The notes beneath the pieces were generated by a model. The model saw only the letters and a program-made list of their open reading frames with translations, was not told where the DNA came from and ran no database searches. A stretch of 58,059 nt of DNA, the filler included, from Jimgerdemannia flammicorona (taxonomy: Eukaryota): NCBI GenBank assembly GCA_003990765.1. It is 3 parts of 3 records of this genome, joined end to end, with 100 filler letters (N's around TTAATTAATTAA, not from the genome) between each part and the next. Parts side by side here need not be neighbours in the genome. Positions count along the whole stretch, not along the records: positions 38,775 to 58,059 come from RBNJ01001983.1; 2 more parts are not named here. One strand, given 5' to 3'. Positions 1 through 58,059 of this stretch are shown one piece after another. Both the position numbers and the translations under genes were made by a program. The number at the start of each line of letters is the position of its first letter. The stretch's first letter is position 1.

Positions 1-332
1 CAGCACCAGCCCTGTCTCCAGCTCTGTCTCCAACCGGCCATCCACTCCCCTTCACCTTGTCAGCAAAGCTGGAGGGGCCAGCCCTTCCCCTGTTACCACC
101 TGACACCGGTCCTCCTCCAGAGCCCTCCCCGCCCTTTGATCCTCCAAAGGCCCCCATCCCCAGGCCAAAACCCCTCCCCACCTCCTGCCAGCCGAAAGCC
201 CCAGCTCCCCCCGACCCAGTACGCCCATCGGAACTCTTGTTCGAAGACATGTTGATAGTACCTTTTCTCCTAGTAGTGTCGAAAACTGTTGCTTGAAGTC
301 TTGTGTAACGTGAATTGTACCAGAGAAAGGTG
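1..332 (-). mobile_element. Probable 5' end (5'UTR + ORF1 start) of a non-LTR retrotransposon inserted into the LTR of Gypsy copy A
   Basis: LTR similarity stops abruptly at ~333. The minus strand has an ATG at 250, then (with one frameshift) a Gly-rich stretch ending ...GPSSFADKVKG, like the SF/YA..VK motif near LINE ORF1 N-termini. It shows the same purine-rich minus-strand bias as the LINE at 39329-41598. Confidence 0.4.
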
Positions 333-827
333 TTATATATCAGTCTCAGTTCTGGCAGAAGTTAGCTAGGCTTCTGGAGTTTAGTCAGAAATACTAGAGT
401 CACTTAGATATCATTACTAAGACTCAGGGGAATGTGTGTATGTGGGGGGAACTTGATTCTTGTATTAAGGACTAAACTAAAACTGCTTTATTTTGAGTGG
501 AAACTGGGGGGTATTTATACAAGTTGGTCCACAATTTCTGACTAAGTATGAGTGACTAATTTGGTAACTATAATGAGGTTTATGATCATGATCTTTGTCA
601 GGTGGTTTTTGGCAAAAACAACTTTGTGATCAGAACCACAATTACTAGGCAATGATCAGCTACTGTGGTAACTATTGCTATGGTACCGATTGTTGGGGAT
701 AAGCTGGATATCATTTTCCACATTGTTTTGCATCATTCACATTGTTCATATGATGATGTCATCACTATCGGATCACATGATCGCTTGTCACATCTCATCT
801 ATTTGCTTGCTCATTCATTCTATTACA
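333..827 (-). repeat. 3' LTR of copy A (partial)
   Basis: Matches the other LTRs and ends ...TCTATTACA, followed by the complement of the polypurine tract. Confidence 0.9.
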
Positions 828-838
828 TCCTTCCCTCC

Positions 839-1682
839 TTAGAAATCAATGTCCTCATTGATTTGGAAATTGAGAACCAGGGGAGAGAAAGGTAGAGAAT
901 CCTCCTCTAGATTATTGCCATCTTCTTCAGTGATAGGGGGGGTGGTTGCTGATGGCTCACTGTCTAGGATAGAGAAGTCAATAAGGTCTACAAATAGTTC
1001 TTATATAGAGATGGGTGCTGGTGTGGGAGTTCTCCATCTGATGTAGTTGGGGGCCATCCAGGTAGGGTTCTTGGTCCTCATGCTAGAGAATATCCATTTG
1101 GATAGGCAGTCCTTCAAAGAGGTCAGAGAGGCCTTGGAGTCATTGGTCTGGGTTATCATTCAAGAGAGGGCTCCAGTAGAGTTTGCAGTCAGTAGACTGA
1201 AGAGAGATCTAAGAGTTGGCTTCTTGGGCTACCTTAATCTCAAGCTCATCAACCTCAGAGAAAGAGAGGTTCTGAAAGTCCTTCAGTTGAACATAGTTGA
1301 GGTTGGAGATTGCAGAGGATATATGGCACATGATTTGATGGATCTTCTTGGCAAGTTTTTGCTCATATCTGTCCAGGTAGGTCCAGTCAGAGACCTGGTC
1401 AGTAGGTAGGTCCTTTGCCTATTGGAGGAGTTGATGGCCAATTTCATATTCATACCAGATCTCTAGGCAGCTGGTGATAAGGTAGGCCCTTTCAATGACC
1501 TCATGGCAGTTAAGGACATAATGTCCTAGGTTTTGGCTGGAGAGATTAAGGGCCTCTGAGCAGCGGTTCCTTCCTTGGATAGCAACTTGGATGTATCCAA
1601 AGAGGTGGTCAACCTGGCTTGGGAGGGGCCGACTATAGTGGACAGTTTGATGGTGGATAACTAGGTTGCAGATAGCAGGCAT
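839..1682 (-). pseudogene. ORF3 (unknown function) of copy A
   Basis: MPAICNL...EIGHQLLQ...NEDIDF*, homologous to ORF3 in copies B, E and F. Carries a 15-nt in-frame insertion near the N-terminus. Confidence 0.75.
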
Positions 1683-2325
1683 TCTTATCTTATCTTTTCT
1701 TTGTAAGGAGATGGGGATGAGAGTTGCAGGGTATTCTTGTCTTGGGTATTTATACTTATTCACCCATCTAGTGTGACCTTCCTTTGGTCACACTTTTTAG
1801 TAAAATGTGTGACCTGTTGCTGTAAGCAGGGCATATACTGATCATATGAGAAAATCCTGATTTCAAAGATATTGTCACTTGTAGTTATGGTTACACAGGG
1901 TTAACAGGTCTTGGTCCTCTTTTTTTTTATCTGGTTGGTGCATTTGCAAGGACTGGCCATCTTTGTCTAGGGTGAGAGCTCCCATTGTCATGGCTGGGAG
2001 TTCGAATCTCTCAGAAATAGACTTTTCTTATAATCTGAGGCAATTCTTAGTAACAATATCTGTCACATGGATGGGCTTAGACTGGTTTCAACATTGTTGG
2101 CTTTTCTAAATTCCATATGAAGTATCTGTCATCATCTAGCAGAGATGATACAGATGGTGTGAAATGGAGTTGTTCAAATGCATTTTGCTATAATATGCTA
2201 GGCTATCCTTTACTTGGGCTTCTTCTTGTTGGTTATCCATAGTGTTCCTTTTTTCACAATGTTTGGTATTATATATTTCCAGATAAGATATGTGGTATTC
2301 TTCTACTCACTATATGCTCTAATAC

Positions 2326-5300
2326 TTAGAGCTGTAGTTCTTTCCTTTGCTGGGGAGTGAGTGTTTCTATATAGTTCTGAAGGGCTTCGCATGCATTCTT
2401 CAGGGCTTCTTCTTTTTCCCAGGTGGTATTATGAGTGGGGTAACCCTTCCACTTGATCAGGAAAAACTGCTTGACTGTTTTGGGGTATTTGTGGACCTTG
2501 TGGTTAAGGACTTCCTCAATTTCAAATTCCTCATAATTATTTATCCTAATTGGGGATGGTGGTGGAACTGTATGCTTGGGGAATAGATTCTCATGGTAGT
2601 CCACTAATTGGCTAATATGGAATACTGGGTGTACTTGAATATTGTGGGGGAGTTGCAACTTGTAGTTGACTTCACTGATTTTTTCCATAATCTTGTATGG
2701 TCCAATTCTTCTAGCACAGAGTTTCTTGGCTGATTGTTGTACTAGAGTGTCCAGGTAGAGGCAGTCTGTTCTAAGCATGACTATGTCACCAATATTGTAG
2801 GAGGCTTCTCTTCACTTCAAGTTCACATACTTGGTCTAGTAGTCTTGTGCTTCTATAAGAGCATCTCTTGTCATTTGCATAAGGTCAGAAATGGTTTTGG
2901 CCAGATCTTGGGCTGCTGGGACTACTGATTTTGCAGTAGTACTCAGGGTCCTTGGGTGTTGACCATGGTTTAGGAAGAATGAAGTCTTCTTTATAGAGGT
3001 TTGCTGACTATTGTTGTAGGCAAACTCAGCATGGGCTAAGTACTTGTCTCAATCATTTTGCTTATAACAGCAGAAGATGCTAAGCATCTGTTTGAGAGTC
3101 CTGTTGGTTCACTCAGTTTGACCATCAGTCTGAAGGTGGTAGGCAGTAGAGAACTTCAGCTTGGTTCCATGGAGAGAGAAGAATACCTTCCAGAAGTTGT
3201 TTGTAAACTTGGCATCTCAGTCAGATACAATAGTACTAGGCATGCTATGTAGTCTGAATACTTGATTGAGGAAAATCTCAGCAATCTCTGGTGCTATAGC
3301 AGTGGTCTTGGTTTGTGCAAAATGAGCTTGCTTACTTAGGTGGTCCATGAATACCACAATGGCATCCCATCCTGCCTTGGTTTTGGGGAGTTGAACAATG
3401 AAGTCCATTGCAATCTGATCCCAGTTATGGCTTGAGATAGACAAGGGTTGCAAGAGTCCTGCTAGTAGCTTGTTACCACTTTTGAATCTTTGGCACATCT
3501 CGCATGAGGCCATAAAGTCTTTGATGTCCTTGGTCATCTTTGGTCAGTAAAACTCTCTTGAGAGGAGGTTGTAGGTCTTTTCAAAACCAAAGTGTCCTGC
3601 TGCAGGAGTGTTATGGAGTTCCTGCATAATCTTGAGTTATAGAGTATCATTGTTGGGTATAATGACTCTATTATAGTCTCTGTAGATAAGTCCATCATGG
3701 TAAGAGAATCTCTTGGCCATTTATCTCATAGGTTCTGGGACCTTGGCTTCTGAGTCTTGGCAGAATTGAAGGAATTTCATCAGGGAGCTATCTTGCTGGT
3801 AGCCATCCTTGATTATTTGGGTGAGGTCTCCAATTACCTCAACCATAAAGACAAGTACATCTTCCATATACCTAGAGAAACCATCAGCCACATGGTTGGT
3901 TTTGCCAGGGATATACTTGATTTCTATATCAAAATTGACAATGATTTCCATCCAGTGGACTTGTCTGTAGGTCAGCATGGGCTGTGTGTAAATATACTAC
4001 AGTGTATAGTAGTCAGTGTAGGCCACAAATGGCTGTCCTAGGAGGAAATAGCACCATTCCTAGAGTGCAGTAATAATGGCCAGGAGTTCCTTCTCAAGGG
4101 TGGTGTACCAGGTCTTAGCTGGCTTGAGCTTCTGGGAAAGGTAGGCCACTGGGCAGTCTTCTTGGCTGAGCACTGCTCTAATAGTGATGTCGGAGGCATC
4201 TGTGGTCAGGATGAATGGTCTGGTAGGGTTAGGTGCAATTAGCACTAGGGCCTCAGTAAGGAGTCTCTTGAGATGGTCCATAGCCAGGGTGTATTCAGGA
4301 GTCCATTCAGTTTTGATGTTCACTCTTTTGCAGACCAGGCTGGTCAGTGGAGCTGCAATAGCAGAGTATCCTTGGATAAACCTTTGGTAATACCTGACAA
4401 TACCCAGAAAGCACTGGAGTAGCTTGAGGATTATGGGGATAGGGATATCTTTAAGGGCTGATATCTTTCAGGGATCTACATTGATACCTTCAGCAGAGAT
4501 AATATGTCCTAGGTATTCAATCTGGTCCTGATAGAACTTGTACTTACTCATCTTGGCATAGAGCTGGTGTTCTTGCAGAAGGGTCAGTATCTGTCTGAGG
4601 TGGGCATAGTATAGCTCTACTGTCTCACTGTAGATTAGTATATCATCAATATATATAAGGACACAGATGTTGAGGAGTGGTCCAAAGATGTCATTCATCA
4701 GATACTGGAATGTTGCTGGTGTATTGGTCAATCCAAAGGGTATGACTCAGAACTGATAGTGTCCAAACTGTATTCAGAAAGCTGTCTTCTCAATGTCCTT
4801 CTCATCAATAAGAATCTGGTGATAGCCATTTCATAAGTCTAATAGGGAAAAGGTCTTGGCCTTGAAGATTTGATGTAGCAACTCATCAATCCTAGGCAAG
4901 GCATACTGGTTCTTGAGGGTGATCTTATTGAGGGCTCTGTAGTCAATATACATTCACAGAGAGCCATCCTTCTTCTTGACAAATAGAATAGGGGCTCCAA
5001 ATAAAGAGCAGCTGGGTTCAATGTATCCTTGGGTCAGTAGTTTGGTCAACTCATCCTTGAGGGTCTTGAGTTCAGGTTGGGCCAGTTGATAGATACTCTT
5101 GTATGGGGGTTCAGATCCTGGAATAAGATCAATTCCATGTTGGATTTGGCACTTGAGTAGGAGTCCTTGGGGGTCTTGGAATACATCTTGGAATTCTTCA
5201 AACAGTTCTTGAGCTTCTGTTGGGATTGGGCTACTTGTAGCTTTAGTGACTTCTTGTACTGTATAGATGAAGTAGGTGTTTCCCTTTTTTTGAGAGAGTC

Positions 5301-8220
5301 TCTTCATTTGAATGGCAGAGATGATTTCAATTCCTTGGTGGTTGGTATCTTCTTATAGTGTCAGGGTGATCTTTCTGCCTTCATGGGTCAGGTTAACCTC
5401 ATTGGTTCTCCAGTTGATGTCTGGGTTATACTGGGTCAACCAGGCTTTTCCTAAGATAATATCTTGCCCTGAGAGGTCTATAATACTGAAGTCCAACTTC
5501 TCTTGATATTTGCCAATCTTGAGCAAGAGATCCTTACAGATCTTGGTCAATAGTGCAGTTTTTCCATCACCAAAGGTAACATTTCTTTTCTCAGTGGCTG
5601 GTCTGCTTCAGGCTCCAATCCTCTTAGCAGTCTTTGTGCTGATGTAGTTTCTAGTAGTACTACTATCAAGCAAGAAATTGACATTCTGTCTGTGGACTTA
5701 GCCTGTGAACTTGATGCAACTGTCCTCCTTCTTGATGGTGTTGAGCTCTTCATCTTCATTGTTATTGTCCCAATTGCTATCAGTCTCCTCGAAGTCAGTT
5801 TCTCTTCATCCTTCATAAGGAGGGTTGTCTTGTTTGGGTTCCTCAGTCTGTTGAGCTTGGCATTTCTTGGATTGAATTTTGAAAACTTTAGAGAGGCATG
5901 CATGGCATTCACTAACATATTCCATGCAGTACATTCAAATAGAATGAGGGCATCATCCACATAGTGCATAACCATCTGCAATTCTCTTATACCAGTTTTC
6001 ATCATCTTCCTTCATGGTAGTGACCTTTTGACTGGGAGGTTTGTTGGTTGATCTAAACCCTTTCTTGCCACGGTCTGTCTGGGAGAGTTCGGGGACTTCT
6101 TCAATAGTGAGATCTTGATAGATTTCTTCAATAATTGCTTGGGCCTGTTTTGACTTCAAATGATGTATCTCCAAAATTTCGCAAGTTGACATAGATTTTT
6201 CCAGTAAATCTTTGATCAACTACTCCTCCTCCTAGCCCAATGTTGAACTCTTTGACTAGGCTGCTTCACTCAGTAAGGCAGATGTATGTATCTTTGGGAG
6301 CTTGCATTGCAATCTCTGTTCGCACTGTAGTATTGGTAGTTGGTGGAATTGTGAGGTCTTGGCTACTGTAGAGGTCATATCCAGCATTGGTTAGGTGGGC
6401 CTTAGTGGGGATGGTAGCCTTGTACCATATCTTCTGTACTTTGATGATATTCTTGAGGTTCTTCTTTCCTGGACCTTCTCTAATAACAATAATGTTCTGG
6501 TTACTGGGTTTGCCTGTTCTGTTCTTCTTCTCAGGGTATCTGAATGAGATATGTCCTGCCTTTTTGCAGATGAAGCACAATCCTTTTTCACAGAGCTGCT
6601 TCTTTTCATCCTCAGTGGGAGGTCTGGGTCCTCTGGGGTTTCACTGGTTCCTTTGATCATATCTTTAGTTACTCCTTTGGTTATTTCTTCTGGTAGGATT
6701 CCTTCTATATTGGTTATCCTTCTTGTATTCTTGATTTCATGGGGCTTATGCAGCAAGGATTTCATGGGCTCTTCTTTGTACTTGGGCAAAGCACCATGAG
6801 TAGTGGGGGCATCCTTGGGGAAGACCTTGTTTCTTGATCTTCTGGGTGAGCCAGTCTGGTAGGGCTGCAAAAAGGTGGTTGGCTCTGGTACCATTGATGG
6901 CCAAATTGTTCTCCTGGTAGATAAGTCCAATGGTTTTGAGGTAGGCATCCATTCTGGTGGCAAAAGTCTCTAGATCCTCTTTGCCATTCTTGTGAAACTT
7001 CATCTGGGAGAGCTTGTTCCAAGTTTCTTGTATGTAGGCTGCATTTCAGAATTTAGTCAGTAGCAAGGCCTTGAGTCCTGGACCTACTTCATAGTCATCC
7101 CAACCTGGTCTATTATTGGCAGGTACTTGTCTATTGACTTGAGGGTGGATTTCCCAGGTTACTGAGTATTGTTCCAAGGTTTGCCAGAATTTGGCTGCTG
7201 TTCCAGTGAAGAATATGGCTACTGTTTCTACTTGTGCTGCTGATGTAGCAAATAGTTGTTGAAGGGTGCTGTTCTGGTTATTGGTGAGCATTCCTATAGG
7301 CACTTGGTTATCATTCCATTGGTTTGCTCAGTAGTCTGTATTAACTGCATTGATGAAGTTTTCAATATTGCTATTTTTTCCACTAAATGTTAGGATTCAC
7401 AAGGTCTTGGTTGACTTGTTCTATTCAGCAATCTGTCCTACTATCCCTGCTAGTGCCACTAGCTGGATAGTCAATGCTGCAATGTTGACATCTACCATTG
7501 TATTGACTATTGGTGGTGGGCCTATTGGGGTAGAATCTCCTGAAGATTGTTCTGCTTGGTGGGGTTGTGGTACTGTATGACTTAGGGTTACTTGATTCCT
7601 GGATATCAGGTTAAAGAGTCCTGTGAGAGAGAGTAAACCAAACCTCTGTATAGATAGCTGAATTGGTTCTGGGGTCTGATCTTCTTGACCTGTGGTTCCT
7701 TGGTAAATTCCTAGGCCTGTTGTTCCTTATTAGCTATCATCAGACTGATAACCAGTAGAGTCTTCATCTGACTCCCTTCCCTGATGAGATAGTGCATTCT
7801 CGTACTGACTAGGTCCTTCAAAGAGGATATCAGTCTCTGGCTGAGTAGATGGACCTGTTCCTTGTTCAGCAGTAGGGGATGGTTGGTCTGCTTGCTTGTT
7901 CTCATACCTAGTTATGGCAGAGACATAGTATACAACTAGCCTGTAGTAGAGGGAGGTCTTGGTAGGGGTATGATGATATCTGTTAGAGGCAATCCACTTG
8001 GCAGCTGCTTCTCTTACAGCAGGGGGTGTGATATAATCTAGAAAATCCTGAGTGGCTGTAGTAGTAGATTCTGGGGTCCTAGTAGTTCCAATGTGTCCTT
8101 GGAGGAGTTCATAGAACCTATGGTAGCTGACAATATTTCTAAGTCCTGGATGGTATGTCCTAAAGACCTGGTATAGATTCTTGTAAGCCTGGTCAATTAC
8201 AAGCTGGTGGGTCCTTGGAT
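2326..8220 (-). pseudogene. Degenerate gag-dUTPase-pro-pol-chromodomain polyprotein of copy A
   Basis: Fragments: CFICKKAGH zinc knuckle, AGYDL dUTPase, YIDD RT, TDAS RNase H, CxxC + MDF integrase, KWKGY chromodomain. Many C>T-type stops. Confidence 0.9.
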
Positions 8221-8225
8221 CTGTG

Positions 8226-9042
8226 TGTAATAACTCTCACTTCTACCCCTCTCTTATCCTTAGGATAATTAGGGAAGTGGACTATTACTTAGGGACTTAG
8301 TACACAATATGTACCAAGAAGCCTTCAGTTTGAGGAAGCACTTGCTTAAAGTAGTTGTAGCAGCAGTGTCTTATCTTTCAAAGGTCTTTCTTGGGTTTGC
8401 CTTCTATTTCAAAGGTCTTTCTCTTGTGTCCTATTTTGAGGGTCTTGTTCTTTGCTGTGCACAGACTGAATTCACCTTGGAATTCAGGTTCAATGGGTTT
8501 ACTTAAGTCTTTGGGGATTTATATACAAGTCTCAGTTCTGGTAGAAGTTAGCTAGGCTTCTGGAGTTTAGTCAGAAACACTAGAGTCACTTAGGTGTCAT
8601 TACTAAGACTCAGGAGAATGTGTGTATGTGGGGGGGGGACTTGATTCTTGTATCAAGGACTGAACTAAAACTGGTTTATTTCGGATGGAAAACTGGGGGG
8701 TATTTAGACAAGTTGGTCTGTGATTTCTGACTAAGTATGAGTGACTAATTTGGTAACTATAATGAGGTTTGTGATCACAACCTTTGTCAGGTGGTTTTTG
8801 GTAAAGAATATATTTATGATTAGGACCTCAATTACTAGGCAATGATCAGTAGCTGTGGCAACTGTTACTGTAGCGCCGATTATTGGGGATAAGCTGGATA
8901 TCATTTTCTGCATCATTTCACATCGTTTGTTCATTATTCATATGCCGCGCTTGATCATATAGTAATGTCATTGCCCGCTGGGTCATGTGATTGCTCATCG
9001 TTTGTCGCATCTCATCTGTTTGCACTCTTTCATTCTATTACA
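8226..9042 (-). repeat. 3' LTR of copy B
   Basis: TGTAATAACT...TCTATTACA termini, with PPT complement adjacent at 9043-9055. Confidence 0.93.
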
Positions 9043-9053
9043 TCCTTTCCCCC

Positions 9054-9881
9054 TTAGAAATCAATATCCTCGTTGATTGAGAAGTTGAGAACCAGGGGAG
9101 AGAAAGGTGGGGAATCCTCCTCAGGGTTGTTACCATCTTCTTCAGGGGCAGGGGGGGTGGTTACTGGTGGCTTGCTGTCCAGGATGGAGAAGTCAATGAG
9201 GTCTGCAAATGGTTCTTGCATTGGAATAGGTACTGGTGTAGGGGTTCTCCATCTGATGCAGTGGGGGCCATCCAAGTAGGGTTCTTGGTCTTCATGCCTG
9301 GGAATATCTATTCAGATAGGTGGTCCTTCAAAGAGGTCAGAGAGACCTTGGAGCCATTGGTCAGTGTTGTCATTCAGGAGGGGGTTCCAGTAGGGTTTGC
9401 AGTCAGTAGACTTGAGGGCAATCCAGGAGTTGGCTTCTTGGGCAACCTTGACTTCTAGGACATCAACCTCAGGGAAAGAGAGGTTCTGGAAGTTCTTCAG
9501 TTGTATGTAGTTGAGGTTGGAGATCATGAAGGGTGCATGGTGCATGATTTGATGGACCTTCTTGGCAAGTCTTTGCTTGTGCCTATCTAGGTGAGTCCAG
9601 TCAGAGACCTGGTCCATGGGTAGGCCACTTGTATGTCAGAGAAGCTGGTGACCGATTTCATATTCATGCCAGATTTCTAGGTGGCTGGTAGTGAGGTAGG
9701 CCCTTTCAATAATTTCACAGCAGTCAAGAACATACTGTCCTAGGTCTGGGCTGGAGAGGTTAAGGACCTCTGAGCAGTGGTTCCTTCCTTGGATAGCAAC
9801 CTGAATGTGTCCAAAGAGGCAGTCAACCTGGCTTGGGAGGGGCTGGCTATGGCAGGCAGTTTGGCAGCGGGTGGCAGGCAT
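9054..9881 (-). pseudogene. ORF3 of copy B (828 nt)
   Basis: ORF-track pieces 9636-9962, 9312-9617 and 9054-9275 are one frame, broken only by transition-type stops. Confidence 0.8.
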
Positions 9882-10523
9882 TCTTGTCTTGTCTTTTCTT
9901 TGTGAGAAGAGGGGGATGAGAGTTGCAGGGTATTCTTGCCTTGGGTATTTATACTTATTCACCTATCTGATGTAACCTTTCTTTGGTCATGCTTTCTGGC
10001 AAAATGCATGACCTGTGCTGTAAGCAGAGCATGTGCTGGTCATATGAGAAAATCCTGATTTCAAAGATCTCGTCACCCGTCTGTGGTTACACAGGGTTAA
10101 CAGGTCTTGGTCCACTTTTTTTTTGTCTGGTTGGCACATTTGCGGGGACTGGCCATCCTTGTCTAGAGCAAGGGCTCCCATTGTCGTGGCTGGGGGTTCG
10201 AACCTCTTGGAAATAGACTTTCTTGTAATCTGAGACAATTCTTAGTAATAATATCTGTCATGTGGATGGACTTAGACTGGTTTTGACATTGTCAGCTTTC
10301 CTAAGTTTCACATGAAGTATCTGTCATCATCCAGCGGAGATGATACAGATGGCATGAAATGGAGTTGTTCAAATACATTTTGCTATATTATACTAGATTG
10401 TTCTTTTGCTCAGATATCTTCTTGTTGGTTATCCATAGTGTTCCTTTTTTCACAATGTTTGGTATTATATGTTTCCAGATAAAAATATGGGGTATCCTTC
10501 TGCTCGCTGTGTGCTTCCTATGC

Positions 10524-13500
10524 TTAGAGCTGTAGTTCCTTTCTTTGCTGGGGGGTAAGTGTTTCCATATAGTCCTAGAGGACTTTGCGTACATTTTTCA
10601 GGGCTTCTTCTTTTTCCCAGGTGGCATCATGGGTGGGGTAACCCTTCCACTTGATCAGGAAAAAGCACTTGACTGTTTTGGGATATTTGCAGACCTTGTG
10701 GTCAAGTACTTCCTCAATTTTGAATTCCTTGTGATCATTGATCCTAATTGGGGGTGGTGGTGGAACTGTATGCTTGGGGAATGGGTTCTCATAGTAGTCC
10801 ACCAATTGGCTGATATGGAATACTGCATATACTTGAATATTATGGGGAAGTTGCAACTTGTAGTTGACTTTGCTGATTTTTTCCACAATCTTGTATGGTC
10901 TAATTCTTCTAGCATAGAGATTCTTGGCTGGTTGTTGTACCAGGGTGTCTGGGTGGAGGTGGTCTGTTCTAAGTATGACCTTGTTACCAATATTGTAGGA
11001 GGCTTCTCTTTGCTTCAAATTTGCATACTTGGTCTGGTAGTCTTGTGCTTCTATGAGAGCATCTCTTATCATTCACGTAAGGTCAGAAATGGTCTCGGCC
11101 AGATCTTGGGCTGCTGGGACTGCTGATTTCACAGTAGTACTAGGGGTTCTTGGGTGTTGATCATGGTTCAGGAAGAATGGAGTCTTCTTTGTGGAGGTTT
11201 GCTGACTGTTGTTGTAGGCAAACTCAGCATGGGCTAGGTACTTGTCTCAATCATTTTACTTGTAACAGCAGAAGATGCTAAGCATCTGTTTGAGAGTCCT
11301 GTTGGTTCGCTCAGTTTGACTGTCAGTCTGAGGGTGGTAGGCAGCAGAGAACTTCAGCTTGGTTCCATGGAGGGAGAAAAATGCCTTCCAGAAATTGCTT
11401 GTGAACTTGGCATCTCAGTCAGATACAATTGTGCTAGACATGCCATGTAGCCTGAATACTTGATTGAGGAAAATCTTGGCAATCTCTGGTGCTGTAGCGG
11501 TAGTCTTGGTGGATACAAAATGGACTTGTTTAATTAGGTGGTCCACAAATACCACAATGGCATCCCATCCTGCCTTGGTCTTGGGGAGTTGGACAATGAA
11601 GTCCATCACAATCTGGTCCCAATTGTGGCTCAGGATAGGCAAGGGTTGCAGGAGTCCTGCTGGTAGCTTGTTACCATTTTTGAACCTTTGGCATATCTCA
11701 CATGAGGCCACAAAGTCTTTGATATCCTTGGTCATCTTTGGCTAGTAGAACTCTCTTGAGAGGAGGTTGTAGGTCTTTTCAAAACCAAAGTGTCCTGCTG
11801 CAGGAGTATCATGGAGTTCCTGCATGATTTTAAGTCACAGAGTATCATTGTTGGGTACAACTACTCTGTCATGGTCCCTGTAGACAAGTCCATCATGGTA
11901 GGTGAATCTCTTGGCCATTTGCCTCATGGGTTCTAGAACCTTGGCCTCTGGGTCTTGGCAGAATTGAAGGAAATTCATCAGGGGGCTGTCTTGCTGGTAG
12001 CCCTCCTTGATCATTTGGGTAAGGTCTCCAATTACTTCGACCATGAAGACAAGTTTGTCTTCCATGTACCTGGAGAAACCATCAGCCACACAGTTGGTTT
12101 TGCCTGGAATATACTTGATTTCTATATCAAAGTTGGCAATGATTTCCATCCAGTGGGCTTGTCTGTGGGTCAGCATAGGCTGTATGTGAATATACCACAG
12201 TGCATGGTGATCAGTGTAGGCTACAAATGGCTATCCTAGGAGGAAATGGTACCATTCTTGGAGTGCAGTGACAATAGCCAGGAGTTTCTTCTCATGGGTG
12301 GTACATATACCAGGTCTCAGCTGGCTTGAGCTTTTGGGAAAGGTAGGCCACTGGGCAGTCTTCTTGGCTGAGCACTGCTCCAATAGCAATGTCAGAGGCA
12401 TCTGTGGTCAGAGTGAATGGTCTGGTAGGATTAGGTGCAATTAGCACTGGGGCCTCGGTAAGGAGTCTCTTGAGATAGTCCATAGCCAGGGTGTATTCAG
12501 GGGTCCATTCAGCTTTGATGTTCACTCCTTTACGGGCCAGGTTGGTCAATGGGGCTGCAATAGTAGAGTATCCTTGGATAAACCTTCAGTAATAACTGGC
12601 AATACCCAGAAAGCGCTAGAGTAGCTTGAGGGTAGTAGGGATAGGGATATCCTTGAGGGCTGATATCTTTCGGGGGTCCATGTTGATACCTTCAGCAGAG
12701 ATGATGTGTCCTAAGTACTCAATCTGGTCTTAGTAGAACTTACACTTGCTCATCTTGGCATAGAGCTAGTGTTCTTGCAGAAGGGTCAGTACTTGTCTAA
12801 GGTGGGTGTAGTGTAGCTCTACTGTCTCACTGTAGATTAGTATATCATCAATATACACAAGGACACAGATGTTGAGGAGTGGTCCAAAGATATCATTCAT
12901 CAGATACTGGAATGTTGCTGGTGCATTGGTCAATCCAAAAGGCATGACTCAGAACTGGTAGTATCCAAACTGTGTTTGGAAAGCTGTCTTCTCAATGTCC
13001 TTCTCATTAATGAGAATCTGGTGGTAGCCATTTCACAAATCCAGTAGAGAAAAGGTCTTGGCCTTGAAGATTTGGTATAGTAACTCATCAATCCTGAGCA
13101 AGGCATATCAGTTCTTGATAGTGATCTTGTTGAGGGCTCTGTAGTCAATACATATTCACAGAGAGCCATTCTTCTTCTTGACAAATAGAATGGGGGCTCC
13201 AAATAGAGAGCAGTTGGGTTCAATATATCCTTGGGCCAGTAGTTTGGTCAACTCATCCTTGAGGGTCTTGAGCTCAGATTGGGCCAGTTGGTAGATACTC
13301 TTGTATGGGGGTTCAGATTCTGGGATAAGATCAATTCCATGTTGGATTTGGTACTTGGGTGGGAGTCCTTGAGGGTCTTGGAATACATCTTGGAATTCTT
13401 CAAACAGTTCTTGTGCTTCTGTTGGAATTGGGCTACTTGTGGCTTCAGTGACTTCTTGTACTATACAGATGAAGTAGGTGTTTCCCTTTTTTTGAGAGAG

Positions 13501-16500
13501 TCTCTTCATTTGAATGGCAGAGATGATTTCGATTCCTTGGTAGTTGGTACCTTCCTGGGGTATCAGGGTGATCTTTCTGCCTTCATGGGTCAGGTTAACC
13601 TCATTGATCCTCCAGTTGATGTCTGGGTTGTGCTGGGTCAATCAGGCTTTTCCTAAGATAATGTCTTGTCCTGGGAGGTCTACAATGCTGAAGTCCAACT
13701 TCTCTTGATATTTGCCAATCTTGAGCAAAAGGTCTTTACAGATCTTAGTCAAAGGTGCAGTCTTTCCATCACTAAAGGTAACACTTCTTTTCTCAGCAGT
13801 GGGTCTGCTTCGGGCTCTAATCCTCTTGGCGGTCTTGGTGCTGATGTAGTTTCCAGTAGCACCACTATCAAGCAAGACATTGACATTTTGTCTGTGGACT
13901 TGGCCTGTAAACTTGATGCAACTATCCTCCTTCTTGATGGTATTGAGCTCTTCATCCTCGTTGTTGCCCCAATTGCTATCAGTCTCCTTGAAGTCAGTTT
14001 CTCTCCATTCTTCACAAGGAGGGTTGTCTTGTTTGGGTTCCTCAGTCTGTTGAGCTTGGCACTTCTCAGATTGAATTTTGAAAACTTTGGAGAGGCATGC
14101 ATGGCATTCACTAACATGTTCCATGCAGTACATTCGAATGGAATGAGGGCATCATCCACATGGTGCATAACTATCTGCAATTCTCTTGTATCAGTTTTCA
14201 TCATCTTCCTTCATGGTAGTGATCTTTTGACTGGGAGGTTTGTTGGTAGATCCAAACCCTTTCTTGCCATGATCTGTCCGGGAGAGTTCAGGGACTTCTT
14301 CAATGGTGAGATCTTGACAGATTTCTTCAATGATTGCTTGGGCAATTCTTTGGCCTGTTTTGACTTCAAATGAGGTATCTCCAAAATTTCGCAAGATGAC
14401 ATGGATTTCACCAGTAAATCCTTGGTCAACTACTCCTCCTCCTAGCCCAATGTTGAACTCTTTGGCTAGGCTGCTTCACTCAGCAAGGTGGATGTATGTA
14501 CTTCTGGGGGCTTGCATTGCAATTCCCATTTGCACTGTAGCATTGGTACTTGGTGGGATGGTGAGGTCTTGGCTGCTGTAGAGGTCATATCCAGCATCAG
14601 TTGGGTGGGCCTTAGTGGGAATGGTAGCCTTGTACCATATCTTCTGTACTTTGATGACATTCTCAGGGTTCTTCTTTCCTGGACCTTCTCCAATAACAGT
14701 AATGTTCTGGTTACTGGGTTCGCCTGATCTGTTTTTCTTCTCAGGGTATTTGACTGAGATGTATCCTGTCTTCTTGCAGATGAAGCACAATCCTTTTTCA
14801 CAGAGCTGCTTCTTCTCATCCTCAGTGGGAGGTCTGGGTCCTCTGGGGTTTCACTGGTTCCTTTGATTATATCTTTGATCATATCTTTGGTCATTCCTTT
14901 GATCATTTCTTTGATCATTTCTCCTGGTAGGATTTCTTCTATCTTGGTTATCCTTCTTATGTTCTTGATTTCGTGGAGCTTGCGTAGCAAGAATTTCGTG
15001 GGCTCTTCTTTGTACTTGGGCAAAGCACCATAAGTAGTGGGGGCATCCTTGGGGAAGACCTTGTTCCTTGATCTTCTGGGTGAGCCAGTCTGGTAGAGCT
15101 GCAAAGAGATGATTGGCTCTGGTACCATTGATGGCCAAATTGTTCTCCTGGTAGGTAAGTTCCACAGTTTTGAGATAGGCATCCATTTTGGTGGAAAAGG
15201 TCTCTAGATCCTCTTCGCCATTCTTGTGGAACTTCATCTGGGACAGTTTGTTCCATGTTTCTTGTATATAGGCTGCATTTTGGAATTTGGTCAATAGCAA
15301 GGCCTTGAGTCCTGGGCCTGCTTCATAGTCATCCCAACCTGGTCTATTGTTGCCAGGTACTTGTCCATTGACTTGAGGGCAGGCTTCCCAGGTTACTAGG
15401 TGTTGTTCCAAGGTTCACCAGAATTCGGATGCTGTTCCAATGAAGAATGTGGCTACTGTTTCTACTTGTGCTGCTGATGTGGCAAACAGCTGTTGAAGGG
15501 TGCTGTTCTAGTTGTTGGTGAGCATTCCTATAGGTACTCGGTTGTCATTCCATTGGTTTGCTCAGTAGCCTATATCAACTGCATTGATGAAGTTTTCGAT
15601 GTCACTGTTTTTTCCACTGAATATTGGGATTCACAAAGTCTTGGTTGGTTTGTTCTGTTCAGCAATCTGTCCTACTATCCCTGCTAGTGCTGCTAGCTGA
15701 GTGGTCAGTGCTGCAATGTTGACATCTACCATTGTACTGACTATTGGTGGTGGGCCTGTTGGGGTAGATTCTCCTGAAGATTGTTCCACTTGGTGAGGTT
15801 GTGGTGCTGTATGACTTGAAGTTACTTGGTTCCTAGATATTAAGTCAAAGAGTCCTGTGAGAGAGGGTAAACCAAACCTCTGTATAGGTGGCTGGGTTGG
15901 TTCTGGGGTCTGATCTTCTTGACCTGTGGTTCCTTGGTAAATTCCTAGGTCTGCTGTTCCTCATTGGCTATCGTCAGACTGGTAACCTGTAGAGTCTTCA
16001 TCTGACTCTCTTCCCTGATGACATAGTGTGTCCTCGTACTGACTAGGTCCTTCAAAGAGGATGTCAGTCTCTGGCTAGGTAGATGGACCTGCTTCTTGTT
16101 CAGCAGTAGGGGATGGATGGCCTGCTTACTTGTTCTCATACCTAGTTATAGCAGAGGCATAGTATACAACTAGCCTGTAGTAGAGGGAGGTCTTGGTTGG
16201 TGTATGATGATATCTGTTAGAGGCAATCCACTTGGCAGCTGCTTCTCTTGCAGCAGGGGGTATGATATAATCTAAAAAATCCTGGGTGGCTACAGCAGTA
16301 GATTCTGGGGTCCTAGTGGTTCCAATGTGTCCTCAGAGGAGTTCGTAGAACCTATGGTGGCTAACAATATTCCTAAGTCCTGGGTGGTATGTCCTAAAGG
16401 CCTGGTATAGATCCTTGTAAGCCTGGTCAATTACAAGCTGGTGGGTTCTTGGGTCTGTGGTTTCCTGGTACCACCTGGTCCTAATGGCAAGGGCTTCTCT

Positions 16501-16521
16501 GGCTCTGGTTTGAGGATCCAC
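10524..16521 (-). pseudogene. Degenerate single-ORF gag-dUTPase-pro-pol-chromo polyprotein of copy B
   Basis: ORF pieces 14851-15411, 14476-14790, 14191-14394, 13642-14133, 13156-13641 and 12292-12549 are all in one frame. LLDSGATGNY protease motif present. Confidence 0.92.
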
Positions 16522-16622
16522 AGTTATTTCTGAGAGTTACTCCTGTCCAAGGTTGGTCTTGTTCCAACTTCAGGAGTGTGTTCTTTAATGCCTTTTTGGC
16601 TGGTAAACTGCTGCTACCAAGT

Positions 16623-17408
16623 TGTAATAACTCTCACTTCTACCCCTCTCTTATCCTTAGGATAATTAGGGAAGTGGACTATTACTTAGGGACTTAGTAC
16701 ATAATGTGTACCAAGAAGCCTTCAGTTTGAGGAAGCACTTGCTTAAAGTAGTTGTAGCGGCAGTGTCTTATCTTTCAAAGGTCTTTCTCTTGTGCTCTAT
16801 TTCGAGGGTCTTGTTCTTTGCTGTACACAGACTGAATTCACCTTGGAATTCAGGTTCAATGGGTTTACTTAAGTCTTTGGGGATTTATATACCAGTCTCA
16901 GTTCTGGCAGAAGTTAGCTAGGCTTCTGGAGTTTAGTCAGAAACACTAGAGTCACTTAGGTGTCATTACTAAGACTCAGGGGAATGTGTGTGTATGGGGG
17001 GGGGACTTGATTCTTGTATCAAGAACTGAACTAAAACTGGTTTATTTCAGATGGAAAACTGGGAGGTATTTATACAAGTTGGTCTGCAATTTCTGACTAA
17101 GTATGAGTGACTAATTTGGTAACTATAATGAGGTTTTTGATCATGACCTTTGTCAGGTGGTTTTTGGTAAAGAATATCTTTGTGATCAGGACCTCAATTA
17201 TTAGGCAATGATCAGCAGCTGTGGCAACTGTTGCTGCGGCACCAATTATTGAGAATAAGCTGGATATCGTTTTCCACATCGTTTTGCATCATTCGTTTGT
17301 TATTCATATGCCGTGTTCGATCATATGGTGACGTCATCACCTGCCGGGTCACGTGATCACTCGTCGTTTGTCACGTCCCATCTGTTTGTGCTCTTTCATT
17401 CTATTACA
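16623..17408 (-). repeat. 5' LTR of copy B
   Basis: Same termini. About 30 bp shorter than the 3' LTR through loss between two TCAAAGGTCTTTCT direct repeats. Confidence 0.93.
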
Positions 17409-17576
17409 CTGTGGTTTCCTGGTACCACCTGGTCCTAATGGCAAGGGCTTCTCTGACTCTGGTTTGAGGATCTACAGTTGATTCTGGGGGTTACTCCTGT
17501 CCAAGGTTGGTCTTGTTCCAACTTTAGGAGTTTATTCTTTGGTGCCTTCTTGGCTGGTAATCTGCTGCTACCAAGT

Positions 17577-18334
17577 TGTAATAACTCTCACTTCTACCCC
17601 TCTCTTATCCTTTGGATAATTAGGGAAGTGGACTATTACTTAGAGACTTAGTATATAATGTGTACCAAGAAGCCTTCAGTTTGAGAAAGTACTTACTTAT
17701 AAGTAAATATAGTGGTAGTGCCTTCTGTTTCAAAGGTCTTTCTCTGTTGCCCTATTTCGAGGGTCTTGTTCTTTACTGTACACAGACTGAATTTGCCTTG
17801 GAATTCAAGTTCAATGAGTTTACTTAAATCTTTGGGGATTTATATACCAGTCTCAGTTCTGGCAGAAGTTAGCTAGGCTTCTGGAGTTTAGTCAGAAACA
17901 CTAGAGTCACTTAGATGTCATTACTAAGACTTAGGGAAATGTGTGTGTGTGGGGGGAACTTGATTCTTGCATCAAGGACTGAACTAAAACTGCTTTATTT
18001 CAGGTAAAAACTGGGGGGTATTTATACAAGTTGGTCCATGATTTCTGACTAAGTATGAGTAACTAATTTGGAAACTATAATGAGGTTTGTAATTGTAATC
18101 TTTGTCAGGTAGTTTTTGGCAAAAACAACTTTGTGATCAGAACCTCAATTACTAGGCAATGATCAGCTGCTGTGGCAACTATTGCTATAGCACCAATTGT
18201 TGGAGATAAGCTGGATATTGTTTTCCACATTGTTTTGCATCATTCGCATCATTCATATAATGATGTCATCACTGTCAGGTCACATGATCACTTGTCACGT
18301 CCCATCTGTTCACTTGCTCATTCATTCTATTACA
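17577..18334 (-). repeat. 5' LTR of copy A
   Basis: TGTAATAACT...TCTATTACA, preceded by the PBS complement CTGCTGCTACCA. Confidence 0.92.
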
Positions 18335-18405
18335 GCTAATGTATCTGGTAGTAAGTACAAGACAACCCTGGTAGCAGGAACTGGTGAGCTGGTGGTATAA
18401 CCATT

Positions 18406-19287
18406 TATAATAACTCTCACTTCAACCCCTCTCTTATTCTTTGGATAATTAGGGAAGTAGACTATTACTTAGGGACTTAGTATACAATGTATACCAAGAA
18501 GCCTTCAGTTTGAGGAAGTGCTCACTTATAAGTAGTTATAGCAGCAGTGCCTTCTGTTTCAAAGGTCTTTCTCTTGTGCCCTATTTCAAGGGTCTTGTTT
18601 TTTACTGTGTACAGACTGAATTCACCTTGGAATTCAAGTTCAATTGGGTTTACTTAAGTCTTTGGGAATTTATATACTGGTCTCAGTTCTGGCAGAAGTT
18701 AGCTAGGCTTCTAGAGTTTAGTCAGAAATACTAGAGTTACTTAGGTGTCATTACTAAGACTCAGGAGAATGTATATGTGTGGGGGAGACTTGATTCTTAT
18801 ATCAAGGACTGAACTAAAACTGCTTTATTTCGGATAGACACTGGGGGATATTTATACAAGTTAGTCCGCGATTTCTGACTAAGTATGAGTGACTAATTTG
18901 GTAACTATAATGAGATTTGTGATTGTGACCTTTGTTAGGTAGTTTTTGGTAAAAAACACTTTATGATCAGGATCTCAATTACTAGGCAATAATCAGCTGC
19001 TGTGGCAACTGTTGCTGTAGTACTGATTGTTGGAGATAAGCTGAATATCGTTTTCTGCATCATTTTACATCATTCATCATTCGTAATTCATATGTCATAC
19101 TTCATTCATATGATGACGTCATCACTGCTGGGTCACATAATTGCTCATCTCATCATGTCCTATCTGTTCACTTGCTTGTTTGTTCTATTACATTCTTCTC
19201 TTCTTAGAAATCAACATCCTCATTTTGGAAATTAAGAATCAGGGGAGAGAAAGGTTGGGAATTCTCCTCTGGGTTATTGCTTTTTTT
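18406..19287 (-). mobile_element. 3' LTR (18406-19192) and end of ORF3 of Gypsy copy C, cut by the linker
   Basis: Full LTR followed by PPT complement and the ORF3 C-terminal sequence. Confidence 0.88.
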
Positions 19288-19387
19288 NNNNNNNNNNNNN
19301 NNNNNNNNNNNNNNNNNNNNNNNNNNNNNNNTTAATTAATTAANNNNNNNNNNNNNNNNNNNNNNNNNNNNNNNNNNNNNNNNNNNN
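19288..19387. other. Artificial contig linker/gap
   Basis: 44 N + TTAATTAATTAA (stops in all six frames) + 44 N. Confidence 0.97.
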
Positions 19388-20200
19388 TTTTATGGACTCA
19401 ATGTCCTACAGATTTTTATTAAAAGAAAGTCTAGACTATATAGGCCAAAACCCTCCCCCACCACCCATCAAGCACTGCCCCCTCATTAACTTAGGCTAGC
19501 TATTGTCCAGCAGCTTGACCATGTCAGGCACAGTAGCCTATATTAGTCTGCACCTCATTCTGCACACTATACTCTCCCTATCACCAGGGGAAACCCAGTC
19601 ATATGCCAACAACCAAAAGCATATGCCCAAGAACCCAATATATGTACAAGACTACACCCAAGCTGAATAGAATAGTCTCTGCCACTTCAAAGAGAATAAT
19701 AGGTAAAGAAAAACTCTTATCAAAGTACAATATGGTAGGTAGGGCCTAGTTCTCTTAGTCAAGATGAGTAAAGAACTTATACATAAGGTGAGAGGAGATC
19801 CCCAATACCCCACTACTCAAACCTGTGGGCCTCAATCACATTGCCATATCAGCTCCTAGTTCCAGTTGAGTATAGCCTAGATACTTAAAATGAGTAGCCT
19901 TGGACCCCTTGACCCCTCCAAACAACTGAGGCCCAATCTGCTGAATCGCCAAAAGAAGCCAAGAGTGACACCTACCACCTAACCATGCCACACCAATCAA
20001 AAGACCCCACTGAAGTAGCACTCACCCCAGCCCTGATAACTACCTCCAGTCTGGTATCTTACTGGTTCACTGTTATGTATCACTCTTTCTCCTATCTGTA
20101 ATAGCATCTCTTCTTCCATCTCAACAATACCCAAAAAGCAGTCACCTATGCCAGAACTGTACTCACCAGAAAGCTCATATGTCATACCACAAATACTGTA
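19388..20200 (-). mobile_element. Highly degraded non-LTR retrotransposon (RT region) remnant
   Basis: CpG-depleted, purine-rich minus strand with a HFKYLGY motif resembling the LINE RT C-terminal (F/Y)KYLG motif. No intact ORF. Confidence 0.35.
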
Positions 20201-20928
20201 ATGATAAAGAGTAGATCTTCTGCAAGCTCATCAATCTCATTATTATCAGTATCAATATTAGAACTAAGTACTATAAGTTAAGTTTTATTTTTTTTACAAA
20301 GATCTACTCTATAAGCTTTGATCCAAAATGACACAGCTGGTTCTTTTAGATAACCACCACTTCTTTGACTTCTCCTGTATATATATATTTCAAAAGGGCT
20401 ATAAAACCCTATATTTTCAGTTGAATCCTAAACTAATATTACTAATAATCTCATGACCTGAAAAATACTATTGCAGGTCAGTAATTTGTCATTCAAGATC
20501 TCATTATTGGTGTTCTGAGCTAACTCTGGCATAGCAGACCTTGACCTTTTTTGTGGTTTGGTTTGTTGGTTGGTTGTTACCAAAAGCTTTTTGCACATCT
20601 GCAATAAAGTAGAGTTGTTTGCAATTTTTTCAAAAATGGCCCACTATTGCAGTATCTCAATGTCTCTTGTATTTTGCTTATGCTTGTGTATGTAGTATTG
20701 GTTTGAGCCAGGTGTATTTTTGTAGGATTGTGGAATAATGCGGAGTATTCACAAAAGGTAATATGTGTTGTTTTAAAAAAGGTAACGCCACTAAATGTAT
20801 GGTCATGTGTATTGAACGGTTAATGGGCTCAAGTCCGGTCACTATCATGGCAATTTCACGTGACTTTGTATTCCACATTTTTGCAGGTTTTTTATTGTGA
20901 TTTGCTTCCGTCCCTCTACGAAATCACA

Positions 20929-23900
20929 ATGAGCGACTCTGGCGACTCGAAAAGCTACAACGCCGTGCCCCCGCCCCCTTCTCTCAGCTCCGCCGGTCCT
21001 ACCGTTGACTTCAATGACGCCCTGTCAAGGGTAAAGGCTATCGCCGCCCGTCTAGCCAAACAAAACCCCACCTCCGTCGCCGTGCCAGGTAATTATGTGC
21101 CTCCAAGCAGTTTGAGTTTCCATCCAGTCCATACCGCCTCCCGACTTCTCACTGATTCTCCTTCCTCCCAAACCCCGCAGCCCCGCCGCCGGCCCCCGCA
21201 CAGGGCGTCAAGCGCAGTTTCGACTTCGGCGACGACCCCTCGTCACGGAGCCAGGACGACGGCGAGGACCGTGACCGCGACGCGTACACCCGAAACCGGT
21301 CCAGTGCCAGCGAGACGAGCTCACACGACGGGTATGGCGACTACGGGCGCGAGGCGAAGCGGAACGCGCTCGACTCCGGGTCCTCCAGGCCATCTTGTGA
21401 GTTTCGGGGACGGTCTCGTTTCGCGAGTTTGTGTGTGTGTGCATGCCTGCCCGCTTAGTCTCGGGTTATTTAGGAGACTGACTTTGTTTATTTTGACATG
21501 GTTTCCCGGGTTTTAGACAATGCTGGTGGCGAATCAAGACGGTTTGGCCTCGGTAGCGAAGAACGGAAGGCGCAGTCAGCGTATGGCTCTGGTGTCACGC
21601 AGCCTGCTGCGACCATTCAGCAAGAGTTTACTGTTCCAGTATGGGTCCATAAAATCATTCTTTGTACCCCTGCCCTTTTTCCTCTTTGGATTTTATCATG
21701 TCTGATTTCGGATATGATTCTTGCGTTTCTCTTCTTCTCCATGTAGAACTCATTGGTGGGCTTAGTCATCGGCAAGGGTGGTGAGAACCTGAAGAGGATA
21801 GAGAGAACATCAGGGGCGAAAGTTCAGTTTTCGCAAGGTAAATTGGGTAAAAGGCATATTTATTTATTTTTCATTCTCTAGTAATTATCAATTAAATACA
21901 CATAGTAGGATGAATTCTCCAAGGAAAATTCAAGAAAAAAAAAAGACAATTTAAGCTGAAGGGCATGAACTTGAATATTCTCTTTCCATTTGTCAGACCA
22001 ACCCTCTACAGATCCCGACCGCAGGGTTACCGTTACCGGTCGCCACGAGGACGTCAAGAGCGCCCGTGAGATGATCCAACAAGCCCTCGACGACGCCCGT
22101 GCCGCAGACCTAGCCCGACGCGGCAGCGGGCCCGGCCTGACTGCCAGCGCCGCCGCGGTCGGCCGCATGACGCTTACCATTACGATTCCGTCCGCCAAGG
22201 TGGGCCTCGTGATCGGGCGCGGCGGCGAGACAATTCGCGATCTGCAGGACCGCAGCGGCGCTAAGATCATGGTGACGCCTGACAATGCCGCGGAGAAGGC
22301 TGCGGAGCGGACGGTGAACCTCGTTGGCGAGGACGACGCGATCCAGCGCGCCAAAGCGCTGATCGACGAGATCGTGAACGCCGACGCCGGTATCGACAAG
22401 GTTACCCCGAGTCGCGACTGGTCCGCCTACCGCCAGCCCGCCCCCAACGACGAGACCGGCAGCCAGGGCAGCGGCGGCGGCGGGTCTGCCTACGGGGGTA
22501 GCGGTGGTCGCGGTGGCGAGCTCATGCGGAACTCATATGGCGAGCCGCCGCGTCGCGAGGAGCGCGAGCGCGTGCACAACCCCATGGAAACCCGGATGGA
22601 GCGGCTCGAAAGGATGGAGCGGGAGGGAAGGCAGGAGCCTAGGCAGCAGCACGATTTCCATGCGGAGAGGGGCGAGTATGGGCAGGGGGAAAGAGGCGGC
22701 TATGGGCCCCGCAGGTCGGAAGAGAGCGAGACGATCCAGGTGCCGAATGACTCGGTCGGTTTTATCATTGGGAAAGGTGTGTTGACGATTATTATTGTTT
22801 GGCGATAATGTCATCGTATGAGGGATAGATTTTCTCGTTTGGCTGGATTCAGCCTGGCGAGATTTGCCACATGCGTCCTTGTCTAACACCAATATCGATT
22901 CATTTTCTCAGGTGGCGAAACCGTGCGCATGTTGCAAGACCAATCCGGTGCCAAGATCAAGGTCGAGCAAGTTCGCGGTGGGCCACCCAGTGCCGAACGG
23001 AACGTGTTCATCTATGGTAAGCCTCCGCATGATGTCGACCTTAACATTGGCGCACACAGGGCCGGCTCGAATTTATGCCGATATATGTTGCGTCTTCGAC
23101 AAATGTACGGGCCATGAAACCTTCGCGTTGCGTCCTGTTGTCATAACCCACGTCGCTCCCCTTCGTACAGGTAACGCAGAGACGATCAGCCGTGCCAAGC
23201 AGCTGATCACGGACAAGATCGCCTCGGGAAACGTAAATCGTCGTTCTTTTTCTTTGTTCATTCGCTCTCGTTCATCCTTTTCGCAGTGTCGTGCTCTTTT
23301 GTTTCGTTGGCCGCATTTTGCATCATACGTTGGGAGCTAGCTCGGCCTTGCCACCGGTGAAATTGTGTAAGGGTAGCCATCGTATCACCCGAGCGTGTGT
23401 TTTGTTGATCCGTCGAACAAACCCCTCCCTTCCCCGTCTTCCCCCTTCCCACCTCCTTTTCCCACCCTCTCTCTCTCTCTCTCGCATTGTGCCATGCTGA
23501 TCCCATACGATATCGATGATATGATTGGGTGAATGCGTGTGCTCTCCATTGCATGACATGTTCGCGTGCGTTCCTTGTTCGCGTCTGTTCGGAATGTCCG
23601 CCTCCTCCTCCCCCTCCAATAGCAGCGCGAAAGAGGTCAAGGTGGAGGGTACGGTGGCCGTGGCGGTGGCGAGCATGGCCGAAGGTAGGGTTTTTCTATA
23701 TCGCGTCATTTGTGTTTTGATTCTTTAGTTCACTGTTTGCTTTAATTTGATATCCGAAATCTGATGTCGTCTATCGCCTTTGTTGTGCATACCACCAACC
23801 CCTATATTCCATCACCTTACAGTGGCGGTGACTACGGCTACGGCACGGGTGGTTACGGCGGTGGCGGCTACGGTGGTGGCGGCTACAACCAGCAACAGCA

Positions 23901-24685
23901 GCAAGGCGCGTACGGCCAGTACGGCCAGCAGCAACAGCAGCCGCAGGCCGATTACTCGCAGTATTACGCACAGTACGGCTACGGTCAAGGTGGGTACGGT
24001 CAGGCTACACCGCCTGTTCCTGGTCAGCAAGCTCCTGGCGCGCCCGGAACAGCTATGGCGCCTTCTGGTAGGTTTCGATTTTGAGTGTGGTTGGAATGGA
24101 TTGCGCCATAATTGTAGTTGAGAGCACGTGATGACGAGATCTGGTTCATCATACTCCTGACATCGTGCAGGTTACAACTACGGCCAAGCCCCTCCAGCTG
24201 CTTCTCAATACCCTGGATATCCGGGATACTCGTACGGTCAGTATGCCGCTCCAGGCACCGCCTCTGCCTCGTCCCCACCGCCGCCCGGTTCGACCACCGC
24301 ACCACCCGGCGCCCCCGGCGCCCCCGGCGCCACGGCCCCCGGCGCCCCCCCTACCACCGACCCTAGCACGCAAGCTCCCGGTGCCGCCGCGACAGGTGCG
24401 GCTTCCGGCACGGCGGCCCAACCGACTTACGATTATGCCGCCTACGCGCAGTACTACGCCCAGAACCCCCAGGAACCATATGCTGCCTATTATTACCAAT
24501 ACTATAGCCAGCAGCAGTATGGTCAGCAGTACGGTCAGTATCCCGCGGACCCCAACGCGGCCGCCGCTCCGGCGCCGGGGACCGAGGCTGCTTCTGCGGC
24601 CGCTCCCCCCGCGGGTCCTCTGGCGCCCGGTGGTGCTGGTGAAGCCGATGCGGGAAATGGGCCCGATGGTGAGGGGCCTAAGTAA
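20929..24685 (+). CDS. KH-domain RNA-binding protein, FUBP/KSRP(PSI)-like, multi-exon
   Basis: N-terminal DFNDALSRVKAIAARL helix. Three KH GxxG loops (VGLVIGKGGE, VGLVIGRGGE, VGFIIGKGGE). Tyr/Gln-rich C-terminal DYSQYYAQY / DYAAYAQYY repeats. GT-AG introns, e.g. 21089-21180, 21397-21516, 21639-21746, 21838-21996. Confidence 0.85.
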
Positions 24686-25143
24686 TATTCGTAGGGTACG
24701 ATGAATGATTGGTGGGGTTTTCTCTAGGGACATAAGTAGGTGCCGTGCGTTGGGTAAGATGGGATATAGGATTGTGCTCGACGGTAACGACCATGATCTT
24801 TGATGAATGTTACGGATAAGAATGGGGTGCTTTGTATGTGTTTGAATTTGTATCCGAGTTCGCCTCCGTTTCGTTTGCATTTCAAGGGGTTTCTATCTTT
24901 GATTCATTTTTCACCCATTCTCGTAATTTTCATCGACTTGTGAATCTATGGTATTTGTAAGTGGATGATGTCTATTGTCGGATGATCAGCGAGCAGACTA
25001 ATGATGCTTTCTTGTTCTCAGACAGCACCGACGTATGTTGGGTTGAGTGTAGGGAAAGGGAAAATAAAAATTGTTAAACGTGTGACGTCATGCCTCTTCC
25101 TGAAGTTGCAGAAACACGCAATGTGACCCTCTCCTTCTCCAAA

Positions 25144-26154
25144 ATGGAGAACTCCTTCGCGAAACTCCTGCGCGCATCGCGTCTCGCCTCCTTCGACCCC
25201 GCCATCCCACAAGTCTACACCTCGCGCGGCCGCTCCATGGCCATCGGTGATTGGGGCCTGAAGCGCAATCTCCCGACCGTGATCCGCACCAACGTCCTCA
25301 CTATCCAGGCCCTTGACACAACCGAGCACCAGACCCCCTGGCGGTCCGCACAAGACTCGACGTTGTTCCTCAAACGCTGGAAGGAGAATTTTCCCGCCTC
25401 GAAAACGCCCGCCCCACGCTCCAGCACGCTCCCCCACAACCTCGCGACCATGTCCGAGGGAGAATGGAAGCATTTCCTCACCCAGGCTGCGGCCCGCAAG
25501 AAAAAGTGGCGCCTCAATAAGTCCAAGGACGCCACCAACGCGGAACTCCTCACCTTCCTCAACGCTACGTCCACCGCTGACCATACCATCGTCGGCCCGA
25601 CTTATTCCGCCGTCTCGAACCCGGAGCCGTGGCAGGTGCAAGGCAGGGTGCTGAACATCAATATACCCGGCTCGGGCTACGTGGGCTACTCGAGCTACAA
25701 TGTCGGGATCGCCGGCGTGGTCGCGTCCATGCAGCGCAACAGCTATTTTGCCCGGAACCGCGAGCTGCAGAAGTTCAACGTGCAGCGCGCTGAGATCGAC
25801 CTCCAAACCGGGAAGCCCTCCGTAACTGTGTTGCTGTCTCAGACAACCGAAAAGAACGACACGTTCATGGCGCCCGATAACCCGCGAATGAGCTTTTTTG
25901 ACGGGAATGACGCGGTGTTGTCGGCGGATGCGATATTTGCGACGGAGAGGAAGCCGATTAGAAATGGGACGCATGAGACGATTATGGATAAGATTGTCGA
26001 TTTAATGAGGGCGGATGACGACCTAGGGGTGAAAGAGGAGAGAAAAACTAAGTATACAAAGCATACTGAGGCGGATGACGACCTAGGGGTGAAAGAGATG
26101 AGAAAAACTAACTATACAAGCGTACTGGGGAGGATGAAGTCATCGAGGGATTGA
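25144..26154 (+). CDS. MRP51: Mitochondrial small-subunit ribosomal protein Mrp51 (bS1m)
   Basis: SFAKLLRASRLA...GDWGLKRNLP...DTTEHQTPW, typical of fungal Mrp51. Single exon. An upstream ATG at 25090 is possible. Confidence 0.8.
   Translation: MENSFAKLLRASRLASFDPAIPQVYTSRGRSMAIGDWGLKRNLPTVIRTNVLTIQALDTTEHQTPWRSAQDSTLFLKRWKENFPASKTPAPRSSTLPHNLATMSEGEWKHFLTQAAARKKKWRLNKSKDATNAELLTFLNATSTADHTIVGPTYSAVSNPEPWQVQGRVLNINIPGSGYVGYSSYNVGIAGVVASMQRNSYFARNRELQKFNVQRAEIDLQTGKPSVTVLLSQTTEKNDTFMAPDNPRMSFFDGNDAVLSADAIFATERKPIRNGTHETIMDKIVDLMRADDDLGVKEERKTKYTKHTEADDDLGVKEMRKTNYTSVLGRMKSSRD
26008..26127 (+). repeat. 60-bp tandem duplication in the MRP51 3' end
   Basis: GCGGATGACGACCTAGGGGTGAAAGAG at 26011 and 26071; ADDDLGVKE.RKT.YT occurs twice. 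Confidence 0.9.
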
Positions 26155-26636
26155 TGTGAAGAAGTGAAGAGTGGAGGATATATATATATATATATATATA
26201 TCACCCCTTCCTTTAAAAAATGCGCAATTTGGAAATTGGTGAATGGAGCACGTAATGTACTTAATTCCAATTATCAGACAAATACTAGATATCATAAATG
26301 AGAACAATCCATTCGTTTTGCGATCATCGTCGAGTCTGCAGAAATCTTCGGATGAAACATATCCGATCTTGATAGTGTTGCTTTCATTCCATCCCAAACC
26401 TAATCGCGACACAAAAAAAAAAGAGGCGTAGACAATATCAATCATGCTTCATGCACAACTTACCATACCCAGCCGGCCAGTTATGAACGGACGCTGACCA
26501 GCCCACGACCAATGCTACAGTAAAGCCAACGTCCGCCTCCTATGGCACATGCGATCGAGCAATCAATTCTAAGAAAAACATTCACGCCCGCCATAAGGAA
26601 GCGGGTTTATTCCACTCAATCTACGACAAGATAAAT

Positions 26637-26875
26637 AAAAAGAATTGGCGTGCTGACGGAAGCCGGCGTTGAACGAGCTTGGGATTGGGAGCGTGTGCCT
26701 GCAACCTGTCGACGCACGGCACCCACCTGCGGACAGAACTAGTCTGTGAGCCTTCAGCAAGCTCGTCAAATCTCTGCAAAGATGTCTGATACAGACACCC
26801 CACGAGAGTTGTGTCGGATCAGGAGCACGGGTGGGAATCTAACCTACTCGGCGCCCCGATGGTAGATCGTGAGTT
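26637..26875 (-). ncRNA. Candidate structured non-coding RNA, Pol III-like, family unassigned
   Basis: TATA at 26901-26907 about 30 nt upstream and a T5 run (26637-26641) downstream. A-box- and B-box-like motifs. Several complementary segments whose G-U pairs work on the minus strand. Confidence 0.55.
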
Positions 26876-27269
26876 GGTCGGTGGTAACAATGCGTGGTGG
26901 TATATAACGCTCGTGGTGGTACCCACGATTCATGCGCAAAGCGTGTTACTGCGATCAGGAAAGACGGGTATAGTATTTCAAATAGATAGAGGGTGATTCT
27001 TCCTAGTCGATCCGTTCGAAGAGAAAAACCTCAAGATATGCCAGCATACAAGTCGAATAGTAATATCCTCTCTCAAGTTGCGGCTTGGATTTGCCCGGCC
27101 AATGGTTTCAAACTCTGCATCCAATTAGTCGCTGCGAACATGTTCGGAGTTGGGTCTTCGAGGCAGAGGGATTATCAACTAGCATGGTTTTTATTGCATT
27201 CCCCCGAACCTAAGATATATACACCTAATCCATCGACTCTTATCCTCCTCCCCCTCACCCCACTCTACC

Positions 27270-29293
27270 TCATTCCGCGAGCTCCAAATGCCCCTTCACC
27301 GCGCTGCCGACGCCCACGCGATCGATCAAGAATGTATCATGCCCGTACATAGAATCGAGTTCATAATACGTAATAGCCTTATTCCCACTCCTCTTCAAAC
27401 ACTCGGAAATCTCCTTTTGCTGCCAGGACGGGAACAATATATCCGATTGCACGCCCAACACCAGCGCCGGCATTTGAATCCCACGCATGCCTTCCACTAA
27501 ATCCTCTAAATCAGGCGTAGCGGACGCAGCAAGATGCGGCCTCTCATGCTTAGCTCCAGGCTCGAGGGCGGATCTGGGTGTGACGAGGTTACACTGCTGG
27601 GCGATCCTACTCTTGTCCTCGTGGCAGCGGATGAAGTCGAGTTTGGGCGCGTTGAGGACGCGCTTAGCCAGTAGCTCCTGCTGTGCGGAGGCGGACATGT
27701 CGAAGAGGTCCATAGCCTTGCTGATGTAGAGTAGGGAATTGGCATCGTACTGCTGGCAAAAGCGCTCGCCTTGGTGGTCCAGGTAGGTTTCGATGAGGAA
27801 GTCTGGGCAAAGGGAGGGGGAGGAGTTTGAGGCCCGTTTGCGACCAAAGCGGAGCTCCCATTCGGGACCTGAGCGGTAGCTGGAGAGAAAGAGTTGGTTA
27901 CCAGATGCCGGTCGTAAAAGACGGGGAGTGAGAATGGTTATCTATGCGAACAAGAAGGTAAAATAGGCCAAGTCCAGTAGACGTACGTGATGGTGGCGAT
28001 TTCGCGAGCAAGCTAGGAGTGAAAAATATGCAAGGGAAAGTGATTCACCGTCAGCAAAGAAGGCCCGAAAACAAGCCATTCTAACTCTTACACGCATACA
28101 AAGCCCGCAAAATTTCACACCTTCATCCCCACATGCGGATGCACTCCGCCGTAATAGAAACCCCTGTTCCAGTGTGGGTCAGACATGAGTACTGTTGATA
28201 ATATTGAGCATAGGTAAATGGTCAAACATCGGACAAGAAAGCGAGCGAGGCCAAGAATTATAAGAATCACATCCCACAACGAGAGCCTGTGCTCGTCAAG
28301 TAAAGATCATGATGCCCTACCCTGCCTCTGCGTATGTCTCAGCGCGATGGAGTAGGGGTGTGAGCGCGCGCAGGCCGAGATGGAGACGACGCGGTCAATG
28401 CGGTCCGGGAAAAGGGCCGCGGCGGCGAGGGACTTTGTTTTAGATACAAGGAAAACGATTGAAATTTACAATGAAGCATGACGCTACATGATTTTCATGA
28501 TTTCTAACCCCACCGTACCAACAAAGATAATAGTACCCTCCCTTGGTAGAAGGCAGTTAACAAAAACCACCATCCCATCCGATTGCGAACCCACCTGCAT
28601 CCCGCCCATGCTGCTCCCCACACTCGCATGCAGTTTCTGTATGCCCATACTATCCAACATGATGAACTGCGCCCTGACCATATCCCACACAGTGAGAACG
28701 GGGAACCTCGTAGCATACTTCTCGCCATCCGCAGGATCGACGCTGGACGGCCCCGTGGATCCATAGCATCCTCCCAAGATGTTCGTGCAAATCACATAGA
28801 ACTTATCCGTGTCGATGTACAACCCTGGCCCGATAAAGGTCTCCCACCATCCAGGAGTGGGGTTGAGCGGGTGTGACTTTGCGTGGGATGACCCGGAGAG
28901 GCCGGTGTGAATGAGGATGGCGTTGGATTTGACGTCGTTGAGAGTGCCCCATGTTTCATAGGCGAGGGAGATGGAGGGGAGGATGCCGCCATGATCGCAG
29001 AGGAAGGGGGACGGGGAATGAAAGGTAGAGTAACCGGTGACAATGCGGTCATAGGCCGGCTCAGGGCCGCCATCGAGAGAGCGGGTCAGGTCTTCGAGCT
29101 TGTCAAGGCATGGGAAGGATAGGGGCGGGTTGGAGCTTTGGAGGGCGTTGGCTGTGTCGGGTTTGGGTGGGGTAGCGTGGATGGCTCTCGATAGTGCTGG
29201 TAACGAAATGCGTGCGGCTCTTGCGACAGACAAGCTGACTGGGGGGCTTTTTGGCAGTGTCCGCAGTAGCCGGGCTGCTGTCAAGAAGGACAT
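27270..29293 (-). CDS. cys2: MetX-family serine O-succinyl/acetyltransferase (Cys2/CysA-like), probably mitochondrial, 5 exons
   Basis: Arg/Ser-rich presequence. [10 protein letters not shown] (serine-type rather than HALSG homoserine-type), [17 protein letters not shown] nucleophile and YGHDTFL catalytic His. Exons ~29293-28595, 28433-28321, 28192-28121, 28013-27988, 27879-27270. Confidence 0.85.
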
Positions 29294-29393
29294 TGCTCAG
29301 GGGGAGTAGGGAGTGGGAAAGGGTGTTCAGCACGTCGCGGATGGAAATGCTATTTTATCTAAGCCACCTCCTCGACACCCCTCGCCCACCAAC

Positions 29394-31604
29394 ATGCTCT
29401 TCGAAGTCGACTGGAACATTGGCACCTTCGTGCCCGACAAGCCTCCCCAACAACCCAGGAGTCAAAAGAATAAGAGCGACGCAACCGAAGCGAGAACCGC
29501 TCGCCCCCTAGCCGGCAAGCCCGCACCCGCGCCCTCTCCACACCGGGGACAACAGCAACAAAAGCGCAAACGGAGTCAGCCCGAGCCGCCACCCGGCGCC
29601 ACGGAGGACGGCGACGCGGGGGCCAAGAAGTCGAAGCGACACAAGAAGGACAGGAAACCCGAACAGCCTGTGGCTGAGGTCATTAAGGACACGCCAAGGT
29701 TTGCGTCGGTGCTGACGGCGCCGGAGGACGAGCGTGGTTCGGGAGCAGCGGTGGCGGGGTTGCAGCCAGTGAGAGAAAAGAAGGAACGTCGAGACGAGGC
29801 GCCGAAGAAAACCGATGGTAAGAAACAGAAGCAGGGTAAGAAGGATGTCGAAGACGCGGTTATAGTTCAAGACGCGACGCCAAAGCGAGTTGGTAACAAG
29901 AAACGGAAGAAGGGTAAAAAAGACATTGTCGCTACCGCCGACACGACCGCTTCACCTGTTGCAATCTTCGAAGCGGCGACGGAGCAGATTGGTACCAAGA
30001 GGCAGAAGGACAATAAAAGAGCCGCCGCTGACGTGACCAGTACCCCCGTAGCAGCTCGTGAAGCGAAAGCCGCGGCGGCACAACCTGGCGCCTCAAATGG
30101 CACATCGCAAGATCAGCCCTCCGCGCATAAAAAATTGTCCAAGAGGGAGAAACAAAAGTTGAAGGCTGTACGTAGAACGCCTGCAATTCCATCATAACTT
30201 GTCTATTGGAATTGACTGAGAGGATGGCCATGTTGCAATCCTGCCTCGTGTTTCTCACTCCTCCGACTGCCCTTCTTTGTTCCACCAGGCCCTCGCACGA
30301 ACCTCGGCAGCAGAAGCAAAGCTGAAATTATCAACACACCAAATGGTAAGCGCAATTAGGCTCCTTATGTCATCCGGTCTACATCGTGTTTTATAGGCTC
30401 AAACTTCATCAACCATCAGCTTCAGCCATCCGCCACATCCGATATCAAAGACAAGCTCCTCGAGAAGGAGCCTTCGGGTTTGACCTCCCTACAGCAGCGG
30501 ATGCGCAAGAAACTCTCGGGTGCGCGGTTCCGGTGGCTGAACGAACAGCTGTACACCACCTCGGGAAACAAGTCGTTCGAGCTGTTCCGGGAGAAGCCCG
30601 AAATGTTTGAGGAGGTACGTCGTCCGTTCCAATCTGTCCCTTTCGTTCAAATTTCCACTCATCTTTCGAAACTCACCCTTACAGTATCACGCGGGCTTCC
30701 GCTCGCAAGTGAGTTCGTGGCCGACGAACCCGGTGGACGTGTTAATCGAGAATCTGCGCACCAAACCCACAGACACAACCATCGCGGACCTGGGGTGCGG
30801 CGATGCCAAGATCGCGAGTGTGCTCGCGAAGCATAAGGTGCTCAGCTTCGACCTTGTGGCTAGGAATGACAAGGTCGTTGCGTGCGATATCGCCAAGGTA
30901 CGTGGAATGCGAGCGTACAGGATGCAGGTTTCTTTGTCTTTGTATGGATCAACGATCGGGTTGTTCTTGTTCTTTCTAACATGTTTATACATATTGGCAT
31001 TCTCACACAGGTGCCCCTCCCCCCGAAGTTTGTCGACGTCGCCGTCTTTTGCCTGTCACTGATGGGAACCAATTACATTGATTTCCTCACTGAGGCTTCC
31101 CGGATACTGAAGCCGAAGTGAGGCACAACCATTATTTTCATGTCCTTTCATTCGCATTCTCTTGGTTGTGCGAGAACAATTCCTGATCATATGTGCTTTC
31201 ATTGCACCATATAGCGGCGAGCTCAAGATCGCCGAAGTTGTAAGCCGGTTCTCGGACGTGGACGCCTTCGTCGATGTCCTCTCAGCAATCGGGTTTGATC
31301 TCGTGTCCAAGGTGAGTTTCCGACGTTTCTGCCGCTCATAACCCGGTCACTTTCCTATACAACCCAATTGCCGTCCCAAATGACGCATATCTGACCTCCC
31401 TCGCGTGCCATGCAACCCTTTTAGGACGACTCTAATACTATGTTCATCTTGTTCGATTTCGTCAAGCGCGCTGGCGCGGATGGCGATGGCTCGAAGAAGC
31501 ACGGGGACGGGAAGGGGAAAGGCGGGGCGGCGGGCGGGACCTTGCCGCAGGCGCTGCGAAAGGCAGAAGAGCTGCTGAAACCATGCTTGTATAAGAAGCG
31601 ATGA
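29394..31604 (+). CDS. RRP8: Ribosomal RNA-processing protein 8 (25S rRNA m1A methyltransferase), multi-exon
   Basis: Lys-rich N-terminus, then [64 protein letters not shown] and C-terminal LKPCLYKKR*. Confidence 0.93.
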
Positions 31605-31957
31605 TGTGGATGTGCGGGGTGGTAACGCCAGTGCTATGTAGAATACGTTTTGGACGTCTAATGCCTGTCATGTACATGTCCGCCCCGAGCGACGGCTAGT
31701 GCTAATAGTTTGTAGTTCAGATGTTTTGTGGTGGCGTCCGGGTAAAAGGTTGTGGCGCACGAGGAATAGATACGTTTTGGAACGTCAATGGTTTGTGATG
31801 GGGTGTGGGGACATCTGGGGAGATAGACGGCGAGGAATGAAATATTTGTATCGGTGATCTGATTTGGTTGAAGCGATTGCATCCTCTTTTTTTTTTTCGC
31901 ATGGTATGTAATTATGGATGTTTTATCATGCATGAATACTCTCTCGATGTAATTATG

Positions 31958-32249
31958 TCTATAAAGTGGCTAAAGTGAACATCCGTGTGTACCCAATAGA
32001 AAGTCAACCCCAAATGAGACGGATTTATGTCATGCCCAGAAAGTCAATTTATCTATCGACGTCGTAGCAAAACCATTTCGCTAGCCTTGTTTTTATTTGT
32101 TTTTCTATAAAGTGGCTAAAGTGAACATCCGTGTGTACCCAATAGAAAGTCAACCCCAAATGGGGCGGATTTATGTCACGCCCAGAAAGCCAATTTATCT
32201 ATCGATGTCGTAGCAAAACCATTTCGCTAGCCTTGTTTTTATTTGTGTT
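31958..32249 (+). repeat. ~146-bp tandem duplication upstream of trehalase
   Basis: TCTATAAAGTGGCTAAAGTGAACATCCGTGTGTACCC at 31958 and 32104, near-identical over the unit. Confidence 0.9.
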
Positions 32250-32319
32250 TTGTGGAACAGTCCGCGCTAGTTCTAGTTCGGACTCAAAACCGGTCTTTTC
32301 TTGGGCGCCACAGAGCATG

Positions 32320-32445
32320 GAATCCAGTATAAAAGCACCCACCGTTTCTTCACTCCTACATCACCCCTCATCCAAATCAATTGAATCCAGTATAAAAGCA
32401 CCCACCGTTTCCTCTTTAGCACATCACCCCTACATCACCCCTCAT
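32320..32445 (+). promoter_or_regulatory. Duplicated (63-bp period) TATA-containing core promoter of trehalase
   Basis: GAATCCAGTATAAAAGCACCCACCGTTTC at ~32320 and ~32383, upstream of ATG 32466. Confidence 0.6.
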
Positions 32446-32465
32446 CCAATCAATTATTTGCCATC

Positions 32466-32712
32466 ATGAAATCCATCACCTCCCTGTCCATCCTCGGCGG
32501 CCTCCTGTTTAACATCCTCTGCGTCAAAGCCGACGGGGCGGTTCCGAATCCATCATGCGATTCGCCAATTTACTGCCCTGGCCCATTGCTCCACACCATC
32601 CAGCTCGCCCAATTGTATCCGGACTCGAAGACGTTCGTGGATAAGGCAAGCGAAGCCATTTTCCTTTCTCCCACATTTCTGAGATCCATCCACATTCTTC
32701 TCACCCCGATAT

Positions 32713-32754
<42 letters not shown>

Positions 32755-35007
32755 AGCCGACCTCCAAACCCCTCTCGGAGGTCCTCGCGGCCTTCGCCGC
32801 CCTCCCTGCCAACGCGACGTCCGAACAACTCCAGTCTTTCGTCAATAGCACCTTCCTCCTTGAGGGACAAGAGCTTGTGCCAGCCGAGCTGACGGATTTC
32901 GTGGCCAACCCGCAATTCCTGACCAACATCAGCGATAAGTTCCTGTTGGGATGGGCGAGTGAGGTGCACGGGTACTGGCCGAACCTGACGCGGAAGGTGG
33001 ACGAGACGTTCCTATGCGAGGGGTGCGTGACCAGCCTGCTGTCCCTGAACAGGAGCTTCGTGGTGCCCGGGGGGAGATTCAGGGAGATTTATTATTGGTA
33101 GGTTGTGGTTGGGTTTGGTATAGGACCCGAGAGGTAAGCTTCTGTTATGACATCAGGTGTTGATTCAGCCGAGCTTTTGTGGATTTTTTAGGGATAGCTT
33201 TTTTGTCATCGAGGGTCTGCTTCTAAGCGAGCTGTACGAGACATCAAAGAACATGATTTTGAACTTTTTGGATTTTGTCGACAAGTACGGTTTCGTGCGT
33301 GAGTTACCCAATTTTGCTTCTCAGTCTCAATCTCTCGACGAATCCACACAAACCACCATCAACTCAACACATCCTTGTTCAAATGTCCTTAGCCAACGGC
33401 GCCCGCATCTACTACCTAAACCGCTCGCAACCGCCCTTCCTCGTGCAAATGGTGAAATCCTACTTCTTGCGCACACACGACACCGATCTCCTTACCCGAG
33501 CTCTCCCGACTCTCGACGCCGAATACGCCTTCTGGCAGCGCAATACGACTGTAGACGTATTCGACCCCTCCACAGGCCATTCCTACCGCCTGAATCGGTA
33601 CAACGTCGATAATGCCTCCCCACGTCCCGAATCCTACGTCGAGGACTACGCGACGGCGACGAACGGCACTAATCTGAACGCGACAGCGCAAGCGGAACTG
33701 TACGCGGACCTGGCGACGGGCGCCGAGACCGGGTGGGACTATTCGTCGCGGTGGATCTCCGAAGAAGTGGTTGCGTCGGCCGGGCAGGACGACCAGAGGC
33801 TATTGCGGGGACTGCGAACGCGGCAGATTGTGCCAGTAGACCTGAATTCGATATTGTACGCAAACGAGGTGGCGATGGCCGAGTTTCATGCCGTAGAGGG
33901 GTCCGGCGGAGACCTGGGGAGGAGCCAGTGGTATAAAAGGCAGGCGAAGGAGAGGGTAGAGGCAATGGGAGAAGTGTTGTGGGATGAGAAAGCTGGAGGA
34001 TTCTTTGATTGGGATATGGGGAAGGGAGGGAGGAGGACAGCGTTTACTGTGTCGAATTATTTCCCGTTCTGGTGAGTGCAGTGCTAGGGATGGAGTACGT
34101 GCATGAATGCTCTGCAGAGGTTGGTTATTGAGATGACGGTTTTGTAATTTGCACCAGGGCCGACGCCATACCCGAGAAGATCGCATCCAACCCAGAAAAG
34201 CTGACCAACACATTTGCCGACATCGACCGCCTCCTTCAAGAATACCCCGGCCTGATCCCCACCACCGTGGTGAACACAGGCCTACAATGGGACCTTCCTA
34301 ATGGTTGGGTAAGCATTTGCCATTTACCTCTTTATTTTCATTTCTTCATTCTTGTAAGTTTGAGTCGAATCCGCGTTCAATATATGTATATATTTACATC
34401 TGCTCTAATCACCACCGCCTCCCGCCTACCCAGCCCCCGCTCCAATACATCCTCGTCAAAGCGCTCACCCACACCGGCCGCCTCCTCGAGGGCCTGGCGC
34501 CTGCTCAAGCCAACTCCACCACGTTCGTGACTCTCGCCCAACACCTCCTTTCCACGGCCCACGAGGTTGCGCAGCGGTTTGTGTCGTCGGCGTTTTGCGC
34601 ATGGGTCCAGACCGGAGGTGAGAACCTCGTTTTTTCATCGTAGGGCTTTTTTTCTAAACGATCGACAAGTCACACGTACTCATTGTCGGATGTCACCAGG
34701 CTCCATCCCGGACATCCTTCCCGAGCGTGTGGGCGCGACAGACGCGGGCCACATGTTCGAAAAGTATAACGTCTCGAATGTGGGCCTTCCCGGCGGAGGC
34801 GGCGAGGTAAATACGCTTCCACTATTCGCTCTCATTTTTACTGCCATGCGGCCCAACATCTGACACCGTCCTCCATCCTTTCCCTGGTAACAGTATACTG
34901 TGCAGGCGGGCTTCGGCTGGACCAACGGCGTAACTCTGTGGACGTTGAACGAGTATGGCGCGACGCTCGTGGCGCCCGCGGCGTGTACGAACGCGAGTGC
35001 GCACTAG
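32466..35007 (+). CDS. Secreted alpha,alpha-trehalase (GH37), multi-exon
   Basis: Signal-peptide-like N-terminus. Motifs CDSPIYC.G, DSKTFVD, VPGGRFREIYYWDS, YYLNRSQPP, PRPESY.ED, AETGWDYSSRW, PVDLNS, QWD.PNGW.P, MFEKYN, GGGGEY.VQ.GFGWTNG. Confidence 0.93.
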
Positions 35008-35494
35008 GCGGTGATTGGTACAGTTCTGATGGGGTGGGACGAGTAATATTTCATCTATAAAGTATTATATGTACAATGTTGATGAATAATTTGATAATTG
35101 TCCCTGGACTCAGCGCATATCGCGAATACACCACTCCAACCCTGCATCGCACTACCGAGTGGGCAAACGCGTGCCTCTGTTTGAAGATGCGATGTGACTG
35201 TAAAATTAGCGCATCTGAACTACGTATATATATATAATTACGTGGGGAACACAGGGCCATTAACGCACCTGTCGTACACACGACCACCACGCCATAATCC
35301 CGACATCCAGTCATCCAGTTGTGCATTCATTGCCGAAATCACCCCCGTGCGACTTGGCCATCGGCTCCACGGATGCACGCACGAATTGACTCATCTCTTG
35401 CCAATGCTAGCCCGCGTTCAGTTGGTAGGACCCAGCGGCTGTCGTGCCATTCGTCATAGCCTGCAGGCTCGTCAACGTTAAATAGAGTTGAGGG

Positions 35495-35577
<83 letters not shown>

Positions 35578-35925
35578 GCTAAAACCGTTCGTTTGCAGAC
35601 AAGATTGTCCTTGTGTATGGAAACCCGGGGCATTCACACACTATACAAGACCCCGGAAATAATATTATGTGGACGAATGCTAATCAGATGTGATGTATAT
35701 GATGGCAATTAAGGACGCTTGGATCCAGCAAGCGATGGGGAAAGAAGAAAAAGAAAATGCATTGGAGAGGCCATTGAGGTCTCGGCGGACATGATGGTGT
35801 AAGATATTACAGGAGAATTGGGACAGAGAAGATCAAAGAATAATTAGATCGACATACTCCAAGCAATAACAATCTAATGTTCGATCAAATAAACCGCTTA
35901 ACCACCCTCCCGTATTCCCATCAAC

Positions 35926-36786
35926 CTATCCCCTCAGCAAGAAGCTTCCTCTCCGCCGCAGCTTACGCCTAACCCACCCCAACGCTCTCTTCCACCTCCC
36001 TTGGCTCGGTTTCTCTCGCGGCATCCCGACCGACATCTCCTGCAAACTATCCATCTCGTCTGAATCGATCTGTATCTCCCACGGCGGCGTGTGCATCTTA
36101 AACAGCATCTTCCCCGTCATGATCTCACAATCTGGCCCGAAACCCGCGAAGTTCCCGCTCATGCACAGGCACATGAAGGGGAACGTGGTACCCTCATCGT
36201 ACTTCCCAGACGACCTCGACAGCTCGAGGTCAAAGAATGCGTAGATTTCGTGTGCAGCGCCGCTGTCCTGCGGGTAGACCTTACGGATGCGGCCGCGGCC
36301 GGGACGGAAACAGGTGGAGAGACCACCCTGGGGGAGGACGGTGTTGTCGGCGTGGTTGTCCCACGATGCGCAGAGGCCAAACATCTTTCGGAGGGCCGGG
36401 GCCGGGAGCATAGTGAGTTCGTTGAGGTTGCGGCGGCTATGGAGGACGTGGGTGAGGGCGAGGCTGACCTCGCGGGAGAGCGTTGGTTCGACGGGGGGGT
36501 TGTGGGAGGTGTCGCTGCTGCCAGAGAGCCAGAGACATATGGTGCGGTAGTGTTCAAAGTGGTATTCGAGTATTGTCATCTCGTCTGCAGTGAGGGTGAA
36601 GGGACACTCTGGGAACCGGTGGTGATGGAGTTGAAACCAGCTGTGGGAGGTAGCGGGGGCGGAGGCGACGGAATAGCAGAAGCGTGAGGTGAGGGCCAGG
36701 GAGACAAAGTCGGATCGGTCGGAGAGGCAAAGGAACACGGGAGCGAGGAGCTCTGGCGGCAGGGCGTTGATGGTTGTAAAGGACAT
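35926..36786 (-). CDS. F-box domain protein (single exon)
   Basis: N-terminal INALPPELLAPVFLCLSDRSDFVSLALTSRFCY fits the F-box pattern. 286-aa ORF; C-terminal domain unrecognised. Confidence 0.7.
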   Translation of the reverse strand: MSFTTINALPPELLAPVFLCLSDRSDFVSLALTSRFCYSVASAPATSHSWFQLHHHRFPECPFTLTADEMTILEYHFEHYRTICLWLSGSSDTSHNPPVEPTLSREVSLALTHVLHSRRNLNELTMLPAPALRKMFGLCASWDNHADNTVLPQGGLSTCFRPGRGRIRKVYPQDSGAAHEIYAFFDLELSRSSGKYDEGTTFPFMCLCMSGNFAGFGPDCEIMTGKMLFKMHTPPWEIQIDSDEMDSLQEMSVGMPREKPSQGRWKRALGWVRRKLRRRGSFLLRG

Positions 36787-37749
36787 AACTGTGTGGATGT
36801 TGGTTTGTGGAGAAGGTGGGTGGATAGGCTTGTGTCTCCAAGCGTAGAGGTTTTGTTTCTATTCCTTTGGTTTACTTTGCCACTAACTAATAATAGCTGA
36901 TTAATTGCAAATATTGTGGTGTTCCTTGATCCAGGCACAGGTTCATGGGCAGCCGCCCTGTGTGAGACTGACCAACCCACAACAACCTCGGACGCCGTTT
37001 TAACCGAATGCGATCTTCCCGCTGCCGCACGGATCAACCCCTGAACAGGAAATCCAGCTGCATGTGCGGAAGCCGCATAAAGGGCCGACCCGTTCGTGTC
37101 AACCTCCACCCAGGGCTGTACGTCATATGGCGCCGTCAGCTCCCGATTGCGTACAAACAATTTAAACATTTGAAATTGGCGCGTGAGTCCCATTATCATG
37201 TGCACCTCAGCCTCATCGTGTTTTCTGGAAGATAGGACTGTTTGCTCTTTGCTCCCCACCCCCCTCTTCTCTCCCTCCAGAGGTCTAGATCCCCGATGGC
37301 GATAATCGTCGAGCTACATCGAACTGATCTCCGAACGACGTGATAACAAATGGCATGCATCGTCTTTTTTAAAAATTATTTTGCCGCCACGAAATTGCAT
37401 ATATACAAGGGTTTATTAACCCCTAGCGCATAAACATAAACACGCATGCACAACGACGATCGAATTTTATATCACAGACATACCGATATCGGGTCCCAAC
37501 ATTACAACGAGCAAGAGATGGATATTTGTAAGCGGAGGCTCAATCTGAAAATATTATTTTCCGGTTTCAGAATGGATGAAACCGTCGATCAGGAACAAAA
37601 CCAGCCGAGTCCTCTATTAATGCAATACATATGTTTGAAATGTAACATCCATGAAAAGACATGCAATTTAACTAAAACAGAATAAATTAATGAAATAGTT
37701 ACAAGAGAAGAAACATCTAAAAACCACAAGGTTCCCACCTCAAACGTCC

Positions 37750-38306
37750 CTAAACTTCAGCAGCCTCCTTTTCAACGGGCTTCCCACTGCCGCCCAACCT
37801 CTGCCCCTTGACAAATAGCAAGGCGAGGAACGACGCACCAGCGATGGGGATGCCAACACGGAAGGAGCTTTGCAGAGAAAGGACGTATGCGTGCACGACA
37901 TAGGGGATGACAGCGGGAGGTAGATGTGACTGAATGGAGGTAATGGACTGGGAAACGGCTAGGGTAACGTTGGGGGTCTAAAAGGTTGGAGAGAAGTTAG
38001 CGATAGTGGTTTTGGTTGGAATTGAGGCTTGCAGGGATGAGGAAATTCCTACCAGCAATTCCGGCGGGACGACGCTCATGACGTTCTTTGGGAGGGCGTT
38101 CTGGAGGACGGTCGAGTAGATGCAGATGCCAATGGCGCCTGTTTGGTACAAGACGTTGGTGTTAGACTAGATCTCAAGGTGATGGAAAGACAGTTGCGGT
38201 GTACGTACCTCCAATATTTTGAAAAAATTGCGTCAAAGCTGTAACAATCGCTACGTCTGCAGAAAATGACACTTGAGAATCTCATCACCACACATAAAAC
38301 ATTCCG

Positions 38307-38347
<41 letters not shown>

Positions 38348-38650
38348 ACCTACCTTCTCCCACTACAGCTCCCTGCGCCGCGAGTAGCATCATCTGGATC
38401 GTCATCCCCACGCCGGAGCCCACAAGGAAGACATAAGCGATCTCCATAGCGCGATTGGACTCCTCGCTCAGGGTGGACATCATGGCGACGCCGACAGTGA
38501 GAGTTGCGCTGCCGATCCACATGTAGGGCCTGTAGGAGCGAATGAACTTTGCGGTGGCACCGGTCAGGCCGGCGAAGGTGACAATGCCGACCATGAGTGG
38601 GGTGAGTTGTAGGCCCGACATGGTCGTACTGTTGTTACGGACCACTTGGA
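37750..38650 (-). CDS. MFS drug:H+ antiporter (DHA2-like), 3' part only; 5' part lost at the linker
   Basis: Hydrophobic TM segments (SGLQLTPLMVG..., FLVGSGVGMTIQMMLLAAQ, FFQNIGGAIGI, AYVLSLQ..FRVGIPIA). GT-AG introns. Stop at 37750-37752. Confidence 0.8.
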
Positions 38651-38674
38651 ACTTTTTTTTTTTTTTTTTTTTTT

Positions 38675-38774
38675 NNNNNNNNNNNNNNNNNNNNNNNNNN
38701 NNNNNNNNNNNNNNNNNNTTAATTAATTAANNNNNNNNNNNNNNNNNNNNNNNNNNNNNNNNNNNNNNNNNNNN
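38675..38774. other. Artificial contig linker/gap
   Basis: 44 N + TTAATTAATTAA + 44 N. Confidence 0.97.
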
Positions 38775-39328
38775 CTTTGGGGATTTATATACTGGTCTCA
38801 GTTCTGGCAGAAGTTAGCTAGGCTTCTGGAGTTTAGTCAGAAACACTAGAGTCACTTAGATGTCATTACTAAGACTCAGGGGAATGTGTGTGTGTGGGGG
38901 GACTTGATTCTTGTATCAAGGACTGAACTAAAACTGCTTTATTTCGGATGGAAACTTGGGGGGTATTTATACAAGTTGGTCCGCAATTTCTGACTAAGTA
39001 TGAGTGACTAATTTGATAACTATAATGAGGTTTGTGATCGCGACCTTTGTCAGGTGGTTTTTGGCAAAAACAACTTTTTGATCAGGACCTCAATTACTAG
39101 GCAATGATCAGCTGCTGTGGCAACTGTTGCTGCGGCACTGGCTGCGGTGCCAATTGTTGGGGATAAGCTAGATATCATTTTCCGTGTCATTTCGCATCGT
39201 TCGTACTCGCTATTCATATGTCGTGCTTCGATCGTATGGTGACGTCATCACTCGCCGGGTCACGTGATCGCTCATCGTTCGTCATTCGTCACGTCCCATC
39301 TGTTCCCTCATTCGTTCGTTCTATTACA
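38775..39328 (-). repeat. Gypsy LTR copy D (solo or 5' LTR; partial), CpG-rich
   Basis: LTR sequence ending TCTATTACA that abuts LINE sequence rather than a PPT. Confidence 0.9.
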
Positions 39329-41598
39329 GCAACCCATCTTCTCCAGGGGATGAACCAGTCTACATCTTCTATAATACCTCCAAGACTTCATCCAGAGATA
39401 CTTCACCCAACACTGCCTCCCCTATCTCAGGTACTGCTGCTACTGGCCAAGTGTCTACCATATTACCATCTTCCTCCCCTGGCACTGCATACTCTCCCTG
39501 CTCCCCTCCATCCTACCAGAGAGCCTGCTATTGTCTCAAGACCTCTCCCAACATATCAGCAATCTCAGTGACCTCTGTTCCATCATCATATAGTACTGAG
39601 GCCCAACTGTGTTGCACTATTCTGGCCTTCAAGACCCCAGACAGATATTTAGTTGGCCTCTCACCCTCCTCCAACTGCCTTGCCCATAGTCTGGCAAGTA
39701 GGCCATCTACTGCCCATCCTCAGTGGCCCTTAATTCAGTCTATAGCTCCGCCACCTCCACTGCTAGCTGGTAGCACTTCTCTCCAGACAGGTTCCCTCCT
39801 TCTATTAGCTTCAATCGCTATCTCAGTCCCCTTTCAACCCTCCTCACCTTATCCTTCTATTCCTTCCCAGCTATTTCTCCAACATCCCTCCAAAAAGCAC
39901 CAGCCAAATGTTTGAATTTACTCCACCATTCTGCTATTAGCTGCTCATTATTCTGCTACTATATTACTTCCTGCTGTCCAATTGCCACAAACTGATCTCT
40001 TTCCTTCTTCCTCTTGAGTAAAGCCACATTGAGATACCAGTGCCCATCACTACTGTTTGCTGCTTGAAACCAGCCACATACCTCTACTCCCCAATGATCT
40101 GACCAAGGGCACCAATACACCTCAGCAATATCCAGTACATTATCTCAAAACTCAGCAATCAGTATCTAATCAATTCACATTCCAACTAATTTGTCTCCCA
40201 CTGGGTACCATCAGGTGAATGGTCCTGACTCATCTCCCTGATGCTGATGGACACCATCCACCAGTCCCATATCATGCTCCACCTGAAGCCACTGAGATAG
40301 CTCAGGGGAGACCATTACACCTGTCCCTCCATCTGATCTGCCCAGTATCCTATCATGTACCATATTGAAATTCCCCCCCAGAATGTCCAGTACTACCACC
40401 TCCTGACCCTCCCAAGTCCACCAGTCCTCAACCCACTACTTTCCCTCTCTGCCAACTGCAGAGAGATAAACTGAGCCTACTGTGAGACTATCACCTGCCC
40501 CTCCTTTTAGCTTTCTCCACACCAATCTATCACCATACACCTCAACCTCCACTAGCTCACCTTTACCAACACCAACCAGGATACCCACCTGCTTGTTCCA
40601 GTCTATACTACTATACCATTCTTTACTCTACACCTCAAAGTCCTGCTTGCTATATGCCTGAACATCTTGAAGGAAAACAATATCATATCTTCTGACTTTA
40701 AGTCATCGAAACAGTCTCCACCTCTTAATACCATCATGCAACTCATTGATGTTGATTGATAATATATGTAAACTGTTCATCATCATCAAAGAATTATTTA
40801 AAGCTCAGCTGGGACTGCCACCACTTTCTCCACCCTTTCTCTAATGATCTCCCACTGGTCCTCACAAATCGCCCTCTAGATTTGATTATTATTTGTACTA
40901 TTGCAGAAAAGATCCACTCTTTCTGCTGCCACCTTTCTTATGTCTGCCATCCTACTCTCATTGACATCATATCCTTCATCATCCAGGAGAGCTGCAACCA
41001 TTGCTGTCACCAGCTTAGGCCCCTGCATCACCACATTGAGAAACCCCTCCCATGCCTCCTGAGATCCATGAAATACATCCACTTTCTTGATGTCTTCCTC
41101 TGTAGGTTCCTCAAGTACCACCTGATACCAGCTCTCTGCTGTCATTATCAGGGGCCCAGGAGTTGATGGCCTGGGGGTCCTGCTCAGCTCCTGCAGTTGT
41201 TCTCTGTCTACCGATACATCTGAAGCCATATCCACCAGCTTATCCTCCTCTGCAACCTTCTCCAGATGTACCACCTCACCAGCCTCAGGGTACTCCCAAT
41301 GAACATTCATTGCCCCAGCCATATGGGTGTCCTCAACCTGTGTCTCTAGTACTATTTCAATATCTACCTCAAAGCCTCCTTCTCCCACCTCCTCCCTATC
41401 TGCCCATTTCCCCTTCACTGGCACATGTGCTGAGCTCTCCACACCACCCAGCTGAGAGAAAGACACCTCTGCGGCCTCCACACCTTCCATCTGGTTCTTA
41501 GGCACCTCTACTCTCACCTTCTCTTCTACTGCTGCCCCCTGAAGGGCTGCCTGCAGATGCTCCCAATTTCCTTTCTACCATCACTTCCACTTATCATC
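39329..41598 (-). mobile_element. Degenerate non-LTR (L1/Tx1-like) retrotransposon: ORF1 end + AP endonuclease
   Basis: Minus strand shows remnants of INxNxLxD..KR..LF..L...YDIVFLQD, LGG(D/N)FN and SDH motifs of APE domains, with acidic ORF1 remnant 40876-41517 upstream. Confidence 0.7.
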
Positions 41599-42357
41599 TG
41601 TAATAACTCTCACTTCTACCCCTCTCTTATCCTTTGGATAATTAGGGAAGTGGACTATTACTTAGAGACTTAGTACACAATGTGTACTAAGAAGCCTTCA
41701 GTTTGAGGAAGCACTTGCTTATAAGTAGTTATAGTGGCAGTATCTTCTGTTTCAAAGGTCTTTCTCTTGTACCCTATTTCAAGGGTCTTGTTCTTTGCTG
41801 TGCACAGACTGAATTCGCCTTGGAATTCAGGTTCAATGGGTTTACTTAAGTCTTTGGGGATTTATATACCGGTCTCAGTTCTGGCAGAAGTTAGCTAGAC
41901 TTCTGGAGTTTAGTCAGAAACACTAGAGTCACTTAAGTGTCATTACTAAGACTCAGGGGAATGTGTGTGTGTGGAGGAGACTTGATTCTTATATTAAGGA
42001 CTGAACTAAAACTGCTTTATTTCAGATGGAAACTGGGGGGTATTTATACAAGTTGGTCTGCGATTTCTGACTAAGTATGAGTGACTAATTTGGTAACTAT
42101 AATGAGGTTTGTGATTGTGACCTTTGTAAGGTAGCTTTTGGTAAAGAATATCTTTATGATCAGGACCTCAATTACTAGGCAATGATCAGCAGCTGTGGCA
42201 ACAGTTGCTGCAGCACTGATTGTTGGAGATAAGCTAGATATCGTTTTCTGCATTGTTTTGCATCATTTATAATATTGTATGCTGCACTTGATTGTATGAT
42301 GATGTCATCATTGGTCACATGATCGTTCATTACATCCCATCTGTTCATTCTATTACA
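41599..42357 (-). repeat. 3' LTR of copy E
   Basis: TGTAATAACT...TCTATTACA followed by PPT complement. Confidence 0.92.
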
Positions 42358-42368
42358 TCCTTCTCCCC

Positions 42369-43199
42369 TTAGAAATCAACATCCTTGTTGATTGAGAAAT
42401 TAAGAACCAGAGGAGAGAAAGGTGGGGAATCCTGCTCAGGGCTGTTGGCATCTTCTTCAGTAGCAGGGGGGGTGGTGGTTGCTGATAGTTCACTGTCCAG
42501 GATGGAGAAGTCAATGAGGTCTGCAAATAGTTCTTGTATTGAGATAGGTGCTGGCATAGGGGTTCTCCATCTGATGTGGTTGGGGCCATCCAAGTAGGGT
42601 TCTTGGTCCTCGTGCCTGGGAATATCCATTCAGATGGGCAGTCCTTCAAAGAGATCAGAGAGGCCTTGGAGCCATTGGTCAGAGTTGTCATTCAGAAGGA
42701 GGCTCCAGTAGGGTTCACAGTCAGTGGACTTGAGGGTGATCCAGAAGTTGGCTTCTTGGGCTACCTTGATTTCTAGTTCGTCAATCTCAAAGAAGGAGAG
42801 GTTCTGGAAGTCCTTCAGTTGGACATAGTTGAGGTTGGGGATTGTAAAGAATATATAGCACATGATTCAATGGACCTTCTTGGCAAGTCTTTGCTTGCTC
42901 CTATCCAGGTGGGTCCAATCAGAGACTTGGTTCATGGGCAGGTCCTTTGCCTATTGGAGGAGTTAATGGCCAATCTTATATTTATACCAGATCTCTAGGT
43001 GGCTAGTGACAAGGTAGGCTCTTTTGATGACTTCATGACAGTTGAGGACATAGTGTCCTAGGTCCTTACTGGAGAGGTCAAGGGCCTCTGAGTGGCAGTT
43101 CCTTTCTTGGATAGCAACCTGGATGTGTCCAAAGAGGCAGTCAACCTGGCTTGGAAGGGGCTGACTATGGCGGGCAGTTTGACAGCGAGTGGCAGATAT
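42369..43199 (-). pseudogene. ORF3 of copy E (831 nt)
   Basis: Same frame as the other copies, with a 3-nt insertion. Start ATG mutated to ATA. Confidence 0.75.
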
Positions 43200-44912
43200 T
43201 CTTGTCTTGTCCTTTTCTTTGTGATGAGAGGGGGATGAGGGTTGTGGAGTATTCTTGCCTTGGGTATTTATAATTATTCACCCATCTGATGTGACCTTCC
43301 TTTGGTCATGCTTTCTGGCAAAATGCATGACCTGTTGCTGTAAGCAGGGCATGTGCTGGTCACATGAGAAAATCCTGATTTCAAAGATATCATCACTTAT
43401 AGTTATGGTTACACAAGGTTAATAGGTCTTGGTCCTCTTTTTTTTTGTCTGGTTGATGCATTTGCGAGGACTGGCCATCCTTGTCTAGGGCGAGGGCTCT
43501 CATTATCATGGCTGGGGGTTTGAACCTCTCAGAAATAGACTTATAATCTAAGGCAATTTCTAGTAACAATATCTGTCATGTGGATGGACTTAGACTGGTT
43601 CTGACATTGTTGGCTTTCCTAAGTTCCATATGAAGCATCTGTTATTATCCAGTTGAGATGATACAGATGTCATGAACTGGAGTTGTTCAAATGCATTTTG
43701 CTGTACTGTACTAAATTGTTCTTTTGCTCAGGTATCTTTTTGTTGGTTATCCATAGTGTTCCCTTTTTTTGCAATGTTTGGTATTATATGTTTCCAGATA
43801 AGTATATAGTATCCTTATGCTCACTGTGTGCTCCAAATCCTAGAGCTGCAGTTCCTTTCTTTGCTGAGGAGTGAGTGTTTCCATGTAGTCCTGGAGGGCT
43901 TTGTGTGTATTCTTCAGGGCTTCTTCTTTTTCTCAGGTGGTATCATGGTTGGGGTAACCCTTCCACTTGATCAGGAAAAACCACTTGACTGTTTTGGGAT
44001 ATTTGCGGACCTTGTGGTCAAGCACTTCCTCAATTTCGAATTCCTCATGATCATTGATCCTAATTGGGGGTAGTGGTGGAGTTGTATGCTCAGGGAATGG
44101 ATTCTCATAGTAGTCTACCAATTGGCTGATATGGAATACTGGGTATACTCAGAGATTGTAGGGAAGTTGCAACTTATAGTTGACTTCACTGATCTTTTCC
44201 ATGATCTTGTATGGTCCAATTCTTCTAGTACAGAGTTTCTTGGCTGGTTGTTGTGCCAGGGTGTCTGGGTGGAGGTGGTCCATTCTAAGCATAACCATGT
44301 CACCAATATTATAGGAGGCTTCTCTTCACTTCAAGTTCACATACTTGGTCTGATAGTCTTGTGCTTCTATGAGAGCATCTCTTGTCATTCAGGTAAGGTC
44401 AGAAATGGTCTTGGCCAGATCTTGGGCTGCTGGGACTACTGATTTCGCAGTAGTACTTAGGGTCCTCAGGTGTTGACCATGGTTCAGGAAGAATGGAGTC
44501 TTCTTTGTGGAGGTTTGCTAACTGTTATTGTAGGCAAACTCAGCATAGGTTAGGTATTTGTCCCAATCATTTTGCTTGTAATAGCAGAAGATGCTAAGCA
44601 TCTGTTTGAGAGTCCTGTTGGTATGCTCTGTTTGACCATCAGTCTGAGGGTAGTAGGCAGTAGAGAACTTCAACTTGGTTCCATGGAGAGAGAAAAATGC
44701 CTTCCAGAAGTTGCTTGTAAACTTGGCATCTTGGTCAGATACAATAGTATTAGGCATTCCATATAGCCTGAATACTTGATTGAGGAAAATCTTGGCAATC
44801 TCTGGTGCTGTAGCAGTGGTCTTGGTGGGTGCAAAATGGGCTTGTTTACTTAGGTGGTCCACGAATACCACAATGGTATCTCATCCTGCCTTGGTCTTGA
44901 GGAGTTGGACAA

Positions 44913-45724
44913 TATAATAGAATGAATGAGTGAACAGATGGGACATGACAAGACGAATGATTACATGACCCGGTGATAACATCATCATATGATCGAGTAT
45001 GGCATATGAATAATGAATAAATGAATGAATGATGCAAAACGACATGGAAAACAATATCCAGCTTATCCCCAATAATCGGTGCCGCAGCAATAGTTGCCAC
45101 AGCTGCTAATCATTACCTAGTAATTGAGGTCCTGATCACAAAGATATTCTTTACCAAAAACCACCTGACAAAAGTCGCGAACACAAACCTCATTATAGTT
45201 ACCAAATTAGTCACTCATACTTAGTCAGAAATTGTGGACCAACTTGTATAAATACCCCCCAGTTTCCATCCGAAATAAAGTAGTTTTAGTTTAGTCCTTG
45301 ATACAAGAATCAAGTCCCCCACACACACACATTCCCCTGAGTCTTAGTAATGACATCTAAGTGACTCTAGTGTTTCTGACTAAACTCCAGAAGCCTAGCT
45401 AACTTCTGCCAGAACTGAGACCGGTATATAAATCCCCAAAGACTTAAGTAAACCCATTGAATCTGAATTCCAAGGCGAATTCAGTCTGTGTACAGCAAAG
45501 AACAAGACCCTCAAAATAGGGCACAAGAGAAAGACCTTTGAAATAGAAGGCAAACCAGAAAAAGACCTTTGAAAGATAAGGCACTGCCACTATAACTACT
45601 TTAAGCGAGCACTTCCTCAAACTGAAGGCTTCTTGATACACATTGTGTACTAAGTCCCTAAGTAATAGTCCACTTCCCTAATTATCCAAAGGATAAGAGA
45701 GGGGTAGAAGTGAGAGTTATTACA
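44913..45724 (+). repeat. 5' LTR of copy F
   Basis: T(A)TAATAGAATG...GAGTTATTACA, with TATA-like TATAAATA at ~45247. Confidence 0.94.
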
Positions 45725-45727
45725 ACT

Positions 45728-45741
45728 TAGTAGCAGTGGAT
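45728..45741 (+). other. Primer-binding site, tRNA-iMet type
   Basis: Consensus over copies TGGTAGCAGCGGAT, 3 nt after the LTR; resembles the complement of eukaryotic initiator tRNA 3' ends (TGGTAGCAG...). Confidence 0.7.
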
Positions 45742-45810
45742 TACCAGCCAAGAAGGCACCAAAGAACACACTCCAGAAGTTGGAACAAGACCAACCTTGG
45801 ACAGGAGTAA

Positions 45811-48800
45811 CCCCCAGAACCAACTGTGGATCCTCAAACCAGAGCCAGAGAAGCTCTTACCATTAGGACCAGGTGGTACCAGGAAACCACAGACCCAAGG
45901 ACCCACTAGCTTGTAATTGATCAGGCTTACAAAGATCTATACCAGGCCTTTAGGACATACCACCCAGGACTTAGGAATATTGTTAGCTGCCGTAGGTTCT
46001 ATGAACTCCTCTGAGGACACATTGGAACCACTAGGACCCCAGAATCTACTGCTGCAGCCACCCAGGATTTTTTAGATTATATCACACCCCCTGCTGCAAG
46101 AGAAGCAGCTGCCGAGTGGATTGCCTCTGACAGATATCATCATACCCCTACCAAGACCTCCCTCTACTACAGGCTAGTTGTATACTACACCTCTGCCATA
46201 ACTAGGTATGAGAACGAGCAAGCAGGTCACCCATCCCCTACTGCTGAACAAGGAGCAGGTCCATCTACCCAGCCAGAGACTGATATCCTCTTTGAAGGAC
46301 CTAGCCAGTATGAGGATGCACTATCTCATCAGGGAAGGGAGTCAGATGAAGACTCTACAGGTTACCAGTCTGACGATAGCCAATGAGGAACAGCAGGCCT
46401 AGGAATTTACCAAGGACCCACAGGTCAAGAAGATCAGACCCCAGAACCAACTCAGCCACCTATACAAAGGTTTGGTTTACCCTCTCTCACAGGACTCTTT
46501 GACTTAATATCCAGGAACCAAGTAACTCCAAGTCATACAGCACTACAACCCCACCAAGCGGAACAATCTTCAGGAGAATCTACCCCAACAGGCCCACCAC
46601 CACTAGTCAACACAATGGTAGATATCAACATTGCAGCACTGACCACCCAGCTAGCAGCACTAGCAGGAATAGTAGGACAGATTGCTGAACAGAACAAACC
46701 AACCAAGACCTTGCGAATTCCAACATTCAGTGGAAAAAACAGTGACATTGAAAACTTCATCAATGCAGTTGACACAGGCTACCGAGCAAACCAATGGAAT
46801 GACAACCGAGTACCTATAGGAATACTCACCAATAACCAGAACAGTACCCTTCAACAGCTATTTGCCACATCAGCAGCACAAGTAGAAACAGTAGCCACAT
46901 TCTTCACTGGAACAGCAGCCAAATTCTGGCGAACCTTGGAACAATACCCAGTAACCTGGGAAGCCCGCCCTCAAGTCAATGGACAAGTACCTGGTAACAA
47001 TAGACCAGGTTGGAATGACTATGAAGCAGGCCCAGGACTCAAGGTCTTGCTACTGACCAAATTCTGAAATACAGCCTACATATAAGAAACTTGGAACAAA
47101 CTGTCCCAGATGAAGTTCCACAAGAATGACAAAGAAGATCTAGAGACCTTTGCCACCAGAATGGATGCATATCTCAAAATGATTGGACTTACCTATAAGG
47201 AGAACAATTTGGCCATCAATGGTACCAGAGCCAATTATCTCTTTGCAGCCCTATCAGACTGGCTCACCCAGAAGATCAAGGAACAAGGTCTTCCCCAAGG
47301 ATGTCCCCACTACTCATGGTGCTTTGCCCAAGTACAAAAAAGAGCCCATGAAATCCTTGCTGCACAAGCTCCATGAAATCAAGAACACAAGAAGGATAAC
47401 CAAGATAGAAGAAATCCTACCAGGAGAAATGATCAAAGGAATGACCAAAGATATGATCAAAGATATGATCAAAGGAACCAGCGAAACCCCAGAGGACCCA
47501 GACCTCCTACTGAGGATGAGAAGAAGCAGCTCCATGAAAAAGGATTGTGCTTTATCTGCAAGAAGGCAGGACATATCTCAGTCAAATGCCCTGAGAAGAG
47601 AAACAAATCAGGTGAACCCAGTAACTAGAATATTACTGTCATTGGAGAAGGTCTAGAAAAGAAGAACCCCAAGAATGTCATCAAAGTACAGAAGATATGG
47701 TACAAGGCTACCATCTCCACTAAGGCCCACCCAATGGATGCTGGATATGATCTCTACAGCAGCCAAGACCTCACCATCCCACCAAGTACCAATGCTACAG
47801 TGCGAACAGAGATTGCAATGCAAGCTCCCAAAGGAACATACATCTGCCTTGCTGAGCGAAGTAGCCTAGCCAAAGAATTCAACATTGGGCTAGGTAGAGG
47901 AGTAGTTGACCAAGGATTTACTGGTGAAATCCATGTCATCTTGTGAAATTTTGGAGATATCTCATTTGAAGTCAAAACAGGCCAAAGGATTGCCCAAGCA
48001 ATCATTGAAGAAATCCATCAAGATCTCACCATTGAAGAAGTCCCTGAACTCTCCAGAACCATGGCAAGAAAGGGTTTAGATCTACTAACAAACCTCCCAG
48101 TCAAAAGGTCACTACCATAAAGGAAGATGATGAAAACTGGTACAAGAGAATTGCAGATGGTTATGCACTGTGTGGATGATGCTCTCATTCCATTCAAATG
48201 TACTGCATGGAACATGTTGGCAAATGCCATGCATACCTCTCCAAAGTTTTCAAAATTCAATCCGAGAAGCACCAAGCTCAACAGACTGAGGAACCCAAAC
48301 AAGACAACCCTCCTTGTGAAGGATGGAGAGAAACAGACTTCGAGGAGACTGACAGCAATTGGGACAACAATGAGGATGAAGAGTTCAATACCATCAAGAA
48401 GGATGACAGTTGTATCAAGTTCACAGGCCAAGTCTACAGACAGAATGTCAATGTCTTGCTTGATAGCAGTGCTACTGAAAACTACATCAGTACTAAGACT
48501 GCCAAGAGGATTGGAGCCCAAAGCAGACCCACTACTGAGAAAAGAAGTGTTACCTTTGGTGATGGAAAAACTGCACCATTGACTAAGATCTGTGAAGACC
48601 TTTTGCTCAAAATTGGCAAATATCAAGAGAAGTTGGACTTCAGCATTGTAGACCTCCCAGGATAAGACATTATCTTAGGAAAAGCCTGGTTGACCCAGTA
48701 CAACCCAGACATCAACTGGAGAACCAACGAGGTTAACCTGACCCACGAAGGCAGAAAGATCACCCTGACACTCAGGAAGATACCCACCACCAAGGAATCG

Positions 48801-51800
48801 AAATCATCTCTGCTATTCAAATGAAGAGACTCTCTCGAAAAAAGGGAAACACCTATTTCATCTGTACAGTACAAGAAGTCACTGAAGCCACAAGTAGCCC
48901 AATTCCAACAGAAGCTTAAGAACTGTTCGAAGAATTCCAAGATGTATTCCAAGATCCCCAAGGACTTCCACCCAAGCACCAAATCCAACATGGAATTGAT
49001 CTTATCCCAGGATCTGAATCCCCATACAAGAGTATCTACTAACTGGCCCAACCTGAGCTCAAGACCCTCAAGGATGAGTTGACCAAACTACTGGCCCAAG
49101 GATACATTGAACCCAGCCACTCTCCATTTCGAGCCCCCATTCTATTTGTCAAGAAAAAGTATGGATCTCTGTGAATATGTATTGACTACAGAGCCCTCAA
49201 CAAGATCACCATCAAGAACTGATATGCCTTGCCCAGGATTGATGAGTTACTACACCAAATCTTCAAGGCCAAGACCTTTTCTCTACTAGATTTGTGAAAT
49301 GGCTACCACCAGATTCTCATTGATAAGAAGGACATTGAGAAGACAGCTTTCCAAACATGGTTTGGACACTACCAGTTCTGAGTCATGCCTTTTGGATTGA
49401 CCAATGCACCAGCAACATTCCAGTATCTGATGAATGACATCTTTGGACTACTTCTCAACATCTGTATCCTTGTGTATATTGATGATATACTAATCTACAG
49501 CAAGACAGTAGAGCTACACTACACCCACCTTAGACAAGTACTGACTCTTCTGCGAGAACACCAGCTCTATGCCAAGATGAGCAAGTGTAAGTTCTACCAA
49601 GACCAGATTGAGTACTTAGGACACATCATCTCTGCTGAAGGTATCAATGTGGACCCTGAAAGGTATCAGCCCTTAAGGATATCCCTATCCCTACTACCCT
49701 CAAGCTACTCCAGCACTTTCTGGGTATTGCTGGTTATTACCAAAGGTTTATCCAAGGATACTCTGCTATTACAGCCCCATTGACCAGCCTGGCCTGTAAA
49801 GGAGTGAACATCAAAGCTGAATGGACTCCCGAATGCATCCTGGCTATGGACCATCTCAAGAGACTCCTTACTGAGGCCCCAGTGCTAATTGCACCTGATC
49901 CTACCAGACCATTCACTCTGACCACAGATGCCTCTGACATTGCTATTGGAGCAGTGCTCAGCCAAGAAGACTGCCCAGTGGCCTACCTTTCACAGAAGCT
50001 CAAGCCAGCTGAGACCCGATATACCACCCATGAGAAGGAACTCCTGGCTATTATCACTGCACTCCAGGAATGGCACCACTTCCTCCTAGGACAGCTATTT
50101 GTAGCCTACACTGATCACTATGCACTGTGGTATATTCACACACAGCCCATGCTGACCTACAGACAAGCCCACTGGATGGAAATCATTGCCAACTTTGATA
50201 TGGAAATCAAGTATATCCCAGGCAAAACCAACCATATGGCTGATGGTTTCTCCAGGTACATGGAAGATGAACTTGTCTTCATGGTCGAAGTAATTGGAGA
50301 CCTTACTCAAATGATCAAGGACAGCTACCAGAAAGACAGCCCCCTGATGAATTTCCTTCAATTCTGCCAAGACCCAGAGGCCGAGATTCCAGAACCCATG
50401 AGGCAAATGGCCAAGAGATTCATCTACAATGATGGACTTATCTACAGGGACCATGACAGAGTAGTTGTATCCAACAATGATACTCTGTGACTCAAGATCA
50501 TGCAGGAACTCCATGATACTCCTACAGTAGGACACTTTGGTTTTGAAAAGACCTACAACCTCCTTTCAAGAGATTTCTACTGGCCAAAGATGACCAAGGA
50601 TATCAAAGACTTTGTGGCCTCATGCGAGATGTGCCAAAGGTTCAAAAGTGGTAACAAGCTACCAGCAGGACTCCTGCAACCCTTACCTATCCCAAGTCAC
50701 AATTGGGACCAGATTGCGATGGACTTCATTGTCCAACTCCCTAAGACCAAGGCAGGATGGGATGCTATTGTGGTATTCATGGACTGCCTAAGTAAATAAG
50801 CCCATTTTGCACCCACCAAGACCACTGCTACAGCACTAGAGATTGTCTAGATCTTTCTCAACTAAGTATTCAGGCTATATGGCATACCTAGCACCATTGT
50901 ATCTGACCGAGATGCTAAGTTCACAAGCAATTTCTGGAAGGCATTTTTCTCCCTCCATGGAACTAAGCTGAAGTTCTCTACTGCCTACAACTCTCAGACT
51001 GACGGTCAAACCGAGTGAACCAACAGGACTCTCAAACAGATGCTTAGCATCTTCTGCTGTTACAAGCAAAATGATTGGGACAAGTACCTAGCCCATGCTG
51101 AGTTTGCCTACAATAATAGTCAGCAAACCTCCACAAAGAAGACTCCATTCTTCCTGAACCATGGTCAACACCCAAGGACCCCAAGTACTACCACGAAATC
51201 AGCAGTCCCAGTAGCCCAAGATCTGGCTGAGACCATTTCTGACCTCACCTGAATGACAAGAGATGCTCTCATAGAAGCACAAGACTACCAGACCAAGTAC
51301 ACGAACTTGAAGCAAAGAGAAGCCTCCTACAATATTGGTGATATGGTCATGCTTAAAACAGACCACCTCCACCCAGATACCCTGGCACAACAACTAGCCA
51401 AGAAACTTCGTACTAGAAGAATTGGACCATACAAGATCATGGAAAAAATCAGTGAAGTTAACTACAAGTTGCAACTTCCCCACAATATCCGAGTACACCC
51501 AGTATTCCATATCAGCCAATTGGTGGGCTACCATAAGAACTCATTCCCTGAGTGTACAGTTCCACCACCACCCCCAATTAGGATCAATGATCATGAGGAA
51601 TTTGAAATTGAGAAAGTACTTGACCACAAGGTCCGCAAATATCCTAAAACAGTCAAGTGCTTTTTCCTGATCAAGTGGAAGGGTTACTCCACCTATGATG
51701 CCACCTGGGAAAAAGAAGAAGCCCTAAAGAATGCACATGAAGCCCTCCAGGACTACATGGAAACACTCACTCTCCAGCAAAGGAAGGAACTACAGCTCTA

Positions 51801-51801
51801 A
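45811..51801 (+). pseudogene. Gag-dUTPase-PR-RT-RH-IN-chromodomain polyprotein of copy F (stops and frameshifts)
   Basis: IPTFSG Gag, CFICKKAGHISVKC knuckle, dUTPase, LLDS protease, YIDD, TDAS/EKELLA, H..GH..C..C integrase, GPY/F, EFEIEKVL..KWKGY..TWE chromodomain. Confidence 0.93.
47680..48085 (+). pseudogene. dut: dUTPase domain inside the retrotransposon polyprotein
   Basis: All five trimeric dUTPase motifs across copies: AGYDL, RSSLA, GVVDQGFTGEI, GQRIAQAI, RGKKGFGST. Confidence 0.92.
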
Positions 51802-52446
51802 GTATAGGAGCACACAGCGAGCAGAAGGATACCACATATTTTTATCTGGAAACATATAATACCAAACATTGTGAAAAAAGGAACACTATAGATAACCAAC
51901 AAAAAAGATATTCTGAACAAAAGAACAATCTAGTACAGTACAGCAAAATGTATTTGAATAACTCCATTTCACGCCATCTGTGTCATCTCCACTGGATGAT
52001 GACGGATGCTTCATGTGAAACTTAGGAAAGCCGACAATGTCAAAACCAGTCTAAGTCTATCCATGTGACAGATATTATTACTAAGAATTGCCTTGGATTA
52101 CAAGAAAGTCTATTTCTGAGAGGTTCAAACCCCCAGCCACGACAATGGGAGCCCTCACCCTAACAAGGATGGCCAGTCCTCGCAAATATGTCAACCAGAC
52201 AAAAAAAATGTGGACCAAGACCTGTTAACCCTGTGTAACCACAACTATAGGTGACAAGATCTTTGAAATCAGGATTTTCTCATATGACCAGCACATGCTC
52301 TGCTTACAGCACAGATTATGCATTTTTGCCAGAAAGCATGACCAAAGGAAGGTTATATCAGATGGGTGAATAAGTATAAATACCCAAGGCAAGAATACCC
52401 CACAACTCTCATCCCCCTTTCCTTACAAAGAAAAGACAAGACAAGA

Positions 52447-53274
52447 ATGCCTGTCACCTGCTGCCAAACTGCCCACTATAGTCAGCCCCTCCTAAGCCAG
52501 GTTGACTGCCTCTTTGGACACATCTAGGTTGCTATCCAAGGAAGGAACCGCCGCTCAGAGGCCCTTAACCTCTCCAGCCCAGACCTAGGACAGTATGTCC
52601 TTGACTGCTGTGAAATTATTGAAAGGGCCTACCTTACTACCAGCCACCTAGAAATCTGGCACAAATATGAAATTGGTCACCAGCTTCTCCAATATACAAG
52701 TGGCCTACCCATGGACCAGGTCTCTGACTGGACTCACCTAGACAGGCATGAGCAAAGACTTGCCAAGAAGGTCTATCAAATTATGCACCATGCACTCTTC
52801 ATGATCCCCAACCTCAACTATATATAACTGAAGGACTTCTAGAACCTCTCTTTCCCTGAGGTCGATGCCCTAGAAGTCAAGGTCGCCCAAGAAGCCAACT
52901 TCTGGATTGCCCTCAAGTCTACTGACATCAAACCTCATTAAAGCCCCCTCCTGAATGACAATCCTGACCAATGACTCCAAGGTCTCTCTGACCTCTTTGA
53001 AGAACCACCTATCTGAATGGATATTCCCAGGCATGAAGATCAAGAGTCCTACTTAGATGGCCCCAACTGCATCAGATGGAGAACCCCTACACCAGCACCT
53101 GTCCCAATGCAAGAACCATTTGCAGACCTCATTGACTTCTCTATCCTGGACAGCAAACCATCAGTAACCACCCCCCCTGCCCCTGAAGAAGATGGTAACA
53201 ACCCTGAGGAGGATTCCCCACCTTTCTTTCCCCTGGTTCACAATTTCTCAATCAATGAGGACATTGATTTCTAA
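52447..53274 (+). pseudogene. ORF3 of copy F (275 aa, unknown function)
   Basis: ATG 52447 in frame with 52711 and 53017. Stop overlaps the PPT. TATAAA at ~52375. Confidence 0.8.
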
Positions 53275-53285
53275 GGGGGGAAGAA

Positions 53286-54097
53286 TGTAATAGAATGAAT
53301 GAGCAAACAGAAGGGACATAACGAGATGAATGATCATGTGACCCGGTGATGACATCATCATACAATCGAGTGCAGCATATGAATAATGAACGAATGAACG
53401 AATGATGCAAAATGATGTAGAAAACAATATCCAGCTTATCCCCAATAATCAGTGCCGCAGCAATAGTTACCACAGCTGCTGATCATTGCCTAGTAATTGA
53501 GGTCCTGATCACAAAGATATTCTTTACCAAAAACCATCTGACAAAAGTCATGATCACAAACCTCATTATAGTTACCAAATTAGTCACTCATACTTAGTCA
53601 GAAATCGCAGACCAACTTGTATAAATACCCCCCAGTTTCCATCCGAAATAAAGTAGTTTTAGTTCAGTTCTTGATACAAGAATCAAGTCCCCCACACACA
53701 CACATTCCCCTGAGTCTTAGTAATGACATCTAAGTGACTCTAGTATTTCTGACTAAACTCCAGAAGCCTAGCTAACTTCTGCCAGAACTGAGACCAGTAT
53801 ATAAATCCCCAAAGACTTAAGTAAATCCATTGAACCTGAATTCCAAGGCGAATTCAGTCTGTGCACAGCAAAGAACAAGATCCTTGAAATAGGGCACAAG
53901 AGAAAGACCTTTGAAACAGAAGGCAAACCAGAAAAAGACCTTTGAAAGATAAGGTACTGCCACTACAACTACTTTAAGCAAGTGCTTCCTCAAACTGAAG
54001 GCTTCTTGGTATACATTATGTACTAAGTCCCTAAGTAATAGTCCACTTTCCTAATTATTCAAAGGATAAGAGAGGGGTAGAAGTGAGAGTTATTACA
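53286..54097 (+). repeat. 3' LTR of copy F
   Basis: TGTAATAGAATG...GAGTTATTACA after PPT AAGGGGGGAAGAA. Confidence 0.95.
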
Positions 54098-57000
54098 GAC
54101 AATGAAGTCCATTACAATCTGGTCCCAGTTGTGACTTGGGATAGGCAAGGGTTGCAGGAGTCCAGCTGGTAGCTTGTTACCACTTTTAAACCTTTGGCAC
54201 ATCTCATATGAGGTCACAAAGTCTTTGATGTCCTTGGTCATCTTTGGCCAATAGAACTCTCTTGAGAGAAGGTTGTAGGTTTTTTCAAAACCAAAATGTC
54301 CTGCTACAGGAGTATCATGGAGTTCCTGCATGATCTTGAGTTGCAGAGTATCATTGTTGGGTATAACCACTCTGTCATGGTCCCTATAGATAAGTCTATC
54401 ACGATAGGTGAATCTCTTGGCCATTTGCCTCATGGGTTCTGGAACCTCGGCCTCTGGATCTTAGCAGAATTGATGGAAGTTCATCAGGGGGCTGTCCTGC
54501 TGGTAGTCATCCTTGATCATTTGGGTAAGGTCTCCAATTACTTTGACTATAAAGACAAGTTCATCTTCTATATACCTGGAGAAACCATCAGCCACACAGT
54601 TGGTTTTGCCTGGGATATACTTGATTTCCATATCAAAGTTGGTAATGATTTCCATCCAGCAGGCTTGTCAGTGGGTCAGCATGGGCTGTGTGTGAATATA
54701 CCACATGTATAGTGATCAGTGTAGGTTATAAATGGCTGTCCTAGGAGGAAATGGCACCATTCCTGAAGTGCAGTGACAATAGCCAGAAGTTCCTTCTCAT
54801 GGGTAGTATACTGGGTCTCAGCTGGCTTGAGCTTTTGAGAAAGATAGGCCACTGGGTGGTCTTCTTGGCTGAGCACTGCCCCAATGGCAATGTCAGAGAT
54901 ATCTGTGGTCAGAGTAAATAGTCTGGTAGGGTCAGGTGCAATTAGCACTGGGGCCTCAGTAAGGAGTCTCTTGAGATGGTCCATAGCCAGAGTGCATTTG
55001 GGGGTCTATTCAGCTTTGATGTTTACTTCTTTGCAGACCAGGCTGGTCAATGGAGCTGCAATAGCAGAGAATCCTTGGATAAACCTTCAGTAATAACCAG
55101 CAATACCCAGAAAGTGCTGGAGTAGCTTGAGGGTAGTAGGGATAGGGATATCCTTAAGGGCTGATACCTTTCAGAGGTCTACATTGATACCTTCAGCAGA
55201 GATGATGTGTCCTAAGTACTCAATCTGGTCTTAATAGAACTTATACTTGCTCATCTTGGCATAGAGCTGGTGTTCTCATAGGAGGGTCAGTACTTGTCTG
55301 AGGTGGGTGTAATGTAGCTCTACTGTCTCACTGTAGATTAGCATATCATCAATATACACAAGAACACAGATATTGAGGAGTGGTCCAAAGATGTCATTCA
55401 TCAGTTACTGGAATATTGCTAGTATATTGGTCAATCCAAAAGATATGACTTGGAACTGGTAATATCCAAACCATGTTCAGAAAGCTGTCTTCTTGATGTC
55501 CTTCTCATCAATAAGAATCTGGTTATAGCCATTTCACAAATCCAGTAGAGAAAAGGTCTTGGTCTTGAATATTTGGTGTAGCAACTCATCAATTCTAGGT
55601 AAGGCATACCAGTTCTTGATGGTGATCTTGTTGAGGGCTCTGTAGTCAATACATATTCACAGAGAGCCATCCTTCTTCTTGACAAATAGAATGGGGGCTC
55701 CAAATGGAGAGTGGCTGGGTTCAATGTATCCTTGAGCCAGTAGTTTGGTCAACTTGTCCTTGAGGGTCTTGAGCTCAGATTGGGTCAGTTGGTAGATACT
55801 CTTGTATGGGGGTTCAGATCCTGGAATAAGATCAATTCCATGTTGGATTTGGTGCTTAGGTGGAAGTCCTTGGGGGTCTTGGAATACATCTTGGAATTCT
55901 TCGAATAGCTCTTGAGCTTCTGTTGGAATTGAACTACTTGTAGCTTCAGTGACTTCTTGTACTGTACAGATGAAGTAGGTGTTTTCCTTTTTTCAAGAGA
56001 GTCTCTTTATTTGAATAGCAGAGATGATTTCGATTCCTTAGTGGTTGGTACCTTCCTGTAGTATCAGAGTGATCTTTCTACCTTTGTGGGTCAGGTTAAT
56101 CTCATTGGTTCTCCAGTTGATGTCTGGGTTGTGCTGGGTCAACCAGGCTTTTCCTAAGATAATATCTTGTCCTGAGAGGTCTACAATGCTGAAGTCTAAC
56201 TTCTCTTGATATTTGCCAATCTTGAGCAAAAGATCTTTGCAGATCTTGGTCAATGGTGCAGTTTTACCATTACCAAAGATAACACTTCTTTTCTCAGTAG
56301 CTGGTCTGCTTTAGGCTCCAATCCTCTTAGCAGTCTTGGTACTGATATAGTTTCCAGTAGCACCACTATCAAGCAGGACATTGACATTTTGTCTGTGGAC
56401 TTGGCCTGTGAACTTAATGCTACTCTCCTCCTTTTTGATGGTATTGAGCTCTTCATCTTCATTGTTGTTGTCCTAATTGCTATCAGTCTCCTCAAGTCAG
56501 TTTCTCCCCATTCTTCACAAGGTGGGTTGTCTTGTTTGGGTTTCTCAGTCTGTGGAGCTTGGTTTCTTTCAGAGTTGATTTTGAAAACCTTGAAGAGGCA
56601 TGCATGGCATTCACTAACATGTTCTATGCAGTATATTCAAATAGAATGAGGGCATCATCCACATGGTGCATAACCATCTGCAATTCTCTTATATCAGTTT
56701 TCATCATCTTCCTTCATGATAGTGACCTTTTGACTGGGGGGTTTGTTGGTAGATCCAAACCCTTTCTTGCTACAGTCTGTCTGGGAGAGTTCAGAGACTT
56801 CTTCAATGGTGAGATCTTGATGGATTTCTTCAATGATTGCTTGGGCAATCCTTTGGCCTGTTTTGACTTCAAATGATGTGTCTCCAAAATTTTGCAAGAT
56901 GACATGGATTTTGCCAGTAAATCCTTGGTCAACTACTCCTCCTCCTAGTCCAATGTTGAACTCTTTGACTTGGCTGCTTTGTTCAGCAAGGTGGATGTAT

Positions 57001-57756
57001 GTTCCTTTGGGGGCTTGTATTGCAATTCCTGTTCACACTGTAGCATTGGTGCTTGGTGGAATAGTGAGGTCTTGGCTGCTGTAGAGATCATATCCAGCAT
57101 CGATTGGATGGGCCTTAGTGGGGATGGTAGCCTTGTATCATATCTTCTGTACTTTGATGACATTCTTGGGGTTCTTCTTTCCTGGGCCTTCTCTAATGAT
57201 AGTAATGTTCTGGTTACTGGGTTTGTCTGATCTGTTTCTCTTCTTGGGACATTTGACTGAGATGTGTCCTACCTTCTTGCAGATAAAGTACAATCTCTTT
57301 TCGCAGAGCTGCTTCTTCTCATCCTCAGTGGGAGGTCTGGGTCCTCTGAGATTTCGCTGGTTCCTTTGATCATTTCTCTTGATAGGATTCCTTCTATCTT
57401 GGTTATCCTTCTTGTGTTCTTGAATTCGTGGAGCTTGTGCAGCAAGGATTTCACAGGCTCTTCTTTGTACTTGGGCAAAGCACCATGAGTAGTGAGGATA
57501 TCCTTTGGGAAGACCTTGTTCCTTGATCTTCTGGGTGAGCCAGTCTGGTAGGGCTGCGAAGAGATGGTTGGCTCTGGTACCATTGATGACCAAATTGTTC
57601 TCCTGGTAGATAAGTCTAATGGTTTTGAGGTAGGCATCCATTCTGGTGGCAAAGGTCTCTAGATCCTCTTTGCCATTCTTGTGGTACTTCATCTGGGATA
57701 GTTTATTTCAAGTTTCTTGTATGTAGGCTGCATTTCGGAATTTGATCAGTAGCAAG

Positions 57757-58059
57757 TAGTGCTCCGCAAACCCAACCCGATTAACCCGAAACCTGACCCG
57801 TAAAACAGCCAACCCGGAATTAGACGTCACCCGTCTTTAACCCAACCCGGAATTATACGTCACCCGTCTTTAACCCGACCCGGAATTATACGTCACCCGT
57901 CTTTAACCCGACCCAGAATTGTACGTCACCCGTCTTTAACCCGACCCGGAATAATACGTCACCCGTCTTTAACCCGACCTGGAAATGTATATCACCCGAC
58001 CCGTTATTTACCCTTAACCCAAACCTGAACCCGACCCCTGAACCCGACCCTGAACCCGA
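57757..58059. mobile_element. Terminus of a probable hAT-superfamily DNA transposon
   Basis: Gag sequence stops sharply at 57756. The new sequence begins TAGTGCTCCGC (TAG/CAG-type TIR start) and is dense in ACCCGA/ACCCGACCCG subterminal motifs, with CpGs intact. Confidence 0.55.
57811..58003 (+). repeat. ~6 x 33-bp tandem repeat
   Basis: Unit (G/A)ACCCGGAATTATACGTCACCCGTCTTTAACCC starting at 57811, 57844, 57877, 57910, 57943 and 57976. Confidence 0.9.

Follow-up and report, generated by a model that had tools for sequence, protein, structure and literature searches.

Sequence evidence for ORF3, a selectively maintained accessory gene family in a lineage of fungal Ty3/Gypsy chromoviruses

Sequence comparisons indicate that ORF3, an open reading frame located downstream of pol, is a genuine accessory gene family that is selectively maintained in a lineage of fungal Ty3/Gypsy chromoviruses. 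Its product is a soluble two-part protein, in which a helical core without a recognisable fold is combined with an acidic and disordered tail. The family is undescribed in the literature that we searched: in its titles, abstracts and passages we met with no fungal Gypsy element reported to carry an ORF in sense orientation after its chromodomain integrase and before its PPT. We analysed a stretch of 58,059 nucleotides from Jimgerdemannia flammicorona, hereafter the window, together with relatives of ORF3 from metagenomes. A previous sequence-only reading of the window had proposed an accessory, non-Env gene, and this proposal is borne out both by dN/dS and by the lack of a match to a known family.

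The carrier element and the ORF3 copies of the window

The carrier element, termed F, is a complete and nested Ty3/Gypsy chromovirus at positions 44913-54097. Its LTRs, both on the plus strand, share 93.2% identity: the 5' LTR (44913-45724) starts with TATAATAG, decayed from TG, and ends with TTATTACA; the 3' LTR (53286-54097) starts with TGTAATAG and contains TATAAATA at 53620-53627 and AATAAA at 53647-53652. A 5-bp TSD, GACAA, is found on both sides of F (44908-44912 and 54098-54102). The decayed gag-pol (46615-51801, plus strand; pol stop codon at 51799-51801) encodes protease, RT, RNase H, integrase and a chromodomain, as recognised with Pfam (RVT_1, 1e-21; RT_RNaseH_2, 1e-34; Integrase_H2C2, 2e-22; SH3_Tf2-1, 2e-20; Chromo, 1.8e-12). 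These domains follow the order PR-RT-RNase H-IN along 48198-51798, with the chromodomain at the integrase's C-terminal end. The carrier is thus a chromovirus, both by its LTR pair with TSD and by its pol domain order with chromodomain. An Rfam scan of 44900-54100 gave no matches, and tandem repeats in 51700-53400 amounted to two trivial ones. The insertion target of F is another element, E, so that the family nests in copies of itself.

Within F, ORF3 occupies positions 52447-53274 of the plus strand, from an ATG at 52447 to a TAA at 53272-53274, and comprises 275 codons plus the stop, with six in-frame stops at codons 27, 127, 132, 165, 176 and 190. It is separated from pol by a non-coding spacer of 645 nt (51802-52446, plus strand), which holds the candidate internal promoter considered below. 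This agrees with the sense ORF of about 275 aa that had been placed some 650 nt past pol, and the reported overlap between stop codon and PPT was also recovered: the PPT, AAGGGGGGAAGAA (53273-53285, plus strand), includes the last two bases of the stop codon and is directly followed, at 53286, by the LTR. In its base composition ORF3 resembles pol rather than host genes, and we found no paralogue elsewhere in the window. When stops were counted along the ORF3 stretch of F, B and E, frame 0 had 2-6 internal stops and the other two frames 7-10 and 22-25; judged from these sequences, an open frame by itself is weak evidence for a gene within the window copies.

All the copies previously announced, namely A, B, E and F plus the end of C, could be located, those other than F on the minus strand. 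First, copy B (9054-9881) is the best preserved in the window, with two in-frame stops (codons 82 and 190) and a TATA 12-mer at 9943-9954. Second, copy E (42369-43199) has a start codon ATA instead of ATG, 3 additional nt and four stops. Third, copy A (839-1682) has 15 additional nt after codon 5, stops, and a +1 frameshift near codon 205. Fourth, fragment C (19183-19278), which adjoins a run of N, retains the last ~30 codons and the PPT only. The length differences had all been described as preserving the frame, which holds for the +15 nt of A and the +3 nt of E but not for the +1 nt of A near codon 205; this frameshift and the ATA start of E had both passed unmentioned.

The stops had been attributed to C>T or G>A changes, and all 17 occurrences, at 13 codon positions, can indeed be derived in this way from sense codons present in other copies, assuming CGA at codons 82, 111 and 190. 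Ten of the 13 positions are found in one copy alone, and the remaining ones are common to several, namely, codons 83 (E and A), 176 (F and A) and 190 (F, B and E). Among the matches listed, every covering soil-metagenome contig has sense letters at the F stop codons 127, 165 and 176, as have nearly all of them at codon 27. The ORF3 copies in the window are dead, through C>T and G>A decay after insertion. Transitions account for 91% of the private changes among copies, and CpG and CpA mutation contexts are not separable here because CpG decay is saturated and the majority state is itself decayed. The TAG that E and A have in common at codon 83 suggests that ORF3 may already have been broken in their active ancestor, in which case it would be dispensable in cis.

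Relatives outside the window and purifying selection

That ORF3 is more than a chance frame follows from its relatives outside the window and from dN/dS. A soil-metagenome contig, L001, contains an intact ORF3 of 291 codons, arranged as in the window, with TATA, ATG, a stop codon overlapping the PPT, and an LTR starting with TGTAATA; its 3' end reads TAA, then GGAGGGAGGAT, then TGTAATAAG. The F copy is 54% identical to this 291-aa ORF (tblastn, E 3e-81), and amino-acid identities of the window copies to L001 are 54-58%, with E from 1e-72 to 1e-89. Neither the LTR nor the spacer of L001 can be aligned with those of the window family (best spacer match 11 nt, E 0.09); among the window copies the pol-ORF3 spacer is conserved.

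Altogether, the relatives of ORF3 amount to 14 proteins in seven clusters, all of them metagenomic (ENA or JGI sources), and all 14 correspond to unnamed or 'hypothetical protein' entries. At E<=0.001 there were five matches among 1.84 billion representatives, and five among 5,824 scored candidates. In the search of sequencing runs, soil-metagenome DNA runs alone matched, in small shares (<=0.20), and no RNA runs matching the element were found; nor were there any matches among IMG/VR viral contigs. The best match in the ESM Atlas, at 0.92 to an unnamed cluster, was set aside, as its recognition of 2174 lies under the 2300 level. The host genes look fungal, and one of them was placed by the Atlas in an alpha/beta hydrolase cluster of Eukaryota, in which Ascomycota are the commonest, although this does not decide the host taxon.

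We estimated dN/dS with the Nei-Gojobori method. For L001 against B, F and E, ORF3 gave 0.23, far below the value near 1 that the sequence-only reading had named, together with random frameshifts, as counting against its proposal; when that alignment was read in its two shifted frames, the values were 0.84-1.43. For the core of the protein, comparisons of L001 with the window copies gave 0.13-0.22. Within the window, the omega of ORF3 (0.22-0.33) is about equal to that of gag and pol pieces (0.25-0.35), and the near-neutral F-B pair also yields 0.33-0.35. Since transitions make up so large a share of the private changes, Nei-Gojobori omega values are biased low here, and the argument for selection is carried by the shifted-frame control rather than by absolute omega. 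Purifying selection on ORF3 is seen across lineages with dS > 1, where synonymous sites are saturated.

Candidate promoter and protein architecture

A TATA box 12-mer, GTATAAATACCC, is located in the spacer of F at 52374-52385 (plus strand), with TATAAATA at 52376-52383, 71 nt 5' of the ORF3 ATG, in agreement with the TATA box that had been noticed about 70 nt upstream. This 12-mer is identical to the TATA of the LTR. Allowing for one mismatch, it occurs 13 times in the window, against a chance expectation of 0.2, with four occurrences upstream of ORF3 copies and nine in LTR copies; past the 12-mer, inspection by eye revealed no similarity between the region upstream of ORF3 and the LTR. In L001 the equivalent TATA is TATAAAAG, 81 nt 5' of the ATG. 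A TATA thus precedes the ATG by 71-81 nt in the four window copies and L001, and no ATG intervenes between TATA and ORF3 start in any of these five sequences.

The conserved position of this TATA, in two lineages whose spacers are otherwise unalignable, is consistent with separate transcription of ORF3, and on these sequence grounds we consider it somewhat probable that ORF3 is expressed from a promoter of its own. An ORF3 mRNA of ~1.2 kb would then start from the spacer TATA promoter and have its 3' end, within the LTR, in common with the genomic RNA. As an alternative, the A-rich tract with AG dinucleotides directly 5' of the ATG makes a spliced subgenomic ORF3 mRNA possible. An arrangement of this kind is known from the Ty3/Gypsy-type Tor elements of Oikopleura, in which a third ORF is expressed from Penv, in the pol/intergenic space and independently of the LTR (PMC4402516). 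The Tor promoter was mapped by 5' RACE, and its ORF3 is a membrane glycoprotein Env (PMC4402516), unlike the fungal ORF3, which is devoid of a transmembrane segment and whose promoter is predicted from sequence.

As for the protein, the expectation that ORF3 has neither a signal peptide nor a transmembrane segment, and is therefore not an Env, was upheld by the five members tested, in which no such segment was found (maximum 19-residue Kyte-Doolittle mean, 0.59-1.07). Pfam scans of seven members at E<=0.1 gave no hit and nothing above curated cut-offs, with MRPL52 and Apo-CIII as sub-threshold noise (E 0.13-0.22); searches of PDB sequences gave no matches when started from a single sequence, and with a profile they reached an E of 0.23 at best. 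Nor did our searches turn up a known host gene or an ORF family already described, a clear match to which would have refuted the earlier proposal. Third, non-envelope ORFs after pol are also found in LTR retrotransposons of bdelloid rotifers, where they encode a GDSL esterase or a DEDDy exonuclease (PMC5408684); unlike these enzymes, none of the seven ORF3 members scanned belongs to a Pfam family at cut-off.

The helical-looking core previously described corresponds to a predicted all-helical core of ~200 aa, modelled on its own with pLDDT 67 and pTM 0.60; the model of whole ORF3 is poor (pLDDT 46). Fold searches remained below the noise level for helical proteins, both with the whole model (best Z 5.7; best Foldseek E 1.2) and with the core model (best Z 4.8; BFVD E 0.19; PDB E 0.53), and helix-turn-helix-type matches were at noise level, with Z < 5. 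With a near-neutral core (pI 5.6-6.4) and no DNA-binding fold above noise, a DNA-bound activator is not supported by these models.

The tail is disordered, rich in hydrophobic residues and acidic (pI 4.05), with 13-26 D+E against 1-4 K+R, and the most acidic 40-aa windows of ORF3 have net charges of -9 to -16. The sequence-only reading had described an acidic tail ending in EDIDF. The C-terminal DIDF is limited to the window and L001 lineages, and what retains it may in part be the neighbouring PPT instead of the function of the protein. A [DN]LIxF motif is present in seven of the nine ORF3 sequences checked and absent from the other two, which form the P0012/P0011 lineage; variants in other lineages are LIIFE, LINFS, LITFS and LISFS. 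The proposed likeness of the tail to an activation domain fits its composition, and its motif is close, as a resemblance only, to the PCET/LDFS motif of E-protein AD1 (GTDKELSDLLDFS), whose core, ELSDLLDFS, binds GCN5 and KIX (PMC3874172, PMC8283981). The PFADLIDFS of the window shares D, L, D, F and S with this core, is hydrophobic at all four hydrophobic positions, and lies within an acidic disordered region. Unlike homology to PCET, this is a resemblance over nine residues, in a motif that the P0012 lineage lacks.

Proposed role of ORF3

The best explanation as a whole, which we advance tentatively, is that ORF3 is a real gene with its own TATA promoter that encodes a trans-acting activator. 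The closest parallel is offered by foamy viruses, whose Tas and Bet are produced from an internal promoter, and whose Tas activates both this promoter and the LTR (PMC13220597). Like tas and bet, ORF3 is an accessory gene 3' of pol, with a candidate internal promoter in addition to the LTR, and, as in the case of Tas, its C-terminal part is acidic and its product would be a regulator acting in trans. Unlike them, it belongs to an element of a fungus that has no env, it has no sequence or fold similarity to these proteins, and both its promoter and its activating capacity are predictions. By this analogy a transactivator-like, Tas-like role is conceivable, though doubtful when taken by itself. 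The ORF3 protein would act in trans as a regulator, its core would supply specificity, and its acidic tail would recruit host co-activators, leading to more transcription from the two look-alike TATA promoters of the element; acting on its own promoters, ORF3 would establish a Tas-like positive feedback.

The same gene-level evidence also fits an acidic tail that recruits host machinery other than that of transcription, be it SUMO or heterochromatin factors in an anti-silencing role, Atg8 or trafficking adaptors, or else chromatin proteins by which integration would be guided together with the integrase chromodomain. The tail motif is short and would also fit SUMO-interacting, Atg8-interacting and clathrin box motif classes; in particular, [DN]LIxF with its flanking acidic residues and Ser would conform to SUMO- and Atg8-interacting patterns. 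In addition, the core is not basic, and the nesting of F in E implies that silent chromatin matters to the element. However, neither the fold searches nor the family searches lead to any of those pathways, and we regard this possibility, too, as an uncertain one.

More improbable is an action of ORF3 on the proteins or RNA of the element itself, either as a cofactor of assembly or reverse transcription, or in the control of copy number, as in the case of Ty1 p22, a self-limiting factor of copy-number control that comes from an internal transcript. Putative expression apart from gag-pol would allow the dose of ORF3 to be set independently, and action in trans would explain the spread of copies with an early-broken ORF3, as E and A, with their TAG at codon 83, may be. 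Against this, ORF3 has no similarity to the gag of the element (hhalign probabilities of 0.7% and 0.1%).

It is highly improbable that ORF3 is a remnant without a role, be it of an env that degenerated or of a host gene that was captured, even though it occupies the env position. None of the members tested has a signal peptide-like or transmembrane segment (5/5) or a Pfam family (7/7), and a missing match in Pfam, PDB sequences or fold searches does not by itself exclude an Env family. Neither a paralogue in the window nor, as weak evidence, a homologue among proteins of 600-2000 aa was found, the composition matches that of pol and not that of host genes, and purifying selection acts across lineages with dS > 1. 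Finally, ORF3 might be no gene but a frame left open by chance where the sequence is rich in C and A; frame +1 is likewise poor in stops (7-10), so that the composition lowers stop density. This reading is contradicted by the intact 291-codon ORF of L001, by a dN/dS of 0.23 against about 1 in shifted frames, and by a conserved protein between unalignable flanks, and is extremely improbable.

Returning to the activator, its broadest form would make this lineage one of 'complex' retroelements, with a second promoter that copies the TATA core of the LTR, an activator of new fold, an LDFS-like tail recruiting SAGA/Mediator-type co-activators, a Tas-like switch that arose independently of retroviruses, and a core swapped as a cassette between co-resident subfamilies. 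We consider this full scenario unlikely.

Fungal LTR retrotransposons are usually treated as gag-pol machines, and the other extra fungal gene found in the literature searched is brtn, an additional antisense gene of the Boty-like Gypsy elements of Botrytis cinerea (PMC8365987). ORF3 and brtn are alike in that each is carried by a fungal Gypsy element in addition to its usual genes; as far as the description of brtn goes, ORF3 is set apart from it by its sense orientation, in the four window copies and L001, and by ending on the PPT. Because its 14 relatives are unnamed or hypothetical entries, the family escapes the transposon and genome pipelines in current use. ORF3 adds to the retroelement toolkit a protein family without known family or fold, and it provides a tractable case in which to ask how a retrotransposon in silent, transposon-rich chromatin gets transcribed or otherwise manipulates its host.

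Element F and the decayed copies of ORF3

ORF3, a sense open reading frame between pol and the polypurine tract (PPT), is carried by element F (44913-54097, plus strand), which is complete, with two LTRs of 812 bp each, 93.2% identical to one another, and a 5-bp target-site duplication, GACAA, on both sides. Its Pfam domains and their order, namely, protease, RVT_1, RNase H, Integrase_H2C2, SH3_Tf2-1 and C-terminal chromodomain, identify F as a Ty3/Gypsy chromovirus. It is inserted in the integrase region of copy E, an older, minus-strand element of the same family, split into halves at 41597-44912 and 54098-58059.

The junction between copies A and B lies at about 8225, and extra LTR pieces occur at 16623-19278 and 38775-39328. 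In window coordinates, this chromovirus nest flanks on either side a host-gene island (21000-38000; GC 0.49-0.58, genes with short introns). The genes at 21-38 kb, which look fungal, encode a KH protein, an Mrp51-like mitochondrial ribosomal protein, an alpha/beta hydrolase (its Atlas matches include homoserine O-acetyltransferase MetX), an Rrp8-like Methyltransf_8 protein, a trehalase and an F-box-like protein. Runs of N (4 × 44, 176 in total) fall at 19288-19387 and 38675-38774, the inner edges of the transposon nests.

In F, the pol stop is at 51799-51801 and ORF3 extends from the ATG at 52447 to the TAA at 53272-53274 (275 codons, 6 in-frame stops), so that the gap between them is 645 nt. 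A TATA box, TATAAATA (52376-52383), lies 71 nt upstream of the ATG, and the TAA overlaps the PPT AAGGGGGGAAGAA (53273-53285), directly followed by the 3' LTR at 53286. The sequence-only reading had placed an ORF of about 275 aa some 650 nt after pol, with a TATA about 70 nt upstream and a stop codon on the PPT, as these positions bear out. A BLAST search of the window with this region located, besides F, three full copies and a fragment, all on the minus strand and in agreement with the copies it had listed: B (9881-9054, 2 stops), E (43199-42369, 4 stops, +3 nt, start ATA in place of ATG), A (1682-839, +15 nt) and the fragment C (19278-19183), which holds the end only. Length differences were said to preserve the frame; this stands for the +15 nt of A and the +3 nt of E, but A also has a +1 frameshift near codon 205.

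The stops had been ascribed to C>T or G>A changes. Indeed, one or two transitions suffice to derive each of the 17 stop occurrences (13 codon positions) from sense codons of other copies, if codons 82, 111 and 190 are taken as CGA. Ten of the 13 positions are private to a single copy, and transitions make up 981 of 1,072 copy-private changes (91%). Observed/expected CpG is 0.15 in F (44913-54097) and 0.09 in its ORF3, versus 1.05 in host genes (22000-37000) and 0.53 in an intact relative. Given these stops, the transition excess and the CpG depletion, the window copies are dead through C>T and G>A decay, a pattern consistent with cytosine methylation aimed at transposons and subsequent deamination, or with a RIP-like process. 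Soil-metagenome short contigs (four runs, two studies), placed on F at 85% likeness or more, show C (52525 and 52825), GG (52940-52941) and G (52974), which makes sense codons of the four of F's six stop positions that were read (codons 127, 165 and 176 in every covering contig, codon 27 in nearly all). Judged from these contigs, the stops at the four positions are private to F.

ORF3 as a gene and the divergence of its core

Openness within the window alone is not decisive: frame 0 of F, B and E has 2-6 internal stops and frame +1 only 7-10. Relatives from outside are decisive. First, copy B, used as the query in a word-based search of 5.8 billion proteins, returned a stop-free protein of 214 residues, 62% identical, whose cluster mate led to a soil-metagenome contig, L001. 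This contig has TATAAAAG, an ATG 81 nt downstream and 291 uninterrupted codons, ending in a TAA that overlaps a polypurine run, GGAGGGAGGAT, followed by the LTR start TGTAATAAG. HMMER, run in full over 1.84 billion representatives, gave five proteins at E<=0.001 (top two, 4e-120 and 2e-77), and a profile search with 5,824 scored candidates gave five family proteins. Including cluster mates, the family is small, comprising 14 proteins in 7 clusters, every one from ENA or JGI/IMG sources and unnamed or annotated as 'hypothetical protein'; its DNA context comes from the window and L001.

Second, Nei-Gojobori dN/dS between L001 and the copies B, F and E comes to 0.23 (dS 1.35-1.49), compared with 0.84-1.43 in two shifted frames of the same alignment. 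In the core (codons 52-201) it drops to 0.13-0.15 against L001. Within the window, omega for ORF3 (0.22-0.33) about equals that of gag/pol pieces (0.25-0.35). Since a strong excess of transitions lowers Nei-Gojobori omega to less than 1 even when decay is near-neutral (0.33-0.35 for the F-B pair), our argument rests on the shifted-frame control and the pol comparison.

Third, in a comparison covering the window copies and L001, the ORF3 products of B, E and F match that of L001 at 53-54% identity along 264-273 residues (E 1e-81 to 1e-89), and A matches it in two pieces, whereas the L001 flanks are unalignable with the window family (375-nt spacer, best match 11 nt, E 0.09; 274-nt LTR, 23 nt, E 0.002). 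A chance open frame is contradicted by the intact L001 ORF, the low dN/dS relative to shifted frames and a protein conserved beside unalignable flanks; we hold it highly probable that ORF3 is a real gene. Both the dN/dS comparison and the homologue search had been proposed by the sequence-only reading, and both came out in its favour.

Antisense to the 3' half of ORF3, open frames occur in copy B (9081-9458, plus strand, 125 codons) and L001 (922-1428, minus strand, 168 codons); copy F has none of at least 80 codons. They are probably a by-product of codon composition.

Between window subfamilies, ORF3 is the most diverged segment. Identity in ORF3, pol and LTR is 82.2%, 89.4% and 88.5% for F-A; 82.7%, 90.3% and 92.3% for F-E; and 92.3%, 92.6% and 90.3-92.8% for F-B. 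The excess is located in the core (F-E identity 74-81% over 52600-53050, versus 87-93% for pol, spacer and LTR between subfamilies), and it is synonymous, with dS of 0.59-0.81 in the core versus 0.16-0.28 in the N-terminal part and tail and 0.22-0.26 in pol. Core omega between subfamilies is 0.17-0.22. This points to cassette-like exchange of the core between older lineages, or to a local mutation excess, under continued protein-level constraint.

Expression, protein and possible function

The spacers of the window and L001, otherwise unalignable, have a single feature in common, the TATA box at -71 to -81. A 12-mer, GTATAAATACCC (up to one mismatch), occurs 13 times in the window, with 0.2 expected by chance: upstream of each of four ORF3 copies, in nine LTR copies, and nowhere else. 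The TATA-to-start interval lacks an ATG in all five sequences, for which chance alone gives about 1 in 3. These motifs suggest that ORF3 may well have its own promoter; a spliced subgenomic RNA is another possible source of its expression. Each LTR carries TATAAATA with AATAAA 20 nt downstream (53620-53652, plus strand, in the 3' LTR of F), and therefore ORF3 mRNA would end there, like genomic RNA. This poly(A) signal is probably at or before the transcription start, and it would thus be functional in the 3' LTR alone. The two spacers share one colinear exact match, 10 nt around GGATGGCCA (window 52164-52173, L001 27-36; E 0.36), some 280-350 nt before the ORF3 start, and it may be chance.

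No hydrophobic segment was found in the five family members analyzed (maximum 19-residue hydropathy mean 0.59-1.07), in keeping with the earlier claim that a TM segment is absent. ORF3 proteins gave no family in Pfam and no match in a PDB sequence search; they showed no relation to gag of the element, a paralogue did not turn up in the rest of the window and, as weak evidence, neither did a longer, fused form among the proteins searched. AlphaFold models the whole protein poorly (pLDDT 46, disordered after residue 190). For the core alone (10-sequence alignment; pLDDT 67, pTM 0.60) it predicts, with medium confidence, helices within residues 21-187 and a small hairpin at 203-215, much as the helical-looking core had been described. 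Neither the whole-protein nor the core model gave a fold match above noise: the best VIA-align Z was 5.7 and 4.8, respectively, and the best Foldseek E was 1.2 and 0.53 for PDB, with 0.19 for BFVD. A match to a known captured host gene or described ORF family would have spoken against a new accessory protein; none came from Pfam, PDB sequences or folds.

The core is near-neutral (pI 5.6-6.4) and the tail very acidic (pI 4.05; D+E 13-26 versus K+R 1-4), its most acidic 40-residue windows having net charges of -9 to -16 and 2-9 W/F/Y/L residues. The motif [DN]LIxF occurs in seven of nine sequences checked, twice in the related protein P0008, and [VIT]LN[FI] in six of nine, with a decayed VHNF in copy F; both are absent from P0012 and P0011, a single lineage. 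The terminal DIDF is confined to the window and L001 lineages. There, 18 nt, GGACATTGATTTCTAAGG, are identical (window 53258-53275, L001 1236-1253) from the last ORF3 codons (DIDF) through the stop into the beginning of the PPT, though tail dS exceeds 1. This is a weak hint that DIDF is kept by PPT-adjacent sequence rather than by the protein; GGACATTGATTTCTAAGG may itself act in cis, as an element that precedes the PPT and overlaps coding sequence.

A conserved structured core joined to an acidic, disordered tail that carries short hydrophobic motifs suggests that the ORF3 protein would be an adaptor acting in trans. The window tail PFADLIDFS resembles ELSDLLDFS, the PCET core of E-protein AD1, a likeness that favours an activation domain. 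Passages of two reports describe GCN5 binding by the LDFS part of PCET, and KIX and TAZ2 (CBP/p300) binding by its hydrophobic pattern (PMC3874172, PMC8283981). Such a tail could provide Tas-like feedback on two look-alike promoters, of the LTR and of ORF3. The earlier comparison with an activation domain stands for the acidic/hydrophobic composition; however, the likeness to PCET spans nine residues, the P0012/P0011 lineage lacks the motif, and the core is not basic. The motif is presumably also compatible with other interaction classes, which counts against an activator, a role that we propose only tentatively. Recruitment of other host factors, for anti-silencing, targeting or trafficking, is a comparably tentative reading of the trans-acting adaptor, and action on the element's own proteins, or in copy-number control, seems rather unlikely.

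ORF3 among extra ORFs of LTR retrotransposons

Extra ORFs of LTR retrotransposons are already known as a kind. As far as the passages of these sources go, Env is the extra ORF of errantiviruses and Tor elements, in Tor sometimes from an internal promoter (PMC4402516); bdelloid rotifer elements carry enzymatic ORF3s (PMC5408684); Botrytis Boty carries the antisense gene brtn (PMC8365987); and foamy-virus tas/bet is expressed from an internal promoter (PMC13220597). In contrast, the fungal ORF3 lies on the sense strand, is non-Env, without a hydrophobic segment, and has no Pfam family. Passages of a survey of fungal LTR elements mention chromodomains and 'complex' nested elements and no ORF of this type (PMC3248453), and no matching description was found in the literature searched, part of it as abstracts or passages, within which ORF3 is an undescribed family. 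ORF3 thus represents a sense-strand, non-Env protein family without a recognised fold in fungal chromoviruses, and one that is probably self-promoted.
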